From positions 12,753 to 76,752 of the forward strand of contig JAPLVL010000001.1 in the NCBI GenBank assembly GCA_026397135.1: 64,000 bases of DNA, given 5' to 3'. Positions within the stretch are counted from its first letter, which is position 1. The number at the start of each line of letters is the position of its first letter. The DNA is from Candidatus Berkelbacteria bacterium. GTDB taxonomy: Bacteria > Patescibacteriota > UBA1384 > XYA2-FULL-43-10 > 1-14-0-10-43-13. The notes below the pieces were generated by a model. That model did no database searches. It had not been told where the DNA came from and saw nothing but the letters and a program-made list of their open reading frames with translations. A program made the translations under genes and the position numbers. Shown here piece after piece: positions 1-64,000 of the stretch.

Positions 1-176
1 GTTGTGGTGGTGTGGGCATGGCTGCCCACCAGAGCTTCGGCACGATGCGGAAAGAGCATTTCAAGTTCTTCCCTGCAAAGCATTCCGCCATGCAAAAGCT
101 TCCAATACAGCGTCTCTTCGCTGCATTCAGATTGCGAGTGGCTTGAATAAAGATCAACCATCAAAAGCCTCCTTTG
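1..176 (-). CDS. Hypothetical protein, N-terminal ~58 codons only; the gene continues beyond the window start
   Basis: Minus-strand ATG at ~176 preceded by AGGAGG RBS. An ORF under 60 aa before the window edge is not in the ORF track. Translation begins MVDLYSSHSQSECSEETLYWKLL. Confidence 0.3.
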
Positions 177-194
177 TCTGGAGTATAGTTTGAT

Positions 195-223
195 ATTTTA
201 CATTATTTAAATATTTCTGTCAA
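195..223 (-). promoter_or_regulatory. Sigma70-like promoter (TTGACA - 17 nt - TAAAAT) on the minus strand, driving the partial gene at 1..176
   Basis: Reverse complement of tgtcaa at ~218-223 and of atttta at ~195-200, with a 17-nt spacer. Confidence 0.4.
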
Positions 224-243
224 CACAAAAATAGCCACCTCGT

Positions 244-1212
244 TTACTCTTTGATGATTTCGTCCCGAGACAAAAGACCCTTTTGGGCTCCAATATATTG
301 AATCACCGATCCGGAGTTGGCAATTCCCCAGTCTAGCGATTCTTCGATAATTTTAGCTGAGATATCTTCGTCTGAAATAATAACCCGTCCCAAAAATCCG
401 GTAGCAAAAGCATCTCCTGCTCCAGTCGAATCAACTTTCTTGATATGCAAATCTGGAACTTTGTGATAAAAATCGGTCCCGTCATAAACTGTTGCGCCCT
501 CTTTGCCATTTGTGATTACAACTATCTTGACGCCTAGACGTTGCAAACCCTTTGCTGCTTCTTCGATCTGAGGTCGAATCGGAAAATTCAAAAATTTGAT
601 CGCCTCTTCACGATTCAAAAACAAAATTGAGGTACAATGCAGCAAATGGCGGTAATGATTCGCTCCCTTGGCAATCTGTTTTGATCCAGGATTCCAAGCA
701 AATTTAGCACCATGCTCAGCAACTTCTTCGACCACTCTCTTCTCTACGTCATCCGTATTGTCTCCCAGAGAAGTCATGAAAAGCCAATTCGCATGCACTC
801 CCTTCTTGATTTTCAATTCAGAATAGTCCCTAAGCCCATGATAGACGAAAACAGTTCGCTCGCCGTCAATAGAAAATATAACCGAAAAACCGGTTTGATT
901 TTTCGAGCTGATCAAAATCTGATTTGTATCAACATCTTCATCAATTAATTTATCAATCACTTTAGTCTTGGGCGAGTCATCCCCCAAAGTGGTTGCCAGA
1001 GCGGTTTTGAGTCCAAGTCTAGAAAGCCCAACCGCAATATTACATGCCGAACCGCCGACTTCGTATTGAACCGACTTGAGCGGAATTTTTTCGCCAAATT
1101 CAAATGCAATCCCTTTGCCCGATGCGAAAGTTCGGTCGTAGTGAATATCCATCTCCGGTTCGACAAAAACATCTTCAAACGCATCACCAATTGTCAAAAC
1201 ATCGTATTTCAT
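244..1212 (-). CDS. PfkB/ribokinase-family carbohydrate kinase
   Basis: 322 aa. Carries the DSTGAGDAF ATP-binding signature near the C-terminus and a GG dipeptide region typical of the ribokinase fold. Confidence 0.8.
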   Translation of the reverse strand: MKYDVLTIGDAFEDVFVEPEMDIHYDRTFASGKGIAFEFGEKIPLKSVQYEVGGSACNIAVGLSRLGLKTALATTLGDDSPKTKVIDKLIDEDVDTNQILISSKNQTGFSVIFSIDGERTVFVYHGLRDYSELKIKKGVHANWLFMTSLGDNTDDVEKRVVEEVAEHGAKFAWNPGSKQIAKGANHYRHLLHCTSILFLNREEAIKFLNFPIRPQIEEAAKGLQRLGVKIVVITNGKEGATVYDGTDFYHKVPDLHIKKVDSTGAGDAFATGFLGRVIISDEDISAKIIEESLDWGIANSGSVIQYIGAQKGLLSRDEIIKE

Positions 1213-1809
1213 TTATTGCGATACCTTCAAACTTTCTATCATTTTGTAAAGTCGGGCCAGATCATCATCGAGATTGCTCTGGTCTGTATTTAGCGAGAAA
1301 TAAGCGCTCGCTTTGCTGTCAAAGGTAGCGAAGCAATCAACTTCTATTCTACTATCTTTGGGGGACTGCGCGCAGCGATATTGCCCGCCCTCTATGCTGT
1401 TATTTTCGACAATGAATTTTTGAAACCCGAGTGTTGACTGAAATCGACTGTCAAAAAATTTGATGTCTTTCTTGCTGACAGCACTTTTGGCTGGAAAAAT
1501 AAAAATTGAGACCGTTCGCGCCTTCTTGCCAAACCAATTTTGGACCGCTTTGTCGCTCTCAGCAGTTTTCTTCTCGCTTGCGCTTGGATAAAGCAAAAAT
1601 GCTGAATTGCTGTCAGCCTTCTCCTCGGCGAGCCAATTGTGTGGGATAGAAACCGTCGCAAGATTAGCACTATCGGCAGATTTGAGAGTGACGACCTTCG
1701 TCTGGAAATAGTACAAAAGTCCACCTGTGACCAAAAGCGCGAAAACTACTAAACCCACAACCAGATACTTGAACTTCTGAGCCGTTTTTTTCTCTTCTTC
1801 TTCCATCAT
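1213..1809 (-). CDS. Membrane-anchored hypothetical protein (single N-terminal TM helix)
   Basis: 198 aa. Hydrophobic segment LVVGLVVFALLVTGGLLYY after a charged N-terminus. Overlaps the neighbouring genes by 1-4 nt, so it is operonic. Confidence 0.5.
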   Translation of the reverse strand: MMEEEEKKTAQKFKYLVVGLVVFALLVTGGLLYYFQTKVVTLKSADSANLATVSIPHNWLAEEKADSNSAFLLYPSASEKKTAESDKAVQNWFGKKARTVSIFIFPAKSAVSKKDIKFFDSRFQSTLGFQKFIVENNSIEGGQYRCAQSPKDSRIEVDCFATFDSKASAYFSLNTDQSNLDDDLARLYKMIESLKVSQ

Positions 1810-2621
1810 GCCCCCCTAAACAATTTAATATATTGCAAAACTACTTTTTCGACATGTGCCATCGCATCTTCCATCGCAACACGATAATCAGTCTCGTCAG
1901 AGCTCTCCAGCGCAGAAGTGAAGGCTTTTCTAATATTAGTGTCAATATTGAACTTTGCAACTCCGATTCCCATAGCATGGCGGATATCGCCATGTGAGAG
2001 CCCAGATGCACCGTGCATCACGAGTGGAATTTCTACAACATTAGAAATTCGCTCCAGGAGAGACAAATCCAATTTTTCGCCCTCAGGTGCACCATGCTCA
2101 TTGCCGACTGAGATCGCGATACTATCTACCCCTGTCTCTTCTACAAATTTTACCACCTCGGGAGGCCCTGAATATACTGCCTTGCCCGATAACCGCCCAC
2201 CCTCCTCTCGGCCAATAATTCCAACCTCGGCTTCGACAGAAACTCCAAACTTGTGGGCGTAATCAACGACCTTTTCGGTCATCAAAATATTCTCTTCGTA
2301 TGGATATTTGGAACCATCGAACATAACTGACGAATATCCAATATCGATCGCTTGCTTCACTGTCAAGAAATCATGCGCATGGTCGAGGTGAATCCCAGCC
2401 TTGGCACCACTTGATTTGATTTCGTCGGTAATGATATCGAAGAGTTGCTTCAACCCAGCGTATTCAATTGCTCCCGGGGTCGTTTGAATCAGGATCGGAA
2501 AATCAGCTTTGCTAGCAGCACTACAAATTGCCTTCGTCACCTCGAGATTGGCAGTGTTAAACGCTCCAATTGCATATCCGTTAGCTCGAGCTTTCTTTAA
2601 TTCATGTGCAACATTTATCAT
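1806..2621 (-). CDS. fba: Class II fructose/ketose-bisphosphate aldolase
   Basis: 271 aa. N-terminus MINVAHELKKARANGYAIGAFN, a HLDHAHDF metal-binding segment and a VMFDGS motif are typical of class II FBA/TagBP aldolases. Confidence 0.85.
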   Translation of the reverse strand: MINVAHELKKARANGYAIGAFNTANLEVTKAICSAASKADFPILIQTTPGAIEYAGLKQLFDIITDEIKSSGAKAGIHLDHAHDFLTVKQAIDIGYSSVMFDGSKYPYEENILMTEKVVDYAHKFGVSVEAEVGIIGREEGGRLSGKAVYSGPPEVVKFVEETGVDSIAISVGNEHGAPEGEKLDLSLLERISNVVEIPLVMHGASGLSHGDIRHAMGIGVAKFNIDTNIRKAFTSALESSDETDYRVAMEDAMAHVEKVVLQYIKLFRGA

Positions 2622-2658
2622 TTTACCTCTTGCGTTTATTTAATTTACCAATCCCAGA

Positions 2659-2766
2659 TTATCTGCCTGCCAATTTTATTATTGTAACCACAATCACAGC
2701 CAAAACAGCGACCAATACCATCGCCGCGAGAAGTTCAATCAGAGAAAACGCTCTACTGCTCTTCAC
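2659..2766 (-). CDS. Micro-ORF (35 aa) that is entirely a prepilin-type N-terminal domain
   Basis: GGAGGG SD, 5-nt spacer, GTG start. Translation VKSSRAFSLIELLAAMVLVAVLAVIVVTIIKLAGR* matches the class-III signal / methylation motif (K/R-x-x-[GA]-F-[ST]-L-I-E-L-L + hydrophobic helix). Below the 60-aa cutoff of the ORF track. Confidence 0.45.
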   Translation of the reverse strand: MKSSRAFSLIELLAAMVLVAVLAVIVVTIIKLAGR

Positions 2767-2830
2767 AAACCCTCCTACTTTATTCTCGCTATTCAACCAG
2801 TTTGATAACTTTATAACTTGATAAACTTAT

Positions 2831-3952
2831 TTATTTCAACGCTTCGATTCCGGGCAATTTCTCGCCAGCCAAGAATTCCAATGCAGCTCCGCCACCAGTC
2901 GAAATGAAGCTAATATTCTTGTCTAATCCCTCTGATTTGACGAAACCAACCGTATCACCGCCGGCAATTACACTTGTCTTACCCACAAGCTGTGACATTG
3001 CTTTTGCGACTGCGAGCGAACCATCACGATATTTCTCCGATTCAGTATAGCCGAGATTTCCATTCCAAAGCACAGTCTCAGCTCCTTTGATGATCTCCGC
3101 AAATTTTTTCTGTGCATCTGGACCAATATCCATAATCTTCCATTTGCCACCGCTCTGCTCTTCCTTCAGCGAATCAATCGGCAAGATGATTTTCTTTGAT
3201 AATTTCTTCAGCATCTTCTCACAATCAGCCACCATTTCTGTATCATAAACAGATTCGCTAATCTCTTCACCCCTTGCCTTCAAGAAGGTATTTGCCACTC
3301 CTCCACCGATCAAAATCTTGTCAGCTTTCGGCGCCAATTTCTCAATCATGCCTGCTTTGTCTTTAATTTTAACACCGCCAACTACGATAATAAAGGGCTT
3401 TTTCGGACTCTCAATAATCTTGCCCAGATTTTCAATCTCGCTTTGCAAAAGTAATCCAGCAAAACTAGGCAAGAACTTAGTAATTGCTTCGACTGAAGCA
3501 TTGGCACGATGGCTGACAGCAAAAGCATCGTTAACATAAACATCAGCGTATTGCGCTAGCTCCTTCGCAAATCCTGCATCGTTTTCTTCTTCCCGCTTGT
3601 CCCAGCGCAAATTTTCCAATACCAAGATACCGCCAGGCTGAAGCGATTCGACCAGTTTTTCGACAGGAGCACCAAAAATTCCCGGCGCCATCGCCACCTT
3701 CAAATTCAGCATCCGCTGCAATTCCCTAGCAACCGGAGCGATTGAAGTCTCTTCGCTCGGCTTACCCTCTGGACGACCCAGATGAGTTCCAATAATTAAT
3801 TTGCACCGACTTTCGACTAGATATTTAATTGTCGGCAAAACGGCACGAATTCGGTTCAAATCGGAAATTTCTCCATCTTTGACCGGCACATTGAAATCAA
3901 CTCGCAAAAAAACTCTTTTGTCAGCTACTTCGGCCTCTTGAACTAATTTCAT
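2831..3952 (-). CDS. pgk: Phosphoglycerate kinase
   Basis: 373 aa. VFLRVDFNVP N-terminal signature and a GGGA..LEF..G.KLPG C-terminal hinge motif. Confidence 0.9.
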   Translation of the reverse strand: MKLVQEAEVADKRVFLRVDFNVPVKDGEISDLNRIRAVLPTIKYLVESRCKLIIGTHLGRPEGKPSEETSIAPVARELQRMLNLKVAMAPGIFGAPVEKLVESLQPGGILVLENLRWDKREEENDAGFAKELAQYADVYVNDAFAVSHRANASVEAITKFLPSFAGLLLQSEIENLGKIIESPKKPFIIVVGGVKIKDKAGMIEKLAPKADKILIGGGVANTFLKARGEEISESVYDTEMVADCEKMLKKLSKKIILPIDSLKEEQSGGKWKIMDIGPDAQKKFAEIIKGAETVLWNGNLGYTESEKYRDGSLAVAKAMSQLVGKTSVIAGGDTVGFVKSEGLDKNISFISTGGGAALEFLAGEKLPGIEALK

Positions 3953-4067
3953 CTTTCTCCAATTCTTAACTTTGATTTAATTTTAGCACTCAATCTTTTC
4001 ACAATCAAATGGCTTGCCCTCTGGACAAAAAATAGAGTAGAATAAAGATAGAAAATATCGGAGGGAA

Positions 4068-5033
4068 ATGAAATCAGTTGTCTCTATTCATCAGCTCGGT
4101 CAGATTTTTGATTTTATCAAAAAGGATTATCGTGTTCTCGGGACGAAGGAGGAAAACGGTAAGCCTATTTTCGGCGAAATCTCTAGCGCAAGAGAAATCC
4201 TAATCCCGACACCCAAGACGATTTTGCCTTTCAAAAAACTGATCTACCCTGCAATACTCGACCTGGCCAAAACGGAAAACGGAAAACCGGTCGCATTTTT
4301 CGGTATGACAAATTGTGATGCCGAAGCTCTCTGCGTCTTTTTGGACAAATTCAAAGACACCGGCCTCGTACCTCCGTTTAGAAATATCCTGGTAATTTCG
4401 ACGACCTGTGTCCCCGATGAAAATTGTTTCTGCACAGCCTTTGGCAACGGAAAAATTACAAATTTTGATCTCCACATCACCAAAGAAAAGGATCAGTACG
4501 CAATCTTCTCCGGTTCTGCGCTGGGGCGGAAAATTCTCAAACTGAACCGAATCAAAGTTTCAAATACTATATCGAAACCAACTGCAGTCAAGCTAGAAAA
4601 TGTCAGGAAAATCCAGTTAGAAAAACTAGGCAAGGCAATCGACGACAAAACCGGAAAACTGCCCTTCTGGCAGGAAATTGCAGACGAGTGTTTCGGCTGC
4701 GGCGCTTGTACTGCCGTCTGCCCGCTTTGTTTTTGCACCGGCAAAGACTTTGAAAATGATGCCGAGGGCGGCTGCAAACATTGCCTCAAATGGGATTCTT
4801 GCTATGCCAAAAGTTTCTCCGAAATTCAAAACCATTTCGACCTGCGCCCAAGCAATGTCAATCGGCTTTACAACTGGTATCATCACAAATTCGTCCGCTC
4901 ACCCAAGGAGGACGGCGAGATCCTCTGTACCGGTTGCGGCCGCTGTATCAAAGCCTGCCCTGCGTATCTGAACCAACATCGAATCATCGAAACTGTCCAA
5001 AATTATACAAAAGTAATCGACAAAAGCAAATAA
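4068..5033 (+). CDS. hydB: [NiFe] hydrogenase (group 3b-like) beta subunit, 2x[4Fe-4S] ferredoxin-like
   Basis: 321 aa. Two CxxCxxCxxxCP-type motifs (CFGCGACTAVCPLC and CTGCGRCIKACPAY). First gene of the beta-gamma-delta-alpha string. RBS GGAGGG before the ATG. Confidence 0.7.
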   Translation: MKSVVSIHQLGQIFDFIKKDYRVLGTKEENGKPIFGEISSAREILIPTPKTILPFKKLIYPAILDLAKTENGKPVAFFGMTNCDAEALCVFLDKFKDTGLVPPFRNILVISTTCVPDENCFCTAFGNGKITNFDLHITKEKDQYAIFSGSALGRKILKLNRIKVSNTISKPTAVKLENVRKIQLEKLGKAIDDKTGKLPFWQEIADECFGCGACTAVCPLCFCTGKDFENDAEGGCKHCLKWDSCYAKSFSEIQNHFDLRPSNVNRLYNWYHHKFVRSPKEDGEILCTGCGRCIKACPAYLNQHRIIETVQNYTKVIDKSK

Positions 5034-5044
5034 TCAATTCCAAA

Positions 5045-5854
5045 ATGCCAAACCAAGATTCAAAATTTAAATATACTTCATACGAAATTATCAAAAAGGA
5101 AGAGATGATGCCTGGCATGTTTCTCTTCCGATTGAAGGGTCGACTTGATTTCAAGCCCGGTCAATTTGTCCAAGCTGCGCTTGAACATTTCGGCGAAGGG
5201 ACATTTGCCCCCTGCTCCGATCCAAACCAAAAAGATTATTTCGAACTTTGCATCCGTGGTTGCGGTTCGACCTCAAACGGGCTAATCACTCTTTTGCCCG
5301 GTGATGAAATGCTCGTCAGGGGTCCTTACGGAAATGGCTGGCCAATCAAGAAACTCTGGTACAAAGACACTCTCCTGATCGCCGGCGGTATGGGGCTGGT
5401 CCCACTGCGACCGCTAATCTTCGAGATGCTACGAAGCAAGATCAACTTCGACAAAATCACTCTGGTTGCTGGCTTCAAGACAGATGAACATTTGCTTTTC
5501 TCACATGATTTGGAAATCTGGCGCAAGAAGTTATCCAAGGTCATCCCAGTAGTCGAAATCGGCAGCAAAAATTTCTGGGGTGAAATCGGAATGATCACCG
5601 AACCGCTCAAAAATCTAGTCTTCAACAAGAAAAAGACAATCGCTCTGATTTGCGGACCAGAAGTGATGGTGCCATTCGTCAACCAAGTTTTGGAGGAAAA
5701 AGGTCTCCCTCACAACCAAATTTATATTTCCTACGAGCGCCGAATGGAGTGCGGGATCGGCATCTGCCAACATTGCAATATTGGCAGCCACTTGGTCTGC
5801 AAAGACGGACCGATCTTCCGATACGATCAGATAAAGGAAGAGGTGGGCAAATGA
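5045..5854 (+). CDS. hydG: Hydrogenase gamma subunit: FAD/NAD(P)-binding oxidoreductase with C-terminal [2Fe-2S] (PyrK/FNR-like)
   Basis: Track ORF 4781..5854. Its first 88 codons overlap hydB in another frame, so the start is taken at ATG 5045 (MPNQDSK). FNR-like FAD region, LIAGGMGLVP NAD-binding motif, and C-terminal CGIGICQHCN...C cluster. Confidence 0.75.
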   Translation: MPNQDSKFKYTSYEIIKKEEMMPGMFLFRLKGRLDFKPGQFVQAALEHFGEGTFAPCSDPNQKDYFELCIRGCGSTSNGLITLLPGDEMLVRGPYGNGWPIKKLWYKDTLLIAGGMGLVPLRPLIFEMLRSKINFDKITLVAGFKTDEHLLFSHDLEIWRKKLSKVIPVVEIGSKNFWGEIGMITEPLKNLVFNKKKTIALICGPEVMVPFVNQVLEEKGLPHNQIYISYERRMECGIGICQHCNIGSHLVCKDGPIFRYDQIKEEVGK

Positions 5855-6567
5855 AAAAATCACTCGCCATATTTTCACTTACCTCCTGTGAGGGCTGTCA
5901 ATTCGAAATGTTAAATCACTACGAAACTTTCAACGGACTCCTAAAATACTTCGAGATCAAAAATTTTCGTCTAGGACAAGAAAATAATTTTGACGAAAAT
6001 TTCGACATTGCCATCATCGAAGGTAGCGCCGACGGCGAAGAACAAATTAAATTTTTGAAAAAAATACGCAAACAATCCAAGGTGATTGTCGCCATCGGTG
6101 CCTGCGCTCATCTAGGGGGCATTCAGTCCGAACGCAACAGTTTGCCACAGGGAATCTTCCACAAAAAACCGACCAAGATAGTCCCTGCTGTGATAAAAAC
6201 CGAATATATCATTCCGGGCTGTCCCATAAATCACGCGGAACTTTATCATTGTCTTTTGGATATTTACTGGGGCAAACAGTTTTTTCTGCCTGATTTAGCC
6301 GTTTGTTTCGAGTGTCGAGTGAATGAAAATGAATGTTTGATCAAATCTGGCAAACCCTGTCTTGGTCCAATCACCAGAAGCGGCTGCAACTCTGTCTGTG
6401 TCAACGCTGGCGAAGCTTGTCTCGGCTGCCGTGGAGCCAAACCAGAGCCAAACATCGAGAAATTGAAAAAAATCCTTGAGCCAATGATTGGAGAAAAAGA
6501 AACTGAAAATATAATGACAATTTATGGAGACTTAACAAATGAAATCGACCCCAGTGCAAAAAAATAA
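5851..6567 (+). CDS. hydD: [NiFe] hydrogenase small (delta) subunit
   Basis: Track ORF 5650..6567. Real start taken at ATG 5851 (MKKSLAIFSLTSCEGCQ), which overlaps the hydG stop (ATGA). Proximal-cluster Cys motif CEGC, then GxCA..GG and a C-terminal Cys pattern typical of group-3 small subunits. Confidence 0.75.
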   Translation: MKKSLAIFSLTSCEGCQFEMLNHYETFNGLLKYFEIKNFRLGQENNFDENFDIAIIEGSADGEEQIKFLKKIRKQSKVIVAIGACAHLGGIQSERNSLPQGIFHKKPTKIVPAVIKTEYIIPGCPINHAELYHCLLDIYWGKQFFLPDLAVCFECRVNENECLIKSGKPCLGPITRSGCNSVCVNAGEACLGCRGAKPEPNIEKLKKILEPMIGEKETENIMTIYGDLTNEIDPSAKK

Positions 6568-6853
6568 GATTCTTTCGCTAAGAAATCCGATAGTAATAAT
6601 CGTGATAGTGCTCCTTCTGATTTGGCTTTGTCCAAAACCATATTCACTATCAACAAACATCGTATCTATACCCAAATCTAGTCCTGGAAATAGCATTTCA
6701 AATCTAATCTATGAACAAGAGAGTTCCGGCTGGTGTATCGGAATCATTTATCCGGAAAAATCAAAATCTGATGTGCTTGGATTCAAGCTGGAAACTACCG
6801 GACTTGATTGTATCGGATTTCGTTTGCAGAAAAAGGGCCAGATTGCGCTTTAA
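6539..6853 (+). CDS. Hypothetical small membrane protein (doubtful)
   Basis: 104 aa with one TM segment. Overlaps the hydD 3' end and lies just outside the left inverted repeat of the GIY-YIG element. Confidence 0.25.
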   Translation: MKSTPVQKNKILSLRNPIVIIVIVLLLIWLCPKPYSLSTNIVSIPKSSPGNSISNLIYEQESSGWCIGIIYPEKSKSDVLGFKLETTGLDCIGFRLQKKGQIAL

Positions 6854-6885
6854 ACAATAAGAAGTAATTACCAATACACAAATAA

Positions 6886-7256
6886 ATAGTCATTCTGAGC
6901 CGATCTAGCTTGGAGGCGAAGAATCTAGCGAAGCGCAAAATGTTTGTTTACATTATCACAAACTATAAAAATAATGTTTTCTATATTGGCGTCACGAATA
7001 ATCTGACAAGACGAATATATGAACACAAAAATAAGTTATTTAGCAATTCCTTTTCCAGTAGATACAACTTATACAAATTAATTTGGTTCGAGGAGTTCAA
7101 TACTGCAATTGAAGCAATTACCGCTGAGAAAAAAAGGGATGGAAACGAGAAAGAAAAATTGAGATGATCAAGAAAACAAATCCCAATTTTCAGGAAATTG
7201 AATCTTATTAGTTTACGCTTCGCTAGATCCTTCGCAAGAACACTCAGGATGACTAT
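6886..7256. mobile_element. GIY-YIG gene-carrying element bounded by ~45-bp imperfect terminal inverted repeats, inserted between hydD and hydA
   Basis: Left end atagtcattctgagccgatctagcttggaggcgaagaatctagcgaagcg (~6886-6935). The reverse complement of the right end (~7216-7256) is atagtcatcctgagtgttcttgcgaaggatctagcgaagcgt. The termini share ATAGTCATYCTGAG and GCGAAGRATCTAGCGAAGCG. Confidence 0.6.
6940..7167 (+). CDS. GIY-YIG (URI-domain) nuclease superfamily protein, COG2827-like
   Basis: MFVYIITNYKNNVFYIGVTNNLTRRIYEHKN has the GIY...YIG...R...EH signature. The track ORF begins at 6910, but the ATG at 6940 follows the left inverted repeat directly. Confidence 0.65.
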   Translation: MFVYIITNYKNNVFYIGVTNNLTRRIYEHKNKLFSNSFSSRYNLYKLIWFEEFNTAIEAITAEKKRDGNEKEKLR

Positions 7257-7297
7257 TCAAGAGTCAACATTATCTGAAATTTAAATAAGGTAAAACA

Positions 7298-7606
7298 ATG
7301 GACAAGAATATCAAATTGATCAAGACTTTAATGATAATTATTGCCACCATCGACTCGATCGCAGCGATTGTCATATTTATCGGTATTAACCTTCTGGGAA
7401 ATATTGATTGCAGTTTGCCCCAAAAACCATGCTCAACCGAGTATTGGCCACTTTTGCTTTTATTGCCAACCATCATCTACACCATTGCTTCGCTCCAGAA
7501 GAACAAGATAGTTGGTATTGTCCTGAAATCAATAAGTATTCCCTTTTTGATAATATTCTTTCTTGTAACCTTAAATTACTTGTTAATGGCCAAAATAGGA
7601 AGGTAA
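7298..7606 (+). CDS. Hypothetical integral membrane protein (3 predicted TM helices)
   Basis: 102 aa, strongly hydrophobic. RBS aaggtaaaacaATG. Lies between the GIY-YIG element and hydA. Confidence 0.4.
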   Translation: MDKNIKLIKTLMIIIATIDSIAAIVIFIGINLLGNIDCSLPQKPCSTEYWPLLLLLPTIIYTIASLQKNKIVGIVLKSISIPFLIIFFLVTLNYLLMAKIGR

Positions 7607-7609
7607 AAA

Positions 7610-8860
7610 ATGGAAACAGCTGTTCCCAAAATTGAAGGTCATGCCGCATTTTATACTCATTTAAAGAGTGGCCATGTCGATAAAGCTAGAATCATCGGAC
7701 TCGAAAATGATCGTTTCGTTGAGAGAATTTTGGTTGGAAGAAAATACTGGGAAGCACCGATAATTACTTCTCGCATTTGCGGAATTTGCCCAGTTATCCA
7801 CAACATCACCTCGACAAGAGCGATAGAGAATGCCTGCAACATCGAAGTGAGCAATCAGACAATTCTACTCCGGAAGCTGATGCTAGCAGGACAGATGGTC
7901 CAGAGCCATTCTCTCCATCTCTACCTTCTGGTTTTGCCTGATTTTGTCGGAGCAAGTTCCTCCTTCGAGTTACAAAGGGATCATCCTGAGATTTTTCAGA
8001 ACGCAATTGAATTGAAGAAATATGCTGACAGAATTATCGAGACTGTCGGCGGCCGAGCCGTTCATCCCGTCGCTTCCGTTCCTGGCGGCTTCAAATCTTT
8101 CCCCACCAAGGAGAAGATTACTGCCCTAATTCCAATTGGGCAGAAGACAACAGAGATTGCCGAAACAACTCTCCGACTTTTTGCTACATTTAAGTATCCA
8201 CAGTTGAAACGAGAGATAATCTCGAGTGCATTATATCTTGATCACGAATACGCAATCTACAATGGCGATATCTGGAACAGTAAAGGCGATATTTTCAAAG
8301 CAGAGAAATATCATGACTACATTTATGAGGAGCTAAAACCTTACACTCGGGCAAAATTCGGAACACTCAAGGGATACGAGATGGTCGTCGGCGCTGCCGC
8401 CAGACTCAATATCAACGGTTTCAAAAACCTAAGCCCAAAAACACAGGAGCTGATTGAGGAATTTAATATTACGCTTCCACTTAATAATCCGTTTGATAAT
8501 ATTATGGCTCAGGCAATCGAGAATCATCACTTCGCCGCGCAATCAGTCGAGCTTTTGGAGTATTTCCAGAAAACAGGTGTCAAAAATGAAAAATTAGTTG
8601 TACCCTCCGATTTTGGCAAAGGCACCGCCGCTTGTGAGGCTCCGCGAGGAACACTTTTTCATTATTACAATCTCGACAAAGATGGATTTATCGAAAAGTG
8701 TGACATTATCACACCTACAGTTCAGACCCTGCCCGCAATAGAATTTGACCTAAAGAATCTCTCACCTCTTCTCAAGGATCTATCTCCATCCGAGAGAAGC
8801 ACTCTGATCGAAACCTTGATTCGAGCATATGACCCCTGCATTACCTGTGCCACACATTAA
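7610..8860 (+). CDS. hydA: [NiFe] hydrogenase large (alpha) subunit; ends exactly at the L5 motif histidine
   Basis: 416 aa. N-terminal RICGICPVIH (RxCGxC L1 motif). C-terminal DPCITCATH followed directly by the stop codon, so there is no C-terminal extension. Confidence 0.85.
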   Translation: METAVPKIEGHAAFYTHLKSGHVDKARIIGLENDRFVERILVGRKYWEAPIITSRICGICPVIHNITSTRAIENACNIEVSNQTILLRKLMLAGQMVQSHSLHLYLLVLPDFVGASSSFELQRDHPEIFQNAIELKKYADRIIETVGGRAVHPVASVPGGFKSFPTKEKITALIPIGQKTTEIAETTLRLFATFKYPQLKREIISSALYLDHEYAIYNGDIWNSKGDIFKAEKYHDYIYEELKPYTRAKFGTLKGYEMVVGAAARLNINGFKNLSPKTQELIEEFNITLPLNNPFDNIMAQAIENHHFAAQSVELLEYFQKTGVKNEKLVVPSDFGKGTAACEAPRGTLFHYYNLDKDGFIEKCDIITPTVQTLPAIEFDLKNLSPLLKDLSPSERSTLIETLIRAYDPCITCATH

Positions 8861-8863
8861 AAG

Positions 8864-8904
8864 TGGGCAAGTACGCAAGTGGGGTGGGCAAGTACGCAAG
8901 TGGG
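8864..8904. repeat. Tandem direct repeat, 2 x ~21 bp (gtgggcaagtacgcaagtgg), directly after the hydA stop
   Basis: Read directly: gtgggcaagtacgcaagtgg g gtgggcaagtacgcaagtgg. Confidence 0.6.
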
Positions 8905-8990
8905 TATGTAAATAAGCTAGACAAACAAAAGTTTATCCCTGTGTCTACTTGTAACTTGCACACCTATTACCTGCGCACTAGTTAATTTAC

Positions 8991-9019
8991 TTGCAAACTG
9001 ATACACTTACATTTATAAT
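8991..9019 (+). promoter_or_regulatory. Sigma70-like promoter TTGCAA - 17 nt - TATAAT for the 9053 gene
   Basis: ttgcaa actgatacacttacatt tataat, then GGAGGG RBS 6 nt before ATG 9053. Confidence 0.45.
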
Positions 9020-9052
9020 AAAATTAAAATTAAAAGTTCTCTAGGAGGGAAA

Positions 9053-9409
9053 ATGGCAAAGAAAGTAGCAAAAAAGGCTCCAGCAAAGGCGCTTGATTTC
9101 AGTCAGGGAGGTAAAATCTCCAAAGTTCTCATTTATTTAATGTTGGCAGTCAATGTTATCACTGTTGCCTATTTTCTGGCTTTCAATCCAGCAGAGACAA
9201 CTGTCAACAACTTCACCAAGTTCCTGTCTCAATTTTCCAGCTACCTCTTCTTGACGATCCTCCTGATCGTGATCGCTGAATATTTCACGAAGCAAATCAA
9301 TGCCAAGCAAATGATGATGAAACTTCTGTCAGTTTTCGGTCTGATCGTTGGCATTATGCTTTCATACGCAATCGCACAAGTCGTCTTGGGTCTTATTGCT
9401 GTTAAATAA
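9053..9409 (+). CDS. Hypothetical membrane protein (Lys-rich N-terminus, 3 TM helices)
   Basis: 118 aa. Strong promoter and RBS upstream. Hydrophobic segments are clear. Confidence 0.5.
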   Translation: MAKKVAKKAPAKALDFSQGGKISKVLIYLMLAVNVITVAYFLAFNPAETTVNNFTKFLSQFSSYLFLTILLIVIAEYFTKQINAKQMMMKLLSVFGLIVGIMLSYAIAQVVLGLIAVK

Positions 9410-9420
9410 CAAGGTAGTCC

Positions 9421-9726
9421 ATGGTGTTTGAAGCCGGTGCTTCACCTTCAGATTTTGCATTTAGCAAAACCTCGCAGGCAGACAAAACAAAAAACGATCA
9501 AGTGGCAGCAATTTTGCCGATCCCAAATCAAACATTGGACAAAGTCAAAGAATTGGAAATGCAGATTTCACACCTTGAAGAGAATTTGAGAGCGACCAAG
9601 CGAGCTCTCATGGGTGGAAATCCGGATTTGGCCAAAAATATCAAAATATGGGAAGATCAACTGCAATTCAAATACCAAAAACTCCATCACTTCCGCCAGA
9701 AACTGAAAAATGAAAATTTAAACTAA
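9421..9726 (+). CDS. Hypothetical coiled-coil protein
   Basis: 101 aa, heptad-rich (LEMQISHLEENLRATKRAL). Confidence 0.4.
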   Translation: MVFEAGASPSDFAFSKTSQADKTKNDQVAAILPIPNQTLDKVKELEMQISHLEENLRATKRALMGGNPDLAKNIKIWEDQLQFKYQKLHHFRQKLKNENLN

Positions 9727-9752
9727 CATTTAGTTCACCGAATATAGTACTT

Positions 9753-9783
9753 AAAAAAATTCTCCACCGTGTTGACGGTGGAG
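9753..9783 (-). terminator. Rho-independent terminator between convergent genes: 9-bp perfect stem ctccaccgt/acggtggag, T7 run on the minus strand
   Basis: aaaaaaa ttctccaccgtgttgacggtggag, i.e. A7 on plus = T7 on minus right after the hairpin. The stop of the 9790..10257 gene abuts it. Confidence 0.6.
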
Positions 9784-9789
9784 CGGAAT

Positions 9790-10257
9790 TTAATATTCGT
9801 AATAGTAGCGCTCTTTGGGCAGTTCCAGTTTGTAAAACTTGAGCAAGCTCAAATTGGCCGGATTGTTAAGAATCGAAGTGAAAAAGTTGAAGACTTTGTC
9901 ATCGTGATTCTTGCCCTCGCAAGTAGCAACACAAGACGCCGGGATCTGACGGCTCTCAAATTCAATCAACTTCTCTCTTTTACCGGCCTCGTCCCCATTC
10001 CAGACTACCAACGCGAAGCTAAAACCAGCACGAGAAGAATGGATAGAGACAGGAAGATAATATTCCTGCACATAAGCAAGGATTCGCTCAAATTCCTGTA
10101 TTGTAAGATTGCGCCGTTCTTCCCAATTCGGCGCAGAGTGAGAAGTCCCGCTAATATTTGTCCGATAATGGATATAGCCTCGCTGCACCCAGATTGCCTC
10201 CTCGAGAGTCCTGAAAAACTCCAGAGCTTCAGTGGACAATGTTACCACCGATTCCAT
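9790..10257 (-). CDS. Hypothetical acidic protein
   Basis: 155 aa. Preferred over the overlapping plus-strand ORF 9769..10284, which starts inside the terminator hairpin and is Arg-rich low-complexity. Confidence 0.45.
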   Translation of the reverse strand: MESVVTLSTEALEFFRTLEEAIWVQRGYIHYRTNISGTSHSAPNWEERRNLTIQEFERILAYVQEYYLPVSIHSSRAGFSFALVVWNGDEAGKREKLIEFESRQIPASCVATCEGKNHDDKVFNFFTSILNNPANLSLLKFYKLELPKERYYYEY

Positions 10258-10390
10258 AGCGACATTCCTCCTCTTGTGATCTAGTTTGATTTATACCAAA
10301 AACAAACCCCAAAAGCAAAGTTGGTGTAGGATTACTTATTTTAACTGCTTGACTCGGTTGATTTCGTGTAACTGTTCACTTACACCGTTC

Positions 10391-10570
10391 GTCATCCTGA
10401 GGAATCGAAGGACCCATTCGGCTACGCTCAGCAGGTTCTAGAGCATGTGACCTGGGCTCGCAAAAAATGCGCCACGCTAGATTCCCATACTTACCGGTCA
10501 TCGACTCCAAGGTCGCTCAGACTCGAGGAGCAGGCAGGTTCGCCTTCAAGCATCATCTGCCCAGAATGAC
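10391..10570. repeat. Miniature (~180 bp, no ORF) copy of the GTCATYCTGAG-terminated inverted-repeat element, in a GC-rich intergenic region
   Basis: Plus-strand gtcatcctgagg at ~10391 and cccagaatgac (reverse complement of gtcattctggg) at ~10560. An internal cgctagattc is shared with the termini of the GIY-YIG element. Confidence 0.5.
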
Positions 10571-10602
10571 GGAAAATCACAATTTCACAACTCCTTGGCA
10601 AA

Positions 10603-10830
10603 TTAGTCCCGACAGGCCATTTCATCATGCGTTTTTATAAATTTCAAATTTTCTTTTGCTTCCTTGGCACTAATTTTCGACAAAGCTCGACCATCATGCA
10701 TCAGTATCCAATCCCCTTTCCTGACCTGCGGTGCAAGCGAAATGTCAGCCGAATATTCTCTGTCTTCATAATCAAAGAAGGCAATATTGCCCTTAATTTG
10801 TTTGATTTTACCCGGAATTGCTAGACACAT
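10603..10830 (-). CDS. hypC: Hydrogenase maturation factor HypC/HupF family
   Basis: 75 aa, begins MCLAIPGKI. This is the HypC N-terminal MC[LI][AG][IV]P signature, with the essential Cys2, on a small OB-fold-sized protein. Confidence 0.8.
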   Translation of the reverse strand: MCLAIPGKIKQIKGNIAFFDYEDREYSADISLAPQVRKGDWILMHDGRALSKISAKEAKENLKFIKTHDEMACRD

Positions 10831-10848
10831 AATTTTCCTATTAGTTAA

Positions 10849-11502
10849 CTATTGATTATTCGAACGACCAGATGAATCCCGTCTTAGACTTTTTTCTTTG
10901 TTTTTGACCAAAATCAATTTAACCTTTTCCAGCCGAAAAATCTTCTGTTTGAACTCATGCATTTCAGTCTTATCCACCAACCAATCATAGACGTATTCGG
11001 ATAGGTGTCTATAGATACCATCGCTTTCAAACGGATCATAAAGCATCCTCGTTATTATAACTCCGATACTTACACTATCATCTTTTTTGGCTCGTCCGCG
11101 AAAATATTCGCCCAAACTTTCACATGAGGCAATCACCTCGGCTGGCGTATCCCGTCTGGATCTAGAAGGATTATTAAACAATTCCTTGTAGCATTCGAAT
11201 AGGACACCCTCTCTCTTTTGAGCAATCCGAAACAGCATATCAGTAACAGCAGTGTCATCCCCTGGGAGAACTTTCTTGCCACGCAAAGTTTCATCCAGTA
11301 CGATCAAATAATTCCGACGAAGATAAATATCCAGATGCTCTGGAAATTCCAAAAAATCGTGAATCACAGGCTCGACCTGACGATGAAGCTGACCAAGCTC
11401 TTGACTGGACAAACCATCTAGATTTATTTCATCCAATTTCTTGATTATCGGAAAACAGGAAATTATTTTTGTTAATTTTTGGCAATCGAGAAATTCCATC
11501 AA
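10849..11502 (-). CDS. Hypothetical protein; N-terminal Cys-x2-(L)-T-K motif related to the CGEIT proteins upstream
   Basis: 217 aa. MMEFLDCQKLTKIISCFPIIKKLDEINL aligns loosely with the N-termini of the two upstream proteins. Overlaps the upstream gene by 4 nt (operon). Confidence 0.45.
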   Translation of the reverse strand: MMEFLDCQKLTKIISCFPIIKKLDEINLDGLSSQELGQLHRQVEPVIHDFLEFPEHLDIYLRRNYLIVLDETLRGKKVLPGDDTAVTDMLFRIAQKREGVLFECYKELFNNPSRSRRDTPAEVIASCESLGEYFRGRAKKDDSVSIGVIITRMLYDPFESDGIYRHLSEYVYDWLVDKTEMHEFKQKIFRLEKVKLILVKNKEKSLRRDSSGRSNNQ

Positions 11503-12617
11503 AATTTATCCTTCTTGATTTCACGAATTGCTCCATCGCTCGTACCAATCAAGATCCTATCACCATCAACGAGAAGCGAAGTAATGATGATTATTTCATT
11601 CCCTTTTTTGGAATCGATCATATGGGAGAAAATATATTTATCCTGCATCGGATCATAAACTTTTAGCTCATTGAGCCAAGCAATACAAACCTGGCCGCGG
11701 TCAGTAAAGACAGGCTTGATATCCGGATTCAGAGAATAAGGCAATAGAAGTGGTCGATTGTCTCCTCTGATCACGCGAAGACCTCCGTCTATTTCAACAG
11801 CAATCGTATCCTCAAAAACACTGATTTCATGGATTGATCTTGTTGGATCCGGAGAGTTCTTGCCATTATCTGAGACATTAATATTACGAAGTAATTCCTG
11901 CGTTTCAATATTATAGACATAAATATTACCTAGATTTGTGCCAACATAGAGCTTGCCATCTCTGACTGCCAAAGCGGTGAAAATTTCCTGGCTATATTTC
12001 AGCTCCGGCTCGAGGAAAACCTCCTGACTGCCATCAAAATTCACCTTTTGGACAAAGCCATAACCGCCAACAAAGAGGTAGTCGCCCTCACCTTTGGTCG
12101 CACAGGTAGGAGAATCAACAATCCCCATCCCCCCTACACCGTTTACCAGATGAGGAAAACCATTCTGATATTTGTTTACATACCCAGATCGAAAATCGAT
12201 CGTAAACACCCACTCACTTGAAGCCATTACCTCGCCCTTGAATCGACTCCCCATCAAATAATAATCAGTTTGGGTATAATTTTTGTCGAAGAAATTGAGT
12301 TTATTATGATTATCACTGAAAACAACTTGGTCGCCAAGAAGAAGCAGATTCTCCACTCGCAAATCCCCAACACTAAGTACCCTGCTTTCGTGCCAACTCG
12401 ACCAGTATTCCTGCCAATAATCCGACATTATCCGCCGTGTTTCCAGAACAATCTGGTCCTTGATTCCAATTGCTTCGCTGGCACTAAACTTCTCGATCGC
12501 CCGATCGAGATCGTATTGAAATTTCTTCAAGTCATTTAAATTGTCTGTAATTTCACCGCAAGTCATAATAATATAAATTCCGCTTTTTTCTTCTTGAAAT
12601 ATTTTCCCTCTACCCAT
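11499..12617 (-). CDS. Beta-propeller (PQQ/BamB-like repeat) protein with N-terminal M-T-CGEIT motif
   Basis: 372 aa. Repeats such as KLYVGTNLGNIYVYNIETQELL and RILIGTSDGAIREI. Probable true start at the internal Met (MTCGEITDNL, ~12566). No signal peptide. Confidence 0.5.
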   Translation of the reverse strand: MGRGKIFQEEKSGIYIIMTCGEITDNLNDLKKFQYDLDRAIEKFSASEAIGIKDQIVLETRRIMSDYWQEYWSSWHESRVLSVGDLRVENLLLLGDQVVFSDNHNKLNFFDKNYTQTDYYLMGSRFKGEVMASSEWVFTIDFRSGYVNKYQNGFPHLVNGVGGMGIVDSPTCATKGEGDYLFVGGYGFVQKVNFDGSQEVFLEPELKYSQEIFTALAVRDGKLYVGTNLGNIYVYNIETQELLRNINVSDNGKNSPDPTRSIHEISVFEDTIAVEIDGGLRVIRGDNRPLLLPYSLNPDIKPVFTDRGQVCIAWLNELKVYDPMQDKYIFSHMIDSKKGNEIIIITSLLVDGDRILIGTSDGAIREIKKDKF

Positions 12618-13924
12618 TTTCTCAAATAAAGAACCACCCCACCGGGCCTTTCGTCTTTTGGTGCAACTCTGGATTTTGCTTCTTCGAGGTCAACTGATGG
12701 GTCATCGACAATAATGATGCCGTTTGTCATCCCCTTGCCAATTGTTCTACAGATTCCAGCGTCTTTTACAAAAACGACGCCGCCTTCAACCCACGAAAAG
12801 ACAATATTGTCACCAAATTTTTCAGGGATAGTAAAATTAATAACACCATGGTCAATTCTCAAGCTGTTAATATACGGGCTACTTTCGAAATATGTCACTT
12901 CGCGAACTGTCTCATAAGGATTCACAAAACCAACTTTATCTTTTTCTTCATCATAATATGCGATCGTGGTAGATTCACCGGGGGAAGTTGCTCCTGGTTG
13001 ACGATTACGAATTCTATTTCGCTTTGATTTCAGAAATATTGTTGGCGATAATGTTGGTCTGACTGAGATTTGTTCAAATCCAATATTTTCAATCAAAAAT
13101 GTACCGCCAGCCGTACCAAAACAAATTTCTGTGGTTAATTGGTCCTGCTTCGCCAAAAAATCCTTGACGTAAACCGTACCGCCGGAAGCTTTGGGAGCAA
13201 TCTCACCCCAACGCAATGTATTTATGATAATTGTGCCATTTTGCATTACTTCCCCGATAACACCAACTGCTTCGCCAACCTCCAGTCGTCCACCAAGCAT
13301 CTCTGGGGCAAGTTTTGGCACATTATCAGGCTGATTTTGTTCGAACTTTTCCAGTTTTACATCTCCAGCAAGCATTCTCAAAAAAGCAAACTGTTCTAGA
13401 CGATCAATCATAATATTGCCACCGTTTAAAGACGAACCAAAATTATGACAACGAGGGTCGTTTGAATAATTTGACAGATCATCAAATTTAATCCTGATCG
13501 GCTTCTTGCTTTGCTTGTAAATTGAGAAGAAAAGCCTAATTGCCTCAATTTGAAATGCGTCTGAAATTTCTCCGCTGCTAAACTGACCTTTAAGATATTC
13601 CATCAACCGATCAAAGTCAGACTGCCTAATCGACTTGTCTCTGTGTAATACTGGAACAGAATGCGGATCTACAATAATATCATTAACAGATGCTTTAACA
13701 AACGAACGCTTTGTTTGAGGCATACCGATTGCTGTCAAAAAATCCAGATCCAGCCGCGGGTATTCAGTCAGAAACTCATCGATTAACAATTTAATTTTAT
13801 CAGCAAAACCACGGGTATCTCCTTGCTTTTCACGACTCAAAGACAGAGAGAATTTCCGTTCAAGAGCTACCAAACTATTCATCATTTTTGTAATTTCACC
13901 GCAAATCATCACTTCATCACCCAC
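12563..13924 (-). CDS. GXGXG beta-helix-like repeat protein (GltB-domain-3/FwdC-like segments) with N-terminal M-I-CGEIT motif
   Basis: 453 aa. Segments GGRLEVGEAVGVIGEVMQNGTIIIN...GGTVYVKD and GGVVFVKDAGICRTIGKGMTNGIIIVDD resemble GXGXG repeats. Probable start MICGEIT (~13909). Confidence 0.45.
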   Translation of the reverse strand: MGDEVMICGEITKMMNSLVALERKFSLSLSREKQGDTRGFADKIKLLIDEFLTEYPRLDLDFLTAIGMPQTKRSFVKASVNDIIVDPHSVPVLHRDKSIRQSDFDRLMEYLKGQFSSGEISDAFQIEAIRLFFSIYKQSKKPIRIKFDDLSNYSNDPRCHNFGSSLNGGNIMIDRLEQFAFLRMLAGDVKLEKFEQNQPDNVPKLAPEMLGGRLEVGEAVGVIGEVMQNGTIIINTLRWGEIAPKASGGTVYVKDFLAKQDQLTTEICFGTAGGTFLIENIGFEQISVRPTLSPTIFLKSKRNRIRNRQPGATSPGESTTIAYYDEEKDKVGFVNPYETVREVTYFESSPYINSLRIDHGVINFTIPEKFGDNIVFSWVEGGVVFVKDAGICRTIGKGMTNGIIIVDDPSVDLEEAKSRVAPKDERPGGVVLYLRKWVEGKYFKKKKAEFILL

Positions 13925-13965
13925 TTAATTCTTACTGCTTACTTCTTAATCCTTGCTACTTATTC
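13925..13965. repeat. Heptamer-periodic CTTAAT/CTTACT-type intercistronic repeat
   Basis: ttaattcttactgcttacttcttaatccttgctacttattc, the same family as at 23598, 34238 and 47490. Confidence 0.5.
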
Positions 13966-16515
13966 GTACCCAAATTTCTTGATGAACCAAACCTTGACTA
14001 TTTGAACCAAAAATATATATACAGCGGCCAACCCCAGAATAATCAGGAAAAAGAGTGCTGGTAGCGGCGTGAAGCCAAACCACCTAGCCAAAACAGTGTA
14101 GGGGATAATCGCCCCGACAAAAATAACTGCGATTAATGTATAGAGCAAATATTTGCTCGCTCTGCTCTGGATAAGAGGGATTTTCTTGGTTCGGATAATC
14201 AGGACGACCAGAGTTTGGGTCAAGAGTGACTCAACAAACCAACCAGTGCGAAAGAGTGGAGGCGTGGCGCGAAAGACATACCACATAATACCGAAGGTAG
14301 CAAAATCAAAGAGCGAACTAACTGGGCCGATCGTCCACATAAATTCCTTGATGAAGTTAACATCCCACGGTCGCGGCTTCTGTAAGTCTTCTGCGTCAAC
14401 ATTATCAAGCGGCAGGGCTACCTGGGACAAATCATAGAGAAAATTGTTGAGCAGTACCTGCGGCGGCAACATCGGCAGAAATGGTAGGAGAATACTGGCA
14501 CCAGTCATACTGATCATATTTCCTAAGTTAGAGCTCGCTCCCATTTTGATGTACTTAATCACATTGACAAAGGTCTTCCTGCCCTCGATAACGCAATCAC
14601 ATAGAACTCTGAGATCCTTTTCCAATAGGATAATCGCGGCCGTTTCCTTGGCAATATCCATACCAGTGTTGACCGAAATCCCAACATCAGCCGACTTCAA
14701 GGCTGGTGCATCATTGACTCCATCACCAAGGTAACCGACAACATGACCATTCGACTGGAGCGCTTTGATAATTTTTTCCTTTTGCAAAGGCGTCAGCCTG
14801 ACAAAAACGTTTGCCTTTGCCACCAGCTCTCGCAGGACATGTTCGCTCGCGCTGCTAATCTCATTGCCATTTACGATACCGCTGATCGAAAAATTAACTT
14901 CGTTACAAATTTTCCTGGTCACCATTTCGTTGTCGCCTGAAAGAATCTTGAGAGATACTCCCAAGCCTGCCAAGCTCGTAATAGTATCGCTAACATCAGG
15001 TTTGGGCGGATCGAGGAAGGTTACAAATCCCTGGAAAACCAAATCAGATTCGTCTTCAAATTGAAGCTTGGTTTTGCTACGAATCTTCTTGGTCGCTATT
15101 GCCAAAACACGAAAACCTTCGCGGCTGAGCGATTCATATAGAGATATAATCTTTTCCTTTGATTTCTTGGAAAGAGGTAGAGCGACCTCTTTCAGCGAGA
15201 AATGGCTTGATTTGGCAATTATTTCCTCCGGCGCTCCCTTTGCGACCAAGAGATCCTTGCCAGCACGACGCAACACGACCGACATCATTCGCCTTTCAAA
15301 ATCGTAGGGCAGTTCATCAATTTTCTCGTAATGAGACGTTTCAATTTTTTGATGCTTTAGAATCGCTTGATCCAAAACATTTTTCAAACCGGTTTCAAAA
15401 TGACTATTCAAATATGCATAACGAAAAATCGAGATGTCTTCCCTACCCTTAGCGTCGCAATATTTAATCAGAGCGATACTGTCGAGTGTCAGCGTGCCCG
15501 TCTTGTCGGTACAGAGGATATCCATCGCACCGAAATTTTGGATCGAATCCAGCTTTTTGACAATTATTTTTTTCTTCTCCATCTGCATCGCGCCGCGGGA
15601 GAGATTGACCGTCACAATCATCGGCAACATCTCAGGTGCCAAGCCAACTGCTACCGCCAAGGAAAATAATAACGCATCGACAATGTTACCCTTGAAAATC
15701 GCGTTAAAGAAGAAGATAAATGCTGCCAAGATGATAATCAAACGAATCATCAGCCAGGTGTAGGATTTAATACCTTTTTCGAAGGCCGTCTCAACTCCGA
15801 CTTTGGAAATATCTTCACTCAACATTCCAAACTGAGTTCCCTTGCCGATTGCTAAGACAACTCCGATTCCGGTGCCTCCGACAACACTTGAGCCCATGAA
15901 AATAATATTATCGGAGTCTAAAATATCGTCACTTTTAATTTCGCTTGCCCATGAATCTTTGATCACCGGGAAAGATTCGCCGTTTAGGGACGACTGATTA
16001 AGATACAGACGATTGGCTGAAATCAGCCTAATATCAGCTGGAACCATATCCCCAACCCCAAGCGCGACCAGGTCACCTGGCACCAATTCCTCCAGATTTG
16101 TCGTCCTTTCGTGGCCATCACGAATTACCTTGACTTTGATTTTGACTCTCTCGGCTAGTTTCTGAGCATTTCGGTTGGCTCGATATTCCTGAACAAAAGA
16201 AAGGATCACACTCAAAACAGCCAGAGCAATCACAATAATTGAGTTTATTTGTTCACCGAAATAGAAAGAAACCCCAGCCACCACAAAGAGAGTGATAACT
16301 AGAGGGTTAGCAAACTTAGACAAGAGCTGAACAACTGGCCCATATTTCTGAGCCGCAATTTTGTTGGCACCATAAAAACGCTGGCGGCGGCGGACTTCCC
16401 GCTCCGACAAACCTTTTCTGCCTGTTTTGTATTGCTGCAAAGCTTTCTCCGGAGCAAGACGACTAATTTCAAAAACAAGGCTTTGGGTTACGACCTGATT
16501 TTTCATTCCCTCCAT
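13960..16515 (-). CDS. mgtA: P-type ATPase, MgtA-like (Mg2+-importing) cation transporter
   Basis: 851 aa. Phosphorylation motif CTDKTGTLT, hinge GDGVNDAPAL, and an MgtA-like N-terminal cytoplasmic region. Confidence 0.8.
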   Translation of the reverse strand: MEGMKNQVVTQSLVFEISRLAPEKALQQYKTGRKGLSEREVRRRQRFYGANKIAAQKYGPVVQLLSKFANPLVITLFVVAGVSFYFGEQINSIIVIALAVLSVILSFVQEYRANRNAQKLAERVKIKVKVIRDGHERTTNLEELVPGDLVALGVGDMVPADIRLISANRLYLNQSSLNGESFPVIKDSWASEIKSDDILDSDNIIFMGSSVVGGTGIGVVLAIGKGTQFGMLSEDISKVGVETAFEKGIKSYTWLMIRLIIILAAFIFFFNAIFKGNIVDALLFSLAVAVGLAPEMLPMIVTVNLSRGAMQMEKKKIIVKKLDSIQNFGAMDILCTDKTGTLTLDSIALIKYCDAKGREDISIFRYAYLNSHFETGLKNVLDQAILKHQKIETSHYEKIDELPYDFERRMMSVVLRRAGKDLLVAKGAPEEIIAKSSHFSLKEVALPLSKKSKEKIISLYESLSREGFRVLAIATKKIRSKTKLQFEDESDLVFQGFVTFLDPPKPDVSDTITSLAGLGVSLKILSGDNEMVTRKICNEVNFSISGIVNGNEISSASEHVLRELVAKANVFVRLTPLQKEKIIKALQSNGHVVGYLGDGVNDAPALKSADVGISVNTGMDIAKETAAIILLEKDLRVLCDCVIEGRKTFVNVIKYIKMGASSNLGNMISMTGASILLPFLPMLPPQVLLNNFLYDLSQVALPLDNVDAEDLQKPRPWDVNFIKEFMWTIGPVSSLFDFATFGIMWYVFRATPPLFRTGWFVESLLTQTLVVLIIRTKKIPLIQSRASKYLLYTLIAVIFVGAIIPYTVLARWFGFTPLPALFFLIILGLAAVYIFLVQIVKVWFIKKFGYE

Positions 16516-16528
16516 ATTTTTCTCAAAA

Positions 16529-17521
16529 TTATTTTCCGATGTGCATTGTCAAATCGACAAGTCTCTCTGAATAGCCCCACTCGTTGTCATACCAGGAGAT
16601 TACTTTAACTAAATTGCCTCCGACAACCTGAGTCAGGGATAGGTCGACCATGGCAGAATTTTTCATCGCTGTGAAATCACTTGAGACAAGCTCCTCTTCT
16701 GTGGTTGCCAAAATCCCTTTCAATTCACCCTTCTCTGCACTCTTGAAAGCCTTGTTTATTTCCTCAACAGTCACTTCCTTTTTCAAGACAGCCGTAATGT
16801 CGGAGAGTGAGACTACAGGTGTTGGGACGCGAACAGCCAAGCCGTCAAACATACCTTTCAGGGTTGGAATTGTTTTGTATGCCGCTTTGGCCGCGCCAGT
16901 CGAAGTCGGGACAATATTACAAGCAGCTGCTCTGGCACGACGAAGATCTTTGTGGGGGCCGTCAACCAAATTTTGGTCAGCGGTGTAGGAATGGATGGTC
17001 GTCATCAGAGATTTTTCGATTCCAAATGTGTCTTCCATGACTTTCATCACAGGTGTAATGCAATTAGTAGTACAGGAGGCATTGCTTACGATCTTCTCAT
17101 CTGCATACTTTTCAGAGTTGACTCCCATCACAAAAGTTGGAGTTTCCTCATCTTTGGCTGGGGCTGACATCACTACTTTCTTCGCCCCTGCCTTCAAATG
17201 AGCTTCTGTGTCGGGAATGGTCAGAAATTTTCCTGTACATTCAATAACTACATCAATTCCAAGTTCTCTCCAAGGCAAAGCCGATGGATCTTTCTCCGCA
17301 TAAGAGTGAATACGGCGCTTTTCTATTATCAAATCCCCTTCGTCATGGCCGACTTCATGATCCCAAATGCCATAGCACGTATCGTATTTAAGCAAATGAG
17401 CCAAAGTCGCTACATCCGTCAAATCATTGATCGCAACTAACTCGATCCCTTCACGCTCTGTAATAATTTTGGCCGCCGCTCGGCCAATTCGGCCAAAGCC
17501 GTTGATAGCAATCTTCAACAT
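16529..17521 (-). CDS. gap: Glyceraldehyde-3-phosphate dehydrogenase, type I
   Basis: 330 aa. NGFGRIGR Rossmann motif and catalytic SCTTNC. Confidence 0.9.
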   Translation of the reverse strand: MLKIAINGFGRIGRAAAKIITEREGIELVAINDLTDVATLAHLLKYDTCYGIWDHEVGHDEGDLIIEKRRIHSYAEKDPSALPWRELGIDVVIECTGKFLTIPDTEAHLKAGAKKVVMSAPAKDEETPTFVMGVNSEKYADEKIVSNASCTTNCITPVMKVMEDTFGIEKSLMTTIHSYTADQNLVDGPHKDLRRARAAACNIVPTSTGAAKAAYKTIPTLKGMFDGLAVRVPTPVVSLSDITAVLKKEVTVEEINKAFKSAEKGELKGILATTEEELVSSDFTAMKNSAMVDLSLTQVVGGNLVKVISWYDNEWGYSERLVDLTMHIGK

Positions 17522-17592
17522 TGTAACTCCAATCTTAAATATTAAATATTAAACATTAAAACTTAAATCCATATCTTATTATCTTTTATCTA

Positions 17593-17985
17593 TTATGTTT
17601 TTCCTTTTAGGGTTAATAGACTTTTGGCAATCATTTTACTTATTTGCTCAAGCTCATCCAGTAAATTTTCAACACAAGAAATCTCCAAACCAGACCCTTC
17701 AATTTCATGCAAAATCCAGAGCCAATATTCTGATTCATTAGCACTTTTCAGAGCTATTTCGTAAAACTTAATAAAATCGCGCCTCGACGAAGACGATTTG
17801 GCTTCAATAATATTTGCTCCGATTGAAGTAATGGCACGAACCAACTGATCCGTTATAATCCAGAATATTTTTGACTGTGGCAATTTTTGGCATAATTGAA
17901 TAATCTGTAATGACAAATTGAATGCTCTGAGCTTGACGTTGGATTTCACGTTAAGTTTTTCGTTGTTAAGATATGGGTTTAACAT
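17593..17985 (-). CDS. Four-helix-bundle protein (TIGR02436 / 23S rRNA intervening-sequence protein family)
   Basis: Track ORF 17593..18138 overlaps tpiA. The family is ~120-130 aa, so the start is taken at Met ~17985. Conserved core IGANIIEAKSSSSRRDFIKFYEIALKSANESEYWL. Confidence 0.6.
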   Translation of the reverse strand: MLNPYLNNEKLNVKSNVKLRAFNLSLQIIQLCQKLPQSKIFWIITDQLVRAITSIGANIIEAKSSSSRRDFIKFYEIALKSANESEYWLWILHEIEGSGLEISCVENLLDELEQISKMIAKSLLTLKGKT

Positions 17986-17992
17986 TTGAGAT

Positions 17993-18736
17993 TTAAGATT
18001 TAAAATTCTTAGAATTACTCCAAACTCGACAGATTTCAATAAATTCTGCCGCCCGCACACTTGCTCCGCCGACCAATACACCATCGATTTCAGGACGCTC
18101 TGCGTAGCCTGCAATATTGCTCCCCTTGACACTACCACCGTATAATATCGGCGTCGCAGTATGTAGTAATTCCCGCAGTTTTACCGCCACTTTCGCGACA
18201 TATTCCGGCTCAGCATTTTCGCCAGTCCCAATCGCCCAAATTGGTTCATAGGCGACAATGATATCCTTGAAATATTTCTTCGGTACATGATAGAGCGCCG
18301 CAGCCAATTGACGAGTCGGTTCAGCCGCATTATTTTGACGCTTCCTTTCCCCCACGCAAATAATTGGCGTAATTCCATGTTTCAGAGCAGCCAAAACCTT
18401 TTCGTTTACATCTTGGTCTGATTCGTCAAAATATTGTCTCCTCTCAGAGTGACCGACAATGCAAAATTTGGCCATTTCTGCAACCATCGATGGTGCAATC
18501 TCTCCAGTGAATGCACCTTCCTCTTCGTAAGCCATATTCTGAGCGCCGAGCAAAATTTTCTTGTTGTCGCCCAAAATATTCTTGATCTCAGGAAGCCAAA
18601 GAGCCGGCGGACAGAGAACGACTTCTATCCCGATGACAGGCGCCACTTTGTTCCGAATCGTAGTTGCCAAGATGTGCGCATCTGCGATACTGGTTGCATA
18701 CATTTTCCAATTGCCAACGATAATCGAGCGCTTCAT
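17993..18736 (-). CDS. tpiA: Triosephosphate isomerase
   Basis: 247 aa. AYEPIWAIGTG active-site signature and a GGSV loop. Confidence 0.9.
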   Translation of the reverse strand: MKRSIIVGNWKMYATSIADAHILATTIRNKVAPVIGIEVVLCPPALWLPEIKNILGDNKKILLGAQNMAYEEEGAFTGEIAPSMVAEMAKFCIVGHSERRQYFDESDQDVNEKVLAALKHGITPIICVGERKRQNNAAEPTRQLAAALYHVPKKYFKDIIVAYEPIWAIGTGENAEPEYVAKVAVKLRELLHTATPILYGGSVKGSNIAGYAERPEIDGVLVGGASVRAAEFIEICRVWSNSKNFKS

Positions 18737-18797
18737 ATATCCCTCCAGACCAGTTACAAGCTAAAAGCCAAAAGCTAGAAGCTGATTTATAATATAA

Positions 18798-19823
18798 TCA
18801 TTTTCTCTTGTTTTCATTATACAATTCTATTAGCTCTTTGGCTAGTTTGTTCGAATTGTGAAAAAGAGGATTCACTTCATCAATCACATCTGCCAAAATA
18901 ATCTTGATACCCTCAATCTCAGGTTCAAGAGTCGTAATATTGTTGATCTCGCCAAGCTTAGCTTCATCAGACGAAGTTCGAATAATTTTGCTATTGACCA
19001 AAACATAATCAAATAATTTTCGTCCGCCGTAACTTTTGATCTCTCTAATATGATCATCAATCGTAAAATTTCTTGTCTGGGTTCGCTCTGTCGAACAGTT
19101 GGCAACATAGACCCGCAAAGCTGTTTTGTTTTTCGCGATCGCCTCTCTAATACCATGAATCAAGAGATTGGGCACAAGACTACCGTACAGGCTACCAGGA
19201 CCAAGCACGATCAGGTCAGCAGACAAAATTGCTTCCTCTGCTTTCTTATAAGCCTTAACTTTGGGTTTATTTAGACTTATTCGCTTAATCTTCTTCAGTT
19301 CCTTGTCCAAATGGGATTCCCCCCGACAAATCGTATTGTCAGCATATTCGATCACAAGATCGATATTGGCCAAAGTCGAGGGCAAGACGCGACCAGCTGT
19401 CTGAAAAATTTCACTCGTGACCTCGATCGCTCGTTCGAAAGAACCGAGGTAATCAGTCAATCCAGTAATCCAAATATTGCCGAGAGTGTGGCCACCAAAT
19501 GTTTTCTTCTTTGCATCGAAACGATGTTCAAATATTTTGGCGATCAAGTCTTCATCGTAAGCCAGAGCCGAAATACATTTTCGAATATCCCCTGGAGCAA
19601 CCATATCAAAATCCTGACGAATTTCTCCAGTCGAGCCACCCGCATCAGCCACCGTCACTATCGCCGAAATATCACTCGAGTATGCCTTGAGTCCACGCAA
19701 AAGATTGGCCAGCCCAGTGCCGCCGCCAATGACAGCGATCTTGACTACGCCTCCCGCATTGAACCGTGGATCTGTCGGTGCGTAGCGCAACCATTTCCAC
19801 CAAGTTTTGATAATATTTGACAT
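18798..19823 (-). CDS. YvcK/UPF0052 family (CofD-like, gluconeogenesis factor) protein
   Basis: 341 aa. VKIAVIGGGTGLANLLRGLK...VTVADAGGSTG is typical of the family. Confidence 0.8.
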   Translation of the reverse strand: MSNIIKTWWKWLRYAPTDPRFNAGGVVKIAVIGGGTGLANLLRGLKAYSSDISAIVTVADAGGSTGEIRQDFDMVAPGDIRKCISALAYDEDLIAKIFEHRFDAKKKTFGGHTLGNIWITGLTDYLGSFERAIEVTSEIFQTAGRVLPSTLANIDLVIEYADNTICRGESHLDKELKKIKRISLNKPKVKAYKKAEEAILSADLIVLGPGSLYGSLVPNLLIHGIREAIAKNKTALRVYVANCSTERTQTRNFTIDDHIREIKSYGGRKLFDYVLVNSKIIRTSSDEAKLGEINNITTLEPEIEGIKIILADVIDEVNPLFHNSNKLAKELIELYNENKRK

Positions 19824-19913
19824 GAATTAAATCTATCATTTGCACTCAAATAGTTCAATCACACAAGAGATAATATTATAAACAAAATAAACAAAAACTC
19901 ACAAATATTCATT

Positions 19914-19955
19914 GCGTCGTGAAAAATGGGACGATCGTCCCATTTTTCACGACGC
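19914..19955. terminator. 42-nt perfect palindrome (19-21-bp arms) downstream of uvrC: terminator-like hairpin or operator
   Basis: gcgtcgtgaaaaatgggacgatcgtcccatttttcacgacgc. On the minus strand it follows the uvrC stop by ~40 nt and precedes a T-rich stretch and a TATAAT upstream of yvcK. Confidence 0.5.
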
Positions 19956-20008
19956 AACCTTAGAACAATATGAGACTGGAAAATATAACTGTGATTAAAA
20001 GATGGAAA

Positions 20009-21406
20009 TTAATTTTCAATCATCCCCTCGCGATGCAGTTTGCGGTAGAACGAAATTGCAAATCTATGCGCTTCATCCCGAGTCGCAATACAGACATTTT
20101 GAAGAGAGATATTGCCGGCAAAATATTTGGCGACTTCAGAATTGGCAAAATGAAAGTCGTTCTTCTGTCTCTTGGGTCCTTTGGAGATAGAGACAAGCGG
20201 TATTTGTAACTCAAAATCACTCAAAACTTCCTTTGCCACCCGCAATTGCATCTCTCCTCCATCAATTACAATTAAATCTGGTTTTGGCCAATCATTCCGA
20301 AACCTCCGCTCCAGAACCTGCTTCAACCGAAACAGATCATTATTGTCATTTCGACCCGTCTGCACGGCAGGCAGGCTCGACGAAGTCGGTGGAGAAATCT
20401 GGAGTGAAGTGTCATCCTGATCTTGTCGAAGGATCTCATCCTTTGCGGAAAATCTATCAACCCCAGGAACATCGCTCGAGATGACAGAATTATTAATTTT
20501 GAACTTTCTGTACTCATCAGAGGCTTTTCTTCCGTCAACAAATACGACCATTGAGCCAACAACATATTCATCCCCAATATTAGCAATGTCGTAGCACTCA
20601 ATCCGTTTGAATAATATTTTATTACTATCAAAAACGTCATCGCGAAGTCCGATCACTACTTCAGAGATATGTTGCAGGGCATACAATTTATTACGAACAA
20701 TGGCCGCTTCTTCAAATTTCTCTTTTTTTGAAAAACGTGTCATTTCCTTCTCGAGATCGCGAATTATCTCCTGCTTTTTACCACGCAAGAACGCTTTCAA
20801 ATATTTAATATTTTTATTGTAATTTTCCGCACTAATACTACCAACACAAGGTGCCGTACAAATTTTTATATCTCCATAAATGCACGATCGACCCTTTTTG
20901 GCGGCTGAACTATATTTCGTCTTTGTACAATCACGAAAAGGAAAAATTTTGCGAAGATATCGTATCGATTTCTTAAGCAACAATCCTGCAGGGTAAGGTC
21001 CGAAATAGTCAGCCGACTTGTCCGAAAAATCAACATTCTTAACCCGAACCAGCTCAAGGACGGGAAATGCTGTTTTTGTAATTTTCTTGGCTATCTTAAT
21101 AACCAAGAAGGATTTATCGTCCTTTAGTCTCACGTTGTACTTCGGCTTCAATTTGTTGATCAGCTCAGCCTCAAGCAAAACCGCTTCAATCTCTGACCCA
21201 GTTTCGATATATTTAATATCAAAAGCCTTTTCTACCATTTGCTCAATCGCTGGTCCACGGCCCAACTCTTTCAGGAAATATTGCTTCAGGCGATTCTGCA
21301 AGTTTTTCGCTTTACCCACATACAAAATCCCTCCCTTTTCATCAAGGAAGCGATAAACACCCGGCTTTTTGGGCAAATCTTTAATTTTGTCTTTTGAATT
21401 TATCAT
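20009..21406 (-). CDS. uvrC: Excinuclease ABC subunit C (UvrC), apparently lacking the C-terminal (HhH)2 domain
   Basis: N-terminal GIY-YIG (KPGVYRFLDEKGGILYVGKAKNLQNRLKQYF) and a C-terminal RNase H-like region ending RDEAHRFAISFYRKL. Track ORF runs to 21505; likely start MINSKDK (~21406). The protein stops ~12 aa after AHRFAI. Confidence 0.8.
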   Translation of the reverse strand: MINSKDKIKDLPKKPGVYRFLDEKGGILYVGKAKNLQNRLKQYFLKELGRGPAIEQMVEKAFDIKYIETGSEIEAVLLEAELINKLKPKYNVRLKDDKSFLVIKIAKKITKTAFPVLELVRVKNVDFSDKSADYFGPYPAGLLLKKSIRYLRKIFPFRDCTKTKYSSAAKKGRSCIYGDIKICTAPCVGSISAENYNKNIKYLKAFLRGKKQEIIRDLEKEMTRFSKKEKFEEAAIVRNKLYALQHISEVVIGLRDDVFDSNKILFKRIECYDIANIGDEYVVGSMVVFVDGRKASDEYRKFKINNSVISSDVPGVDRFSAKDEILRQDQDDTSLQISPPTSSSLPAVQTGRNDNNDLFRLKQVLERRFRNDWPKPDLIVIDGGEMQLRVAKEVLSDFELQIPLVSISKGPKRQKNDFHFANSEVAKYFAGNISLQNVCIATRDEAHRFAISFYRKLHREGMIEN

Positions 21407-21546
21407 TATCAAATATTTCTCCACCCTCCTTGAGGAGTCGAAATGACAACAAAAGGAAGTTTGCGAATTTCCGCTCATTATATGAGTTTTCATCAAAATA
21501 TTCAAGCTATAGGCACGGAAACAGAAATTGCTTGAACAATATAGAG

Positions 21547-22455
21547 CTAGTTTACAAGTCCGCGCAAAAGCTCTGCTTGGTCAGTTGTTACGACACTACC
21601 ATCAGAATTTCGATAGCTTACAGCGACTCGATCGTGTTCCGTCCCAAGAGATTTCTTGGCGATCTTCTCGAGCTCCCCGGCATTATTTATTTTCTCTTGG
21701 AGATAGCTTGCAAACTTTTCCGGCTCGTTGATCGGATCCGGATGAGTCGGAGAGCACGGCTCCACTCCAACAACGTAGGTGATTGGGACTTCCTCAGTCT
21801 CACCTGCAATATTTACCCCTGTAATTGGTGCATCCAAAAGAATTTTGTATATTCTCCTCGCGATAATCTGACCGGCCAACGCCGGATTTGCCTTCGGCAA
21901 GAAGATCACAAATTCATCACCATTATTTGAACGCCTAGCCGGAATATCATAGACCCGAAGCTCCTTTGAAAGCATTGCGAAGCGTTCAATAATCCGGTCA
22001 GTTTCATCGTAGCCAAATTGATCGTTCAAACCTTTCATTCCGTTTAGATCAATAAACACAAAGCATCCGTTCATAGTTGAGCGAAGTTTGTTCTCTGTCT
22101 TTTGATATTCGCCAGAAGCAAAATATTTTTTGATTTCTTCGGTAAACCCAAGCATATTTAGAAGCTCGGTCTTCGGCTCGTGGGTCAGTTGGTAATGCAG
22201 AAATTCATTTTCTTTAACCAAACTAAGCACATTTAAATGAAGTTTTTCGGCCGTTTCCCTAATCTTATACACAAACTTTGTAATTTTTTCAGGTGGCAAA
22301 TTAAGCTCGGCCGCAAAGGAAATAAGCTCCTGCAAATTTTGATACACGAAATCAGCTCTATTTTCAGAGTTTGACTCCGGCTTTGTTTCTACCGGTTTTT
22401 CACCCACCAATGTTTCAGGCTTGATGCCAGTATCAACTGGCTCTCCTTGCTGCAC
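21547..22455 (-). CDS. GGDEF-domain protein with degenerate NGDEF active-site motif
   Basis: 302 aa. FVFIDLNGMKGLNDQFGYDETDRII...RRSNNGDEFVIFL matches the GGDEF fold, with NGDEF in place of GG[DE]EF. Confidence 0.6.
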   Translation of the reverse strand: MQQGEPVDTGIKPETLVGEKPVETKPESNSENRADFVYQNLQELISFAAELNLPPEKITKFVYKIRETAEKLHLNVLSLVKENEFLHYQLTHEPKTELLNMLGFTEEIKKYFASGEYQKTENKLRSTMNGCFVFIDLNGMKGLNDQFGYDETDRIIERFAMLSKELRVYDIPARRSNNGDEFVIFLPKANPALAGQIIARRIYKILLDAPITGVNIAGETEEVPITYVVGVEPCSPTHPDPINEPEKFASYLQEKINNAGELEKIAKKSLGTEHDRVAVSYRNSDGSVVTTDQAELLRGLVN

Positions 22456-22471
22456 CGCCCCTCCAATCTCA

Positions 22472-23572
22472 CTATTTCACGATCAAATGAATAATATCTT
22501 TGTAAGTAATCGCCAAAATCAACAATATAAGTATAGCAAATCCAACCAAATGAACAATGTTTTCAACATTTTCTTTCAGTACCCGTTTCTTGGTAATTTT
22601 TTCGATAATCGTAAGGAGAGCACGACTTCCATCAAGGGAAGGGAAGGGCAGAGAATTAACTAGACCCAGATTGATCGACAAAATTGCGATAAACTGTAAG
22701 AAAGCAATAATTCCCGCTCGAGCTGCTACTCCGCTAAGATTGAAAATTGCGACTGGACCGCCAACTTGATCCGAAACATGACCAGTAGAGAAAAGCTCCT
22801 TGACGAAACTACCCAGAAAATCAAAGGTAATTTTCAGAATCTCGTAGGACTCACGCAAACTAACAATCGGTGCCTTGTACCAAGGGACTCGAACGATTGA
22901 CTGATTCGTAATCGACACCCCGAGTGGAGCGCTCTTATCCTCTGAAATAGTAACTGTTTTCTCTAGCGTTTGATTGTCCCGTTTTAATTCAATAATTATT
23001 GAATTACCCAAATGTGCAGTTGTAAAATTGCTAACATCGGCCAGCGACTTCGGCCGAACAGCCTGATCCTGATATTTAAGCTCAATAATTTGATCACCGG
23101 CTTCGAGCCCACCCTTAGCAGCAGGAGAATCAGCCAATGTTTCCACTATGAATACTTGTGCCTTAACCACTTTTCCCGGAATCATCTCCGACGGGGTCGC
23201 AATCGGTGTCATGCCGACAGTGAAGCCAATTGTGATCAAAATCCAAGCCAACAGAAAATTCATCACTACACCGGCAATCGAGATGAAAAAACGACGGAGA
23301 GGAGATTGATTGTTGTAAGCTCTGGGATCTTTCGACTCTTCTTCTTCACCCAACATTTGGACATACCCACCAAAAAGCAAAAGGCCAATTGAATATTTGG
23401 TTTCTTTTCTCTTGAAGGTATAGATTCTGGGTGGAAATCCAATCGAAAATTCCAGCACTTTGACCCCTGCAGTTTTGGCTGCCAGAAAGTGACCCAACTC
23501 ATGAACAAGCACCAGGAGACCGAGACAAACAATAAAGGCAACAATTGTTAGTAACATTTGTATTTTTTCCAA
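22472..23572 (-). CDS. rseP: Site-2 protease RseP-family (M50 zinc metalloprotease with PDZ domain)
   Basis: 366 aa. HELGHFLAAK HExxH in the first TM region, a PDZ segment, and LDGS near the C-terminus. Confidence 0.85.
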   Translation of the reverse strand: MEKIQMLLTIVAFIVCLGLLVLVHELGHFLAAKTAGVKVLEFSIGFPPRIYTFKRKETKYSIGLLLFGGYVQMLGEEEESKDPRAYNNQSPLRRFFISIAGVVMNFLLAWILITIGFTVGMTPIATPSEMIPGKVVKAQVFIVETLADSPAAKGGLEAGDQIIELKYQDQAVRPKSLADVSNFTTAHLGNSIIIELKRDNQTLEKTVTISEDKSAPLGVSITNQSIVRVPWYKAPIVSLRESYEILKITFDFLGSFVKELFSTGHVSDQVGGPVAIFNLSGVAARAGIIAFLQFIAILSINLGLVNSLPFPSLDGSRALLTIIEKITKKRVLKENVENIVHLVGFAILILLILAITYKDIIHLIVK

Positions 23573-23597
23573 TAATTAGAGAGACCCATGACCACAC

Positions 23598-23660
23598 ATT
23601 CTTAATTCTTACTGCTTAATTCTGAATTCTTAATCCTGACTCCTGACTCCTGAAATAATT
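23598..23660. repeat. Heptamer-periodic intercistronic repeat (cttaattcttactgcttaattctgaattcttaatcctgactcctgactcctga)
   Basis: Between the frr end and the rseP start. The minus-strand sense reads TCAGGAGTCAGGAGTCAGGATTAAGAATTCAGAATTAAGCAGTAAGAATTAAGAA, i.e. SD-like AGGAG/AGGAT plus TAA stops. Confidence 0.55.
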
Positions 23661-24231
23661 AAATCTTCATCACATCTTGTTCTTTTTCGGCAATCAAAAG
23701 GTCAACTTCACTATTAAATTCAGTGACCTGCTTGTTTAGTTCTTCTTCAGCCCAACGACGATCATCTTCAGTTGCCTGACCAGCCTTTTCGGCCGCCTGA
23801 ACTTTGTCCCAAGCTTCTCTGCGAACATTCCGAAGCGAAACTTTTGTCTCTTCGCCCAACTTCTTGACTGTTGTAGCGATTTCTCTACGCCTCTCCTCTG
23901 TCATCGGTGGCAAAATCAGTCGAATCTGCTGACCATCATTTATAGGAGAGATGCCCAAATTTGAATTTCTGATCGCAGTCTCAATATCATTTAGTGAGCT
24001 TCTGTCCCATGGCTTGACCACAATTTGATTCGGCTCCGGCACGGTTATCGACGCTAGTTCCTTGATGCTTGTCTTGGCACCATAATAAATCGCCGTTACC
24101 CCATCAAGAATACTTGGATTTGCTCGTCCGGTCCTAATTCGGCTCAATTCGAGTTTGAAGTTTTCAATCGCCGCTTTCATCTTTGGCTTAATCTCTTTCA
24201 GAATCGTGTCAATCATATTTTCCTTCCCCAA
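23659..24231 (-). CDS. frr: Ribosome recycling factor
   Basis: 190 aa, RRF family throughout (…RTGRANPSILD…VPEPNQIVVKPWD…). Confidence 0.9.
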   Translation of the reverse strand: MGKENMIDTILKEIKPKMKAAIENFKLELSRIRTGRANPSILDGVTAIYYGAKTSIKELASITVPEPNQIVVKPWDRSSLNDIETAIRNSNLGISPINDGQQIRLILPPMTEERRREIATTVKKLGEETKVSLRNVRREAWDKVQAAEKAGQATEDDRRWAEEELNKQVTEFNSEVDLLIAEKEQDVMKI

Positions 24232-24324
24232 AACTAGCCTTAGATTTGTAAGGTTTGTCTTGGTTTTAGTTATTAAAGATTCAGAGAGAGCAAATTAAAT
24301 TCTCTCTCACGAAAATTATAGCAG

Positions 24325-24921
24325 TTAGGCACCAATTTGGAAACGGCAGAATCTGCTGATAATAATTTTTTCACCAATTTTGGTAGTGAGATCATTTAGA
24401 AGATCTTCAATCTTCTTGTCCTGATCCTTTACAAAAGGCTGGTAAAGCAGACAATTTTCTTCATAAAATTTGTTCAATCTGCCCTCTACAATTTTTTCTG
24501 CAATTTCAGCTGATTTTCCAGAAGCTTTGACTTCTTCGAGCAAGAATGTCTTTTCCTTTTCAACTTCTGAGGCAGGGACATCTTCTTTGCTAATATATTT
24601 GGGAGCCATAGCAGCAACATGGAGTGCTACATCATGAGCAAATTGTTTGAATTCATCATTTTTGGCAACAAAATCAGTTTCGGCCAAAACTTCGACCATC
24701 ACTCCAATTTTACCATTTGAATGAATATATGATTCAATCAAACCGGCTTTTGTTTCTCTCTCTGCTCTCTTGGCAGCCTTGGTAGCACCGCGTTTTCTCA
24801 TTATTTCAATCGCATTCTCTTCGTTTCCACCAGCTTCTTCGAGCGCCTTCTTGCACTCCATCATACCGATGCCGGTTTTGGCACGCAGTGCAGCGATTTC
24901 TTTGGCTGTAATAGTCATCAT
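24325..24921 (-). CDS. tsf: Elongation factor Ts
   Basis: 198 aa. N-terminal UBA-like TAKEIAALRAKTGIGMMECKKALEEAGGN. Confidence 0.9.
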   Translation of the reverse strand: MMTITAKEIAALRAKTGIGMMECKKALEEAGGNEENAIEIMRKRGATKAAKRAERETKAGLIESYIHSNGKIGVMVEVLAETDFVAKNDEFKQFAHDVALHVAAMAPKYISKEDVPASEVEKEKTFLLEEVKASGKSAEIAEKIVEGRLNKFYEENCLLYQPFVKDQDKKIEDLLNDLTTKIGEKIIISRFCRFQIGA

Positions 24922-25012
24922 GCTCCTTTGTTATTGATGAACGGCCAACATCCTGTAGAGATAATATTATCCTTGAACACAGTTGCTGGCTAGTTCTTCG
25001 TCCATTTGTAGT

Positions 25013-25723
25013 TTATTTTTCGACTTTTGCACTTTTTTCTCTAGCTTCTTTGATCACATCTGCGAACAAATTAGCAAAGAGAGTAACCGATTTGGTAGCA
25101 TCATCATTGGCTGGGATTGGATATTCAACTACAGTCGGATTGGTATTTGTGTCGACGAGAGCGACAACTGGAATTCCGGCAACTTTTGCTTCCGCCAGCG
25201 CATTTTTCTCATCATGAGAACCAAAAAGAACCAAAACATCAGGCTTTCTGTCCAAATTAACCAAGCCACCCAAGAATTTCTCGCCTCGAGCAACTTCTTT
25301 TCTAACCTTGGAAAGTTCGGCTTTGGTTAGAGCGCTTTTGCCTGCAGCCGACAACTCAAGCTCTTCAAGCTGTTGTTTGTATTTCTTGACGGCACCTCTA
25401 ATCGCATCAAAATTTGTAATAGTACCACCAAGCCAACGAATGTTTACATATGAAACACCAGCAGCAGTCGCAGCTTCTTTGACGATCGCCCCAGATTGCT
25501 TCTTCGTTCCAACAAAAACAAAACTTTTGCCCGCAGCTGCTTCATTTCGAATGAAATTAAGTGCACTGTCCAGCAATGAAGCTGTCATCTCAAGATTGAT
25601 TACATGCACTCCCGACTTCGACGTGAAGATATAAGGAGCCATTTTTGGATGCCATCTCGAGGTCTTGTGACCAAAATGAACACAAACATCAAGCATTCCA
25701 CGGAATGTAGGAGCTTTTACCAT
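25013..25723 (-). CDS. rpsB: 30S ribosomal protein S2
   Basis: 236 aa. GMLDVCVHFGHKTSRWHPKM N-terminal signature. Confidence 0.9.
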   Translation of the reverse strand: MVKAPTFRGMLDVCVHFGHKTSRWHPKMAPYIFTSKSGVHVINLEMTASLLDSALNFIRNEAAAGKSFVFVGTKKQSGAIVKEAATAAGVSYVNIRWLGGTITNFDAIRGAVKKYKQQLEELELSAAGKSALTKAELSKVRKEVARGEKFLGGLVNLDRKPDVLVLFGSHDEKNALAEAKVAGIPVVALVDTNTNPTVVEYPIPANDDATKSVTLFANLFADVIKEAREKSAKVEK

Positions 25724-25924
25724 TTTATTCCTTCATTATTATTTATGAAATTAAACCCAAAAAAGTCTGGCAGGACCAAACATCACAAAAAAGATCTGGA
25801 TGCTTGATTTCTTTTTAATCTCGGCCGCTCAACGTGACTCCGACAGAATAGTCGGAGAGAAACCTTAATAGATGAGCGTGAATATTTCCCCTTGAATGTT
25901 ACTTCTAGGATACTAACACATTCT

Positions 25925-25952
25925 TGACTTGAATTCAAGAGTGTGCTAGAAT
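25925..25952 (+). promoter_or_regulatory. Sigma70-like promoter TTGACT - 16 nt - TAGAAT upstream of rpmE
   Basis: ttgact tgaattcaagagtgtgc tagaat, ~55 nt before ATG 26009. Confidence 0.45.
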
Positions 25953-26008
25953 CTATGAGCAAAAGTCAATAAATGAGCTAGTCATTTATTTGTTAATCTA
26001 CAAAACCA

Positions 26009-26347
26009 ATGAAAAAAGAAATTCACCCAACTTATCATTCAAATCTGACAGCTGTCTGCGCCTGTGGCGCTAAGTTTTTGACCGGCTCAACCCGCGACGA
26101 AATTAAGGTTGAAATTTGTTCTGCCTGCCACCCCTTCTTTACTGGCAAGCAAAAGCTTCTCGATACTGCCGGACGCGTTGATAAATTCAAAGCCCGAGTT
26201 GAAGCAGCCAAGAAAATCCAAGAAGCTACTGCCAAAAAAGTTGCTGCAAAAGTTGTCAAAGTCAAGGATACTGCTCCGATGACTTCACCGAAGGCGGATC
26301 TCGAAGTTCCAACCAGAAGCGTCGAAAAGAAAACCGAAGAGAAATAG
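26009..26347 (+). CDS. rpmE: 50S ribosomal protein L31 with Lys/Ala-rich C-terminal extension
   Basis: [10 protein letters not shown], then a CxC...CxxCH zinc-ribbon pattern (CACG...CSACHP). Confidence 0.85.
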
Positions 26348-26362
26348 CTACGTTCTATATAC

Positions 26363-26410
26363 AAAATCGGCTCAAAACAAGCTATAATCTTGTTGCGGCC
26401 GATTTTTGTT
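26363..26410 (+). terminator. Rho-independent terminator of rpmE (compound hairpin + T-run)
   Basis: aaaatcggc...aacaagctataatcttgtt...gccgatttttgtt. Confidence 0.5.
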
Positions 26411-26477
26411 TAACCGCAAACTGCAAAAAGTAAAAGCTAATCCTTTCTATTTGTAAATTTGTATTTATTTGTAATTA

Positions 26478-27557
26478 GTGATTTTTATTATGAACAACGA
26501 AAAACTACAATCTATTCTCGATCATTACAACACTCTTGGCAAAAGCCTCGAAGACCCAGCAACGATGCAAAATCAAGCAGAATTTACCAAAATTGCCCGC
26601 GAGAAAGCCAGCCTTTCTGATCTTGCAAACTTAATTAGGCGTTATTTTGGTATTCTCGAAAACCTCAAAGAAAGCAATGAACTTCTCGAATCAGACGATG
26701 AAGAGCTGAAAGAAATGGCCAAAGAGGAAATCTCCAGTTTAAACCAAGAAAAAGAAGCTTTGACAAAAAATTTAGAAATTGCTCTCCTGCCAACTGACCC
26801 CAATGATGACAAAAATGTTATCATCGAAATCAGACCAGGCGCCGGTGGTGACGAATCGGAACTTTTCGCCGCTGAAATTTTTCGTATGTACACTAGATAT
26901 GCAGAGCGCTTAGGTTGGCACACCAATATTTTAACCTCTCAAACAACGGGGATCGGTGGAATCAAAGAAATTTCATTTGAAATCAGCGGCGACAAAGTAT
27001 ATTCAAAGATGAAATATGAGTCAGGTGTTCATCGCGTTCAGCGTGTGCCGGAGACAGAAAAACAGGGTCGGGTTCATACTTCAACCGTCACTGTTGCAGT
27101 ACTTCCTGAGGCAGAAGAGGCTGACATTGAAATCAAAAATGAAGATCTTCGAATCGACACATATTGTGCCGGCGGACATGGCGGCCAATCGGTCAATACA
27201 ACATACTCAGCCGTCAGAATCACCCATATTCCCACAGGTACAGTTGTGGTTTGCCAAGACGAACGAAGCCAGTTGAAGAACAGAGACAAGGCGATGAGTA
27301 TTTTGCGCTCTAGAATCATGGCCGATCGCGAAGAAAAAGCTGCTCGCGAACGCGGCGATATCCGCAGATCCCAGGTCGGAACAGGGGACAGATCTGAAAA
27401 AATCAGAACTTATAACTTCCCACAGGATCGCGTCACCGATCATCGAATCAATCAATCTTGGCATTCACTCCCAAACATTATGGATGGCGAGATCGAGCCT
27501 ATTATTTCCTCGCTAATGAACGAAGATCAGGCACGAAAACTGGCCGCCAGTGAGTGA
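26478..27557 (+). CDS. prfA: Peptide chain release factor 1
   Basis: 359 aa. GGQ motif ([11 protein letters not shown]) and an RF1-type P-x-T codon-recognition loop ([17 protein letters not shown]). Confidence 0.9.
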
Positions 27558-28599
27558 TTTTTTGATGAATTTATCACAAACGAATAAAAAACTATTTGAG
27601 TTATTTAAGTCAGCCAAATCACCAAATCCAGAGCTTGATGCTTCTATAATTCTGGAATTTGTTTTGAAGATCAAAAGGGCAGAGGCACTCACCCACCCCA
27701 AGCTAATTCTCAAGGAGAGCCAAACTGCCAAGATTTTCAAACTCGCGAAAAGACGCTTAATTGGTGAACCTATCGCCTACCTCACTAACCACAAAGAATT
27801 TTTTGGGTATGATTTTTTCGTAAACAAAAATGTCCTTATCCCCCGCCCCGAGAGTGAATGGCTAATTGAGCATTCGCTCGAGCTTATAAAGTCCAAGGTC
27901 CAAAAAGTTGAAGGCAGATTTCATATTCTTGATCTCGGCACCGGTTCCGGCTGCCTAATCATATCGCTAGTGAGTCAGTTAATCAGCGAGCCAGCGACTG
28001 GGCTATTTAATTTTTTCGCGAGCGATGTTTCGAGCAAAGCCATCGTAGTTGCCAAGAAAAATAGCAAAACTTTACTTAGCCGTCATTCTGAAAGAAGTGA
28101 AGAGTCCTATAAAGGTGAGGGGATCCTTCGCCATGCTCAGAATGACACAATCAAATTTATTCATTCTAGCCTCTTCTCCAACCATCTACTTCGCAAGAAA
28201 TTTGATCTCATTATCGCCAATCTCCCCTATGTGCCCATCACCGATTATCATCTCGACTCTTCGACACTTTCGTCGAAGTTGGAGAGATCTTCTACTGAAG
28301 AAAATTATATAAAATTGCAAGATCTCTCGACTCCACTTCGTTCCACTCGAGATGACAATGGTATTGCATTCGAGCCAGCCTCCGCGATTTTTGCACAAGA
28401 CAACGGAGCCGAGATCATCAAAATATTTTTATCCGAATCGCTAAAATATTTAGCCAAGAACGGAGTCATCTTAATCGAACTTGATCCTCGCAATGCAATC
28501 GAACTGGAGAAATTTTCCAGAAAAACCTATCCGAACGCCAAAATAAAACTCGAAAAAGATCTGGCTGGGCTTGATCGGTATCTCTCGATAGAAAACTAA
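27550..28599 (+). CDS. prmC: Release-factor glutamine N5-methyltransferase (PrmC/HemK) with a large internal insertion
   Basis: 349 aa. SAM-binding [15 protein letters not shown] and catalytic IANLPYVP (NPPY variant), with ~90 extra residues between them. Overlaps prfA by 8 nt. Confidence 0.8.
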
Positions 28600-28600
28600 A

Positions 28601-28630
28601 AGAATCCGCCATGATGGCGGATTCTTTTAG
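28601..28630 (+). terminator. Rho-independent terminator of prmC
   Basis: agaatccgcc atgat ggcggattct tttag: 10-bp stem followed by a T-run. Confidence 0.6.
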
Positions 28631-28736
28631 AGATATTTACCTTTTCATACTTTTATCAGATTCGTAATTGCGTAGGAAGTCTGAAATATTTGTAAATTCG
28701 TAATTTAGTCTGATTCGTACTTTGGTAGGAGTAAGA

Positions 28737-29957
28737 CTACTTACTTTCTTCCAAAGTTAATTTGACATCTTTTTCTTTACTCTTCGAAAGCACTTTCAAG
28801 GTAATCGTGTCGCCAACTTGATGTTGTTGGATCAAGTTTACAAGTGGGTGATCCTCATCGACAGTTTGTCCGTCAATGGATTCAATAATATCATTTGCTT
28901 GCAAACCCGCCTTGTCAGCCGGAGAGCCAGGAATTACAGCGTAATCAAGAAAGCCACCTGTACTTGTAATGATTGCACCATGGTCAAGTGGCAAGCTGTA
29001 CTGTTTGGCCATATCAGGTGTGATATCGTAATACTTTACTCCGATATATGGTCTGATGATTCGCCCTGTTTTCTTGATGCTGTCGATTGCCGATTTGGCC
29101 GCATTGATCGGGATAGCAAAACCAATTCCCTGAGCATTCGAAGCGACTGCCGTATTTATCCCTACAACTTGACCAGCAAGATTCACGAGTGGGCCACCAG
29201 AATTTCCTGAATTTATAGCAGTATCAGTTTGAAGCAAACCAGACAATTGTTCCGACGAACTGGAACCGCTAGAGCTGGAAGCACTTATTTTTCGATCTTT
29301 TGCTGAAATAATTCCAGCAGTGACAGTATTTTGGAATTGACCTAGGGCATTGCCAACAGCAACTACCCACTGCCCGACCTTGAGTTGATCTGAGTCACCG
29401 AGATCAACAACTGGCAAAGAATGAGCGTCTATTTTCACAACAGCCAAATCGTTGACTGGGTCGAGAGATTGCACTTTTGCATCATAAGTTTTGCCATCAA
29501 GCATAATCACCTGATAAGTCGCGTTTGCGTCTGAAACGACATGTTTGTTGGTCAAGATCAAACCGTCCGCTGTAATGATAAAGCCTGTCCCAGCTCCCTG
29601 TTGCTCTACAGTCTGGCCAAAGATGTTAGTCGCGGTAGATTTTGCTGTGATTGAGACTACTGAGTTTGAAACTTTGTTTGCAACATCAATAATTGAACTT
29701 GACTCCTCGACCACTATCTTTTCTGTCTTGGTTGTGGGAATTGTCAAATTTTTAAAGCTACTTAGACCCAGTTTTGAAGCAATAGCACCACTATCAGCCG
29801 AGAACAGCAAGACACCACCCACTCCACCGATGCCACCAGCGATAAAAATCAGGAGGACAGCCAAAATCATAAAAACAAGTTGCGCTGTCTTTCTCTTTTT
29901 CCCTGGTTGAATCAATGATTCCCTCGGATCCTTTTCCTCAAACTCAATCTTTGCCAT
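28737..29957 (-). CDS. htrA: HtrA/DegP-family serine protease (trypsin-like + PDZ), N-terminal TM anchor
   Basis: 406 aa. GNSGGPLVN catalytic-Ser motif, His/Asp context and a C-terminal PDZ domain. Confidence 0.9.
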   Translation of the reverse strand: MAKIEFEEKDPRESLIQPGKKRKTAQLVFMILAVLLIFIAGGIGGVGGVLLFSADSGAIASKLGLSSFKNLTIPTTKTEKIVVEESSSIIDVANKVSNSVVSITAKSTATNIFGQTVEQQGAGTGFIITADGLILTNKHVVSDANATYQVIMLDGKTYDAKVQSLDPVNDLAVVKIDAHSLPVVDLGDSDQLKVGQWVVAVGNALGQFQNTVTAGIISAKDRKISASSSSGSSSSEQLSGLLQTDTAINSGNSGGPLVNLAGQVVGINTAVASNAQGIGFAIPINAAKSAIDSIKKTGRIIRPYIGVKYYDITPDMAKQYSLPLDHGAIITSTGGFLDYAVIPGSPADKAGLQANDIIESIDGQTVDEDHPLVNLIQQHQVGDTITLKVLSKSKEKDVKLTLEESK

Positions 29958-30020
29958 AACAAAATTCCTCTATTTTTATTTTTGTATATTCAGAATTATT
30001 CCGCAGGCAAGTAGTCGAAA

Positions 30021-30281
30021 TTAAGACATTTTTTTCGCAACCAAATCAGCAGTGTCCTTAATTTTTTCTTTCGCAATCTCTTTGCCCTTCTCTACCATTT
30101 CCTTGCAATCTTTGGTGTACTCCTTTACCTTTTTGCCCAAAACCTCTCTGGTTTCCTTGCCACTTTGAGGTGCCAGAAGCAAACCGGCAGCAGCTCCTGC
30201 CAAAGCACCAAATACAACTCCCAAGAAAAATTTTCCTTCACTATTCGCCATCTGTCTCTCCTTTTTTATTGATATTTTCAA
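30021..30281 (-). CDS. YtxH-like (general stress) small membrane-associated protein
   Basis: FLGVVFGALAGAAAGLLLAPQSGKETRE matches the YtxH GxxxGxxxG…APxSG pattern. Confidence 0.6.
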   Translation of the reverse strand: MKISIKKERQMANSEGKFFLGVVFGALAGAAAGLLLAPQSGKETREVLGKKVKEYTKDCKEMVEKGKEIAKEKIKDTADLVAKKMS

Positions 30282-30531
30282 CGAAATGCTTGATTGATTT
30301 TACAATACCAAGCGAATAAACAAATCCACTAACAGTATCACGCCAGCCAGAAAGTGTTGCCTTCAGTTCGTCGACTTTCTGATCCATTTCCAAAACTCTC
30401 TTGGCAACAGTTTGGGTAATTTTCTTAATATCATCGAGAATATCAAAACATCGCCACAAAACTGCAATCAGACAAACCACCGCAACAATCAAAACTATCA
30501 ATAATATTTGAACCAATACAGTCGTTACCAT
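30241..30531 (-). CDS. DUF948 (YtxG-like) membrane/coiled-coil protein
   Basis: 96 aa: N-terminal TM then coiled coil, paired with a YtxH-like gene as in Firmicutes ytxGH. Confidence 0.5.
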   Translation of the reverse strand: MVTTVLVQILLIVLIVAVVCLIAVLWRCFDILDDIKKITQTVAKRVLEMDQKVDELKATLSGWRDTVSGFVYSLGIVKSIKHFVENINKKGETDGE

Positions 30532-30645
30532 CTTGCCTCCTTATTAATCCAATGTGTGATTAAATTATATACACAAGTATATGGCAACTCAATATCTGTC
30601 TATATTTATTGTTGCCCAATTTACTTAAAAATTGCTGAGAAATAA

Positions 30646-31101
30646 TTACTTTTTGCGTTCAATTACAGTCCAGCCATTCGCATTGTCGATTTTCGAGTTT
30701 GGTACTACATTGATAAGCCCATTGTCCGAAAGTATCCGAACTTTTCTGACATCAATTCCCTGAATTATACCCTCAACATCGCCCACCTTGATTCGAAACC
30801 CAACCTCAAAGTCGCGATCTTTGGCCAGAGATAGACCAGCAATTACATCACTGGCCAGAGCAGAAGCGCCGCTGGCAATAGCAAAACCAAAGGCAACAGC
30901 AGAGCCAGAAATGGCGATTGCCAAATTTGAAAGCCCCAAAAGGGTAGCGATTTCCGCAGCAAATAAAACCCAAAGGAAAACTGAAGCTAGGGATGTCAGA
31001 AGCTCCCTCATAGCATGATTGAGACGAAACAATTTCAAAATCCTCTTCAAGAAGAATTGAGCTAATCGAATCAAAATATAGCCGAGAATAATAGCAACCA
31101 A
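30646..31101 (-). CDS. Small MscS-like mechanosensitive channel family protein
   Basis: 151 aa. TM region followed by a beta-domain: RIKVGDVEGIIQGIDVRKVRILSDNGLINVVPNSKI, cf. the MscS IGDWV…IPNS region. Confidence 0.65.
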   Translation of the reverse strand: MVAIILGYILIRLAQFFLKRILKLFRLNHAMRELLTSLASVFLWVLFAAEIATLLGLSNLAIAISGSAVAFGFAIASGASALASDVIAGLSLAKDRDFEVGFRIKVGDVEGIIQGIDVRKVRILSDNGLINVVPNSKIDNANGWTVIERKK

Positions 31102-31165
31102 AACATTCGGTAATTTCGGAATTACTGCTTCAAAGATTGAGATAAAACGCTCACCACGCTTGTTA

Positions 31166-32608
31166 TCATTTAGTCTCCAATTTTTCTCTTAATAATTGAT
31201 TTAATTTTTGTGGATTCGCCTTCCCCTGCGTCTCTTTCATCAATTTCCCCATGAAAAATCCGAAAAGCTGCTTCTCACCCTGACGGTATCGGTTTAATTC
31301 ATTTGGATTTTTTTCGATAATATCAGTAATCAGGGTTCCAATTTTTTCATCATCAAATTCATTCATTTCTGAATCAATAATTGACTTAATTTCCAGATAT
31401 GTCATTTCTGGATTTGCCAGAGCTTTTTCAAATATTTTTCGCATCGCACTTTTTGTGCTTCTGTTCTTAATTACCTCAGCCTTGAAATCAATTTCACCCA
31501 CTGCATTACCTTTTAGATCACCAAAATAGGTGGGTAATTGCGCGATCGCTTCTGCAATATCAATGCAATAATCGTCTCCGATTCTTTGACGTAAAAGTAT
31601 GAAAGAATCATACCATTTGTTATTAAGTGCGATGGTACCAGCATAAGTTCCAGGAACATCTAAATCGCGCAGCAAGGTTAATTTCTGTTCAACATCCTCC
31701 TTCAATTCTGATCTTAATTTATTCAGATCAAATACACTACTTTCAAATGGTGGCAAATCAGGGCAAGGGAAATAGCGATAATCAGCCGCTTCTTCCTTGC
31801 GCCTTTGAAGGTAAACTTTGTTATTCACACTGTCGTAACCCCAAGTCTCCTTAGACAGCTTCTTTGGCCGACTATCATACGTTTCAGCCAAATGAGCACG
31901 AACCAAAGTCAAAGCTTTTTCGACAAATTTGAAAGAATTTAAATTTTTCAATTCAATAATCGGAGACATAATAGTGCCATCAGTCAGGGAGATATTGGCG
32001 TCACAGCGCATATGACCCTTTTCCATACTGGCTTCAGAGACCTCTGAAACATCACGAACAATTTTCTGCAGTTTGCGCAGAAAATCCCCAGCCATTTCCG
32101 GCGAGGTAATATCAGGCTCAGTCACAATCTCCATGAGAGGTGTGCCAGCCCGATTTAAATCTACCAAACTTTTCCCGCCAGAGTGAATTAGTTTTCCTGC
32201 ATCCTCTTCGAGATGTATCCGATTCAATCTAATTTTTATAGTTTCTTCCTTGCTATTTGAAGTTTGGTATTTGTAATTTGACATTTCGACCCGTCCATGG
32301 GTTGCGAACGGCTCGTCATACTGTGATATCTGATAGCCTTTTGGCAGGTCAGGGTAAAAGTAGTGCTTGCGGTCAAATTTCGCAACTTTGGCAATCTCGC
32401 AATCAAGAGCAAGTCCAGTCTTGATGGTCCATTCAATTGCTTGATAATTCGCAACCGGCAGTGCGCCAGGCAAACCCAAACAGACCGGGCAAACTACCGT
32501 ATTTGGCGCCTTGCCTTCTGCAAAATTATCACAGCGACAAAACATCTTGCTCTTTGTCTTGAGCTGAACATGAATTTCCAATCCGATTGTAGTTTTTAGA
32601 TCTTTCAT
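31166..32608 (-). CDS. gatB: Asp/Glu-tRNA(Asn/Gln) amidotransferase subunit B
   Basis: 480 aa. MKDLKTTIGLEIHVQL…FCRCDN…VCPVCLGLPGALPV N-terminus. Confidence 0.9.
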   Translation of the reverse strand: MKDLKTTIGLEIHVQLKTKSKMFCRCDNFAEGKAPNTVVCPVCLGLPGALPVANYQAIEWTIKTGLALDCEIAKVAKFDRKHYFYPDLPKGYQISQYDEPFATHGRVEMSNYKYQTSNSKEETIKIRLNRIHLEEDAGKLIHSGGKSLVDLNRAGTPLMEIVTEPDITSPEMAGDFLRKLQKIVRDVSEVSEASMEKGHMRCDANISLTDGTIMSPIIELKNLNSFKFVEKALTLVRAHLAETYDSRPKKLSKETWGYDSVNNKVYLQRRKEEAADYRYFPCPDLPPFESSVFDLNKLRSELKEDVEQKLTLLRDLDVPGTYAGTIALNNKWYDSFILLRQRIGDDYCIDIAEAIAQLPTYFGDLKGNAVGEIDFKAEVIKNRSTKSAMRKIFEKALANPEMTYLEIKSIIDSEMNEFDDEKIGTLITDIIEKNPNELNRYRQGEKQLFGFFMGKLMKETQGKANPQKLNQLLREKLETK

Positions 32609-32611
32609 AAT

Positions 32612-33031
32612 TTATTGTTTTAGTTCTTCCTCTGTAAATTTGCCCACCGTTCTCATTTTGTTATAAATAGCTCCAACCTTCTCAAAATAATCCTCCAAGA
32701 ACTCAAGATCAAGCTCTGTCACCATACCAGGCTGCTTGGATTTTATCTCTTTGTATCTTTTCACTTCTTCTTGGGAAAGCTGAAGTTCAGTTATGAAATT
32801 ATTTAAGCTCTCATCAAAACGCTTGAAATAAGCGCTCTCTACTTCGTCTTCCTCGATATTGTACTGCTTAAGCAATTCTGACGTCTTTGAGTTTATATCT
32901 CTTCCTCCCATTTCGATAGAATGCAAGAAATTGTTGTATTTAACGGCTTTGTCGGAAATTATTTGATGAGCTGCCTGATATTTTGGATCATTTTGTCCAT
33001 CGAAATCTGGACGAAATTCATCAAAACTCAT
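32612..33031 (-). CDS. Hypothetical acidic helical protein
   Basis: 139 aa, no recognisable motif. Overlaps its neighbour by 4 nt. Confidence 0.4.
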   Translation of the reverse strand: MSFDEFRPDFDGQNDPKYQAAHQIISDKAVKYNNFLHSIEMGGRDINSKTSELLKQYNIEEDEVESAYFKRFDESLNNFITELQLSQEEVKRYKEIKSKQPGMVTELDLEFLEDYFEKVGAIYNKMRTVGKFTEEELKQ

Positions 33032-33489
33032 ATTTGCCTTATATATTTTAATAACTTCTCCGTTGCACCTCGCAATTCATTTTGCGATATTTGATTCTCC
33101 GTCTCGTGAGCTATTTGATTTCTGATTTTGTGACCCTGCCAAATTTCCTGATATAGATTTTGGTTTATATAAGATTCAGCATTGCGCAATCGATCAGCAA
33201 ATGTCTCCCCTCTGTAGCCTTTTGCCTTCAAGACATAATCAACCAGCTTGTCCGCTTCCATTACCGCATGTTTTTGCTCGATAACAGATTGACTATCAAC
33301 AAATTGTTCAATTTCAAGTCGTTTGCGTGCAATGAAGTTGCGATCGGCTACGGACAGACCAGATTTGGCTCTACCCCACCTAATTCCCCTAAATGGCAAA
33401 CTAATAAGCCACCAAAGGAGTTTGAAGATACCCAGGAATATTGTGGAGATGATATCTTGTTGCTGATTTTTGGAATAATTTTTCGTCAT
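33028..33489 (-). CDS. Hypothetical membrane-anchored protein with a C-terminal Rx4H (HEPN-like) motif
   Basis: 153 aa. TM segment IISTIFLGIFKLLWWLISLPF. C-terminal HKIRNQIAHE contains R-x4-H; this is weak evidence on its own. Confidence 0.35.
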   Translation of the reverse strand: MTKNYSKNQQQDIISTIFLGIFKLLWWLISLPFRGIRWGRAKSGLSVADRNFIARKRLEIEQFVDSQSVIEQKHAVMEADKLVDYVLKAKGYRGETFADRLRNAESYINQNLYQEIWQGHKIRNQIAHETENQISQNELRGATEKLLKYIRQI

Positions 33490-34227
33490 TTATTTCAATT
33501 CAATTGATTTAATATAAATAGGATCAACTGGCTTATCGTTGCTATCGGTTTTGACTTCGGAAATTACTTTCGCCACATCCAGACCCTTCGTCACATGAGC
33601 AAAGACAGTATGTTGACCGTTCAGATGAGGCTGATCCTTCTCTGTTACAATAAAGAATTGACTACCATTTGTATTTGGTCCGGAATTTGCCATCGCCACC
33701 GAGCCAACCTGAACCGGATGCGAAGTCAAATTATAATTATAGGCATAGCCTTTGTCAGTGTATGTTTTAATATCACTATCGGTCATATTCAATGACTTCG
33801 GATTGATTTCGTCTGCAAAGGTTCCTCCCCAAATACTTGCACCCCCAGTACCATCGCCTTTGGGATCACCGCCTTGGATCATGAAGCCTTTGATCACACG
33901 GTGCCAGGTCAGCCCGTTGTAGTACCCTTCAGCAGTCAATTTCGAAAAATTTTCAACCGTTTTGGGTGTAGAATCAGTATAGAAAGAAATTTCGATGTCA
34001 CCCTTGGAAGTGTGAATAATCGCTTGATCCCCATAGACCAAATCATCTTTCTTTACAAACGGAAAAGCAACTAGCGCAACAAAACAAAGCGCATAAACCC
34101 AAAAATCAAACCGCCGCCAGAAAAACAACCAGGGGATCTTCGACTCTTCGGCCTTTTGGCGATAAGTCTTCTTCTCTGTTTCTAGTTTTTCCTTCTTCTC
34201 CCTCCGTAGCTGTGAATTCTTGCCCAT
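33490..34227 (-). CDS. ppiB: Cyclophilin-type peptidyl-prolyl cis-trans isomerase with N-terminal TM anchor
   Basis: 245 aa. FHRVIKGFMIQGGDP-type core (WHRVIKGFMIQGGDP here). Confidence 0.9.
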   Translation of the reverse strand: MGKNSQLRREKKEKLETEKKTYRQKAEESKIPWLFFWRRFDFWVYALCFVALVAFPFVKKDDLVYGDQAIIHTSKGDIEISFYTDSTPKTVENFSKLTAEGYYNGLTWHRVIKGFMIQGGDPKGDGTGGASIWGGTFADEINPKSLNMTDSDIKTYTDKGYAYNYNLTSHPVQVGSVAMANSGPNTNGSQFFIVTEKDQPHLNGQHTVFAHVTKGLDVAKVISEVKTDSNDKPVDPIYIKSIELK

Positions 34228-34237
34228 TTTTCCACCA

Positions 34238-34310
34238 GAATTAAGAATTAAGAATTAAGAATTAAGTAACATTTTACTTACTGCTTAATCCTTACTGCTT
34301 ACTACTGAAT
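34238..34310. repeat. Heptamer-periodic intercistronic repeat (attaagaattaagaattaagaattaag…cttactgcttaatccttactgcttact)
   Basis: Between the gatA end and the ppiB start; same family as at 23598 and 47490. Confidence 0.55.
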
Positions 34311-35828
34311 TTCCGGTTTTCTCTTGTGCCAATCAGTCGACTGCTGGAAAGTGTGACCCGCCATCAAAATTGTCTCTTCACTCCACATCGGACCGATCAA
34401 CTGAAGACCAACTGGCAAACTTTTGTCATCTTTTTCGACGAAGCCAGCTGGAATGCTGATTGCCGGCAAGCCAGCCGGATTGACCGGCACTGTCATAATA
34501 TCCGAAAGATACATCGAGAGTGGATCGGCAGATTTCTCACCAAATTTGAATGGCAAAGTTGGTGAAACAGGAGTCGCCAAAAGATCAACTTCCTCAAATA
34601 TCTTTTCAAATTCAGCTTTGATCAAAGTTCGGACCCTCTGTGCCTTTTTGTAATAGGCGTCATAATATCCAGCCGACAAGACATAGCTCCCAAGCATAAT
34701 TCGGCGTTTAGTTTCGGCACCAAAACCCTCTTCCCTGCTCAAATTATAAACATCCTCTAGACTTTCAGCTTTAGACATTTGGCTTTCGGATTTCGATTTG
34801 AGGACAGAATGTCCAAACCGAATCCCATCATATCTTGCTAAATTCGAGCTAACTTCCGCAGGCATCAATATATAGTAAACTGCCAAGGCATAATGTACCA
34901 TCGGCAAAGATACTGGGACTATTTTTGCTCCCAATTTTTCAAATTCAGATATTGCATTTCGGACAACAGCCTCAACTTCACTATCCAGTCCTTCACCAAA
35001 AAACTCAGCAGAAACCCCAATTCTCATTGACTTTAGACTTTTCACCTTTAGCTTTTCGCAATAATTTGGAATTGGTTTGTCAGAACTAGTAGAGTCAAAT
35101 TTGTCGTAGCCAGAAATGATATTGAGCAAGATGGCTGCGTCTTCAACAGTCTTGGTCATTGGCCCAGCCTGGTCCAAAGAAGATGCCATTGCGATCGTGC
35201 CATAGCGCGAAACTCTGCCGTATGTTGGTTTCAAACCCGTAATTGAGCAAAGGCTGGCTGGCTGACGAATTGATCCACCGGTATCTGTCCCTATAGCTGC
35301 AACACAGAGATCTGCCGCTACCGCAGCCGCTGAACCACCTGAGGACCCACCAGGAATCCGGTCCAAGTCCCAAGGATTTCGAGTTGTGGAATCAAAATCA
35401 GTCGCAGTATTATAAGCAGAAGTCTCTGTCGATGAACCCATTGCGAATTGATCCAAGTTCGTCTTGCCAATCAAAACTGCGCCGGCTTCCCAGAGCTTTC
35501 GAGTCACAGTCGATTCATAAATCGGTACAAAATCATTCAAAATATTGGAAGCTGCCGTTGTCCTAACCCCTTTGGTCAAGAATAAGTCTTTGACCGCAAC
35601 CGGAATTCCATCAATTTCCGAGAGAGTCGCACCGTTTTTGCGACGCAGATCTGATTCTCTTGCCATTTCAAGCGCTTTTTCCTTGCAGAGAGTAATATAT
35701 GCACCAACTTTCGAATCAATCTCTTCAATGCGCTCGAAAATCGCTTCAGTTAATCTTTCTGAAGTAATCTCACCACTGGCGAGTTTCTCTGAAGCTTCTT
35801 TGATTGTAAATGAATACAGTTCGTTCAT
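34302..35828 (-). CDS. gatA: Glutamyl-tRNA(Gln) amidotransferase subunit A
   Basis: Amidase signature (GGSSGGSAAAVAA…). Track ORF extends to 35924; likely start MNELYSFTIKEA (~35828). Confidence 0.9.
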   Translation of the reverse strand: MNELYSFTIKEASEKLASGEITSERLTEAIFERIEEIDSKVGAYITLCKEKALEMARESDLRRKNGATLSEIDGIPVAVKDLFLTKGVRTTAASNILNDFVPIYESTVTRKLWEAGAVLIGKTNLDQFAMGSSTETSAYNTATDFDSTTRNPWDLDRIPGGSSGGSAAAVAADLCVAAIGTDTGGSIRQPASLCSITGLKPTYGRVSRYGTIAMASSLDQAGPMTKTVEDAAILLNIISGYDKFDSTSSDKPIPNYCEKLKVKSLKSMRIGVSAEFFGEGLDSEVEAVVRNAISEFEKLGAKIVPVSLPMVHYALAVYYILMPAEVSSNLARYDGIRFGHSVLKSKSESQMSKAESLEDVYNLSREEGFGAETKRRIMLGSYVLSAGYYDAYYKKAQRVRTLIKAEFEKIFEEVDLLATPVSPTLPFKFGEKSADPLSMYLSDIMTVPVNPAGLPAISIPAGFVEKDDKSLPVGLQLIGPMWSEETILMAGHTFQQSTDWHKRKPEIQ

Positions 35829-35871
35829 TAAATATTTGCAATTAGTAAAATTCGTTATTTGTATGGTTCGG

Positions 35872-36159
35872 TCACTCGAATACACCCGGCACAACAAAAC
35901 TGCCATCCTTGAATTCAGGGGCATTTTTTTCTAGGTCATCATATTTAAATCCGGAGTCCGAAACAGCATCATCACGCCAAATATTTTGAAGCCCAGTTAC
36001 ATTTGCAGTTGGCTCAACGCCAGTAGTGTCAATTTCACTTAGTTGCTCGACATATTCCAAAACACCAGAAAGTTGATCGGCATACAGAACAGTCTCTTTC
36101 TCCGATAATTCGAGACGAGACAGCTTCGCAATATGTTTAATTTCGTCCAAACTCAATTT
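35872..36159 (-). CDS. gatC: Asp/Glu-tRNA amidotransferase subunit C
   Basis: MSKLSLDEIKHIAKLSRLELSEKE is a typical GatC N-terminus. The track ORF has a spurious N-terminal extension to 36231. Confidence 0.85.
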   Translation of the reverse strand, partial: KLSLDEIKHIAKLSRLELSEKETVLYADQLSGVLEYVEQLSEIDTTGVEPTANVTGLQNIWRDDAVSDSGFKYDDLEKNAPEFKDGSFVVPGVFE

Positions 36160-36247
36160 ACTCATAATAAAATAAAAAAATATTAAACCGCTACTTGGCT
36201 TAATACTAGCATTATTCATCTCGTCATTCAACAGCGATTGTATTCAA

Positions 36248-37105
36248 TTATTCCTTCGGGGTTTCGATCGAGATTCCATCGCTTTTGCCAGGTTTTGGAA
36301 TATTGACAAGCTCCGGCCTTTTGTCCAAGCGACCGTGAGTCAAAGTGTACCAAACCATTCTAACCCCCTTAGGGATGAAGAAAAACAAATAACGCAAAAG
36401 AGCGAAGAATGTCCATTTGGCATACATTGCCTGAGTCTGATGATGAATCAGAGCGTGTCGCAAATCGGCTGCTGTTTTGCCTTCGAATAATGTATATCCC
36501 TTGCCAATCGCTTCCAAAATATGAGCATCACTTGCTCCTGTCTCAGCTTTGAACATCAATGTCCGATTCACAAATGCGGCCTGCAAATTTTCCTCACCCA
36601 AAGTCGGGGTAGCATTAACTATTTCAACACCGTCGAGGTGATCCTTTTCCCGCATCAGTGCTACAAAACCGATGCCATCCATCATAATAATTTTTGGATT
36701 TCGCCAGCGTGTATGCATGAAAGGATGAGCGGCAATAGCGACGCCCCCCTGCTCTTTGATTCGCTTGATTACAGTGTGAACCTCGAGACCTGGAGGAATT
36801 GGCTCTTTTAGAAATAAGCCCAGGATATGGCCTTCTTTGCTTGTGATTTCCTCTGCCAAAACAAGTTCAAAACGATAATTCTTCGTCTTCATCATTTCCT
36901 GTGCCAAGAAAGCGCCCTCCATCGTATCATGGTCAGCGATAGCTATAATATCTAAGTCGGTTTTGTTTTGAACATAATCAAGCACAGCCTCAACATCAGG
37001 CCGCCCGTCAGAATAGCAGGTATGAATATGAATATCGGCCTTGCTCAGATGAGCAATGTCTTGAAGTTTGTGAATTCCTTTGTGTTCCATAAATATATGA
37101 TACAA
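36248..37105 (-). CDS. PHP-domain metal-dependent phosphoesterase
   Basis: 285 aa. IHIHTCYSDG…IADHD PHP His motifs. Confidence 0.75.
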   Translation of the reverse strand: MYHIFMEHKGIHKLQDIAHLSKADIHIHTCYSDGRPDVEAVLDYVQNKTDLDIIAIADHDTMEGAFLAQEMMKTKNYRFELVLAEEITSKEGHILGLFLKEPIPPGLEVHTVIKRIKEQGGVAIAAHPFMHTRWRNPKIIMMDGIGFVALMREKDHLDGVEIVNATPTLGEENLQAAFVNRTLMFKAETGASDAHILEAIGKGYTLFEGKTAADLRHALIHHQTQAMYAKWTFFALLRYLFFFIPKGVRMVWYTLTHGRLDKRPELVNIPKPGKSDGISIETPKE

Positions 37106-37159
37106 AAATTAATGTATTAGAGCAATCTAACCACCTGGGGAAAGATCTTGCAGCAACTA

Positions 37160-39205
<2,046 letters not shown>

Positions 39206-39271
39206 TCAATAAATTATGAACATTTCATACCAATTCTACCCCTTTCACCTCATTTCTTCAAGAAAAAAGGT

Positions 39272-39298
39272 GCCCGGGAAAGTAATTATTCCCGGGCG
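39272..39298 (-). terminator. Rho-independent terminator of the 39317..39763 gene (8-bp GC stem + T-run on the minus strand)
   Basis: Minus sense: GCCCGGGAATAATTACTTTCCCGGGCACCTTTTTTCTT. Confidence 0.6.
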
Positions 39299-39316
39299 AA
39301 AAAGCAAAACTATAGG

Positions 39317-39763
39317 CTAATTGGAGACAACACAGTCAAAATCAAACGGAAGAGCTGCATCATCCTCTTCGCAATCAGATGCCTCCTCAAGCTGTTCGGC
39401 CAAAGTGTTGACCCCAATCGTCGCGGACATCACCGCTTCGGAAAGCATCATCAGATATTCTACCAGCGAAAGCCGGTAATATTGAATCAGTCCTGCACTG
39501 CTCTCGATCAGCAAAATTGCAGCTTCCTGCACGACTCCAGTCAGAGTCTCCATCGCTTCTTCTTTGTGGTCTCGATCCAAAATAATGAAGTTTGGGGACT
39601 GACGAACCAATTGATCAGCTGTACCATTGATAATACCGGCACCAATCATCAAAACATCATACTCGTTGCCGCCCCTTTCGGCCACCAGCCTGTTCAACTG
39701 GCCAACTAGATATTGGCCAATCTCCGCATGATCAGAACGCTCAAGCATTTTGCCTCCCTTCAA
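39317..39763 (-). CDS. Hypothetical protein with acidic C-terminus
   Basis: 148 aa. Own terminator downstream; no recognised motif. Confidence 0.4.
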   Translation of the reverse strand: MKGGKMLERSDHAEIGQYLVGQLNRLVAERGGNEYDVLMIGAGIINGTADQLVRQSPNFIILDRDHKEEAMETLTGVVQEAAILLIESSAGLIQYYRLSLVEYLMMLSEAVMSATIGVNTLAEQLEEASDCEEDDAALPFDFDCVVSN

Positions 39764-39823
39764 GATCTAGCAAGATCCCCTGCTTGACTTAGCGAACCCA
39801 AAAATCCCTTGAACAACAAACCT

Positions 39824-40729
39824 CTATTTGAGATTCATTCCTCGAAGGATTTTTATTCGCTCACTAAGCGGCGGATGAGTCGAGAATAGCTTGAGCCAAA
39901 AAGATTGATTCTCTTCGTCTTCACCATTTCCTAGTGGACTGGCGATGAAAAGGTGAGCAGTAGCAGTGCTTACATGCTCGAGAGGTTGCTTTACCTTTGC
40001 AATTTTGGAAAGAGCACTGGCCAGACCATCAGGATAACGGGTCAGAAGCGCACCATCAGCATCAGCCAGAAATTCCCGTTTTCGCGAAACGGCAAGTTGA
40101 ATAATAACTGCAACAATAGGAGATAGCACCGCCGCCAAAATCCCGATCAGCACAATAACACCGCCGCCCTCGCTATCACGCCGGCGCCCCAAGCCGAGCC
40201 ACTGCGAACGGATAAACAGGTCTGAGAGAAGCGCGATCACACTAACCAAAATAGCAATTATCATCGACAATCTAATGTCGTAATTGCCAATATGCGACAT
40301 CTCATGCGCAACCACACCTTCAAGTTCAGATTTGTCCATCATTTGCAAAAGACCATTCGTTACTGCAATCGAAGCATGATCAGGATCACGCCCGGTCGCA
40401 AAAGCATTTGGCGAAGAATCAGGGATTATATAAACTTTTGGCATCGGCAGTCCAGCAGTAATTGTGAGATTTTCGACGACATTCCAAAGAACTGGTGAAT
40501 CCTTTTTCTCGATTTGTTCTGCTCCAGACATCGAGAGAACAATCGAATCACCAAGATAATAGCTAGAATAAGCTTGAACCAGAGCGATCAAGACAGCTAT
40601 TACCAAAATCACAGGGGAGTTGTAAACATAAGAAAAAAGCCAACCAATTGCTATCACAAAGACAATAAAGGCGGTCACAAAAAGTGCACTCATCCGTTTG
40701 TTTTTGTCAACTTCTTTCCAGAGATTCAT
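39824..40729 (-). CDS. htpX: HtpX-family M48 zinc metalloprotease
   Basis: 301 aa. HEMSHIGNYD HExxH motif, 4 TM segments; a LemA gene lies nearby. Confidence 0.85.
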   Translation of the reverse strand: MNLWKEVDKNKRMSALFVTAFIVFVIAIGWLFSYVYNSPVILVIAVLIALVQAYSSYYLGDSIVLSMSGAEQIEKKDSPVLWNVVENLTITAGLPMPKVYIIPDSSPNAFATGRDPDHASIAVTNGLLQMMDKSELEGVVAHEMSHIGNYDIRLSMIIAILVSVIALLSDLFIRSQWLGLGRRRDSEGGGVIVLIGILAAVLSPIVAVIIQLAVSRKREFLADADGALLTRYPDGLASALSKIAKVKQPLEHVSTATAHLFIASPLGNGEDEENQSFWLKLFSTHPPLSERIKILRGMNLK

Positions 40730-40748
40730 AATGAATGATTAGAGAGAT

Positions 40749-41150
40749 TTATACGGCCAGGAAACCGAGTAGTGGCAAGGGGCGACTTTTGCCGGTAGAA
40801 ACATTGACGATACCGACAACAAGGCAAAAGACCAGATACAAACCGACTAGCCAAGGCAAGAGTGGCAGATAAAATGAAAAGATAAAGATAATCCAAACAC
40901 CTGACAAAACAATTCCCTGGCGAACATGATACCAGACAAAATCGTTCTTAAACATTTTGAAAATAAGCGGAATGAGGAAGAGAACTGGCAGGTAAGCCAA
41001 GATCGACAGAATCATCTCCCAGTTGCAGCTAGAACAGACTGTTTTGACCTTCGACAATTTAAATTTGGAAAAATCTATTTTGACTTTGGGAAATTTAATT
41101 TTGGGTAGTTGAATTTTTGAGGTCATATACTCCTTATTTATTAAAATCAA
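40749..41150 (-). CDS. Small integral membrane protein (hypothetical)
   Basis: 133 aa, three hydrophobic helices; sits between lemA and htpX. Confidence 0.45.
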   Translation of the reverse strand: MILINKEYMTSKIQLPKIKFPKVKIDFSKFKLSKVKTVCSSCNWEMILSILAYLPVLFLIPLIFKMFKNDFVWYHVRQGIVLSGVWIIFIFSFYLPLLPWLVGLYLVFCLVVGIVNVSTGKSRPLPLLGFLAV

Positions 41151-41691
41151 CTTTTACCGCCTGCTTCTCTGCGGCATCGTCCAATTCGAAAAGATCTCTC
41201 TTTTTGAAGCCAAACCAACCTGCCAAAACGCTGGTTGGGAAAGTCATGATGGCAATATTGAGATCGCGTACATTGGCATTATAAAATCGTCTCGAAGCCT
41301 GAATTTTGTCCTCAGTGTCTGTCAAATCACTCTGCAACTGAGCAAAATTTTCGTTTGCCTTTAGTTCAGGATAAGCCTCAGCAATCGCGAAAACAGATTT
41401 GAGCGCTCCCTCCAATTGATTTTCGGCCTTTGCCTTGTCAGGAATCGACTTGGCAGAAATTGAATCAGCTCGAGCCTCCGTCACCATCTCGAAGGTGCTT
41501 TTCTCATGTTTGGCATAACCCTTTACTGTCTCTACCAAATTTGGGATCAGATCATATCGTCTCTTTAATTGAACATCGATATCGCTCCAAGCTTCATCTG
41601 TTCGAACATTCAAACGAACCAAGCTGTTGTAAATTGCGATTCCAATCAGAACCAAGACTACGACTATGATCAAAATAGTCCAGACTATCAT
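41134..41691 (-). CDS. lemA: LemA family protein
   Basis: 185 aa. N-terminal TM, then YNSLVRLNVRTDEAWSDIDVQLKRRYDLIPNLVETVKGYAKHEK: LemA signature. Confidence 0.85.
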   Translation of the reverse strand: MIVWTILIIVVVLVLIGIAIYNSLVRLNVRTDEAWSDIDVQLKRRYDLIPNLVETVKGYAKHEKSTFEMVTEARADSISAKSIPDKAKAENQLEGALKSVFAIAEAYPELKANENFAQLQSDLTDTEDKIQASRRFYNANVRDLNIAIMTFPTSVLAGWFGFKKRDLFELDDAAEKQAVKVDFNK

Positions 41692-41732
41692 TTTTCTCCT
41701 TTTGTTACATATTTAATCATATTGGGAATATA

Positions 41733-43967
41733 CTACTTGTCCGACAGATAGTAAATAGTCGGAGTGGATCCAGGGCTGGCCAAATCAGGCGACTCGAGCC
41801 GCGCAGAAAGGGTAAATCCGTGTCCATCCGATTTATAACCGTACGACCAGCCAGCAGCGTCTTTTGGATCCTTGGGTAAGGCCGCCAAATAGGTCGGTAC
41901 CAAAGCTTGTTCTACCACATTCGCAGCTGTGTTTAATTTAATTTCTGTAGCCGCCAGCGGATAGGATGAATTGGCTTTCATGTATTTTACAAAGGCAGCT
42001 TTGACCGCAGATAGATCAATTCGGCGCTGGGCATCATTCTTGGCTGCCGTCTGTGCGGCCACCGAATCTGTACTTCCGGCCGCCACAACTACTGTCGGCT
42101 GGACAATCTTGGCCGGTTCAGCAAAGGTATTTTTGACACCGTAATCGGAAAAATTGAATTTTACTTCCATCTTTATAATCGGATAAGAGGCAGCCATATC
42201 CATTGTAAAATCAACCTGCTTGATCAAATGATCTTTGACTCCGAGCCAGATATCGCCGGTGATATTCTGAACCATGTCTCCTTCGATTCCAAATGACTTC
42301 AGGGAATCACCAATATCTATGCTGTCAAACTGATAATGATAGACCTGCTCACCATTTAGCTTTTCGGTCGCCACCCTTGCTCCATTCACAGAAAGACCGG
42401 ATTTGTCAGCATTTTCAGCGAAGAAAACACTGCTTCCTAATTTCGTCGGCAGAGTGTACTCGAGCCAACTATCATTTGTTTGATTGGAAGCAAAGGTAAC
42501 GTTACTGCTATTAACCCAGAGTTTATCGAGAGATTGGCGAATCTCAAGTGCCTTTTGATTTTCACCACTGAAATTTAAATTCACATCATTTCCATCAGTA
42601 CTCATGGCAGCTTTGACATCACAACTCAAAGCAAGATAATTCGAGGGTGAGGTTGTTGAGAAAATATCGCTACTCGTACTTCCTGTGCTGGCAGCAGTAG
42701 TACCAGTTGCAGTATTTGTTGTGGTGTTTGTGGTTGTAGCTGCTGCCAAGATAATCTTGGTTGGCGAAATCATAGAGGTTGTCGAGGTTGGATTTGCTTT
42801 CAGAATCGGAGCAACGATAGATGAGCCGGTCGTTTTGTCGACAGTCATCGCAATCGAACCGGTAATTTTGTAATCCGTTTGAGCTTTCATTGCTGAATAT
42901 GATTGCAACAAAGAAGTTCCGCCGTCAATTCCTAATCCTCCCCACAATTTCTGAAGTCCGTATTTGTCATAGATATTCTCGAGTCCGAGAGAAACTTTGC
43001 CATTTTCGGTCAAATATACAAGAGTTGAGATTGTCGCAAGTGGCAAGACAACTAGGACAAAAACAATTAAAAGGATAAACATAAGGCGTTTCTTGGGCTG
43101 AAGATTCTTCCATGATTCAAATATTTTCAAAGACTTCTTCGGTTTCTGATCGGGCGAGACAGGAGCAGCTGGGGCTGTCGGATTTGCAATAGGAGTTGGT
43201 GAAGCTAGGGGAGTAGCTAATACTGGAGTTTCGACTTTTGGTTCAACAGGGCTTATTGGCTTCGCGTCAGTCTTCTCTGTCTGATCCTCAGTCTTATCGT
43301 CTTTGATTGTTGTATCCTTGGGCACTTCCGTTGTCGGTGCGGGCGAAATCAAAGCGCCAACTCCCGACGGAGCAGCACTTTTTCCGAAAAGATCCCCTCC
43401 AAGTCCAGGAGTTGCCGTTGCTGCTGGTTGAGCAGTCGGATTTGCCGGCAATGATGGTGTTGCTGAAACATCTGGGCTCGCGGCCGGCGTTGGATCGTCA
43501 GCCATCGGAATATCAGCAATATTTGTATCAGGCATAGCGGCTGGAACATCAGAAGACAGGATTGGAGGTGGCGTCACTGGCACAATATTCGGCACATTAG
43601 AATCGGCTGGAGGATTCGGTGGCAAAGTCACAGGAGAAGCTGTAGCTGCCGAGTCATTCGCTGCAGTCGCATCGGGAGTCGGAGGCGTAGCCGGAGTTAA
43701 TGGCACGCCAGTTTGACCCGCATCATTGCTGTCTTCCACAGGTAGTTTGAATGGCTCAGGCGTTCCTGCATAGTGAACATCGCCCGCCAAATTGCCAATT
43801 ACCTTTGGCGCGGGATTTTCTCCCGGCACATCAAGCGGTTCATCCCAAGGACTACTTCCACCAGTTGAAGCTTGAGGTGGAGCTGGAACTGGAGTTGGTG
43901 TAGCTGCAGCCGGAGAAGCGGCAGGAACATTACTTTGATCTGCTAAATTATTTTGTGTGTCAGCCAT
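41733..43967 (-). CDS. Large membrane protein: ~280-aa N-terminal Pro/Ala/Thr-rich disordered region, internal TM helix, C-terminal GspG/type-IV-pilin-like domain
   Basis: 744 aa. C-terminus ALPKDPKDAAGWSYGYKSDGHGFTLSARL resembles the pseudopilin/pilin C-terminal beta-sheet motif (PKDPWG..Y.Y…F.L.S.G). No prepilin leader. Confidence 0.5.
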   Translation of the reverse strand: MADTQNNLADQSNVPAASPAAATPTPVPAPPQASTGGSSPWDEPLDVPGENPAPKVIGNLAGDVHYAGTPEPFKLPVEDSNDAGQTGVPLTPATPPTPDATAANDSAATASPVTLPPNPPADSNVPNIVPVTPPPILSSDVPAAMPDTNIADIPMADDPTPAASPDVSATPSLPANPTAQPAATATPGLGGDLFGKSAAPSGVGALISPAPTTEVPKDTTIKDDKTEDQTEKTDAKPISPVEPKVETPVLATPLASPTPIANPTAPAAPVSPDQKPKKSLKIFESWKNLQPKKRLMFILLIVFVLVVLPLATISTLVYLTENGKVSLGLENIYDKYGLQKLWGGLGIDGGTSLLQSYSAMKAQTDYKITGSIAMTVDKTTGSSIVAPILKANPTSTTSMISPTKIILAAATTTNTTTNTATGTTAASTGSTSSDIFSTTSPSNYLALSCDVKAAMSTDGNDVNLNFSGENQKALEIRQSLDKLWVNSSNVTFASNQTNDSWLEYTLPTKLGSSVFFAENADKSGLSVNGARVATEKLNGEQVYHYQFDSIDIGDSLKSFGIEGDMVQNITGDIWLGVKDHLIKQVDFTMDMAASYPIIKMEVKFNFSDYGVKNTFAEPAKIVQPTVVVAAGSTDSVAAQTAAKNDAQRRIDLSAVKAAFVKYMKANSSYPLAATEIKLNTAANVVEQALVPTYLAALPKDPKDAAGWSYGYKSDGHGFTLSARLESPDLASPGSTPTIYYLSDK

Positions 43968-44004
43968 AATCCCTCCTTAGGAATAGGTCTAAATATATTT
44001 GTTT

Positions 44005-45234
44005 TTATTTGCCGGTTTCGAGAAAGTTAATAGCACGATTAAGTTGCGCATCAACTTTTGAATTATCATCATTTTTGATCACAACATCTGGCGTATTTCC
44101 CGTGCCAGAGATTCCTCGGCCATTCGGCGTGTACCAGTTTGCTACCGTCACCTTGATCGCCGATCCACCAGCGAGATCAATTAGTTCCTGGACACAACCT
44201 TTGCCGAATGTTTGTTCACCGATCAGAGTCGCAGCTTTGTGATCTTGGAGAGCTCCTGAAAATATTTCCGAAGCCGAGGCAGAACCGCCATTGACCAGAA
44301 TCGTAGTTTTGTAGTTTTTCAAAGTTGCAGAATGAACAGTACTGTAGTCTTTGTTGATATCCTTTCCCTTTTCGCTCACTACGACACCATCGACAAAGTA
44401 GCTCGAAAGATCAACTGCTGTCTCTAGATACCCCCCTGGATTATCACGCAGGTCAATAATAATGCCATCCGGCTTATCTTTCGCAACCTGATCAGCGAAA
44501 TCCGAAAAGAGGGAAGACGTATCGTCGCCAAATTGGCGAACCTTGACATAATCGTATTTCTTGCCATTATCGGTCTTCGTTTCCCATTCCACACTCTTCA
44601 CTACTATTGTATCACGTACCACTGAAATTTCCAGCGGTTTGTCGCTCCCCTCTCGCGAAATTTGCAATTTGACAGTAGTACCCTTGTCCCCACGAATATT
44701 GTCAATAATTTCATTGAAACCCATCTCTGAGGTCTTCTTGCCATCGACTTGCAAGATAATATCGCCCGCCTTGATACCGGCTGTTTCAGCAGGAGTCTTG
44801 GACAATGGCGCTACTACCGTCGGATAACCGCTTTTTTCGACAAGTTCAACTCCGATCCCGACAAACTGACCACCAATATCTTCTTTGAATCGTTTGTTGT
44901 CCTCAGGAGTGAAAAAGACAGTGTATGGATCATTTATCGAATTCATCATGCCAGAGATGGCACCATAAAGCATTTTTTGATTGTCAGTAGCGGCAACTGA
45001 TTTTTCTTTCAGTTTATTCCAAGCATCCCAAAAGAGAGAGAAATCGACACTGGCTGGCTTGCCGACTTCTGTATTGACTATATTCGCCTGTTTTGTAAAA
45101 CCAATTACCGGTGTCCCCTTTTGGCCATTTGAATAACCATATGCGAACGAACCATAAAGCATTGCGGCCAAAACAACAAAAACACAAAGAGCCTTAATCC
45201 AGTTTTTCTTCAATTTCTTCATCAAATTTCCCAT
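44005..45234 (-). CDS. ctpA: C-terminal processing (S41, tail-specific) protease with PDZ domain
   Basis: 409 aa. GGSASASEIFSGALQD catalytic-Ser region and a TLIGEQTFGKG lysine region. Confidence 0.85.
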   Translation of the reverse strand: MGNLMKKLKKNWIKALCVFVVLAAMLYGSFAYGYSNGQKGTPVIGFTKQANIVNTEVGKPASVDFSLFWDAWNKLKEKSVAATDNQKMLYGAISGMMNSINDPYTVFFTPEDNKRFKEDIGGQFVGIGVELVEKSGYPTVVAPLSKTPAETAGIKAGDIILQVDGKKTSEMGFNEIIDNIRGDKGTTVKLQISREGSDKPLEISVVRDTIVVKSVEWETKTDNGKKYDYVKVRQFGDDTSSLFSDFADQVAKDKPDGIIIDLRDNPGGYLETAVDLSSYFVDGVVVSEKGKDINKDYSTVHSATLKNYKTTILVNGGSASASEIFSGALQDHKAATLIGEQTFGKGCVQELIDLAGGSAIKVTVANWYTPNGRGISGTGNTPDVVIKNDDNSKVDAQLNRAINFLETGK

Positions 45235-45323
45235 TTAATATTTACCACTCAACTTGTTTGCCCTGCCCAAGTTCAAGGCGAGGCGAGCTTGCTCACCTGC
45301 TCACTTGCTTACCTGTAAACTAT

Positions 45324-46574
45324 CTAATTCGATCTAATAATTCTCATCGCCTGAACCCAGCTCTTATTATAACCACGGTTGGTTCCGAGCGGATCTTGCA
45401 TCACATATTTACCATTACTCAGTTTATCGGTCACGACCACAAAATGTGAGACACCATAGGAATTACCCATATCAACTCCATTAAGCGAAACACCCAAGAC
45501 GACCGGATGGCCACTTGCCAGCTCGCTATCAACTACATTCCAATCAATTCGTCTCGATCCACTATCATTCACTATCGAAGTACTGATAAGCGCTCCATCA
45601 CTCGAACCCCAAGTGTGAACAAAGCTGGAATTATCAGCCGCTGTCGCTGGAGTATAGTGAGCGCCATAATAATCAGCAATCATAGTTAGTGAAGTTAGCA
45701 AACATCCATATGATCCGATTGTGGCATAATAGCCCATCTTGTAGTCGCTCCAGGGCTGACCGCCACCATATCCTTGCTGATAATACCATGATTCAGGAAC
45801 ACCAGAAACCAGGTCACCCGCGGTTCCAACAGAAGCCTTCTGAATTTTCGTAATTCTTGATGACAGATCAGAAATAAGTGCATCGGCCTTGGCCTGTTCT
45901 GACTGCAGATCAGTAACCGCGCTTGCTGTATCAGTCAGGAGCCGGTCTTTCATAGTTTTTCGACTTTGCAAATAATTCTTTTGATCAACCTGCGAGTTTT
46001 TCAGGTCCGACAGTTCAGTTAGTTTCTGATCCATTTGACTTTTCTGAGTCGCCAAATCAGTCTTGAGTGTATTGATTTTATCGATTTCCACTTCGACTTG
46101 CTGACGGACGGAATCAAAATATTGTTCCTTTGTAATCGCCTCTGAAATATTATCCGAACCCAAGACAAGCTGCAAGAGACCACTTTCACCCTCAGTGTAC
46201 CACGAGGCAATAATCTTGCTCATGAGCGCCTGTTCGGCGTCGATATCAGCTTGTGCTTTGTCGATCTGAGTTTGCAAATCGGCAACATTCTGCGTCGTTT
46301 TGGTGATTTCACTATCAGTTGAAGATATTGCACTCGTAGTGGTATTGATTTGCCCAGCAACATAATCAATCTGTTGTTTCAAATCATTGATTTGCTGCTG
46401 TTTGGCTGTAATTGCTTGAGTATTTTGCTTTTTCTGGTTCATCAAAACTTTCAACTGGTTTTGCAAATCGGTCAAAGTATCGGCGTATGTCAAATCGAGC
46501 GGAGCCAATACTATTACAAACACCGCCAAAAATATGGCCAACCGCATACAAAATTTTGAAAATTTGTTTTTCAT
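45324..46574 (-). CDS. PcsB-like protein: N-terminal coiled coil + C-terminal Cys/His peptidase (CHAP/C39-like) domain
   Basis: 416 aa. ~250 aa of heptad-rich sequence after the signal/TM region. C-terminal GSYGCLLTSLTMIADYYG…SHFVVV fits a Cys-His papain-fold hydrolase. Directly downstream of ftsEX, as pcsB is in streptococci. Confidence 0.6.
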   Translation of the reverse strand: MKNKFSKFCMRLAIFLAVFVIVLAPLDLTYADTLTDLQNQLKVLMNQKKQNTQAITAKQQQINDLKQQIDYVAGQINTTTSAISSTDSEITKTTQNVADLQTQIDKAQADIDAEQALMSKIIASWYTEGESGLLQLVLGSDNISEAITKEQYFDSVRQQVEVEIDKINTLKTDLATQKSQMDQKLTELSDLKNSQVDQKNYLQSRKTMKDRLLTDTASAVTDLQSEQAKADALISDLSSRITKIQKASVGTAGDLVSGVPESWYYQQGYGGGQPWSDYKMGYYATIGSYGCLLTSLTMIADYYGAHYTPATAADNSSFVHTWGSSDGALISTSIVNDSGSRRIDWNVVDSELASGHPVVLGVSLNGVDMGNSYGVSHFVVVTDKLSNGKYVMQDPLGTNRGYNKSWVQAMRIIRSN

Positions 46575-47482
46575 CTAAGATACTTTTTGACAGCAAAAAG
46601 TGAGCAGACTGTCCCGAGAATCGAACCTGCAATCACCTGAGCAAAAATCAGATACCAAAATTTCAGGCCTGAGAAGAGAGAAAGCGCTCCTCCAACTCCC
46701 AAATAATTTACTACTGTTGGAAAGGTTAATCGAAATGCCAGATAGAGCAAGACTGAACCGCCAATCGCAGCAATCAGCCCATAGGCAACGCCCTCGATGA
46801 AAAACGGTCCTTGGACATACCAATCCGAAGCACCAACAAGTCTCATGATTCCTATTTCGTCTTGTCTAGCATAAATTGTCAAGCGAATCGTGTTGTAAAT
46901 TATCAAAATTGAAATCAGCGTAAATAAAGCAGACAAAATCCAACCGATTTTTTTCACCAACGAAGTGATCGCAATCAGACGATCAATGATTATCTTGTTC
47001 TTAACATAACTGATTTCCCTGATCATTGGCTTATAGTCATCGCCGTTGACAAAATTGTAGATTGGCTCCAGATCCTCCGGACGATTTCCTTTGATTTCCA
47101 GACTGATTGGCAAGGGGTTGTAAGTTTCATTGATAATATCGCGGACTTTGTCATTGTTTTGATTTTGCGATCTCCAGCGTGCCAAAGCCTCGTCCTTAGA
47201 TACATATGTCACCTGTTTTACGTCGGAACGGCCAGCCAACTGATTTTGCATTGCATAAATTTGATCTTTTGATGCGTCATCGTTGAAAAAAACAGCAATA
47301 TCAACCTTGTCGTGCAGTGAGTCTGTCGCCTGATTTATCACCACCAGGAGACTACCAAAGAAGGAGATGGTGAAAAGTGTCAGTACCATGACCAAAATTG
47401 CGGCAAGCGAAAGCCAGCGGTTTCGCCAGAGCGAAATAACCGCCATCTTAAATATTCGATAAATTGAAGTAAAATAATTCAT
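46571..47482 (-). CDS. ftsX: Cell-division ABC transporter permease FtsX
   Basis: 303 aa. 4 TM helices with a large extracytoplasmic loop. 4-nt overlap with the downstream gene. Confidence 0.85.
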   Translation of the reverse strand: MNYFTSIYRIFKMAVISLWRNRWLSLAAILVMVLTLFTISFFGSLLVVINQATDSLHDKVDIAVFFNDDASKDQIYAMQNQLAGRSDVKQVTYVSKDEALARWRSQNQNNDKVRDIINETYNPLPISLEIKGNRPEDLEPIYNFVNGDDYKPMIREISYVKNKIIIDRLIAITSLVKKIGWILSALFTLISILIIYNTIRLTIYARQDEIGIMRLVGASDWYVQGPFFIEGVAYGLIAAIGGSVLLYLAFRLTFPTVVNYLGVGGALSLFSGLKFWYLIFAQVIAGSILGTVCSLFAVKKYLR

Positions 47483-47489
47483 ACTATTT

Positions 47490-47555
47490 ATTACTAGCCG
47501 CCTACTTGCTTAATGCTTAATACTGAATCCTTAATCCTGAACCCTTAATCCTTAT
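47490..47555. repeat. Heptamer-periodic intercistronic repeat (cttaatgcttaatactgaatccttaatcctgaacccttaatcctta)
   Basis: Between ftsE and ftsX. Confidence 0.55.
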
Positions 47556-48355
47556 AAAAGATATTTTCCCTTCGCCTGATCGGAAACAACTCGCCCCTCT
47601 CGCATCGTCACCACCCGTTTTTCTAGCGCATCAACTACTTCGCGGTCATGAGTTGCGAGAAGCACGATTGTGCCCTGCTTGTTGATTTTGAAAAGCAATT
47701 CGATAATTTCCCAGGTTGAGACAGGATCAAGATTTCCGGTCGGCTCATCAGCAATCAGAAGTTTTGGGTTGTGAACAAGCGCACGAGCTATCGAAACTCG
47801 CTGTTTTTCTCCACCCGACAACTCCTCAGACAAAGCATTCGTCCGATTGGTCAAACCAACCAGATCAATGATCTTTGGCACCTTTTCGTGAATTTCTTCG
47901 TTGCTGGAGTCAGAAACTTCGAGAGCGTAAGCAACATTTTCATAGACTGTTTTCTTGGCCAAGAGTCTAAATTCCTGAAAAATTATCCCCACCTTACGAC
48001 GATAAAATGGCAATTCTTTCTTCTGCAATTGCGAAATATCTCTGCCTGCAACCGACACTCTTCCACTCGTCGGTCTCTCCTCGCAAGTCAAAAGTTTGAT
48101 CAGCGTTGATTTGCCAGCACCGGACGGACCAACAAGTGAGATGAATTCCCCAATCTTGATTTTCAAATTGACTTCCACGACGGCCCGAATATCTCCTGGA
48201 TAAATTTTCGAAACATCATCAAACTGAATCACAATATCATCAGACTCTGCCGAGACTGTCTTCTCGGCTGGTTCTGCTGGTGATTTTTCCTTCTTCAATT
48301 TTTGTTTCAGGTCCAAATCCATAAGTTCCTTCATCGTCTTAACCACAGATAGCAA
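47552..48355 (-). CDS. ftsE: Cell-division ABC transporter ATPase FtsE (with ~45-aa N-terminal extension)
   Basis: Walker A GPSGAGKST, ABC signature LSGGEKQR, Walker B LLIADEPT. Confidence 0.85.
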   Translation of the reverse strand: MLSVVKTMKELMDLDLKQKLKKEKSPAEPAEKTVSAESDDIVIQFDDVSKIYPGDIRAVVEVNLKIKIGEFISLVGPSGAGKSTLIKLLTCEERPTSGRVSVAGRDISQLQKKELPFYRRKVGIIFQEFRLLAKKTVYENVAYALEVSDSSNEEIHEKVPKIIDLVGLTNRTNALSEELSGGEKQRVSIARALVHNPKLLIADEPTGNLDPVSTWEIIELLFKINKQGTIVLLATHDREVVDALEKRVVTMREGRVVSDQAKGKYLL

Positions 48356-48428
48356 ATCCTACGAATAACGCAAGTAGACGGGAATTCTCTCTTTCGTTTG
48401 ATTTGTATAATCTGTCCTTATCTCCATT

Positions 48429-50003
48429 TTACAACATCGCAACACTCAAATCTATCCCCGACATCTCGGCTGGTTTTTTGATTCCCATGTTTGCCAAAAT
48501 CGACGGTGCAACATCAGCCAAAACACCGATAGGGATACTGGTCGCATATTGCAAATAATAATCCTTTGAAATCACTTTGCCCGTTTCTGGCGCAAAAGGA
48601 TGTTTCTCGAAGTTAAGATAAACGAACGGTACGGGATTGGTAGTGTGCTCCTTGTCAACTTCACCTGTCTCATCGTTTATCATTGTCTCACAATTACCAT
48701 GATCAGCCGTCACAAATACTCGGTATTCCTGGGCTGCTGCGATTTTCAAGATTTCTCCGAGACAATTATCAACAGTCTCACAAGCTTTTATCGCTGCTGG
48801 TATAACTCCGGTATGTCCTACCATATCGCCGTTCGCGAAGTTAACAACTACAAAATCATACTTTTTATTCAGGGAATATATTACTTTGTCCCTGACTTCA
48901 AAGGCAGACATTTCAGGCAATTTGTCATAGGTAGGTACTTTCTTCGAGGGCACTATTTGGTCTTTCTCTCCATGAAGCACTTTCTCAGAACCAGCCTTGA
49001 AGAAGTAGGTCACATGAGCAAATTTCTCTGTCTCAGCAGTATGAAATTGCGTCCTTTTCGCTTTGGAAATCATCTCCGAAACCGTATTTGCCATATTGAT
49101 CGACGGAAACAATATTTTAGTCTTTTGCTCTTTCTGGTATTGCGTCATCGAGAGAAGCTGTAATTTGGTGGGTGGTTTCCACTTTCTCTGTCCACCCTCA
49201 AAGAGGGAGAGTAATTGTCTCATACGATCGCTTCTGTGGTTAAACAAAATTACCCCATCCCCTGATTCGATTTTGCCACCTTCCCCAATCACAGCCGGCT
49301 TAATAAACTCATCCGAAGTGTCATGTTTGTAGCTGTCCAAGATCGCCTCTTCCGCTTTCAGATAATGAGCACCGACATTATTAACGAAGAGATCAAAGGC
49401 CTGAGATTCACGATCCCAGTTTTTGTCACGATCCATCGCAAAATAACGCCCGACAATGGTTGCAATTCTTCCAAATTTGAAAAATTTAAAAGCTGATTCT
49501 AACTGACGGACAAATTCCAAAGCTTTGCTCGGAGCAGTGTCCCGCCCATCCGAGATGAAATGAACGATTACTTTTTTCAATCCTTTCATCTTGGCCATTT
49601 CCAAGAAAGCGACCAGGTGACGGAAATGAGAGTGAACACCACCGTCAGAGACGAGTCCAATCAGATGCAAGGTTTTGTCTTGTTTGATTAAATTATCATA
49701 CAGTGAGATTAAATCCTCGTTTTTGAAAAAATCCTGGCTACTGATCGATTGATCAATTCTTGGCAAATTCTCCCAAACGACTCGGCCAAGTCCAATGCTC
49801 ATATGGCCAACTTCAGAGTTTCCCGGCTCGCCCACGCTCAATCCGACTTCTATTCCAGAAGCCGATATCGAGGTCTTGGGGTATTCTTCGTAAATATAAT
49901 CAAGAGTCGGCGTCTTTGCCAAAAAAGGGGCATTCCCCTTCTCGGTTGGCGAAAGACCCCAGCCATCCATTATAACTAATAAAACTTTGCTTTTTGTTGC
50001 CAA
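48429..50003 (-). CDS. gpmI: 2,3-bisphosphoglycerate-independent phosphoglycerate mutase
   Basis: 524 aa. LLVIMDGWG N-terminal metal-site motif, full iPGM length. Confidence 0.9.
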   Translation of the reverse strand: MATKSKVLLVIMDGWGLSPTEKGNAPFLAKTPTLDYIYEEYPKTSISASGIEVGLSVGEPGNSEVGHMSIGLGRVVWENLPRIDQSISSQDFFKNEDLISLYDNLIKQDKTLHLIGLVSDGGVHSHFRHLVAFLEMAKMKGLKKVIVHFISDGRDTAPSKALEFVRQLESAFKFFKFGRIATIVGRYFAMDRDKNWDRESQAFDLFVNNVGAHYLKAEEAILDSYKHDTSDEFIKPAVIGEGGKIESGDGVILFNHRSDRMRQLLSLFEGGQRKWKPPTKLQLLSMTQYQKEQKTKILFPSINMANTVSEMISKAKRTQFHTAETEKFAHVTYFFKAGSEKVLHGEKDQIVPSKKVPTYDKLPEMSAFEVRDKVIYSLNKKYDFVVVNFANGDMVGHTGVIPAAIKACETVDNCLGEILKIAAAQEYRVFVTADHGNCETMINDETGEVDKEHTTNPVPFVYLNFEKHPFAPETGKVISKDYYLQYATSIPIGVLADVAPSILANMGIKKPAEMSGIDLSVAML

Positions 50004-50092
50004 ATTTACCCTCCAAAATTGATATTAGCTCTATTATAATTCATTCCAGTAATTAGCTCAATCTACCAGCAAACAGATCCACCCAAAACAAA

Positions 50093-52912
50093 TTATTTTC
50101 CACAGCATTTCTTGTATTTCTTGCCGCTTCCACATGGACAAGGATCATTGCGGCCCGGTTTGGCCACGTGTTTCACCTGTGAAGCAGGGCCAGTCGCCGC
50201 CGATTCTTTCATCCGATCGAAGACAGTCTTCTTTTGCGACAACATTACGCTTTCGCTATCAGCCCTGTTTGTATTAGATTCAGCCATCATCTTCTGTGCC
50301 ATTGCTAAATCTTCTTTTTCTTTGTCAAATCCGCCAACTTTATCAACCACTGGTTCAGAATAAAGAAGAGGTTTTGATTCTTCAGAAACTGGCTTCGGTG
50401 CCTGATTGTTTATCTTTATTTCAATTTTGAAGATTGTGCGGGCAACCATAGCTTCAATATTCTGTAAAAGCGCCTCAAAAAGTCGGTACGCTTCCTGTTT
50501 GTACTCAACCAATGGATCACGCTGACCGTAACCCTGCAAGCCAATTCCGGTACGCAATTCATCCATCGTTGTCAGGTGTTCAATCCAGAGCATATCGATT
50601 GTCCGAAGATAAACCATCTTTTCAACCTCTCTGGTGACATTTGATCCGTACTTTTGCTCTCGATCATCATAAATTTTTCTTACAAATTGTTTCAATTCGA
50701 CAATATCAAGTGAAGGCAGGATAATCTCGCCGAAAATCGCTTTGAGTTCCATTCTCAATTTATCCTGATCTTCGATATAGAGATTGCAGATTTTTTCAAT
50801 TTCCTCTTCCAATATCTCCAAAATCTCATCCTTCAGCGAAAACTCTTCTTCCTCACTCCTGACTTCTGACTCCTGACTTCTGGCTTCTGAGTCTTGGCTT
50901 CTGGCTTCTGAGTCCTGACTTCTGACTTCCGACTTCCCGTCCTCCTCTTGTCGAATGGATTTGCTTTCAGATTCTAATACTCGACGGCGTTTTCGGTAAA
51001 TAACCTCACGGTGCTTATTCATCACATCATCATACTCAACCAGATGTTTGCGGATATCAAAATTGTATCCTTCAACCCTCTTCTGTGCCGATTCAATCGA
51101 GTTGGAGATCATCCGATTTTCAATCGGCATCTCATCGGGCAGACCCAGAGAGTTCATAATATTCTTTAGCCGATCACCACCAAAAATCCGCATCAAATCG
51201 TCATCCATCGAAACAAAAAACTGAGATGAGCCGGCGTCACCTTGGCGACCAGAACGACCGCGCAACTGATTATCAATACGACGCGCTTCGTGTCGCTCAG
51301 TTCCAAGCACATGCAGACCACCCAATTCCCGCACCCCTTCACCAAGTTTAATATCAGTACCACGACCAGCCATATTAGTCGCTACCGTGACAGCACCAAC
51401 CAAACCGGCCTTGGAGATTATTTTTGCTTCGCGTTCATGATTCTTCGCGTTCAATACCTCATGTTTTATCCCAGCTCTCTTCAGAGCTTTTGACAGAATT
51501 TCATTCTTGGACACAGAAACAGTACCAATCAAAATCGGTTGGCCCTTGTCGTGGCGTATTCGAACATCTTCGGTAATAGCAGTAATTTTCGCTTCCTCAG
51601 TTTTGTAGATCCGATCGGGAACATCAAGCCGAGCAACCGGTTTGTTTGTTGGAATTTCAACAACATCAAGCTTATAAATTTTGAAAAATTCCTCCGCTTC
51701 GGTCGCGGCAGTACCGGTCATACCTGACAATTTCTTATACATCCGGAAAAGATTTTGGAACGAAATCGTGGCCAAGGTTTGTGACTCATTTTTGACTTCA
51801 ACATTTTCCTTCGCCTCAATCGCTTGGTGCAGACCTTCAGAATACCGGCGGCCAACCATCAACCGTCCTGTAAACTCATCTACAATCATTATTTCGCCGT
51901 CCTGGACTACATAATCTCGATCTTTCTGGAAAAGAGCATGCGCCTTAAGTGCCTGTTCTAGATGGTGAACCATCGTAATACCACCAACTTCGTAAATATT
52001 GTCGATATGGAGCATTTTCTCCATCTCGTGAATTCCTTTATCGGTCAGTGTGACAGTCTTTTCCTTCTCGTCAATAACATAATCATCTGTTTCAGTAAGC
52101 CGAGGAACCAAGGCGGCAAATTGTTGATACATCCCGCCCGATTCTTCAGCCGGAGCTGAAATAATAAGCGGCGTCCTGGCTTCGTCAATCAATATCGAGT
52201 CCACCTCATCAACAATTGCAAAATATAGCTCCCGCTGGACGCAAAGTTCTAGATTTGGCGCCATATTATCGCGCAAATAGTCGAACCCAAATTCGTTGTT
52301 TGTACCATAAGTAATGTCAGCATGATATGCATCGCGCCGACTACATGGTTCCAGGTTCAATCCCTCACACTCCGAATAGTGTTTGTAATCATGGCTTTTT
52401 TTGAAACGATAAGTCTCTTGATTGCTCTGAATGATACCAGTCGAAAGTCCCAAAAAGTCAAAAACTTGTCCCATTCCCTCGCCCTGATGTTTCGAGAGAT
52501 AATCATTTACCGTTACCAAGTGAGCGCCGCGACCGGCTAATGAATTTAAATATAGAGGGAGTGTCGCTACGATTGTCTTACCTTCACCAGTTTTCATCTC
52601 GGCGATTTTGCCTTGGTGAAGCACGAGGCCACCAATTATTTGTACGTCAAAATGGCGCTCTCCCCAGACACGCTTCATCGCTTCTCGCAATACAGCAAAG
52701 GCCTCAGGCGCGATCTGCTCAAGTATCTCGTCTTCGGAAATCTCTGATTCTCTGTCTTTGATTCGATTCCGAAACTCAGTCGTCTTCTGTTTCAACTCCT
52801 CGCCAGAGAGATTACTGACCTCCTTTTCGAAATCACTGATTTCCCTAACCTGACGCTCCAAAGCGCCAATCACTCTTTTGCTCGGATTGTAAAATTTATC
52901 AATTAAACCCAT
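50093..52912 (-). CDS. secA: Preprotein translocase ATPase SecA, with an in-frame heptad-repeat insertion
   Basis: DEAD-like motor motifs and C-terminal zinc finger CPCGSGKKYKKCCG. Likely start MGLIDKFYNPS (~52912; track ORF extends to 52978). Insertion EVRSQDSEARSQDSEARSQESEVRSEEEE. Confidence 0.9.
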   Translation of the reverse strand: MGLIDKFYNPSKRVIGALERQVREISDFEKEVSNLSGEELKQKTTEFRNRIKDRESEISEDEILEQIAPEAFAVLREAMKRVWGERHFDVQIIGGLVLHQGKIAEMKTGEGKTIVATLPLYLNSLAGRGAHLVTVNDYLSKHQGEGMGQVFDFLGLSTGIIQSNQETYRFKKSHDYKHYSECEGLNLEPCSRRDAYHADITYGTNNEFGFDYLRDNMAPNLELCVQRELYFAIVDEVDSILIDEARTPLIISAPAEESGGMYQQFAALVPRLTETDDYVIDEKEKTVTLTDKGIHEMEKMLHIDNIYEVGGITMVHHLEQALKAHALFQKDRDYVVQDGEIMIVDEFTGRLMVGRRYSEGLHQAIEAKENVEVKNESQTLATISFQNLFRMYKKLSGMTGTAATEAEEFFKIYKLDVVEIPTNKPVARLDVPDRIYKTEEAKITAITEDVRIRHDKGQPILIGTVSVSKNEILSKALKRAGIKHEVLNAKNHEREAKIISKAGLVGAVTVATNMAGRGTDIKLGEGVRELGGLHVLGTERHEARRIDNQLRGRSGRQGDAGSSQFFVSMDDDLMRIFGGDRLKNIMNSLGLPDEMPIENRMISNSIESAQKRVEGYNFDIRKHLVEYDDVMNKHREVIYRKRRRVLESESKSIRQEEDGKSEVRSQDSEARSQDSEARSQESEVRSEEEEFSLKDEILEILEEEIEKICNLYIEDQDKLRMELKAIFGEIILPSLDIVELKQFVRKIYDDREQKYGSNVTREVEKMVYLRTIDMLWIEHLTTMDELRTGIGLQGYGQRDPLVEYKQEAYRLFEALLQNIEAMVARTIFKIEIKINNQAPKPVSEESKPLLYSEPVVDKVGGFDKEKEDLAMAQKMMAESNTNRADSESVMLSQKKTVFDRMKESAATGPASQVKHVAKPGRNDPCPCGSGKKYKKCCGK
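50845..50935. repeat. 7-nt-periodic tandem repeat inside the secA coding sequence (ctgacttctgactcctgacttctggcttctgagtc…)
   Basis: Read directly: ~13 heptamer units, in frame (21 nt = 7 aa). Same heptamer family as the intercistronic repeats, e.g. ctgactcctgactcctga at 23640. Confidence 0.6.
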
Positions 52913-53033
52913 TTTTTCCTTTATTTGACCGCATAGGTGCGGCATATAAATATCGATACACAACAATGGCACTAGCAAAGTACCAAATCTATTTTAGTCT
53001 AATTTACAGCTTTTGCAAGAGCACAATGTACTC

Positions 53034-53414
53034 CTAGATTTCCTCAGCCCCGCCAATCCTCAATTTCCGCAATATTTTTGCCAATTTATTTTCATCAAAT
53101 TTCTGAGCTTCTTTGATCCTCTTGCGATGAAATCGGCTCAAGTTTCGCTCAATGCCTTTGTAAGCATAGGCAAAGGCTCGCATCAATCGGTCATCAACCT
53201 CACGAACAAATATTTTTTCCTTGCCAAAGTTAGTCGATATTTCAACTGCTTGGTCAACCCCGCCCTTTTCCGCACTCGTTTCGTCTCGCAAGAAAACATC
53301 AATCAACATTGGTTCGTCCTTGAGATAGCGTTTTAGTTTCCTCAGCTTTCTCTCCATCAGGGACTTGTCGCGTGCCGACAGCACGATCTCCTTTGTGTGG
53401 AATTCGATTTTCAT
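53034..53414 (-). CDS. hpf: Ribosome hibernation-promoting factor / RaiA family (short form)
   Basis: 126 aa. MKIEFHTKEIVLS…RKLRKLKRYL…, beta-alpha-beta-beta-beta-alpha pattern of YfiA/HPF. Confidence 0.75.
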   Translation of the reverse strand: MKIEFHTKEIVLSARDKSLMERKLRKLKRYLKDEPMLIDVFLRDETSAEKGGVDQAVEISTNFGKEKIFVREVDDRLMRAFAYAYKGIERNLSRFHRKRIKEAQKFDENKLAKILRKLRIGGAEEI

Positions 53415-53568
53415 ATTGCTCTCCTTCCTGGCCGATCGGTGGACAGCTCCATCGCATCAACCAATTTAATGCTTCCTTCCTATATTGTACACCAAAGTGT
53501 CAAATTTTGAGCTGTAATTATGCAAATGCTAAACCGATGAATGAATTTCCGCTTTTCTGATCTAAAAT

Positions 53569-53997
53569 TCATGTCAAGGCAGTACCTCCGGTTTTATGCA
53601 TTTCCTCCGGCTTGGCGCCCAATTTTGTCGCTTCCGAAGCTATTGCCTCTTCTGCCTTCATTGTCGCTTCCGAAGCCGGCCCGGGATTTGCTTCATTCCT
53701 CAATGTTCTGACATCTCCAAGCGACTTCAACCTCTTCGCTTTTGATTCAGCTGTCCGTATCGCAGCCTCGCGGCTTAGCTCATTAACTTCGACCGGATGA
53801 TCAGTTTCGTTTGTCTTTTTCAGCTCTTGATACCGTGTCCAAAGCTGTCCGACTTTGGCAACATGGTCTCTTGCCTGCTCAGTCAAGGCCACAGCTCTGT
53901 CTCGTGGTGTTTCTGGTGCTGCAACCGCCTCGCTTGATTTCTCTCTATTTGCCTCGTCAATTTCAAGCCCATTGCCACCGAGTTCCAATATTGCCAT
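53569..53997 (-). CDS. Hypothetical charged helical protein (GC-richer than its surroundings)
   Basis: 142 aa, Ala/Glu-rich. Confidence 0.4.
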   Translation of the reverse strand: MAILELGGNGLEIDEANREKSSEAVAAPETPRDRAVALTEQARDHVAKVGQLWTRYQELKKTNETDHPVEVNELSREAAIRTAESKAKRLKSLGDVRTLRNEANPGPASEATMKAEEAIASEATKLGAKPEEMHKTGGTALT

Positions 53998-54109
53998 TTA
54001 CCCTCCTCCAAAACTGCTTAATTCACTTTGCATACTACACCACAGAATATGAACTACCTCAACGATTATCAAACTAAAGTTTGAGCTACGAGTGTTTGGT
54101 ATAAGTTGC

Positions 54110-55168
54110 TTAATATTCGATCGGTCTGACCTGGGCTTTGACTGTAAAATATTTAATCATGGCCGCGACCGATACCTCTGGCCTGAAATCATTATTTTGA
54201 ATTTCTTTGCCGACACCCTCTGGCGTCTGTTTTGATCGCAAGCGAATCAGACTGGCGCCAAATGGGTTTTCTTGACCATCTGGTTCAGTTGCTCTAGCTT
54301 TGTTTATCATTTCAAGCGAGAAATTTTTGTCCTGATCGTTAACTTCCCCAAATGTCGAAGTTCCTGTCACCTTCTGATAATATTCAAGCTTGCCAAGTAA
54401 TCCTTTCGCCATCTTGTCGCGATCATATTTATACCCAGCTTCAAGTGTACGAAAAGCTGGCATCATTGTCAGAATCATTTTCTCTTCGTCAGTCCGCATA
54501 TTTTCCGGTTTTTGTTTAATTTCAACCTCACGGCGATTTGCGTCCAAAAACCAATTTTGCAAATCTTTGACCTTGGCTTCGAACTGATTCATCGCGCTCT
54601 CAATTTGCTGTTTCTGTTCCTCAACCTGGCTTAGCATTTTCCTACCCTTCTCTTCATCATCGACGACTCGGTCTGCATCCGGCGAAACCATACCGATTGG
54701 ATTTTCCCGTATCGCTGAATTCGGGGCTTTTTCAATTTCCTTGTTTGGACCCATTTCTACGACTTGCCCTGCCCAAGCAGCCTTGATCTGCTCCTCGTTC
54801 GCCCCCAAACGCACCGCATCTTTGATAATTATTTCGCGAACTTTGTTGATCGACTCTAGAGCCTCCGGTCCCGCCTGAGGCTCCAGTTGAGCTAATGTTG
54901 AAATCGCCTCGAGTCGTTGTCCGATCGATTCTCTGTTTCTCTCTGCCAATGTGCTTTCATAAATAGTCGCCTCGGCCGGATTTTCAGTCGCCGAGAGGTC
55001 AACTGCTTTGTCGAGCTTCTGTTCTAACTGTGTCAAGTTTCCGAACCCAGCATTTGCCTTTTCGGCCAAACCGTCAACATGTTGCGAAGGATCATCTGGT
55101 TTTCTGACATCATTTTCGATCCTCTGGCCATTGTCCGGACGATACTTTTCGATATCCATATCACTCAT
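54110..55168 (-). CDS. Hypothetical acidic protein
   Basis: 352 aa. 4-nt overlap with the 69-aa gene upstream. Confidence 0.45.
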   Translation of the reverse strand: MSDMDIEKYRPDNGQRIENDVRKPDDPSQHVDGLAEKANAGFGNLTQLEQKLDKAVDLSATENPAEATIYESTLAERNRESIGQRLEAISTLAQLEPQAGPEALESINKVREIIIKDAVRLGANEEQIKAAWAGQVVEMGPNKEIEKAPNSAIRENPIGMVSPDADRVVDDEEKGRKMLSQVEEQKQQIESAMNQFEAKVKDLQNWFLDANRREVEIKQKPENMRTDEEKMILTMMPAFRTLEAGYKYDRDKMAKGLLGKLEYYQKVTGTSTFGEVNDQDKNFSLEMINKARATEPDGQENPFGASLIRLRSKQTPEGVGKEIQNNDFRPEVSVAAMIKYFTVKAQVRPIEY

Positions 55169-55374
55169 AAACCCTCGATTTCTTGTTTAATATTTGAAAT
55201 TTTTTTGCTATCGACTTTGCCCTGAAATTCACTAAAATACTTGGTTTGCGTCCGACGCAAATCTTCCTGGTCAGCCACCACCTCCGTCATAATTTTGTTT
55301 AACTCATTGAAAACTTCTTCGTCGCTTTTCTTTTGCACCATTTTCCTCCACTCAACTTCTGCACCGGAGAGCAA
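55165..55374 (-). CDS. Hypothetical small protein
   Basis: 69 aa, helical, operonic with the 352-aa gene. Confidence 0.35.
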   Translation of the reverse strand: MLSGAEVEWRKMVQKKSDEEVFNELNKIMTEVVADQEDLRRTQTKYFSEFQGKVDSKKISNIKQEIEGL

Positions 55375-55499
55375 ACTTTAGTTTGTCGGGAGAAAATATT
55401 TCAATCAAGCAAGCCTTTTTCCCAACACGCTAAAGTGTAGTCTACGATTTATATTTATTCAATTACAATATATCACAATTCTTCTTTTGAAAAAAATTA

Positions 55500-55535
55500 G
55501 GGGCAAAGAAATTACTTTGCCCCAGAGAAAGCGAA
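55500..55535 (-). terminator. Rho-independent terminator of the MFS transporter gene
   Basis: Minus sense: GGGGCAAAGUAAUUUCUUUGCCCC + UAAUUUUUUUC (9-bp stem, T-run). Confidence 0.6.
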
Positions 55536-55548
55536 CCAGCGGATCAGG

Positions 55549-56763
55549 TTAGGAAATGCGAGATTTCCTCGCCTGCCAGCACCAAAGTAGCCATACCGCC
55601 AAGATCAGAATTATACCAGACCAGAGCCAAGAAGTTCCGATCGAGAAGGTGTCCGCCAACCAACCGCTGACGATTAGGCCAATCACAGCTGCCAAGTGAC
55701 CCGAGGTTGAGCTGCAAGAATCAATCGTTGCCCGATCACGGCTTGGAATATCCTTGTGTAAATAGTCCAAGCGAATCGGGTCATGTGCTCCACGAAAAAT
55801 TTCGTGAGAGTAGAAGAAGAGCAGGGACGTGCCCAAGATTGGCACGAAACCAGAAAGCACGATGAAAACGCCAGTACCAAGCAAACAGAGCAGAAGTGCT
55901 CCGCGCTCTGACTTCATTTTCAAAACCAGATAACTGGCCAAACCACTCCCCACGAGAACCGAGATCTTGATCGCGGCTGAAATCCAGCCGAGATAAACAA
56001 GGTTTCCATGTAAAAGCCATTTGTAAAACGGCATCGATTGCATGTTGATACCCTGGACTGCGAATGAGAGTGCCGCTCCGGCCAAGATAAGAAAGAAAAC
56101 TTTCTCATCTTTGACCGAATAAACAACGCTCCGCTTCATAGTCGCGATACCTTCACTAATCTTCTTGCGCCAATCGAACGAATGTTGCTTGGGCCGATAA
56201 TCCTCTTTCATGAAGGAAAAGGCAAAAGCAAAATTGATCGCGGCAGCAACCCCGGAAAAAATCCAGGGGAAAGAATCGTTCAGAGTAGCGGCGTACGCCC
56301 CAATCACGGTTGCCAGCATTCCGGCGATGAGCCCGGCTTGATTTGCCATCGCGAAGATTTTCAAAAATCTGTCGTCATCATCGCGAAACCCATGATGAAT
56401 CATGCTGTCCTTGAACCAGGCAGTAAAAGCCCCGTTCTCACATGTTCGGCCCAGTGCCGCAATTACCTCTGCAAGAGCGAACCCGCCAAATGTAGTCGAT
56501 ACGGCATAGACAAAAGGATCGACCACACGGAAGAAGCAGGCCAAGAGGTATGAATTGCGACGTCCGAAAACATCAGCAAAGATACCCGTCGGGATCTCAA
56601 AAACAAATTGGGTAGCGAAGAAGATCGAGTTGATCAACCCGCAATCCAAATAGTTTTGCCCGTGGGCAAGCAGAAACAGAACATAGGTAGCGTTGATAAA
56701 ATTCATCGAAAAACGAAGAATTACCAACATGGTGACGTAGAGGATAGTTAACCGTGTACTCAC
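55549..56763 (-). CDS. MFS-family transporter
   Basis: 404 aa, 12 predicted TM helices. GRR-type loop motif FGRRNSYLLA between TM2 and TM3. Confidence 0.75.
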   Translation of the reverse strand: MSTRLTILYVTMLVILRFSMNFINATYVLFLLAHGQNYLDCGLINSIFFATQFVFEIPTGIFADVFGRRNSYLLACFFRVVDPFVYAVSTTFGGFALAEVIAALGRTCENGAFTAWFKDSMIHHGFRDDDDRFLKIFAMANQAGLIAGMLATVIGAYAATLNDSFPWIFSGVAAAINFAFAFSFMKEDYRPKQHSFDWRKKISEGIATMKRSVVYSVKDEKVFFLILAGAALSFAVQGINMQSMPFYKWLLHGNLVYLGWISAAIKISVLVGSGLASYLVLKMKSERGALLLCLLGTGVFIVLSGFVPILGTSLLFFYSHEIFRGAHDPIRLDYLHKDIPSRDRATIDSCSSTSGHLAAVIGLIVSGWLADTFSIGTSWLWSGIILILAVWLLWCWQARKSRIS

Positions 56764-57054
56764 AGTTCACCCCTTTTTAATGTGCTGGAAATGAATTTGC
56801 CGCTATTTCCAAAAAGCGTCCTGAAATATTCAGGACGCTTTCTTCAATATTGTAGAGAAATTAATTCTAGTTATTTATATTCAAAAAAATGTCCTGATTG
56901 TCTATCGCAAAATTGGCCGGATTGTAGTTAGTGCCGGTCTGGCGAGAAAGCATTTCAATTTTGTGACAAACGATAATCATTTTTTCGAATTATATTTCTC
57001 TTGGTTTCCCAAGTTATTGATTAATACTATAAATTATTGGGTATTCTTTGTCAA
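56764..57054 (-). promoter_or_regulatory. Leader upstream of the MFS gene (minus strand): sigma70-like promoter - ~200-nt untranslated leader - intrinsic terminator/attenuator; candidate riboswitch or sRNA
   Basis: Minus strand: TTGACA (~57054-57049) - 17 nt - TATAGT (~57031-57026). Terminator: AAGCGUCCUGAA AUA UUCAGGACGCUU + UUUUGG at ~56840-56808. Then RBS AAAAAGGGGTGA and GTG start at 56763. Upstream CAAUCAGGACAUUUUU can pair with the terminator's 5' arm (anti-terminator). Confidence 0.5.
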
Positions 57055-57096
57055 TAGCTGATCTCGACACTTATCCACAGCTTACAGCTTGCACTC

Positions 57097-57528
57097 TTGC
57101 TATTACTCTTCAATAATGATGGAAGGGGAAGATTTTATTATGAAAGGAGAATTATGGCCGAAGGCACAAGCGCATCACCAGAAGAAGAAAAGGCAGCCCA
57201 ACAAGACCTGATTGATGAACACATGGGTGATTCCAAATTTGTTGATTTTCTGACAGGTGCTGAGAAAGGTTCACTCGATCTAACTTCGCTCAAGGATGAG
57301 AGAATTCTGAAGTTTATCGAGGTTTACGACCAGATTGAGAGTACTTCTGACCAAATCACCGAGATCTTGCAGAATCGATTGTTCGAAGGTTTGAACCTAA
57401 ATGAAGTCAGCAACGATGCCAAGAAACAAATCAAAGAGTTTTTGCTCGAAAAGGCGAAGGAAGCCTGCCCTCTGTCGGCAAATATATCAAGAAGATTCGA
57501 GAATATCAGGAAACGACAGTTGAAATAG
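57097..57528 (+). CDS. Hypothetical acidic protein
   Basis: 143 aa. May be the N-terminal part of a longer gene; see findings. Confidence 0.4.
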   Translation: MLLLFNNDGRGRFYYERRIMAEGTSASPEEEKAAQQDLIDEHMGDSKFVDFLTGAEKGSLDLTSLKDERILKFIEVYDQIESTSDQITEILQNRLFEGLNLNEVSNDAKKQIKEFLLEKAKEACPLSANISRRFENIRKRQLK

Positions 57529-57740
57529 CCAAGAAAGAACATGAAATTGCTCAATTTGGCGACAAAGCAGCCCTAAATCAAGTCCGGACCGAAACTGCTC
57601 TAAATTTAGGCCAAGCTCAAGCCGAGCAAGCTGCCTTTACAGCCGAACAACTCCACAACAACTCCAATATTTGGAACAATCTAAAAAGGCTTGGCAATGT
57701 TTTCACCGGGAAAGGCTATCATTCCCAAACTGATTTCGAG

Positions 57741-58376
57741 TTGGAATCTCGCATCGGTGAATCGAATTTGGCTGCCCGCCTCCCGGAATTGACCCAAAAA
57801 CTAGCAGAAATTGATGGCAAATTAGTCAACTTAACTAATGCCGAAGTCGAAAAAGCCTCGCTTGAGACAACAATTCAGAAATTGGAAAACGGGCTACTCA
57901 AGGATGCCGACATGCTGAAAGATGTGAAAGAGTGCATGCTCAAAGCTGCCAAAGACAGACTAGAAAAGTCAGTTGGCAAGCTCGCTTCACAGGGCAGTAA
58001 ATACGGTGGCGAAGACCAAATTGGATTGGGTGAATATGCCAAATTGCAGGCCGATTATTCTCTCTGGTCTGGCAGCAAATATTTCGGCGAAATTTCGACC
58101 GATCCTGAAGCCAAAGCTCTATCTGACGAACTGATCAATGTTCTAAATACAGCTATTACCAACGAAGTCAAAGCTGTTGACCCAAGCAATGTTGGCCGTA
58201 GCATCGACAAAACCTGGCAGACAATCGAAAGTGCCTTGCCAAAAGACGAGGCCAAGAGCAAGGAAGCACTGAAATTGATCCGCTCAACCCTGACCGATCG
58301 ACTGAACACCGAGACTGATCGACCGAAACAGCTATTCCTAAATCGCGTCCTGGCCAAAATAAAAAATAACTATTAG
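57741..58376 (+). CDS. Hypothetical helical protein; its frame is open well upstream of the annotated TTG start
   Basis: 211 aa. By my reading the same frame stays open for ~70 codons upstream with no ATG/GTG/TTG (…IAQFGDKAALNQVRTETALNLGQAQAEQAAFTAEQLHNN…). Confidence 0.4.
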   Translation: MESRIGESNLAARLPELTQKLAEIDGKLVNLTNAEVEKASLETTIQKLENGLLKDADMLKDVKECMLKAAKDRLEKSVGKLASQGSKYGGEDQIGLGEYAKLQADYSLWSGSKYFGEISTDPEAKALSDELINVLNTAITNEVKAVDPSNVGRSIDKTWQTIESALPKDEAKSKEALKLIRSTLTDRLNTETDRPKQLFLNRVLAKIKNNY

Positions 58377-58389
58377 ACAAGGATTCAAG

Positions 58390-58683
58390 ATGAAAGATTT
58401 AGATAAGGATCTCCTAAAATCACTTTTCGAAGATGAAAAATACGGTGAAGCCCGTCAAGTTCTCGATCAATATTTGGCTCAGGATTTGAGCGATGCAGAG
58501 AAGGGAGAGGCATATGTCGAAGCAGTAATGGAATACATGACAATGGCCAACGAAATTAATACTCGCTACCTCTCCTCACTCCAAGAGATTGTTGCTTCTC
58601 TGAAAGAATTAGAGGAAAAGAAAGAAGAATACATCAAAAAAATCGATGTCTCTGGGCTGAAAAGCAAAATCGATCAACTCTAG
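58390..58683 (+). CDS. Hypothetical acidic helical protein
   Basis: 97 aa, 13-nt gap after the previous gene. Confidence 0.4.
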   Translation: MKDLDKDLLKSLFEDEKYGEARQVLDQYLAQDLSDAEKGEAYVEAVMEYMTMANEINTRYLSSLQEIVASLKELEEKKEEYIKKIDVSGLKSKIDQL

Positions 58684-58705
58684 ACCAATACAACTGGATA
58701 TATGA

Positions 58706-58738
58706 AAAAATGCCCGAGACGGGCATTTTTTCATATCG
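58706..58738. terminator. Bidirectional rho-independent terminator between convergent genes (A6-hairpin-T6)
   Basis: aaaaaatgcccgagacgggcatttttt. Confidence 0.65.
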
Positions 58739-58785
58739 TTTAAAAGCTGACTTGCTCACCTGCTTACCTGCATACTTGCAACTAT

Positions 58786-60078
58786 TTATCTTCTAATTTC
58801 CGAAAATCCGGTATATTTCTGCAGAACCTCTGGTATTTGAATCGAGCCGTCAGACTGCTGACCGTTTTCCATGATTGCAATTATAGCACGGCTGTTCGCA
58901 ATTGCAGTACCGTTAAGCATATGGACAAAATCTTTTTTGCCAGAATCGTCAACAAATTTAATATTTAGAGCACGGGACTGATAATCAGTACAATTTGAAG
59001 TAGATGTAATTTCAGCCCAATCACCCATGCTCCCGTCTTTGTTCGGCTTGCCTGGCATCCAGGCTTCCAAATCAAAGGTGCGAATCGATGGTGCACCCAA
59101 GTCCGCCGTGCAATGATCAATGACGCGATATGGAATTTTCAAACCATCAAACAATTCTTTTTCGATTACCAACATTTCATCGTGAGCTTTTTCAGAATTT
59201 TCTGGCGTCGTATACTGAAACATTTCAATCTTCGTAAACTGATGAACTCTGAAGGTACCTTTGGAAAATTTGGAGTAACTGCCAGCTTCTGTACGAAAAC
59301 AATGCGAGACAGCTATATATTTCTTTGGTAATTCAACAGCTTTAAATAACTCATCTTTGTGATAACCGCCCATCGTGATTTCGGCAGTAGCAATCAAACT
59401 CAAATCAGAGTTTTCAATGTTATAAATCTGAGTCGCTTCGCCCCGTGGGTTGAAACCCATGCAAGCCAAAATTTCCCGTTTGGCCAGATCAGGAGTAGTG
59501 AAAGGCGTAAAACCGTGTTTCGTTGCCACCGACAGCGCATACTGGATTAGAGCAAATTCGAGAACAGCTAGTTCATTTTTGAGATAATAAAATTTAGCAC
59601 CAGAGACTTTTGCTGCTCGTTCAAAATCGATTAGATCTAACTTTTCCGCTAACTGAACATGATCAAGCGGCTTAAATTCAAATTTGGTTGGCTTGTATTT
59701 CTGTTCTACGACCGGATTATCGTCTTCGTCATCACTAACCTTTACCGACTTGTGAGTCAAATTTGGCACCTGAAAAAGCAATGCGGTGAATTCTTCCTCA
59801 AACGGAAGCAAACTTTTTTCGGCCTCGGCAATTTCTGCCCCGACTTGTTTCATCTCCACAATTTCTTCAGGCGTCGGCTTGTTCTTGGAAACCTTGTTGC
59901 GTTGAGCCCTCAAATCTTCAATTTTTGCCTCCAGCTCCCTTTTGCTCTTGTCGAGGAGAAGCAAACGGTCAATATCAACATCAGAAAGTCGAATCTTGCA
60001 ATTTTCCCTAATCAGCTCCGCATTCTCACGAATAAATTTAATATCAAGCATATTTTTCCTCTGTCGTTCCGGATTCAA
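58786..60078 (-). CDS. serS: Seryl-tRNA synthetase
   Basis: Class II aaRS motifs and N-terminal coiled-coil arm. The track starts at a TTG; more likely start is the ATG 9 codons in (~60050), giving MLDIKFIRENAELIR, preceded by AGGA. Confidence 0.9.
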   Translation of the reverse strand: MNPERQRKNMLDIKFIRENAELIRENCKIRLSDVDIDRLLLLDKSKRELEAKIEDLRAQRNKVSKNKPTPEEIVEMKQVGAEIAEAEKSLLPFEEEFTALLFQVPNLTHKSVKVSDDEDDNPVVEQKYKPTKFEFKPLDHVQLAEKLDLIDFERAAKVSGAKFYYLKNELAVLEFALIQYALSVATKHGFTPFTTPDLAKREILACMGFNPRGEATQIYNIENSDLSLIATAEITMGGYHKDELFKAVELPKKYIAVSHCFRTEAGSYSKFSKGTFRVHQFTKIEMFQYTTPENSEKAHDEMLVIEKELFDGLKIPYRVIDHCTADLGAPSIRTFDLEAWMPGKPNKDGSMGDWAEITSTSNCTDYQSRALNIKFVDDSGKKDFVHMLNGTAIANSRAIIAIMENGQQSDGSIQIPEVLQKYTGFSEIRR

Positions 60079-60109
60079 TCCGGAAATTATTTAATTCTTT
60101 TTTGGATCC
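60040..60109. repeat. Direct repeat copy 1 (70 bp; serS promoter/RBS/first codons), pairs with 61114..61183
   Basis: aatatcaagcatatttttcctct [16 divergent nt] tccggaaattatttaattcttttttggatcc: 54/70 identical to copy 2. Confidence 0.7.
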
Positions 60110-60117
60110 TGAATCAA

Positions 60118-60302
60118 GCTCAGGATGACAAAATATTTTTACCTATTTGCTGGCTCACTATTTCTTATCACCTAATAGTTTTTTAATTTTAGTGGCAGGC
60201 AAAAAGTTCTCTCCTGTAACTACATTTTGCCCTGTTTTTTGCTCAAGCGCAATCCTCGCATCCTTGGCAACGCTGTCACTTTCTAATTTTGTCATTGCGA
60301 GC
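60118..60302. repeat. Miniature inverted-repeat unit (~185 bp, no ORF) with gctcaggatgacaaaat / attttgtcattgcgagc termini, adjacent to GIY-YIG gene 2
   Basis: Termini are reverse-complementary (14/17 match). A hairpin cccactcagagtggg lies just beyond, at ~60305-60319. Confidence 0.55.
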
Positions 60303-60332
60303 CATCCCACTCAGAGTGGGAGGCGCGGCAAT

Positions 60333-60632
60333 CTATCCAATAATTTCCTGATACAAATCCAGAAAATTGGGATTATCCTTGGTTATTAAATCGATTTTCT
60401 TCTGCCTTGACCCTGCTTTAATTTGTTTTTCTCGATTGATAGCAGAATTTGAATCGCTATATAATTCGTAATAAACTAGCTTCGTTACATTATATCTTCC
60501 GGTGAAACTTTCGACAACCTTGTTTTTATGTTCGTAAACTCTACGGATAATGTTATTTGTTACTCCAGTATAAATTACCGTATTGGTATGATTTGTCATC
60601 AGATAAACATAGTAATATTGTTCCAATTTCAT
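60333..60632 (-). CDS. GIY-YIG (URI-domain) nuclease superfamily protein, second copy
   Basis: 99 aa. YYYVYLMTNHTNTVIYTGVTNNIIRRVYEHKN, paralogous to the 6940..7167 protein (YIITNYKNNVFYIGVTNNLTRRIYEHKN). Confidence 0.7.
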   Translation of the reverse strand: MKLEQYYYVYLMTNHTNTVIYTGVTNNIIRRVYEHKNKVVESFTGRYNVTKLVYYELYSDSNSAINREKQIKAGSRQKKIDLITKDNPNFLDLYQEIIG

Positions 60633-61067
60633 TTATAAGATTGCCACGGCCTGCGGCCTCGCAATGACAGAAAAGGTAATTTCCTGCATTCTTTCATACC
60701 CAACCTTTGCAAGCCAAAGTTTGATCGGCTCGGCTTTCTTGCTCGGGACTAATTGAACCAGTCTTAGAATCGTCTCAACATCCGCCACATCGGTTTTATA
60801 AAATTTGCCATCAGCAGACATCATTTTCAGTTTGTCACAATTTGTGACTAACTGACTTCCTTCCTTTTTCAGACGATTCTTTAATGTTGTCCAATAGCTC
60901 TGGGCCTTCTTGAAATCCAGCTGTTCAGTCAACGCCGCGACGATATCAATCACCGAAAAATACCACGCCTCTTTTTTCTCATCATAGAGCCTGCGGATCT
61001 TAAAATTCTCAAATATTGCTAAACTGTTTTGATCTTGTTCCATATTTCTATTCAATGTTTTTCCCAT
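60633..61067 (-). CDS. Bro-N domain (phage antirepressor-like DNA-binding) protein
   Basis: 144 aa. FENFKIRRLYDEKKEAWYFSVIDIVAALT matches the Bro-N core (F..IR…g..WF.a.DVa.aL). Its stop abuts the GIY-YIG start. Confidence 0.6.
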   Translation of the reverse strand: MGKTLNRNMEQDQNSLAIFENFKIRRLYDEKKEAWYFSVIDIVAALTEQLDFKKAQSYWTTLKNRLKKEGSQLVTNCDKLKMMSADGKFYKTDVADVETILRLVQLVPSKKAEPIKLWLAKVGYERMQEITFSVIARPQAVAIL

Positions 61068-61113
61068 CTTGTCGCCATTTCAGCTTCGTTTTAGGAAGCG
61101 TCCCCGATTTTCT

Positions 61114-61183
61114 AATATCAAGCATATTTTTCCTCTATCACTCTGGACTTGCTCCGGAAATTATTTAATTCTTTTTTGGATCC
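61114..61183. repeat. Direct repeat copy 2
   Basis: See copy 1. On the minus strand it supplies AGGAAAAATATGCTTGATATT (the serS-like RBS + MLDI), continuing into a 25-codon leader ORF that overlaps the Bro-N start. Confidence 0.7.
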
Positions 61184-61282
61184 AAATCCGCCAGCTGGCG
61201 AAAAATTCAGAGTCTGGCTTCGACTTGATAAATAATAGCAAAGTTACTTATTCACTGATTTACATATTTACTTATCTGCTTC

Positions 61283-62676
61283 CTATTTCTCCGGTTTCAT
61301 CAGTGGGAACATTTGGGCTTCACGGGCGGGAAGATCGACTAAAAATGAAAATAATCTTTCGGAGAAACCAAAGCCGGAAGTTGGGGGCATACCATATTCG
61401 AGCGCCTCGACGAACTCCTGATCATGCATCTGTGCCTCCGCATCTCCTGCTTCACGCAGTTTTGCCTGCTCCTTGAATCGATCGGCCTGGTCGATCGGAT
61501 CATTTAGCTCCGAGTAGCCATTGCCCATCTCGGAACCAGCCAAAATGACCTGGAATCGTTCGACGACACGTGGATCATCTGCTTTTCGCTTGGCTAGTGG
61601 GGAAACTTCAACCGGATGATTGATCAGAAAGACTGGCCCCGCAATCTTCTTGCGCAGAACTTTCCAGATCGCATCGATCAAGCGACCACGGCGATCAGCC
61701 GGGCTGAATTTAACATTTAATTCTCTCAGCTTAGACTTCAAATCTTCCTCTGAAGCTTCGAGCACATCTATATCGAAATGTTCTTTGATCGTCTTGGTAT
61801 AGTCAATTTTCTCCCAGTCTTTTTCCAAATCGACATCATGCTCACCTATTTTGAATTTCAAAGTCCCGAAGGTCTCCTTGGTAATATATTTATACATTTC
61901 CTCGACCAATTTCATCGAGTCCTCATAATTGGCATATGCCCAATAGAATTCCATTTGGGAATAATCTTGAAGATGCTCTCTCGAGACTCCCTCGTTTCGA
62001 AACTGTCGACCGATCTCAAAGGTTTTTTCAAACCCGCCGACCATCAAACGTTTCTGCCAGAGTTCTCCCATCGAAATACGGAGAAAAACATCAATATCGA
62101 AGGCGTTGTGATGAGTAATGAAGGGATTAGCGTCAGCACCGCCAGCACAATTTTCTAGTACCGGTGTCTCAACTTCCAAGAAACCTTTTTCGGTCAAGAA
62201 ATTACGAGTTGACTGCCAAAATTTGGCCTTTTTGTAAACCATTTCTCGGGCAACGGCCTGGTAGCTTTGGCTAGCAATTTAACGCCATGGCCTTCGATCG
62301 AAAGCTCGCCGGCATTAGTTACGAAAATAGTACCGGAAATTTGCAAAAAGTCACCAACTTCGATGAGAGTCGCAATTTCAAAATTTTTCTCATCCAGAAG
62401 GTCGGCCCGCAAAACAGCTTGCAGTTTCCCTGATTCATCGACAATATCTAGGAAGAAAAGTTTGCCATGTCCGCGCTTGGCGATAATCCGCCCCGCAATT
62501 GTAATTTCTTTTTTCGATTCGACAAGCTCATCCTGCTGTCCTCTCACTTCGGCAAGAAGAGTGTCCCGCTCTGACTTCGAAGGATAAGCAGAAACACCGA
62601 GGTTTTCCAAAAGATGCAGTTTTGCAATTCTGTTTTCGATTAGTTCTTTTTCGGTCGCGCCGAGCTCTTGTGACAT
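61283..62676 (-). CDS. lysS: Lysyl-tRNA synthetase (class II), interrupted by a frameshift near an A5 run at ~62215-62235
   Basis: ORF 62194..62676 is the N-terminal anticodon-binding OB domain (…LPEKW). ORF 61283..62242 is the catalytic domain (…RNFLTEKGFLEVETP…, motifs 1-3). They overlap by 49 nt in different frames, around acaaaaagg. Confidence 0.8.
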
Positions 62677-62840
62677 GTTATTCCTTTCAATATCTTTATC
62701 TTTTTATAACACAATTACAGAAAGAAATGAAGTTTAACATCAATTCTTCGCAATATTCCAAAAGGATGATTATATACAAGAGATTAAAACCAAATTCCTC
62801 AAAAACTTATCGAGCCATTATTTGTGTTTATTAATTAGAA

Positions 62841-62869
62841 AACGGGCAGCTCATGATGAGCTACCCGTT
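62841..62869 (-). terminator. Hairpin + T-run terminator of the 62976..63332 gene
   Basis: aacgggcagctcat gatgagctacccgtt (1 mismatch), then ttttctaatt on the minus strand. Confidence 0.45.
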
Positions 62870-62975
62870 CAAGATTTGTTTCAACAAATTGATGTAAATT
62901 ATCGCGGAGTACTATTTCCTTTCGCCTGCAAGATATACACCTAGCAATAGTCAGAATCTGTCTAGGTTCCTGAAA

Positions 62976-63332
62976 TCAGACAACTGCAGGGCTGCCAGCA
63001 GGGCCTTTGGGGTGAGTTAAATCTTCATTGGTTGGACTACCTTTAGGACCAACATTGAAATTGCCACCCGTTGGACCGTGATAGTTGTCTTTTGCAAGCA
63101 CCCTCTGAGTGCCGCTTTGTAACTGGCGCGCTTGATCAACCTTAGACGGAACATGATTATCATGGTTTCCGCCACCATCGGCGAGACCATGCTTTGAATG
63201 TTCCGGCCAATCAGTATGTGCACGCCCAGTGTTGGGCATGTCGGATACCATCGACGCAGACGGAGCTGAGTCAGAGATCATTGATTCAGACGGGACCGAG
63301 TCAGAGACCATAGTTATCTCCTCTGTTTCCAC
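62976..63332 (-). CDS. Hypothetical low-complexity protein with N-terminal tandem 9-aa repeats (M[VI]SDS[VA]PS[EA]S) x3
   Basis: 118 aa. Nucleotide-level repeats at ~63240-63310. Gly/His/Pro-rich C-terminal half. Confidence 0.4.
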   Translation of the reverse strand: METEEITMVSDSVPSESMISDSAPSASMVSDMPNTGRAHTDWPEHSKHGLADGGGNHDNHVPSKVDQARQLQSGTQRVLAKDNYHGPTGGNFNVGPKGSPTNEDLTHPKGPAGSPAVV

Positions 63333-63459
63333 ACCTCAGATTTGTCAAGTATAGAAACTAAAATTATTTTATCACTATTGATTAATTTGTCAACATAGCT
63401 TTTGAAAAAATGCCCGATCACCATGACGGATATATAAAAAATGAAATTTTATTGCAGAG

Positions 63460-63999
63460 CTACTTTTTCCCGATTGTCATCCGAGCCAATCGCAATTGTT
63501 CATAGGAGTAGCGGCCGCCAAAAAACTGAAAAACAGGCGACAGATTGTCGGTATTTAATTTCTTGAAGGCAGCCGTAATTTTGGCCAAATCCGGCAATAT
63601 TTTGGCTGGGATAATTCTGATTAGCTCTCCTCTTCCAATTTTACCGGCAGCTACTAGATCTTCGATGTGCCCAACAACTGTTTTCTCGCTCATTTTTCGC
63701 GTTTTGGCAATTTCTGCGATATTTCCTCCCTCCTTCCAGAGCCTTAGTGTCTCATCCGCCGTTGCCACTTTCTTTTTCTTCACTTTCTTCACCGTTTCGG
63801 AAGCTTCAAGCTCACCTCCACGGGAGAGAATGAAATCATCCCACATTTGCTGGAGTTCCGTGTCTGAAAATTTGGCAAAAACTCTCTCTGCACTTGTGGA
63901 CTCGAAGCGAAAAGTCTCATCCTTTTTCAAAACTTCAGGATCAACCAAGAAAGCCTTCTCGTTCCAGCCCAAAATATAAATTCCCGAAAGTCGTCTCAC
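63460..63999 (-). CDS. C-terminal part of a helicase-associated HTH-like protein (gene start lies beyond the window end)
   Basis: 179 aa shown. …IAEIAKTRKMSEKTVVGHIEDLVAAGKI… resembles the C-terminal HTH of RecQ-associated/YpbB-like proteins. Weak. Confidence 0.3.
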   Translation of the reverse strand: MRRLSGIYILGWNEKAFLVDPEVLKKDETFRFESTSAERVFAKFSDTELQQMWDDFILSRGGELEASETVKKVKKKKVATADETLRLWKEGGNIAEIAKTRKMSEKTVVGHIEDLVAAGKIGRGELIRIIPAKILPDLAKITAAFKKLNTDNLSPVFQFFGGRYSYEQLRLARMTIGKK

Positions 64000-64000
64000 A

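Follow-up and report, generated by a model that had tools for sequence, protein, structure and literature searches.

A probable micro-gene for a headless prepilin at the pgk-fba junction of a Berkelbacteria clade

Introduction

A glycolytic gene string in a Candidatus Berkelbacteria genome carries, at the junction of pgk and fba, a 35-codon open reading frame (ORF) whose predicted product, here called the mini-prepilin, is a prepilin-type N-terminal domain with nothing of a pilin after it. Is such an ORF a gene, and if it is, what could a peptide of this size do among glycolytic enzymes?

Host attachment and DNA uptake in CPR/Patescibacteria are believed to centre on type IV pili, and to our knowledge all pilins characterised to date carry a globular head. 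We know of a pilin helix acting alone only from engineered or synthetic fragments, such as the Caulobacter CIP. The mature mini-prepilin is predicted to have 29 residues, compared to 44 to 61 in the shortest accepted pilins, and its gene lies apart from pilus genes. If it is made and processed, the pilin superfamily would need a new lower size limit, and there would be a natural case of a pilin helix acting alone. Our literature searches on mini, truncated and short pilins and on N_methyl small ORFs returned no description of stand-alone prepilin-helix genes.

Results

Position, start and surroundings of the ORF

We analysed a stretch of 64 kb (the window, 64,000 nucleotides) that holds the ORF. 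An earlier note on this DNA had placed a 35-aa ORF at positions 2659 to 2766, between fba and pgk, and both the ORF and its placement are borne out, with the addition of the strand, which that note had not given. The coding sequence (2659..2766) runs on the minus strand from a GTG start at 2766-2764 through 35 codons to a TAA stop at 2661-2659, and it translates as V/M-KSSRAFSLIELLAAMVLVAVLAVIVVTIIKLAGR (35 aa, the V/M coming from the GTG start), that is, the predicted leader MKSSRA followed by FSLIELLAAMVLVAVLAVIVVTIIKLAGR. The strong Shine-Dalgarno site and the GTG start described before are also there, whereas the spacer between them measures 3 nt and not 5: the site AGGAGGG (2770..2776, minus strand), read directly from the sequence, stands 5' of the GTG with ttt in between. 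GGAGGG followed by 2 to 5 nt is the usual strong ribosome-binding site in the Berkelbacteria source genome; the exact hexamer is found 5' of 5 other genes listed for the window and partial forms (GGAG or GAGGG) at several more. An alternative TTG start at 2796, which would give a product of 45 aa, was ruled out, since the Shine-Dalgarno site lies directly 5' of the GTG and the two orthologues described below both start at the aligned position.

The note had also called the ORF too short for the ORF track and peptides of this kind rarely annotated; this one, however, has an annotation. The exact 35-aa sequence is in GenBank, annotated by PGAP, as MCX6808055.1 of Candidatus Berkelbacteria bacterium, on a contig of 98,267 bp and under the label 'prepilin-type N-terminal cleavage/methylation domain-containing protein'. 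This entry is a singleton when clustered at 90% identity.

Both flanking genes are recognised by their Pfam matches and share the strand of the ORF, with pgk upstream across a spacer of 64 nt (2831..3952, minus strand; Pfam PGK, 2.6e-126) and class II fba downstream across a spacer of 37 nt (1806..2621, minus strand; Pfam F_bP_aldolase, 1.3e-84). A gene for a pfkB-family kinase (244-1212, minus strand) is on the same strand as well. No promoter-like or terminator-like site was found between the ORF and either pgk or fba in any of the three lineages that carry the mini-prepilin; the ORF would share a transcript with pgk and fba. Expressed together with glycolytic genes, the peptide would be linked in its amount to central metabolism. 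A reading of the segment as an RNA element was ruled out, with no Rfam match in 2500-3000.

A search of 50 window ORFs against Pfam returned no pilus gene and no pilD. The ORFs with matches have housekeeping or general functions, including glycolysis genes, a NiFe hydrogenase cluster, translation factors, SecA, FtsEX and tRNA synthetases, and ten or so gave no match. Pilus genes were likewise not found in the flanks that we fetched from relatives. To follow the source contig beyond the window we looked up pfkB, which led to a 2.8-kb Logan contig that begins inside fba, and the peptide, which gave no match. Across CPR/Patescibacteria, both PilD and the machinery of type IV pili range from widespread to near-universal (PMC6744442, PMC11623550).

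Several other features of the window concern the same gene strings. Divergently from pgk, positions 4068-8860 (plus strand) encode a 4Fe-4S protein, a small subunit of the NADH-oxidoreductase 20-kDa type and a NiFe hydrogenase large subunit; this cluster also adjoins pgk in those relatives whose sequence extends upstream (L027, L030, L032, L035 and L036), together with an annotated FAD/NAD-binding subunit. An ORF for a '23S rRNA-intervening sequence protein' (PF05635) lies beside tpi at 17593-18138 (minus strand), and another member of PF05635 is found between fba and pfkB in L035 (3331-3726), as a small gene that moves within these operons. At 21547-22455 (minus strand) the window encodes a GGDEF-domain protein, a possible diguanylate cyclase, which could become relevant should the mini-prepilin act on c-di-GMP signalling, as happens in Caulobacter.

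Family match and anatomy of the peptide

We scored the peptide against two models of the prepilin N-terminal domain, Pfam N_methyl (PF07963, gathering score 21.2 bits) and TIGR02532 (cut-off 16.3 bits). The window peptide reaches 29.9 bits with PF07963 (E 3.5e-7), its sole Pfam match, and 26.1 bits with TIGR02532. Its orthologues from two related lineages, represented by loci L027 and L036, score 26.0 and 24.0 bits with PF07963, so that all three pass the gathering score; with TIGR02532 the L027 peptide passes at 20.8 bits and the L036 peptide, at 15.4 bits, is just under the cut-off. A six-frame scan of the 64-kb window with strict and relaxed patterns found the mini-prepilin as the sole prepilin-type motif, and about 300 kb of fetched related loci contained no second such motif beyond the three mini-prepilins. 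From the family scores and the single occurrence of the motif in six frames of 64 kb, we conclude that the prepilin match is not due to chance and that, judged by its sequence, the window peptide belongs to the prepilin N-terminal domain family.

The class III signal peptide is described as a short, hydrophilic and positively charged leader of 6 to 26 residues, with Glu+5 among the residues that define it, lying within about 21 hydrophobic residues (PMC4471445). Both features are present in the three orthologues. The predicted leader of the window peptide, M/V-K-S-S-R-A (2749..2766, minus strand), is basic, has 6 residues and occupies positions 1-6 of the N_methyl profile, and in the three-sequence alignment every leader has 6 residues, of which 2 or 3 are Lys or Arg, and ends in Ala. 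Glu+5 of the predicted mature peptide (codon 2734..2736, minus strand) is an invariant column of the same alignment and falls within the hydrophobic tract. The predicted mature peptide itself (2662..2748, minus strand) has 29 residues, 24 of them forming a hydrophobic run (GRAVY 2.88) that is followed by the tail KLAGR, and the GRAVY of this 24-residue run lies between 2.6 and 3.05 across the orthologues. An AF2 model built on the three-sequence alignment shows a single helix over residues 9-34, with a mean pLDDT of 87.7.

The peptide departs from the pilin pattern at two points. The sequence around the predicted prepilin-peptidase site, which would lie after codon 6 (Ala|Phe), reads A/FSLIEL in the window and lacks an EY pair, and the residue at -1 is Ala instead of Gly in all three orthologues. 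Gly at -1 has been called 'absolutely critical' to processing in classical systems (PMC4471445), while PilD has been described as cutting after Gly or Ala (PMC3244431). As Ala is kept at -1 in all three peptides, slow cleavage or no cleavage at all is also possible. The second departure is the missing globular C-terminal domain: the ORF stops 5 residues past the hydrophobic helix and fba begins 37 nt further on. The earlier note had seen here a canonical prepilin N-terminus with no globular part behind it. The latter point is supported by the HMM matches and by the single helix of the AF2 model; of the former, the family assignment stands, with the cut-offs of both PF07963 and TIGR02532 passed, and the word canonical does not, given Ala at -1. 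Because Gly at -1 and a globular domain are both missing, the mini-prepilin, by its sequence, does not qualify as a type IV pilin proper.

Conservation at the pgk-fba junction

The PGK and FBA relatives of the window come from Candidatus Berkelbacteria and other Patescibacteria (CPR) assemblies, and the pgk-fba-pfkB string is common to Berkelbacteria-like genomes and metagenome contigs. We compared 18 distinct related pgk-fba loci, the window counted in. A mini-prepilin ORF is found at the junction in three of them, with products of 35, 36 and 57 aa, and not in the other 15. Apart from the window peptide (35 aa, MKSSRAFSLIELLAAMVLVAVLAVIVVTIIKLAGR), these are the peptide of L027/L041/L042 (36 aa, MRGKKALSLIELVISMAIVGVVGLLIVYVVRYIRAL; JGI Ga0376277_0000018, 971,566 bp) and that of L017/L036-L039 (57 aa, MVKKKALTLIELLVAMAVVLLIAIAVILFVSYKANKQEEAPASTNTTQEDTNPSNEN), the latter with a hydrophilic tail of 21 residues. 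Short ORFs with this N-terminal motif thus occur at the fba-pgk junction of two related lineages, so that the conservation check proposed in the earlier note, which could have refuted its reading, speaks in its favour.

In a PGK tree, the three genomes with a mini-prepilin form one clade (bootstrap 459/500; pairwise PGK identity 73-77%). The gene order in L027 is that of the window, namely pgk, the 36-aa ORF, fba, an ORF of about 200 aa and pfkB. A strong Shine-Dalgarno site (AGGAGG) precedes the L017/L036 ORF and a weaker one (AGGATGGG) the L027 ORF, the start codons of all three ORFs lie at one aligned position, and the distance from the stop codon to the fba start is 15 to 37 nt across the three lineages. 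The orthologues are present in separate assemblies from several samples; contigs from different samples that carry the 57-aa or the 36-aa orthologue are 100% identical in DNA and hence uninformative on population variation.

No peptide homologues beyond the three came out of searches with the 45-aa extension, with phmmer and with a three-sequence profile against 5.8 billion clusters and 1.84 billion representatives, a weak negative with so short a query and databases so large, and viral contigs scanned with the mini-prepilin profile held no relatives. As far as can be seen from sequence comparison, the headless prepilin micro-gene is limited to one Berkelbacteria clade, and the simplest history that the tree and the loci suggest is one origin in the common ancestor, after which the ORF was kept in every sampled descendant.

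The pgk-fba junction is a variable slot in Berkelbacteria-like relatives. It is empty, with pgk and fba directly adjoining, in seven distinct loci (L001/L008, L009, L010, L015, L019, L030 and L034). Elsewhere it holds members of three families of small membrane ORFs with Lys-rich ends: the 'MKKGWQKR' family in L002 (7135-7398) and L011/L012 (L012 3346-4182), the 'CLDC...GWPL' family in L013, L014/L016 and L032, and an 84-aa 'MMKKxLKIILGITG' family in L016 and L032 (junction coordinates 5110-5447 in L013, 995-2120 in L016 and 1869-2499 in L032). Three larger ORFs are found at the junctions of L028 (1013-1654), L029 (1073-2266) and L035 (1649-2476); their sizes, from smallest to largest, are 213, 275 and 397 aa. 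Downstream of pfkB, L041 carries at least eight tandem ORFs of about 234 to 258 aa on one strand (13626-20111), with no Pfam match on record, which look like a paralogous array.

The junction may simply take any small hydrophobic gene, and the mini-prepilin could then be a generic single-pass membrane microprotein that descends from a pilin 5' region, is no longer a PilD substrate and has lost any connection with pili; in function it would be like the other small hydrophobic proteins of this junction. That the junction in relatives hosts small membrane ORFs of three or more unrelated families is in keeping with such a protein, as are the Ala in place of Gly at -1 in all three orthologues and the lack of pilus genes nearby. 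The parts of the peptide that do not vary are, however, the class III determinants (leader length, a small residue at -1 and LIEL with Glu+5), whereas a plain membrane anchor needs no charged Glu within its helix, and all three peptides still pass the PF07963 gathering score. We consider a generic membrane protein unlikely, if still a serious candidate.

Evidence for selection

The DNA of the ORF is only 47-55% identical between orthologues, with a saturated dS of 1.4-2.1 and a dN of 0.58-0.79 (Nei-Gojobori). The resulting dN/dS of about 0.4-0.5 is weak evidence given the saturation of dS, and the nearest FBA relative, at only 72% identity, is too far for a clean dN/dS. What has been kept in spite of the saturation is the open frame, the start position, the 6-residue basic leader, Ala at -1 and [F/L][S/T]LIEL with its Glu+5, followed by Met at +10, the hydrophobic run of about 24 residues and a Lys or Arg no more than 2 residues past that run. 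The survival of these features through synonymous saturation argues that selection maintains the peptide, and from this pattern of sequence conservation the mini-prepilin is probably a real gene.

These data bear directly on whether the ORF is a functionless relic or a spurious call, in other words what is left of the 5' end of a lost pilin gene, annotated only because the HMM fires and with no effective translation. In favour of a relic are the very small size of the ORF, its status as a singleton at 90% identity, a family of just three members, the missing pilus context and a dN/dS too high to be decisive. Random frames of 35 codons with the same base composition are open with a P of about 0.10. 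A neutral stub would have lost its HMM match and also its open frame (which would survive with a P of about 0.1 in each lineage), whereas the ORF was kept in all three lineages of a clade with saturated synonymous sites, with frame, length, motif and ribosome-binding site intact in each. The spacers are compact (15-64 nt) and show no trace of a decayed head domain, for which there would be no room given that fba lies only 15-37 nt past the stop. We regard a relic as quite improbable.

Possible structural roles and the 198-aa neighbour

The mini-prepilin could also be a structural or minor pilin, an ultra-short filament subunit that acts, for instance, as a primer or spacer and stands at the extreme of the Geobacter PilA-N and Flp types. 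Its best matches among solved structures are indeed major pilins, led by Geobacter 'Geopilin domain 1' chains (26.5 and 23.0 bits), over the N-terminal 25 or so residues; pilins of 44 to 61 residues do assemble (PMC4471445; PDB 2m7g, 61 aa), and the 21-residue hydrophilic tail of the L036 orthologue could face the solvent. The forms with 29 or 30 mature residues, on the other hand, are almost wholly hydrophobic (GRAVY 2.6-2.9) and have neither alpha1C nor any surface part, so that as subunits they would expose a hydrophobic surface in the filament or leave a hole in it, and no pilin or assembly gene adjoins the ORF. A structural role appears very unlikely to us.

Between fba and pfkB, the window encodes a protein of 198 aa (1213..1809, minus strand) with an N-terminal membrane anchor, two conserved Cys and no Pfam match. 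It is 34% identical to the product of L027 3318-3947; tblastn returned no match to it in L001-L026, and the gene tables of the later loci list no comparable ORF between fba and pfkB. Its link to the mini-prepilin is only co-occurrence. A split pilin, in which the mini-prepilin would be the N-terminal helix and this protein of about 200 aa the extracellular domain, as in Geobacter PilA-N/PilA-C, has in its favour that, among the loci examined, the homologue is found only in L027, the other genome with both a mini-prepilin and sequence downstream of fba, and not in loci that lack the mini-prepilin, but we can give it hardly any weight, as shared ancestry may account for two joint occurrences, fba separates the two genes, the 198-aa protein has an ordinary N-terminal membrane helix of its own and its single-sequence AF2 model (pLDDT 54.9) is too poor for a fold comparison.

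Discussion

The reading of this locus that we favour, and to which we give about an even chance, is that of a selectively maintained micro-gene for a headless prepilin, with the 5' end of a pilin gene as its source. The gene would be co-transcribed with its neighbours, and its product would probably be a substrate of PilD and may act inside the membrane. We infer that the mini-prepilin is translated, cleaved and located in the membrane. Specifically, the ORF would go back to the 5' part of a type IV pilin gene, and the peptide would insert in the cytoplasmic membrane with its basic leader on the cytoplasmic side. PilD would then most likely cut after Ala6 and N-methylate Phe1, leaving a 29-residue peptide that consists of alpha1N only. 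Since the parts that form the exterior of a filament are missing, action within the membrane seems most likely and a structural role unlikely. One might speculate that the peptide occupies, or signals to, the binders of pilin helices, whether PilD, the PilC/PilMNO platform or a membrane sensor, and that pilus activity could in this way be tuned to the expression of the glycolytic operon.

There is a precedent, by analogy, for the activity of a pilin peptide that is only a helix. In Caulobacter, the N-terminal 17 residues of mature PilA are enough for signalling to the kinase PleC, and a synthetic peptide of these 17 residues lowers pilus-dependent phage susceptibility and surface attachment (PMC7196804). 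A more specific proposal is that the mini-prepilin, processed by PilD to a headless pilin of 29 or 30 residues, is an endogenous counterpart of the CIP, a diffusible intramembrane mimic of the pilin helix made from the glycolytic operon. It would compete for, or signal to, the sites at which the pilus machine or a sensor binds pilins, and would so couple pilus extension, attachment or DNA uptake to carbon flux in an ultra-small CPR bacterium. In so specific a form the proposal is a long shot.

This locus also bears on annotation. Domain-only micro-ORFs that carry generic pipeline labels can be conserved genes, and synteny can tell them from gene fragments.

Comparison with known systems

The mini-prepilin resembles the class III prepilin N-terminal domain in its short basic leader, the small residue at -1, the hydrophobic residue at +1, the Ser or Thr at +2, the LIEL with Glu+5 and the 21 to 24 or so hydrophobic residues in one helix. 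It differs in that it has neither alpha1C nor a beta-sheet head, carries Ala for Gly at -1 and is encoded in a glycolytic string with no pilus gene within 64 kb. The Patescibacteria pilins studied so far are all of the 'lollipop' shape, with a head domain (PMC11623550).

Among the specific NCBIfam models, ComGE (NF041013) ranks first with the window and L027 peptides, and with that of L036 it is the third-ranked model. Assignment as a ComGE minor pilin was ruled out, because the scores of about 18 bits (18.3 for the window, 18.0 for L027 and 18.9 for L036) compare with an equivalog cut-off of 49 bits. Unlike the small minor pilins of ComGE type that belong to the competence pili of single-membrane bacteria, the mini-prepilin aligns with only the N-terminal 29 or so of 83 profile positions and has no com operon around it.

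Geobacter PilA-N keeps an alpha1C with aromatic and charged surface residues and a Gly at -1, and its gene lies beside pilA-C and pilus genes. Also a pilin that is mostly helix, it is the best match of the mini-prepilin among solved structures (26.5 bits; 61 residues mature; PDB 2m7g, 9egp, 7tgg). The likeness is limited to the N-terminal 25 or so residues; the mini-prepilin, with 29 mature residues, is about half as long, and its neighbours are pgk and fba. A pilin of the Geobacter PilA-N type was ruled out on the half length, the missing alpha1C and the missing pilA-C neighbour.

The Flp/Tad pilins, such as Caulobacter PilA with a prepilin of 59 aa, are the smallest accepted pilins, and the 17-residue 'CIP' segment of the Caulobacter helix signals alone. 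Leaders of Flp pilins are longer than that of the mini-prepilin. The mini-prepilin has no Flp motif and no Flp family match, and assignment as a Flp/Tad (type IVc) pilin was ruled out in the lack of both the G/XXXXEY motif and a match to the Flp HMM. The CIP, moreover, is a fragment of a full pilin, whereas the mini-prepilin is a separate gene.

In Pseudomonas aeruginosa, Kilmury and Burrows are said to have described in 2016 that the N-terminal helix of the pilin is an intramembrane ligand of the sensor PilS. The ligand there is a full-length pilin, unlike the mini-prepilin, and no PilS-like sensor was identified in the window. Signalling by a pilin helix inside the membrane, as between PilA and PilS, is nevertheless the type of mechanism that we propose for the mini-prepilin.

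Follow-up and report, generated by a model that had tools for sequence, protein, structure and literature searches.

The window analysed in this study is a 64-kb stretch of DNA from a Candidatus Berkelbacteria genome. It includes a hydrogenase operon with the genes for the beta subunit (4068–5033; Fer4_22), the gamma subunit (approximately 5048–5854; FAD/NAD binding), the delta or small subunit, hydD (5845–6567, plus strand; Oxidored_q6, PF01058, E=7e-21), and the alpha or large subunit, hydA (7610–8860, plus strand; NiFeSe_Hases, PF00374, E=7.9e-34). The hydA gene is intact, and its product is 100% identical to an NCBI protein from a Candidatus Berkelbacteria metagenome-assembled genome. A preliminary description of this DNA had noted that hydD and hydA are separated by approximately 1 kb, within which lies a GIY-YIG nuclease element. 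Both the gap and the element were recovered, but the gap also contains two orphan ORFs. ORF104 (6539–6853, plus strand), which has an N-terminal hydrophobic stretch, overlaps the end of hydD and fills the space between hydD and the element; it gave no match in Pfam or NCBIfam. ORF102 (7298–7606, plus strand), with predicted membrane-like segments, ends 4 nt before hydA; the homologue search for this ORF was empty. The structural hydrogenase genes around the element are intact, and a promoter and terminator scan of 3900–9100 gave signal counts at the level of chance.

By a repeat search, inverted arms were identified around the GIY-YIG ORF at 6885–7257 (hereafter, element 1). The arms share two inverted-repeat blocks, one of 24 nt with 92% identity (6916–6939/7212–7235) and one of 15 nt with 93% identity (6885–6899/7243–7257), thus confirming the inverted-repeat ends reported in the preliminary description. 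Each arm contains a single copy of the 14-mer ATAGTCATYCTGAG and of the 20-mer GCGAAGRATCTAGCGAAGCG, whereas 0.75 and 0.03 matches, respectively, were expected from shuffled sequences. The ends had been described as terminal inverted repeats; they are inverted termini, but not plain repeats, as each arm is a hairpin of a family found across phyla. The left arm (6885–6939, plus strand; covariance-model match at 6885–6927, 29.4 bits, E=1e-4) carries the hairpin unit GTC-ATTCT-GA-GCC...GGC-GA-AGAAT-C at 6889–6925, followed by the extension CTAGCGAAGCG, which contains a GCGAAGC mini-hairpin. The right arm (7212–7257, minus strand; covariance-model match at 7224–7257, 25.8 bits) is inverted and reads GTC-ATCCT-GA-G...GCGA-AGGAT-C, followed by the same extension as in the left arm. 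Its stem differs from that of the left arm by a compensated change, T to C paired with A to G. The sequence AATA/TATT lies beside element 1, where a TA duplication is possible; this pattern was not seen at other elements.

The first frame of the GIY-YIG ORF (6940–7167, plus strand) encodes 75 aa and ends at a premature stop. The Pfam check suggested in the preliminary description gave a match to PF01541 (6940–7164; E=6.6e-14; score 52.4 bits, cut-off 22.6). With a profile HMM of the family, positions 3–77 were aligned in the frame 6886–7164 and positions 71–93 in the frame 7128–7208 (E=1.5e-5), the latter corresponding to a C-terminal remainder in a shifted frame (7128–7211, plus strand; EKKGWKRERKIEMIKKTNPNFQEIESY; stop at 7209–7211). 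The frameshift lies at a run of seven A residues (approximately 7128–7134). The first-frame ORF retains the catalytic positions Y, Y-G, R, H and E, and the conserved C-terminal Asn (NPNF) lies past the frameshift, out of that frame, so that the full catalytic set is absent from any single reading frame of element 1.

Both arms of element 1 fold weakly as DNA (left arm, −5.4 kcal/mol, z=0.36; right arm, z=1.07), that is, no better than shuffled sequence. Because the gene is frameshifted at the A7 run and the arms fold poorly, the copy looks decayed; neither the intact enzyme gene nor the intact ends of an active element were found in it, and, with its gene frameshifted, it is probably inactive. 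The A7-run frameshift might be a sequencing error: no independent record was obtained when HydD, ORF104 and the 75-aa ORF were looked up by exact product, and the Logan contigs span 7474–10539 and the second element described below, and thus only regions outside the A7 run. A second frameshifted copy was found in another Berkelbacteria genome (L045).

An intact element of the same kind (element 2) was detected at 60287–60672 on the minus strand (covariance-model matches of 33 and 40 bits; HMM E=7e-45). Its arms, at 60287–60335 (plus) and 60637–60672 (minus), both carry an ATTGC/GCAAT core and fold well (z=−4.6 and −1.6), and its GIY-YIG gene (60333–60632, minus strand) encodes 99 aa with the complete catalytic set. 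By alignment, the GIY-YIG proteins of elements 1 and 2 are 48% identical. A solo hairpin unit, GTCATCCTGAGCTTGATTCAGGATC, lies approximately 150 nt from element 2 (60103–60133, minus strand; 20.8 bits; DNA fold z=−3.6). With the covariance model, we also detected hairpin repeats that are read through in frame within genes. Two insertions lie at 28078–28360 within prmC (27550–28599): an inverted doublet (28078–28150) and a hairpin pair directly after the NLPY motif (28243–28360); several PrmC orthologues lack these inserts in the alignment. Three units lie at 20341–20489 within a uvrC-like gene (20009–21505, minus strand), with matches at 20341–20401, 20407–20437 and 20430–20489. For the motif family GTCATYNNGAG, 10 occurrences were counted in the window and 1.19 were expected. 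The recurrence of termini, predicted for a selfish element, was observed in the window at the level of the motif family, but the exact 20-mer was found nowhere else in it. GC-rich non-coding pieces lie beside the hairpins in this window (10385–10575) and in a related genome, L003 (4130–4400 and 4755–4990); these showed no mutual similarity and no significant fold, and the possibility of a shared RNA cargo was dropped.

We next compared the hydD–hydA junction with that of relatives, for which contiguous genes had been predicted. The prediction held for L002 (HydA 73% identical) and for the Berkelbacteria genomes L005 and L006 (HydA 66%), in which hydD and hydA overlap by one base, but not for L003 (HydA 70%), which also has a gap of approximately 1 kb. 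By junction alignment, the C-terminus of HydD in our window is nine codons longer than in L002 and L005. The L003 gap lacks the nuclease gene and contains two solo hairpins from the family seen in element 1; it also holds a small membrane ORF, to which ORF102 shows no similarity. Since hairpins of the same family occupy the L003 gap, the junction is a recurrent landing site rather than the site of a single event. As the gap in our window includes the two orphan ORFs as well as element 1, no empty site with exact boundaries was available for the element.

The hairpin family has the consensus (Y)GTC-ATNNN-GA-[variable inner hairpin]-G(A/AA/TG)-NNNAT-C in units of 30–50 nt, in which the invariant GTC, GA, G(A/AA/TG) and C are unpaired or mismatched. 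The inner stem-loop is free to vary and frequently has a GNA triloop, for example GCGAAGC. For 204 of 239 GTCATYNNGAG motifs (85%), the exact complement of the motif's own core was present within 70 nt; for complements of cores other than its own, the figure was 7%. Nine types of core were recognized, each pairing with its own partner. Covariation is seen in the outer stem of 5 bp. Pairing in the inner helix reaches 75%, and compensatory changes occur there; in controls with the partner slid by 1–3 columns, pairing for the whole structure was 26–56%. In 142 of 154 units, the GTCAT strand was the better-folding of the two strands, a bias which, together with the inverted orientation of the arms, fits the recognition of each DNA end rather than of one transcript. 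No match to Rfam was obtained for the whole window at gathering thresholds, for 6400–7700 (E≤1) and 10250–10660 at E-value thresholds, or for L003; the arms are therefore explained by neither an intron nor a known RNA.

Intact proteins of the nuclease family are approximately 95–100 aa long and consist of a stand-alone GIY-YIG domain with no accessory domain. A profile built from 48 family members matched the UPF0213 structures 1zg2 (1.1e-8) and 1ywl (5.3e-5), and matched UvrC at 0.014. By profile search, the family thus has the features of the minimal UPF0213/Slx1-like GIY-YIG proteins (COG2827), including the E. coli YhbQ group, which likewise consist of a minimal stand-alone domain of approximately 95–105 aa; the kinship is distant, with a single-sequence E-value of 0.007. 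UPF0213 proteins have been placed in the Slx1 group and are regarded as repair enzymes, and eukaryotic Slx1 is a structure-specific endonuclease (Dunin-Horkawicz et al. 2006, PMC1564403). Flanking hairpins or mobility of UPF0213/Slx1-like proteins were found neither in the searchable literature nor in our data. The preliminary description had raised the possibility of a homing endonuclease, which is not justified for a classical enzyme of this type: the match to the group I intron/homing model TIGR01453 (23.6 bits) was below the cut-off (56.05) and covered the catalytic part only, and the protein ends after the catalytic domain, without a DNA-binding module. I-TevI and the Seg proteins share with the present family the GIY-YIG catalytic domain and a selfish, patchily distributed gene, whereas their long C-terminal DNA-binding region and their residence in introns or phages are both missing here, with no Rfam match in 6400–7700 and a single weak match in phage records.

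To assess the association between gene and hairpins across bacteria, we used 80 loci from many phyla, picked by protein similarity alone. Nuclease homologues were found between inverted hairpins in Cyanobacteria, CPR, Chloroflexi, Firmicutes, Proteobacteria, Bacteroidota and others. In the 80 loci, the motif density within 150 nt of the gene was 4.7/kb upstream and 6.4/kb downstream, compared with 0.46/kb farther off and 0.41/kb within the gene, and the motifs were biased in orientation (upstream, 41 plus and 14 minus; downstream, 51 minus and 24 plus). At least one correctly oriented arm was present at 51 of the 80 loci and both arms at 28, with the same core in both arms at 23 of these 28. 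The covariance model detected 312 units in the 236 kb of these loci. In 48 of 54 cases, a protein and its nearest neighbour agreed in hairpin core class, a value reached by 0 of 2000 label permutations, and nucleases with 50–67% identity occur in unrelated phyla with the same hairpin sequence. Gene and arms thus travel together. Host relatedness may account for part of the agreement between protein clade and core class. The family comprises 3,692 clusters (50% identity) at E≤1e-10 and 11,372 at E≤1e-3, and was represented by one weak match in 50,697 phage records and in 32 of 72,556 plasmid records. As further cargo between inverted hairpins, the sampled loci carried no more than one or two small ORFs, and a second gene family was not seen; the PADLOC defence-system libraries gave no meaningful match.

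Gene-less hairpins are far commoner than gene-bearing elements. They occur as inverted doublets of 80–110 bp, as solos and as tandem arrays, both in intergenic regions and in frame inside genes. Among 120 metagenome stretches picked by the hairpin pattern alone, outward-facing doublets accounted for 58 of 83 adjacent unit pairs, with spacers of 5–62 nt, and a nuclease gene was present in only seven of the stretches. The doublets thus resemble MITEs, being short and non-coding, carrying the ends of the gene-bearing partner and outnumbering it (58 doublets against seven nuclease genes). At one and the same locus on Planktothrix agardhii plasmids, a hairpin array was found with the gene in No.66 and without it in PCC7805 and NIES-204; this difference could reflect deletion between repeated doublets rather than insertion. 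The Planktothrix doublet was found only at this locus across the plasmid collection, and recent dispersal was thus unsupported. An apparent duplicate at two loci in L147 was set aside, as its flanks are the same at both loci but inverted, which probably stems from a palindromic contig. The sequences flanking 28 gene-bearing elements and 12 doublets showed neither a target-site duplication nor a consistent target sequence, and the inverted repeat was extended by one base only (Y...R). We found no two copies that had diverged recently enough for a clean insertion to be visible; those in the window are just 48% identical.

These features recall the REP and REPIN hairpins and the accompanying genes for REP-associated tyrosine transposases, or RAYTs (Nunvar 2010, PMC2817692; Bertels and Rainey 2011, PMC3116915). 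As in that system, the hairpins are short and imperfect, share a conserved tag at the 5' end and are dispersed as solos, short-spacer inverted doublets and arrays; the enzyme genes are few and themselves lie between inverted hairpins, there is no target duplication, and the location is chromosomal rather than on phages or plasmids. In contrast, the RAYT enzyme is an HUH/Y1 transposase and the one here a GIY-YIG nuclease; the REP tag is GTAG or CGTC and the present tag GTCAT; and REP sequences are lineage-specific and extragenic, whereas the present consensus spans many phyla and its units also lie in frame within coding genes. The system therefore works like REP/RAYT without being a member of it. 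Insertion sequences and their MITEs are similar in having inverted ends, a single small enzyme gene and more numerous gene-less derivatives made of ends and spacer. They differ in that no DDE, serine or Y1 transposase and no target-site duplication was seen here, the only ORF being GIY-YIG, and in that an insertion sequence end is a plain protein-binding repeat and the present end a self-folding hairpin. The palindromic elements of Rickettsia, which are restricted to one genus and, at approximately 100–150 bp, are longer than the hairpins described here, reportedly lie in frame in protein genes and are translated as an extra peptide; no enzyme gene is known to be associated with them.

Taken together, we favour, with moderate confidence, the interpretation that 6885–7257 represents a compact selfish element in decay, of a kind in which a GIY-YIG nuclease mobilises hairpin-ended DNA. 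The intact element consists of a nuclease gene of approximately 95 aa between two inverted hairpins with their 5'-(Y)GTCAT ends outward, and the best reading of its mode of action is a REP/RAYT-like or IS/MITE-like system, in which an Slx1/UPF0213-type nuclease acts on DNA hairpins. The nuclease may recognize the GTCAT strand of each end when the hairpin is extruded or single-stranded, and may nick it at the hairpin base, which would lead to copying or excision of the DNA between the two inverted hairpins. The mobilised DNA could be the gene-bearing master copy or, in trans, a gene-less doublet. On this model, element 1 would have landed or become trapped in the hydD–hydA junction of the Candidatus Berkelbacteria genome; since then, its gene has gone out of frame and the inner stems of both arms have lost most of their pairing. 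The role of the GIY-YIG protein as the mobilising enzyme, and of DNA rather than RNA as its substrate, is what we infer from these patterns. To our knowledge, no GIY-YIG protein acts as a prokaryotic transposase, and none is described as such in the searchable literature. The domain of approximately 95 aa has a catalytic part without an obvious sequence-recognition module, which stands against the proposed interpretation. The architecture itself is apparently undescribed, although the searchable literature leaves subscription journals mostly uncovered, so that the absence of a description is no proof.

Much of the evidence on gene-less forms could also be read in terms of homing, in which the doublets are independent repeats spread by another route and a free-standing nuclease cuts gene-less doublets in the spacer or close to it, its gene being copied in by repair with the arms as target. 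Outward-facing, short-spacer doublets were the commonest arrangement in the sample without gene bias and have the same layout as the arms around the gene, arrays with and without the gene share one Planktothrix plasmid locus, and only seven of 120 hairpin stretches contained the gene, all of which this model would accommodate. We nevertheless consider it rather unlikely, since the DNA-binding extension found in known GIY-YIG homing enzymes is missing from this protein, its TIGR01453 score is under the cut-off, and no other candidate enzyme for hairpin spread was seen near the hairpins; the tracking of hairpin core class by protein clade is expected under both models. The relationship to UPF0213/Slx1-type proteins, regarded as repair enzymes (PMC1564403), as well as the near absence from phages and the rarity on plasmids, would agree with a caretaker role, in which the hairpins are host-functional or tolerated repeats, as has been suggested for REP elements, and a structure-specific repair nuclease processes extruded hairpins or cruciforms, its gene accumulating hairpins nearby that do not move it. 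Such a role appears improbable in view of the strict orientation and the arm core common to both sides of the gene, the occurrence of 50–67% identical proteins with the same hairpin sequence in unrelated phyla, the frequency of frameshifted copies, and the presence or absence of the gene between strains at one locus; insertion in the middle of an operon and in coding genes, moreover, looks selfish rather than useful.

The arms might instead act in the transcript, as an RNase III stem like that of the intervening sequences of 23S rRNA or as hairpins that stabilize or terminate mRNA. They do lie in untranslated flanks, their outer 11 nt could pair with each other, and G-U pairs are tolerated in the stems (69 sense against 35 antisense fold). 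However, covariation was found within each arm and not between arms, and where the arms differ, as in element 1 and at five of 28 loci, each is self-complementary. The better-folding strand is opposite in the two arms, so that one arm would be weak in any transcript. In addition, coding genes contain units in either orientation, the arms are not followed by a T-run, the terminator scan was at chance level and no Rfam family was matched; we therefore regard an RNA cassette as very improbable.

For the hydrogenase operon, the consequence of the insertion appears modest, with the structural genes intact and the inserted copy apparently dead. In a wider context, the sharing of one hairpin consensus by distant phyla points to frequent horizontal spread or to a very strong structural constraint. 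The hairpins would account for a source of noise in metagenome annotation, namely the odd peptides ...CHSE... and ...ARNDK... in conserved proteins, and are possibly behind the extended N-termini of proteins called 'GIY-YIG nuclease family protein'; in high-copy genomes, they may contribute to contig breaks. It is conceivable, and proposed here only tentatively, that they represent a hitherto unrecognised pan-bacterial class of mobile DNA, in which an Slx1-like nuclease drives its own gene together with abundant gene-less doublets that can remain in frame within essential genes, for example prmC and uvrC. If the nuclease mobilises the hairpins, these elements, at approximately 380 bp, would be among the smallest autonomous elements known, and the GIY-YIG domain would constitute a new basis of prokaryotic transposition or homing beside the DDE, HUH/Y1 and serine/tyrosine recombinase classes.

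A repeat search of the window identified two pairs of inverted blocks between hydD and hydA, the delta- and alpha-subunit genes of a four-subunit [NiFe] hydrogenase: 6916–6939/7212–7235 (24 nt, 92%) and, outside it, 6885–6899/7243–7257 (15 nt, 93%). The ORF between the inverted blocks (6940–7167) matched the Pfam GIY-YIG domain (E=6.6e-14), and the two arm signatures given in the preliminary description each occur once per arm, against 0.75 and 0.03 occurrences expected in shuffled sequence. The beta (4068–5033), gamma (about 5048–5854) and delta (5845–6567) genes are followed, after a gap, by alpha (7610–8860), as previously described; HydD and HydA are both full length, and a Candidatus Berkelbacteria MAG encodes a protein 100% identical to HydA. 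Based on the inverted blocks, the domain match, the once-per-arm signatures and the hydrogenase context, the reported GIY-YIG gene between inverted termini (element 1) is real, while the interpretation placed on it was partly supported. The ~1-kb gap does contain the element, but also two orphan ORFs beside it, at 6539–6853 (ORF104) and 7298–7606 (ORF102), and a search for homologues of the latter returned none. The G+C content was 31–40% in the gap and 43–50% in the hyd genes, and promoter and terminator scans of the hyd region gave nothing above chance. No Rfam family reached the gathering score in the full window (1–64000), which appears to be without tRNA, rRNA or riboswitch.

Contiguous hydD and hydA had been expected in related genomes, and this arrangement was found: the two genes overlap by one base in relative L002 (HydA 73% identical) and in the Berkelbacteria loci L005/L006 (HydA 66%), indicating that the ~1-kb spacer is lineage-specific. 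The locus of another relative, L003 (HydA 70%), also has a spacer of ~1 kb, with other content, namely, a tandem pair of solo hairpins (GTCATTCTGAGCC...CGCGAAGAATCC) and an unrelated small membrane ORF; the nuclease gene is absent from it. Because this content differs, the junction has been hit more than once, and the common component of the insertions is the hairpin, not the gene. In L003, GC-rich non-coding stretches in AT-rich surroundings (4130–4400 and 4755–4990) adjoin the two solo hairpins; they matched neither an Rfam family nor any other sequence compared. The start of ORF104, ATGAAATCGACCCCAGTGCAAAAAAAT, occupies the position of the hydA start of relatives and loosely resembles the hydA start, ATGGAAACAGCTGTTCCCAAAATT (6536–6570 and 7606–7640), a weak likeness possibly due to chance; it may be a remnant of a junction duplicated by insertion.

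The gene of element 1 is frameshifted, with family-profile positions 3–77 encoded in the frame of 6886–7164 and positions 71–93 in that of 7128–7208. The frame break falls at an A7 run, for which look-ups found no independent assembly as cover; it may be a sequencing error in the homopolymer, or the frame may be restored by slippage there. The arms, the hairpin units flanking the gene, fold no better than shuffled sequences (z=0.36 and 1.07), whereas those of a second unit in the window, element 2 (60287–60672), gave z=−4.6 and −1.6 by the same test. In our reading, element 1 is a copy in decay. The nuclease gene of an uncultured Candidatus Berkelbacteria (L045, 1501–1790) is also frameshifted, near codon 80, at a site unlike that of element 1. 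Two tandem hairpin units lie in the upstream flank of L045.

The element 2 gene (60333–60632, minus strand) is intact, encodes 99 aa and is 48% identical to the repaired element 1 copy; its arms are unlike those of element 1 in sequence but alike in design. Comparison of the arms here with those of homologues elsewhere gave the unit consensus (Y)GTC-ATNNN-GA-[inner hairpin]-G(A/AA/TG)-NNNAT-C(T/C). Covariation is seen in the 5-bp outer stem (ATTGC/GCAAT, ATTCT/AGAAT, ATCCC/GGGAT, ATTCC/GGAAT, ATCCT/AGGAT, ATTAC/GTAAT and others). The window and related loci together contain 239 GTCATYNNGAG motifs, and for 204 of them the exact complement of the motif's own core lay within 70 nt, compared with 7% for complements of other cores; these are the unbiased figures. 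The outer-stem figures of the pairing analysis are inflated by the selection of units with a perfect outer complement. The inner hairpin, in many cases with a C-G pair closing a GNA triloop (e.g. GCGAAGC), is free to vary in sequence and length while pairing is kept: its helix was 75% paired, with compensatory changes, against 26–56% for the whole structure when partners were slid by 1–3 columns. In element 1, the left (ATTCT/AGAAT) and right (ATCCT/AGGAT) arms differ, and because this difference is compensated inside each arm, the sequences favour pairing within rather than between arms. Of the 154 distinct units compared, 142 folded better on the GTCAT strand than on the complementary one.

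A search for relatives, with one genome per species, yielded >528 loci, of which 80 (51–70% identical to the query) were kept; the hosts belong to Cyanobacteria, many CPR groups, Nitrospirota, Chloroflexi, Firmicutes, Proteobacteria, Bacteroidota, Ignavibacteria, Elusimicrobia, Omnitrophota and others. Across these 80 loci, the density of the exact motif was 4.7/kb in the 150 nt upstream of the gene (41 plus, 14 minus) and 6.4/kb in the 150 nt downstream (51 minus, 24 plus), compared with 0.46/kb in the farther flanks, where orientation lacked the same bias, and 0.41/kb inside the gene. At least one correctly oriented arm was present in 51 loci and both in 28, of which 23 carried the same core on both arms. 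A covariance model derived from 85 units detected 312 units across the 236 kb of these loci. Hairpin core class agreed with that of the nearest protein neighbour in 48 of 54 cases, a value reached by 0 of 2000 label permutations, and host relatedness may contribute to this agreement. The family comprises 11,372 clusters (50% identity) at E≤1e-3 and 3,692 at E≤1e-10. Many database members (P0122–P0270) are called at 120–170 aa, with the nuclease domain C-terminal; the extra 30–75 N-terminal residues may represent gene starts within upstream hairpins.

The hairpins also occur without the gene. Among 120 metagenome stretches (660 kb) chosen by hairpin pattern alone, just seven encoded the nuclease, and 58 of the 83 adjacent unit pairs were outward-facing inverted doublets with 5–62-nt spacers, which are gene-less versions of the element frame. 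Twin doublets on metagenome contig L147 (860–1030 and 4385–4555) were rejected as two loci, being the same locus reverse-complemented together with its flanks; a palindromic artefact of assembly is the probable origin of this contig. In the window, the covariance model detected all four element arms, a solo unit (60103–60133) and units within two genes. In prmC/hemK (27550–28599), a doublet (28078–28150) and a second pair directly after NLPY (28243–28360) are both in frame, the second translating as ...DYHLDSS...PLRSTRDDN.... Several PrmC orthologues are without inserts, and others carry their own CH(S/L/F)(E/D)...R(N/D)D(N/K) at the same two sites, so that both positions resemble either hotspots or places where old insertions have been kept. 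In a uvrC-like gene (20009–21505), three units (20341–20489) are translated in frame (...SVISSDVPGVDRFSAKDEILRQDQDDTSLQISPPTSSSLPAVQTGRNDNN...). This gene itself bears an N-terminal GIY-YIG domain, and a weak further unit (21412–21451) lies directly upstream of its likely start. A GC-richer non-coding piece of ~180 nt (10391–10571), with GTCATCCTGAG at its left edge and CAGAATGAC at its right, showed no Rfam match, significant fold or nuclease trace, and may represent unrelated cargo or an element that has lost its contents; L001, an independent Logan contig, terminates within it.

Eukaryotic members of the Slx1 branch cleave branched and stem-loop DNA. The family profile matched structures 1zg2 (1e-8) and 1ywl (5e-5), whose proteins are assigned to the UPF0213/Slx1-like branch (Dunin-Horkawicz et al. 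2006, PMC1564403), and these matches place the enzyme in that minimal branch. A homing endonuclease of I-TevI type was not borne out: the protein has no DNA-binding extension and falls below the TIGR01453 cut-off, there is no intron, and the family is near-absent in phage records. It is rare on plasmids. Covarying stems, a preferred strand, inverted placement at both ends and conserved nucleotides left unpaired where the hairpin begins to fold at its base fit a protein recognising a folded DNA end. Given these features and the parallel with REP/REPIN–RAYT and IS–MITE systems, we propose that the nuclease would nick hairpins at their base when these are extruded or single-stranded, and that nicking would mobilise both its own gene and the gene-less doublets. 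Those two systems are functionally alike but differ in their defining enzyme, as do the Rickettsia palindromic elements, which are alike in their in-frame coding insertions.

The main rival to mobilisation by nicking is homing of the gene into doublets already present, in which case the arms would be its target rather than its ends. Neither a target duplication at the elements examined nor a clean recent insertion was found, nor a precedent for a prokaryotic GIY-YIG transposase. In a cultured species, Planktothrix agardhii, strains differ: on plasmid p1 of No.66 (L088, 17356–20613), the nuclease gene lies amid hairpin doublets, flanked by an MmeI-type restriction-modification enzyme gene and DISARM drmA in a defence island; the homologous locus on the PCC7805 and NIES-204 plasmids, with flanks 84–95% identical to those of No.66, holds three tandem doublets and a PIN toxin-antitoxin cassette, and the nuclease gene is absent. 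This difference may reflect either insertion or deletion between repeats. Less likely readings are a host-side caretaker function and one at the RNA level.

Neither the architecture nor the terminal sequences turned up in the literature, of which our coverage was incomplete, and the family is apparently undescribed. Element 1 is probably a dead insertion of little consequence for the hydrogenase; the family to which it belongs is widespread and structurally well defined.

Follow-up and report, generated by a model that had tools for sequence, protein, structure and literature searches.

The Ssn family comprises GIY-YIG nucleases of about 94 aa (CDD cd10448) whose genes are flanked by hairpin repeats (Chenal et al. 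2025, Nat Commun 16:2388, PMC11893778). In Neisseria these repeats are called NTS (CGTCATTCCCGCGMAVGCGGGAATCYRG), a sequence within which the older Neisseria dRS3 repeat lies, and more generally they are referred to as Ssn-related motifs or SRM (PMC11893778). The enzymes that have been characterised for cleavage are those of Neisseria and Wolbachia. SsnA was shown to bind the hairpin solely as single-stranded DNA, on one strand, and to cut a few nucleotides 5' of the GTC. Cleavage is governed by the three nucleotides that precede the palindrome on its 5' side, and for binding the C immediately 3' of the palindrome matters more than any other base; no binding to RNA was found (PMC11893778). The function established for Ssn in N. 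meningitidis is the modulation of natural transformation, and 2% of the repeats are intragenic in this species (PMC11893778). Rickettsia is listed among the SRM-rich genera. Chenal et al. raised a likeness to insertion sequences and to REP-RAYT systems as an analogy only, no transposition activity having been published for Ssn (PMC11893778), and the literature searched contained no follow-up that shows Ssn transposition.

Three other kinds of element resemble in their layout the repeats described here. With REP and BIME (REPIN) elements and their RAYT genes they share short hairpins with a conserved 5' tail, an arrangement in inverted doublets, recognition as single-stranded DNA, a small single-copy gene lying between two inverted hairpins, and long vertical persistence. 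Classical MITEs such as the Correia elements are likewise short, without an ORF, bounded by terminal inverted repeats and intergenic, sometimes lying in genes. The third kind are the Rickettsia palindromic elements (RPEs), sequences of about 100-150 bp that are found in frame in unrelated housekeeping genes and are translated as extra peptide segments (PMC10969869). Here the likeness lies in the in-frame intragenic habit and is one of layout (PMC10969869). No mobilising protein has been assigned to the RPEs, whereas the hairpins described here accompany ssn genes, and a search of the literature returned no paper linking RPEs with GIY-YIG genes.

The window (the whole 64-kb stretch of DNA that was analysed) probably contains Ssn-related, NTS-like 'SRM' hairpins together with two copies of ssn, the host being an uncultured member of the CPR close to Ca. 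Berkelbacteria. The homology of both genes to SsnA, taken with the hairpins that flank them, identifies the published Ssn/SRM kind, here in the Patescibacteria (CPR), a host phylum that the main text of Chenal et al. 2025 does not mention (PMC11893778). Although real, the feature is in essence explained already by that work; what is new with respect to it is the host phylum, the divergence of the hairpins, the compact cassettes with outward-facing ends and the high intragenic fraction. The literature searched contained nothing on intragenic palindromes in Patescibacteria and nothing linking Patescibacteria to the Ssn system. Close relatives found in a UvrC genome scan are all Patescibacteria/CPR MAGs (Ca. 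Berkelbacteria and bins labelled 'Saccharibacteria'), the best with 63-66% identity, and the gene order of their loci (L003, L004 and so on below) is largely collinear with the window; having been selected through uvrC, these loci are biased for the intragenic fraction of hairpins. An exact look-up of the window proteins found them in one Logan assembly only, SRR20698641.

Allowing up to one mismatch, GTCATYCTGAGC occurs seven times in the window against 0.46 ± 0.67 in shuffled sequence, with none of 100 shuffles reaching seven, so that the motif is real and non-random; this bears out the suggestion in an earlier note on this DNA that these are not chance palindromes. Each putative 'end' is a DNA hairpin made up of GTC, a palindrome with AT at its start and AT at its finish, and C. 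Fifteen hairpins of this plan were counted in the 64-kb window: four cassette ends, the two arms of a decayed doublet (unit 2), three in uvrC, one in the uvrC leader, four in prmC and one solo. They occur singly, in inverted doublets whose outer ends are both GTCAT, or as pairs enclosing ssn. The three copies in 64 kb that had been reported were therefore an undercount, in which the hairpins of uvrC, its leader and prmC had been missed. The features are as follows, with strand in brackets.

6889-6925 (+): left-end hairpin of cassette 1, SRM-type, GTC-ATTCT...AGAAT-C, then the subterminal TAGCGAAGCGCAAA; homologous to one end of the cassette in L014
6940-7211 (+): ssn#1, small GIY-YIG (Ssn-family) gene with a frameshift from a 4-nt deletion near 7133
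7226-7253 (-): right-end hairpin of cassette 1, SRM-type, GTC-ATCCT...AGGAT-C, with a compensatory stem change relative to the left end
10391-10570 (-): unit 2, a decayed inverted doublet, GC-rich and without an ORF, located between hypC and the gene that follows
20345-20399 (+), 20411-20435 (+) and 20432-20485 (-): uvrC hairpins, 141 bp in total, translated in frame
21414-21447 (-): solo hairpin of the uvrC leader, slightly degenerate, ending in ATA, not ATC
28082-28146: prmC (hemK) doublet 1, inverted, 65 bp, read through in frame
28247-28356: prmC doublet 2, inverted, 110 bp, read through in frame, left end ATCAT, not GTCAT
60105-60129 (-): solo short-loop hairpin, GTC-ATCCTGA-GCTTGAT-TCAGGAT-C, between a small ORF and the start of serS
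60291-60333 (+): end hairpin of cassette 3, GTC-ATTGC...GCAAT-C
60333-60632 (-): ssn#2, encoding an intact 99-aa single-domain GIY-YIG protein, SsnA homologue
60633-61067 (-): truncated Bro-N family gene, which stops within the hairpin of the next line
60639-60668 (-): other-end hairpin of cassette 3, GTC-ATTGC...GCAAT-C, coinciding with the truncation point of the Bro-N gene

GTCAT, an exact complement of the 5-nt stem and ATC are all present in 11 of the 15 hairpins. Deviants from this plan are both arms of unit 2, 21414-21447 (ATA), 28082-28108 (GAGTC), 28121-28146 (a T-G in the stem) and 28247-28289 (ATC replacing GTC). The stems covary across the window, the pairs being ATTCT/AGAAT, ATCCT/AGGAT, ATTGC/GCAAT, ATTTC/GAAAT and ATCTC/GAGAT. 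A relaxed pattern, GTCAT-xyz...z'y'x'-ATC, gave 11 matches against 3.0 ± 1.9 in shuffles (maximum 9, n=200); two of these matches, at 19703 and 47366, both lie within conserved coding sequence and were set aside as chance. A hairpin finder that required a 7-nt stem with one mismatch gave no excess in the window (13 against a background of 12.3) and was dropped. Most of the window hairpins have a closing stem of 5 bp and fold no better than shuffles (z about 0 in 9 of the 15). The closing stems are AT-rich and the loops reach about 80 nt. By nearest-neighbour energies only 60291-60333 (z -4.5) and 60105-60129 (z -2.1) are clearly stable.

Both ssn genes of the window have hairpins on their 5' and 3' sides with GTCAT outward, and the ends do form, as had been proposed, one family tied to GIY-YIG genes. 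In both Ssn proteins (91-99 aa) the GIY-YIG domain PF01541 is the sole Pfam domain, and an NCBIfam search of the two returned no specific family. The description of unit 1 as inverted ends around a GIY-YIG ORF was upheld, with its bounds now set at 6889-7253 (365 bp); the frameshift in ssn#1, which corresponds to a 4-nt gap relative to the homologue in L014, points to a pseudogene or an assembly error. The unit that had been placed at 60118-60302 (unit 3) was, by contrast, mis-paired. Its two motifs face the opposite way (ATGAC on the left, GTCAT on the right) and are of different subtypes (CCTGAG and TGCGAG), and the space between them, which had been described as without an ORF, contains one of 45-50 aa. 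The left motif belongs to the solo hairpin at 60105-60129 and the right motif is one end of the real second cassette, 60291-60668 (378 bp), which encloses the second GIY-YIG gene. The claim that one end motif bounds three units is thus retained for units 1 and 2 and given up for the third.

The far end of this second cassette lies in a Bro-N family gene whose alignment extends over residues 1-119 of a 280-aa homologue and ends exactly at the hairpin. That a gene is broken at this position is evidence for the cassette arriving in, or rearranging, a gene. The small ORF at 60158-60310 was considered as a possible Bro-N tail; BLASTP gave no alignment and an alignment to a phage collection was weak past residue 130. 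A group I intron with a GIY-YIG homing endonuclease was also considered and was rejected because there is no intron fold, no Rfam intron family being found in the window, and no DNA-binding domain.

The protein encoded by ssn#2 aligns end to end, at 43% identity over 90 aa (E 4e-30), with the SsnA orthologue of N. gonorrhoeae, as does that of ssn#1 after repair of the frameshift (40% identity, E 3e-24). The reference orthologue was taken from an N. gonorrhoeae chromosome that is labelled as a plasmid in PLSDB. In tblastn the match of ssn#2 to this chromosome, at a 94-aa ORF flanked by canonical NTS, has an E of 6e-20, which lies within the threshold of E < 1e-10 by which homology was defined in the published work (PMC11893778). 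The likeness extends to the arrangement, with a single-domain GIY-YIG protein of about 95 aa, two flanking hairpins of GTC, an AT-palindrome and C, and hairpins in large excess over genes; relatives in the window's own CPR clade carry the canonical NTS GTCATTCCCGCGSAGGCGGGAATC. The published SRM pattern, HGTCWYN(0-2)YYVSBRHN(0-5)WNVSBRGN(0-2)RNCYNB (PMC11893778), matched none of the 15 hairpins when run on the window and gave one unrelated match at 38333. The window hairpins escape it because their stems are AT-rich and their loops longer. The same pattern matches the ends of both cassettes of L012, a single hairpin in L005, another in L014, and seven sites in a Neisseria locus. Two further differences concern arrangement. 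The GTCAT ends point towards the gene in Neisseria and Planktothrix but outward in the window and its relatives, where they form compact IS-like units of 353-378 bp; with respect to the gene, the geometry of cutting is therefore unlike that of the case that has been studied. In contrast to the 2% of N. meningitidis, about half of the window hairpins lie within ORFs.

Unit 2 is much as the earlier note described it, about 180 bp long, without an ORF of note, GC-rich and with a cgctagattc block. The GC content of its 180 bp is 55%, where the window as a whole has 42.5% and the flanks have about 38%. The cgctagattc block is part of a longer similarity with unit 1, in which the left arm of unit 2 (10391-10443) corresponds to the right-type end of unit 1 and the right arm (10478-10570) to the left-type end with about 54 extra nt in the loop. 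Once reverse-complemented, the right end agrees with the left end of unit 1 in 26 of 32 positions, and in the subterminal GAATCTAGCG..GCGCA block the agreement is 15 of 17; on the other side, GTCATCCTGAG and CGAAGGA are shared with the unit 1 end. Judged from its sequence, unit 2 looks like an ORF-less derivative with both ends from a unit-1-type cassette, in the right relative orientation. It thus has terminal inverted repeats in common with a parent of autonomous type (unit 1), as a classical MITE would. A comparison with the window and some 0.9 Mb of other loci found no set of near-identical copies of unit 2 such as also characterises classical MITEs. Neither the window, nor about 220 kb from related CPR loci, nor 700 kb from metagenomes contains a second copy of its interior, whose only matches in this material are to itself and to a Logan contig from the same sample, which breaks within unit 2. 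The arms no longer form a closing stem and, folded as single-stranded DNA, neither strand of the unit does better than shuffles, which argues against a structured element as a whole. Since the interior is single-copy and the arms do not fold, unit 2 is a single decayed relic, most likely inactive, and not a demonstrably active MITE. It forms the hypC-side border of a segment of 1.7 kb, and the same segment measures about 70-75 bp in L006 and L011.

Seven of the fifteen window hairpins lie within uvrC or prmC. Compared with solved UvrC and with 7 of 12 orthologues, the hairpin segment of uvrC is an insertion of about 45-47 aa, and in this respect it is of the RPE type, an in-frame palindromic insertion at a site that is empty in those seven. 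Likewise, the hairpin segments of prmC add about 53 residues relative to solved PrmC structures, which align on both sides. An alignment of 13 UvrC orthologues has two insertion hot spots, A and B. At site B the window, L003, L012, L013 and L014 carry insertions and seven others have none; here the window and L003 have the same two terminal hairpins, the window with extra material nested in the loops. Site A is empty in the window and carries long hairpin-derived insertions in L004, L005, L013 and L014 and shorter extra segments in L003, L008 and L012. The inserted UvrC peptides are translations of the hairpins, for example VIPAEAGIQ, which corresponds to the Neisseria NTS. Copies in coding DNA would presumably persist only where a hairpin that keeps the reading frame falls in a loop able to tolerate it, as in uvrC and prmC.

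Cassettes comparable to those of the window are present in two of the related loci. L012 has two, of 353 and 355 bp, ended by canonical NTS, and L014 has one of 361 bp that belongs to the subfamily of unit 1, with the same ATTCT/AGAAT and ATCCT/AGGAT ends and the same subterminal TCTAGCGAAGCG. GTCAT lies at the outer ends in all cassettes of the window, L012 and L014 and in every doublet. In the spacer upstream of the hydrogenase large-subunit gene a cassette is present in the window and in L014, and the same spacer is empty in L013 (25 bp; a sister of L014 with 77% UvrC identity), L005 and L011. The existence of filled and empty orthologous sites indicates that the elements are gained or lost. 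Variation of this kind among relatives, for which the earlier note had proposed a test, was seen both at the uvrC sites and at the hydrogenase spacer.

Metagenomes were scanned with a pattern in which one stem pair was left free (GTCATYCTGRG-N5-35-RATCTAGCG) and at least 120 loci were matched. The free pair is Watson-Crick in 85 of the 89 distinct hairpins listed (C-G in 58, T-A in 27; Fisher p 3e-18, a value inflated by the relatedness of the copies), and the hairpin is under structural constraint. The loops of these hairpins are often GAGCGNAGCGA, in which GCGNAGC, a DNA mini-hairpin of great stability, is embedded together with G·A pairs on its flanks; a mini-hairpin of this kind in the loop fits a structure at the level of DNA. 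An ssn ORF lies alongside the hairpin in only about 5 of the 120 loci listed, so that hairpins far outnumber genes. Inverted partners among the matches listed lie at 63-156 bp in 35 of 35 cases, with no ORF between. Target-site duplications were sought in the 12-nt flanks of six units and no direct repeats were found.

Taken together, these repeats answer better to the description of REP/REPIN-like Ssn-related hairpins than to that of a classical MITE family. Two points set them apart from the REP-RAYT systems: the partner here is a hydrolytic GIY-YIG nuclease and not a Y1/HUH tyrosine transposase, as checked for the flanked genes, and REPs are extragenic whereas the window hairpins are often intragenic. 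With GTCAT outward, Ssn nicks on opposite strands would bracket a unit at times when the DNA is single-stranded, as in replication, repair or DNA uptake. Units bracketed in this way might then be copied or lost via host repair or strand-annealing, a route that would lie nearer to REP/REPIN-RAYT than to a cut-and-paste MITE. To our knowledge, GIY-YIG enzymes form no covalent DNA intermediate; copying or loss would therefore depend on host repair, and a role as a transposase would need additional host functions.

It is possible, if not what we would expect, that the hairpins now serve as host-domesticated signals at which Ssn cuts incoming or exposed single-stranded DNA so as to modulate transformation or recombination. 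Such a role is compatible with a mobile origin, the copies spreading or persisting by recombination and selection, and it would agree with the function published for N. meningitidis (PMC11893778). The window and L014 have the cassette in one and the same intergenic region, and the Ssn identity between the two is 69%, a value close to the 63% of the adjacent hydrogenase, as would fit long vertical residence; these two cassettes may have been inherited vertically at one site rather than being mobile. In addition, the two L012 cassettes have terminal hairpins with 100% identity and ORFs that have diverged by 20%, which suggests selection on the hairpins. A domesticated role leaves without explanation, however, the presence of nearly half of the window hairpins in essential ORFs, the break of the Bro-N gene at a hairpin and the differences between sister genomes at a given site.

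A more ambitious proposal, which we put forward tentatively and consider rather improbable, is that the outward-GTCAT Ssn cassettes of about 350-380 bp in Patescibacteria are self-contained mobile units whose ORF-less doublets spread into essential genes in the manner of RPEs and persist there as translated loops in frame. If this were true, no autonomous mobile elements smaller than these cassettes would be known, Ssn would supply the mobilising enzyme that has long been missing for a class of palindromic elements within genes, and the doublets would be a source of protein-loop innovation in streamlined genomes. The idea of Chenal et al. that a domesticated or active IS-like element is involved becomes concretely testable in this setting, and a possible link to the intragenic palindromes of the Rickettsia type is suggested.

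We consider it unlikely that the ORF-less doublets, unit 2 included, are active classical MITEs, internally deleted versions of an autonomous GIY-YIG transposon, that Ssn cuts out and pastes whole. The inverted ends with GTCAT at their extremities would suit such elements, but neither a target-site duplication (in the six units) nor a parent IS with a DDE transposase accompanies them, and no strand-transfer activity is known for the hydrolytic nuclease Ssn. Among the metagenome matches listed, doublets of 63-156 bp that lack an ORF are widespread, and relatives differ in having filled or empty sites; yet the doublets differ internally and are not near-identical copies of one deletion derivative, and the ORFs of the paralogous L012 cassettes are only about 80% identical, which indicates that there have been no recent bursts. 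Unit 2 itself has the ends and subterminal blocks of unit 1, set against an interior that is single-copy in all fetched sequences and arms that have decayed. The earlier phrase 'GIY-YIG-mobilised MITE-like family' accordingly survives in part: an ORF-less derivative with unit-1-type ends and filled and empty sites among relatives agree with it, and the lack of target-site duplication, the single decayed copy of unit 2 and the hydrolytic nature of Ssn do not.

An action of the palindromes in RNA, as terminators, attenuators or processing sites with only an incidental association with GIY-YIG genes, is very improbable. Several copies are intergenic at gene ends (unit 2 after hypC, 60105 before serS) and the hairpins would form in RNA too, but a scan of unit 2 for terminator-like and promoter-like sites found none, copies occur in both orientations and within ORFs, both ssn genes of the window are flanked by hairpins on both sides, and SsnA does not bind RNA (PMC11893778). 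No Rfam family was found at any threshold, either for the whole window at gathering thresholds or for unit 2 at E up to 1, and the possibility raised earlier that the motif is a conserved functional RNA thus receives no support from Rfam. The weakest alternative, that the matches are chance palindromes or assembly artefacts, can draw on the weakness of single 5-bp stems, the relaxed-pattern background of about three per window and the break of the Logan contig within unit 2, but is refuted, to the point of being negligible, by the enrichment of the motif (7 against 0.46), the covariation of the stems, the homologous UvrC insertions in independently assembled genomes and the homologous cassettes of L012 and L014.

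Characterisation of the Ssn/NTS system has so far been confined to Neisseria and a small number of other cultured bacteria; the window adds the CPR bacteria. Together with its relatives it also adds a unit geometry in which predicted Ssn nicks would bracket the units, the gain and loss of hairpins between sister genomes and, unlike in Neisseria, hairpins that are common as in-frame insertions within essential genes. Of the features seen, these insertions and the geometry of the cassettes are the less expected and are worth following. For annotation, the hairpins explain recurrent peptides of the VILSEAKNL, HAQND and VIPAEAGIQ types in CPR proteins as well as spurious small ORFs. In the hot-spot loops of uvrC and prmC, different hairpin subtypes are found in different lineages.

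A segment of about 1 kb, holding a truncated Bro-N gene, the second small GIY-YIG gene (ssn#2, 60333-60632, intact) and a solo hairpin (60105-60129), is flanked by two copies of a direct repeat that comprises the serS promoter/RBS region and the first four serS codons. The segment between these copies appears to have integrated at the serS 5' end.

60039-60109 and 61113-61183, 71-bp direct repeat, copies 89% identical

Hairpins of the Ssn-related type were also found inside coding sequence, as doublets lying in frame.

20345-20485, hairpin doublet within uvrC
28082-28146 and 28247-28356, hairpin doublets within prmC

In the window both uvrC and prmC read through these doublets in frame. When the uvrC gene of the window was set beside those of the related Patescibacteria/CPR loci (L003-L014), two positions in UvrC were seen to carry hairpins whose subtype varies by CPR lineage, other lineages being empty there. 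A GC-rich CCTGCCTGC... module occurs repeatedly, nested within the loops of hairpins that are otherwise unrelated, both in the window and in one of these loci, L013. Hairpin loops seem to be hot spots of secondary insertion.

10509-10530 and 20360-20385, GC-rich module in the window
2700-2725 of L013, the same module

The hydrogenase neighbourhood differs between related loci at two places.

7298-7606, hydrophobic ORF of 102 aa between cassette 1 (which holds the first GIY-YIG gene, ssn#1) and the NiFe hydrogenase large-subunit gene
8861-10602, variable segment of 1.7 kb between the large-subunit gene and hypC

L013 and L014 have a spacer of 25-40 bp and lack the hydrophobic ORF. The variable segment contains three small ORFs together with unit 2, the decayed inverted hairpin doublet, and its counterpart in L006 and L011 is only about 70-75 bp. 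Relative to its L014 homologue, ssn#1 is frameshifted at ~7133 by a 4-nt deletion within an A-run; it is either a pseudogene or the product of an assembly error at the homopolymer. The SsnA orthologue with NTS flanks came from an N. gonorrhoeae chromosome in PLSDB (L024, NZ_CP119140.1), a database that enters these 2.17-Mb chromosomes as plasmids.

No tRNA or other Rfam family reached gathering score anywhere in the 64 kb (1-64000). Tandem repeats are present in many intergenic spacers of the window, with periods of mostly 7 or multiples of 7 and units such as CTTAATC, ACTTCTG and AGAATTA.

8863-8904, 13924-13974, 17531-17568, 23598-23653, 34237-34303, 47509-47554, 50855-50936 and 58743-58781, tandem repeats
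19912-19957, perfect palindrome (23+23 nt, no spacer) just past the 3' end of uvrC
17538-17578 and 17967-18007, inverted repeats of 41 nt, AT-rich, with 80% complementarity and separated by 388 nt

The pair of 41-nt inverted repeats is possibly another small element.

Follow-up and report, generated by a model that had tools for sequence, protein, structure and literature searches.

A cysteine-capped N-terminal module in three genes beside hypC in a Candidatus Berkelbacteria genome and its proposed superfamily

The three minus-strand genes found upstream of hypC in a 64,000-nucleotide stretch of a Candidatus Berkelbacteria genome (GCA_026397135.1, JAPLVL010000001.1:12753-76752; hereafter, the window) encode proteins that share an N-terminal cysteine motif and very probably belong to a real superfamily that is not linked to hydrogenase. 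The broader reading favored here, namely that these genes, termed A, B and C, form a three-gene outpost of a CPR multigene superfamily distinguished by a Cys-capped assembly or docking module, is put forward as a plausible proposal that falls somewhat short of an even chance.

Gene layout and the three proteins

Gene A (positions 12563-13909 of the window, minus strand) encodes a 448-residue FwdC-like/GXGXG right-handed beta-helix protein that begins MICGEITKMM. Although the longest ORF opens with a GTG at 13924, the ATG start used here is also that of the NCBI annotation of this MAG, which begins at MICGEIT (P0001). Gene B (11499-12566, minus strand; 355 residues), the start of which agrees with the NCBI annotation (P0005), begins MTCGEITDNL, with the module being followed by a beta-propeller-like domain that ends in GTSDGAIREIKK. 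Gene C (10849-11499, minus strand) encodes a 216-residue orphan that begins MEFLDCQKLTKII, with the motif reading MEFLD-C-QKLTKII. The modules themselves correspond to 13760-13909 in A (residues 1-50, M-I-C-G-E-I-T, with helices predicted at 3-26 and 32-49), 12417-12566 in B (residues 1-50, M-T-C-G-E-I-T) and 11335-11499 in C (residues 1-55), all on the minus strand.

The presence of a common N-terminal Cys motif in three genes upstream of hypC, noted in the first-pass annotation, was borne out, as were the coordinates and strands given there, while two details of that description called for revision. The Cys had been placed at position 3 throughout, which holds for A and B, whereas in C it occupies position 6. 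Likewise, all four genes had been described as coupled by 4-nt overlaps. Such an overlap (ATGA, the B start codon lying on the A stop codon) is seen at the A/B junction; B and C overlap by 1 nt (TGATG), or by 4 nt if C begins at a TTG, and C and hypC are separated by an 18-nt spacer that contains an AGGAAA ribosome-binding site. No terminator-like site was found between C and hypC, and A, B, C and hypC are probably co-transcribed. The first-pass annotation had named the loss of the motif on re-calling of start codons as an outcome that would undo the observation. The opposite was seen, with the motif being retained and start sites re-called in related loci revealing further copies. Of 59 long ORF segments examined across the window, A, B and C alone start with M-x(1-5)-C-x-x-[ILMF]-[TS]-x-x-[ILMA], a pattern expected at roughly 2e-4 per gene according to a composition-based estimate. 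The motif in A, B and C thus exceeds chance.

Beyond the first ~55 residues, no similarity between A, B and C could be detected. In A, the Cys-capped module is followed by a helical domain that extends to about residue 130, a beta-helix and a conserved C-terminal tail (GGVVLYLRKW...KKKKAEF). The earlier description of A as GXGXG beta-helix-like holds, as the protein has the right-handed GXGXG beta-helix fold. At the same time, the score of A against TIGR03122 (formylmethanofuran dehydrogenase subunit C) was 22.2 bits, as compared to a cut-off of 130.65, and no match to PF01493 was obtained. The likeness to FwdC, FhcC and the C-terminal GXGXG domain of glutamate synthase concerns only the body of A. 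An extra helical domain at the N-terminus and the conserved tail at the C-terminus set A apart, and genes for Fwd or Glt partners were not found nearby. In the AlphaFold2 (AF2) model of A, helix 1 showed low confidence (pLDDT 45-51), with the remainder of the protein being confidently predicted. B returned only weak WD40-like/propeller Pfam matches. The order of an A-type gene followed by a propeller gene, the product of which ends in a GTSDGAIR-like sequence, recurs in a JGI contig (L001) and in L003, where the propeller proteins start MNCEKLTKLV and MECRQITQLM, respectively. C, for which searches of Pfam, NCBIfam, PADLOC and PHROGs gave no family match, is probably all-helical, as predicted in a single-sequence AF2 model that is itself unreliable (pLDDT 43). 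In A, B and C alike, the maximum 19-residue hydropathy remained below 1.5, and neither transmembrane segments nor signal peptides were detected.

Anatomy and distribution of the module

The consensus draws on 88 non-redundant modules, representing at least five genomes. The module spans ~50 residues, comprising a Met, an N-cap residue (N, T, D or S at position -1 in 70 of the 88), an invariant Cys as first helical residue, an amphipathic helix, a turn and a second helix. Counting from the Cys as 0, heptad spacing is apparent, with I/L at +3 (73/88), T/S at +4 (78/88), I/L at +7 (hydrophobic in 80/88), I/L/V at +10, F/L at +17 and L/F at +21, and hydrophobic periodicity peaks at 3.3-3.5 residues. 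The Cys lies anywhere between positions 2 and 12, being found at position 3 in 45 of the 88 modules, and in the C module a proline at +11 would kink the helix. In 54 of 77 modules, exactly one Cys appears within the first 60 residues, and neither CxxC nor HxxxCxxC was seen within the first 110 residues of any of the 77. As such, any role in metal binding or disulfide formation would have to be inter-chain. Variable positions in the motif go with the genome and not with the C-terminal family: the JGI genome shows CEKLT, L003, L004 and L008 show CQEIT, and the window shows CGEIT, a weak trend (permutation p ~0.03). These genome-specific forms may have arisen by recent duplication or gene conversion and not by co-adaptation.

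That the module could not be recognized in the first-pass annotation agrees with the profile searches, since no match in Pfam, NCBIfam, PADLOC, PHROGs or the PDB covered it. Several known classes of protein were also considered and rejected. Many anti-sigma factors start M-x-C-x-E. Still, the HxxxCxxC/CxxC signature of the zinc-binding anti-sigma domain (ZAS, zf-HC2, PF13490) was found in 0 of 77 modules, no zf-HC2 match was obtained, and the profile search of the PDB returned no anti-sigma chain at E<=10. Bacterial lipoproteins do not fit, as the Cys at positions 2-12 is not preceded by a hydrophobic stretch and a lipobox-like string occurs in 1 of 77 modules. Microcompartment encapsulation peptides share the presence of a helix, but no shell-protein families (PF00936/PF03319) are included in the neighbor lists, in which the small ORFs of the window are covered in part. 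Phage tail fiber or tailspike anchors were discounted given that no PHROGs match fell below E=0.03; tblastn against 50,697 phage records yielded no match and BFVD none at E<=0.001. Finally, substrates of type VII secretion (WXG100/LXG) were rejected, with WxG being found in 1 of 77 modules and no FtsK/SpoIIIE-type ATPase in the neighbor Pfam lists; near the arrays described below, neither a YxxxD/E signal nor an EssC/EccC-type ATPase was seen.

Relatives of A are rare, with an exhaustive HMMER search yielding 94 matches among 1.84 billion representatives. Of the 62 matched proteins that carry the A-type C-terminal tail, ~55 have a Cys in their first 15 residues, and at least three of those that do not reflect mis-called starts; the ~22 generic GXGXG proteins among the matches are without the motif. 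The close homologs of A all begin M-x-C-x-x-[IL]-T. Additional A-family paralogs (NTW50_05215, 05325 and 05340) are encoded on another contig of the same Berkelbacteria MAG. In four other genomes, family members are found in same-strand arrays of 5 to ~50 genes, examined here as loci L001, L002, L006 and L011 (all from one JGI contig), L003, L004 and L008 (from a MAG labeled Saccharibacteria), and L005. In these loci, the C-terminal domains are unrelated (beta-helix, propeller, WG repeat and TPR) and fall into separate families in BLAST, and nearly every gene, whatever its C-terminal family, starts with the motif. The largest array occupies at least 64 kb of the 972-kb JGI contig, amounting to roughly 50 consecutive genes and 6.6% or more of a ~1-Mb genome.

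A superfamily is proposed on this basis, defined by a Cys in the first ~12 residues after an N-cap residue, [IL] at +3, [TS] at +4, [IL] at +7 and [ILV] at +10, a variable C-terminal repeat domain and neighbors with the same module. A, B and C all fit this sequence-based definition. C-terminal domains across the superfamily include FwdC-like beta-helix, beta-propeller, WG repeat, TPR or HEAT-like and all-alpha types. The family is rare, has so far been found only in CPR (Patescibacteria) genomes and is apparently undescribed.

hypC and the adjacent hydrogenase locus

The gene at 10603-10830 (minus strand) encodes a 75-residue protein (MCLAIP...) that belongs to the HypC/HupF family (Pfam PF01455 HupF_HypC, E=1e-18, 67.6 bits vs. 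a cut-off of 28.5; TIGR00074, 58.5 bits). Genes for a group-3b-type [NiFe] hydrogenase lie at 4068-8860 (plus strand) and encode Fe-S, FAD/NAD, small and large subunits, as reflected in matches to Fer4_22, NAD_binding_1/DHODB_Fe-S_bind, Oxidored_q6 and NiFeSe_Hases; the large subunit gene (7610-8860, plus strand) ends DPCITCATH.

The first-pass annotation had raised two possibilities, namely that A, B and C serve a hydrogenase assembly or delivery system together with HypC or that their N-termini act as a shared docking or recognition tag. In the first case, A, B and C would work with HypC via their N-terminal cysteines. HypC function depends on its own N-terminal Cys, binding of Ni or Fe by an N-terminal X-X-Cys is conceivable in principle, the three genes are co-oriented with hypC and separated from it by only the short, terminator-free spacer, and the hydrogenase locus ends 1.7 kb away. 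Nonetheless, this explanation is already largely refuted and must be considered very improbable. When hypC was used as query, along with the large and the small subunit of the hydrogenase, against about 149 kb of related-array loci from the four other genomes, some of which partly overlap, the best tblastn match was at E=0.19, and no hyp or hydrogenase families are included in the precomputed Pfam lists of these loci, where co-occurrence was judged. Such a lack of co-occurrence is what the first-pass annotation had itself named as refuting. Family members are likewise found on the other contig of the same MAG. Furthermore, hypC homologs are known as regular neighbors of CPR group-3b hydrogenases without genes of the A, B or C type (PMC7304191). 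Nor do A, B and C show similarity to HupF_HypC, even at E<=1. HypC/HupF proteins and the module are alike in presenting an important Cys beside the N-terminus, but the former have Cys2 in MC[LIV][GA][LIV]P leading into an OB-fold beta-strand, whereas the module Cys, mostly at position 3 and anywhere between 2 and 12, leads into a helix, as predicted for positions 3, 3 and 6 of A, B and C. A, B and C were accordingly rejected both as members of the HypC/HupF family and as [NiFe] maturation accessories. Given the absence of hypC from the related arrays and its known association with CPR group-3b hydrogenases, hypC is judged to be a neighbor that serves the adjacent hydrogenase locus and to lie functionally outside the module family. 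By contrast, the idea of a shared docking or recognition tag is compatible with everything found and comes near to the best explanation.

Possible roles of the module

In the mechanism considered here, the module would be a helix for assembly or docking. Where members are co-expressed, their modules would bundle together or onto one common partner, thereby placing their single N-terminal cysteines in one core layer, where these could be stapled by disulfide or by a shared metal/thiolate to give complexes showing several different binding heads. A, B and C, being translationally coupled, would form one such set. The low AF2 confidence of helix 1 in the otherwise confident model of A fits a helix in need of a partner, and the overlapping start and stop codons support the joint-set reading. 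At the same time, the variable position of the Cys, the proline in the C module and the lack of any conserved partner gene beside the arrays count against this mechanism. The absence of a signal peptide suggests a cytoplasmic location, which argues against disulfides; amphipathic helices with heptad spacing also act as targeting peptides or membrane-binding helices; and the possible origin of the motif variants in duplication or gene conversion weakens an argument from co-adaptation. This assembly and cysteine-staple mechanism is advanced only tentatively.

Parallels can be drawn with several known systems. N-terminal Cys-stapled coiled coils include the tenascin assembly domain, collectins and COMP/matrilins, and, among bacteria, Braun's lipoprotein (Lpp), in which a trimeric coiled coil comes directly after Cys1. 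As in the module, the Cys lies right at the start of the heptads with binding domains at the other end of the chain, and stapling of the chain ends yields multi-headed complexes; these proteins are, however, extracellular or lipid-modified after signal-peptide cleavage, whereas the module has neither signal peptide nor lipobox and would oligomerize by inference. Mycobacterium PE/PPE and LXG/WXG100 proteins similarly present a short N-terminal helix-turn-helix on many unrelated C-terminal domains, have many clustered paralogs and use this region to pair and to be recognized by shared machinery, a further likeness. Yet, they share no sequence similarity with the module and offer no counterpart to its invariant Cys. 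Lastly, F-box/BTB plus repeat expansions also place a small N-terminal helical adaptor before variable repeat domains. One example is the reported tandem-array expansion of ubiquitination-related families in Chlamydiae associated with amoebae (PMC4209131), and these expansions are likewise large, tandem and found in host-dependent bacteria with otherwise reduced genomes. They differ in that the module proteins show no Pfam F-box/BTB match and have no known core complex for docking, the only invariant residue of the module being Cys.

Other roles can be envisaged for the module. It could be a targeting tag, with the Cys helix being read by common machinery for export, packaging or delivery and the repeat proteins, secreted or displayed at the bacterial surface, being factors that these episymbionts use on their hosts. 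The extreme N-terminal location of the module, with the Cys so often at position 3, is typical of signals, the largest array is very large for a ~1-Mb genome, and the L004 array starts directly downstream of, and on the same strand as, conjugative type IV secretion genes (VirD4/relaxase, TrbC pilin, PrgI, VirB4 and an M23 peptidase). This adjacency is, however, confined to one locus, being absent at the window, the JGI contig arrays, L003 and L005. Moreover, type IV secretion signals known so far are C-terminal, a hydrophobic signal peptide is missing and no likeness to viral proteins was seen, so that a targeting role is deemed unlikely. The L004 array is also preceded by an ABC-3C system (CTD10, MC6 and a DUF2326 ABC ATPase), and downstream of the 64-kb JGI array, in the same orientation, lie genes for a 1167-residue orphan and for a protein, at least 1025 residues long, with a P-loop NTPase domain (AAA_5, 1.4e-8; nSTAND3, 4e-4). 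With two arrays adjoining NTPase systems, the module might instead recruit sensors or effectors to a core NTPase of a conflict or defense system through like-with-like contacts. This is the logic of effector-associated (Death-like) domains and ABC-3C systems, in which the same short helical N-terminal domain is found on different proteins encoded side by side, and a short helical adaptor joined to WD40, TPR or beta-helix repeats of the sensor type would suit it. Here, though, the flanking ABC-3C and NTPase proteins are without the module, including at their N-termini, the module proteins lack PADLOC or Pfam matches, those to Pfam effector-associated domains included, and most arrays, as well as the window, L003, L005, L009 and L010, have no such NTPase beside the module genes, making this role improbable.

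Alternatively, the Cys might carry an S-acyl group or some other modification and act with the amphipathic helix to anchor these soluble proteins to the membrane, in the manner of the eukaryotic MGC dual-acylation motif or of Lpp minus its signal peptide. Such modification would account for an invariant, single Cys near the N-terminus followed by an amphipathic helix, and some members do begin MGC (P0002). It is nevertheless distinctly improbable, as signal peptides are absent, lipobox-like strings are all but lacking, the position ahead of the Cys is mostly occupied by N, D or T, not by G, and no conserved enzyme gene was found in or beside the arrays. To our knowledge, there is no bacterial acyltransferase for such an N-terminal Cys motif. 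As to whether constraint acts on the nucleotide sequence, with the conserved 5' coding region being a translation-initiation or mRNA element of, for example, leaderless transcripts, many JGI array genes present TATAAT 5-7 nt ahead of the ATG, in keeping with leaderless-mRNA geometry, and codons 3-7 of A and B are identical over 15 nt (TGC GGT GAA ATT ACA). This explanation is contradicted by codon usage across the modules and has next to no likelihood. The Cys is encoded by TGT (42) or TGC (28) and the Thr by ACA (40), ACG (8), ACT (7) or ACC (5). Such free variation at synonymous positions, with the amino acids being kept, points to selection at the protein level. Internal genes that are translationally coupled carry the motif just as do genes with a ribosome-binding site, such as A of the window and those of L003.

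Returning to the proposed superfamily with its assembly or docking module, CPR genomes are tiny, and function assignments are lacking for most of the proteins specific to their lineages. The module groups more than 100 'hypothetical proteins' of different folds into one system, fixes many wrongly called start codons and offers an experimental handle, namely one cysteine and the ~50 residues at the N-terminus. A false lead is likewise removed, as module genes are not to be annotated as hydrogenase maturation factors. The devotion of at least 64 kb and roughly 50 genes of a ~1-Mb genome to one array is a large investment, suggesting an important and possibly host-related function. At its most speculative, and on balance doubtful, the proposal envisages an undescribed CPR assembly system, present in at least Berkelbacteria and the Saccharibacteria-labeled lineage, in which a Cys-capped coiled coil would join interchangeable repeat proteins into combinatorial multi-headed complexes. 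If true, arrays of up to ~50 genes would provide these organisms with a diversified binding repertoire, plausibly directed at hosts or mobile elements.

The A-B-C-hypC cluster and its surroundings

Examination of the region between positions 13924 and 10603 of the window revealed four co-oriented minus-strand ORFs, namely, A (12563-13909; 448 residues from ATG), B (11499-12566; 355 residues), C (10849-11499; 216 residues) and hypC (10603-10830; 75 residues), with N-termini reading MICGEITKMM, MTCGEITDNL, MEFLDCQKLTKII and MCLAIP, respectively. The starts of A and B are those given in the NCBI annotation of the source MAG (locus tag NTW50_00175). Matches to PF01455 (E=1e-18) and TIGR00074 (58.5 bits) identify the predicted product of the last ORF as a clear HypC family member. 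The first-pass annotation had described the four genes as tightly coupled through 4-nt overlaps. Overlap was indeed seen between the stop of A and the start of B (ATGA) and between the stop of B and the start of C (TGATG), but not between C and hypC, which are separated by an 18-nt spacer bearing an AGGAAA ribosome-binding site. No terminator-like site was found between C and hypC. The base composition of the A-B-C island is not distinct, and A, B and C contain neither a transmembrane segment nor a signal peptide.

Genes encoding a P-type cation ATPase and GAPDH lie upstream of A, and a four-subunit group-3b-type [NiFe] hydrogenase is encoded on the opposite strand (4068-8860). When ten other large genes of the window were scanned, all were housekeeping genes except one encoding a 744-residue protein with no family match, and none was a further hyp gene, leaving hypC as the only hyp gene among those scanned. 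The ORF encoding the 744-residue protein (41733-43967, minus strand; no Pfam match at E<=1e-5) is surrounded by well-annotated housekeeping genes. The hydrogenase large subunit (7610-8860) ends exactly ...DPCITCATH, without a C-terminal extension, and would require no cleavage by a maturation endopeptidase. Small GIY-YIG (UPF0213-like) genes are scattered both in the window (6910-7167) and in loci fetched from relatives (L001 805-1131 and 16616-16882; L006 11600-11887), with one lying inside the ~1-kb gap between the small- and large-subunit hydrogenase genes of the window.

Past the first ~50 residues, neither BLAST nor phmmer detected similarity among A, B and C, in agreement with their earlier description as otherwise unrelated proteins with a common N-terminus. 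The resemblance of A to FwdC is limited to the fold of its beta-helix, B gave weak WD40-like matches, and C matched no family at all. The single-sequence AF2 model of C was all helical and unreliable (pLDDT 43). Foldseek searches of the PDB and BFVD returned no significant match.

Definition and anatomy of the N-terminal module

Among the 59 long ORF segments of the window, an N-terminus of the form M-x(1-5)-C-x-x-[ILMF]-[TS]-x-x-[ILMA] was found only in A, B and C, such that the shared Cys motif noted in the first-pass annotation is real and, within the window, unique to these proteins. The N-termini of three close homologues of A read MGCEKLTKII, MNCTTLTKII and MTCQEITNLI. Because word-based homologue searches proved insensitive (A returned four matches and B itself alone), an A-family profile was compared exhaustively with 1.84 billion cluster representatives using HMMER. 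This yielded only 94 proteins at E<=1e-3, including 45 at E<=1e-10. A Cys was present in the first 15 residues of ~55 of the 62 matches having the A-type C-terminal tail, usually with x-x-[IL]-T after an initial MNC, MTC or MDC. Of the Cys-less exceptions, at least three (homologues P0016, P0019 and P0020) are start-codon miscalls, where an upstream in-frame start brings the motif back. Some 22 generic GXGXG-repeat proteins among the same 94 matches lack the motif. The N-terminal motif can be taken to define a family.

To describe the module, 88 non-redundant examples were anchored on the Cys, which occupies position 3 in 45 of them (range 2-12). In 70/88, the Cys is preceded by a classic helix N-cap residue (N, T, D or S). 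E, K or Q predominates at +2, with +3 being I/L (73/88), +4 T/S (78/88), +7 I/L/V/M (80/88), +10 I/L/V (68/88) and +17 F/L (62/88). Together with a hydrophobicity period of 3.3-3.5 residues, the N-cap and this residue pattern place the Cys at the first core position of a helix with heptad patterning that begins at the N-terminus, after which come a turn and a second helix. Codons at the conserved residues vary freely (TGT 42 and TGC 28 for Cys; four Thr codons; many Ile/Leu codons), arguing for selection on the peptide and against the mRNA-level constraint that had been considered. In 54 of 77 modules, this Cys is alone within the first 60 residues, and CxxC or HxxxCxxC appears in none of the 77, leading to rejection of a ZAS anti-sigma domain. 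Variable motif positions tend to go with the genome and not with the C-terminal family, although the effect is weak (permutation p ~0.03): the window has CGEIT, the JGI genome CEKLT, and L003, L004 and L008 CQEIT.

No match to the module was found among PDB sequences or the models of Pfam, NCBIfam, PADLOC and PHROGs, and literature searches revealed no description of it. A six-sequence module profile assigned independent modules 5-25 bits, which is too weak for database-wide searching. A module-only profile considered against a 5.8-billion-protein set gave 62 word candidates, none of which scored, while profile scans of genome contigs returned no contig beyond one already known and those of metagenome contigs returned one short contig.

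Arrays of module genes in other genomes

The genomic neighborhoods of the relatives provide the key result. In L001, L002, L006 and L011, all from one 971.6-kb JGI contig, the motif begins nearly every gene. These loci span 33.7-58.5 and 70.2-104.6 kb, the 58.5-70.2 kb gap not having been fetched, with the array ending at ~97.9 kb and its members lying on the same strand and encoding 300-500 residues. If continuous across the gap, the array covers at least 64 kb, corresponding to roughly 50 genes and at least 6.6% of the contig. An array also extends throughout L003, a 15-kb NCBI contig; about 24 module genes, mostly with MNCQEIT starts, are found in a row on the contig comprising L004 and L008, from a MAG titled 'uncultured Candidatus Saccharibacteria bacterium'; and L005 contains five. 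When the C-terminal parts were compared by BLAST, two families emerged, one of A-like beta-helices and one of WG repeats; many others were singletons, among them propellers, a TPR-like protein of 740 residues and a protein with HEAT-like repeats. The order of A followed by a propeller is conserved, with the propeller homologues bearing the module too, and the MAG containing the window encodes the A-family paralogues NTW50_05215, 05325 and 05340 on another contig. The module is common to different folds and is encoded in arrays of co-oriented, often translationally coupled genes, being conserved at the protein level, N-terminal, endowed with one invariant Cys and fused to binding-type repeat domains.

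Several called genes carry spurious N-terminal extensions (L001 11302-12789, L005 3778-4176 and L006 8450) in which an intergenic repeat is translated, giving peptides like VIPAKAGIQ and PACRQAGQ, with the true start in L001 11302 being MNCEKLTKLV at residue 123. The calls for several other array genes are too short and omit the Cys motif (L001 8205, 13090 and 17310; L003 13743). One A-family gene of L003 is split into a 390-residue N-terminal part (3123-4295) and a 79-residue C-terminal part (4296-4535), probably reflecting a frameshift, nonsense mutation or assembly error.

In the JGI genome, array genes preceded by an intergenic gap have TATAAT at 5-7 nt upstream of the ATG (e.g., ctagTATAATaaatatATG), and those within translationally coupled runs do not. 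Instances were noted at L006 3633, 5737, 7241, 9989, 12105 and 13815, L001 13036 and L007 ~7975; the spacing is the geometry expected of leaderless mRNAs. AT-rich intergenic elements built of 7-nt units (AGnAnTA / AAGAATT) were noted at 13924-13960, 23565-23650 and 34235-34300 of the window, the last with units in inverted arrangement, and at 5830-5865, 11855-11895 and 13685-13712 of L003. An 18-mer, TAAGCAGTAAGAATTAAG, was found in three identical copies, two of them in the window and the third in L003, which comes from another genome. Tandem Repeats Finder, applied to positions 10400-14100, a range holding only the element upstream of A (13924-13960), did not report it. These elements could serve as promoters, operators or terminators.

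Relation to the hydrogenase and possible roles of the module

The proposal that A, B, C and HypC form a hydrogenase assembly or delivery system was considered in light of these arrays. In 149 kb of fetched related-array loci, some overlapping, no homologue of hypC or of the large or small hydrogenase subunit was found (best tblastn E=0.19), and the precomputed Pfam lists of these loci contain no hyp or hydrogenase families. Co-occurrence with hypC or hydrogenase genes was not seen in these loci, and the proposal is not supported; its alternative, a shared docking tag, survives. HypC-like chemistry for A, B and C was also rejected, as none belongs to the HypC family. Jaffe et al. (2020, PMC7304191) described a family homologous to hypC as regularly neighboring both types of group-3b hydrogenase in the candidate phyla radiation (CPR). 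Most simply, hypC would belong to the hydrogenase, which lies at a distance of 1.7 kb, and the module family would be represented next to it by a small island made up of A, B and C. Co-transcription of the three with hypC is possible, but incidental.

As a single Cys cannot form a site alone, it would act either between chains, via a disulfide or a metal that they share, or as a site of modification. We favor the module as an assembly or docking helix that may bundle the modules of co-expressed members or bind one common partner. Helix 1 of A was modeled by AF2 with low confidence and the rest with confidence, as fits a helix needing a partner. Functional analogies are offered by the Cys-stapled N-terminal coiled coils of tenascin or collectin type and by PE/PPE- or F-box-type families, where a conserved N-terminal adaptor precedes a variable body. 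No conserved partner gene was found beside the arrays.

The module might instead be a targeting signal, given the conjugative type IV secretion genes (VirD4-relaxase fusion, TrbC-like pilin, PrgI, TraC-like, VirB4 and M23 peptidase) directly upstream of one array, that of L004. It might also be an adaptor for NTPase conflict systems, since that gene set is followed by an ABC-3C system (CTD10, MC6 and DUF2326), the two together occupying L004 1-10035 upstream of the same array, and another array has a large P-loop NTPase on its downstream side. Specifically, the 64-kb JGI array is closed by two genes lacking the Cys module, one encoding a 1167-residue orphan (L011 14729-18232) and the other a protein of at least 1025 residues (L011 18278-21353) whose residues ~430-530 form a P-loop NTPase domain (AAA_5 E=1.4e-8, weak nSTAND3). 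Use of the Cys as a lipid or other modification anchor is a further reading. Assignment of A, B and C as lipoproteins was rejected, given the lack of a signal peptide, and the module corresponded neither to T7SS substrates (WXG/LXG) nor to microcompartment targeting peptides. A phage receptor-binding-protein anchor was dismissed, no phage similarity having been found.

The initial observation of three genes has accordingly been borne out and considerably extended, to a family of arrays. This is apparently an undescribed system, a rare CPR protein module with its gene arrays, akin to multigene families having a conserved N-terminal adaptor.
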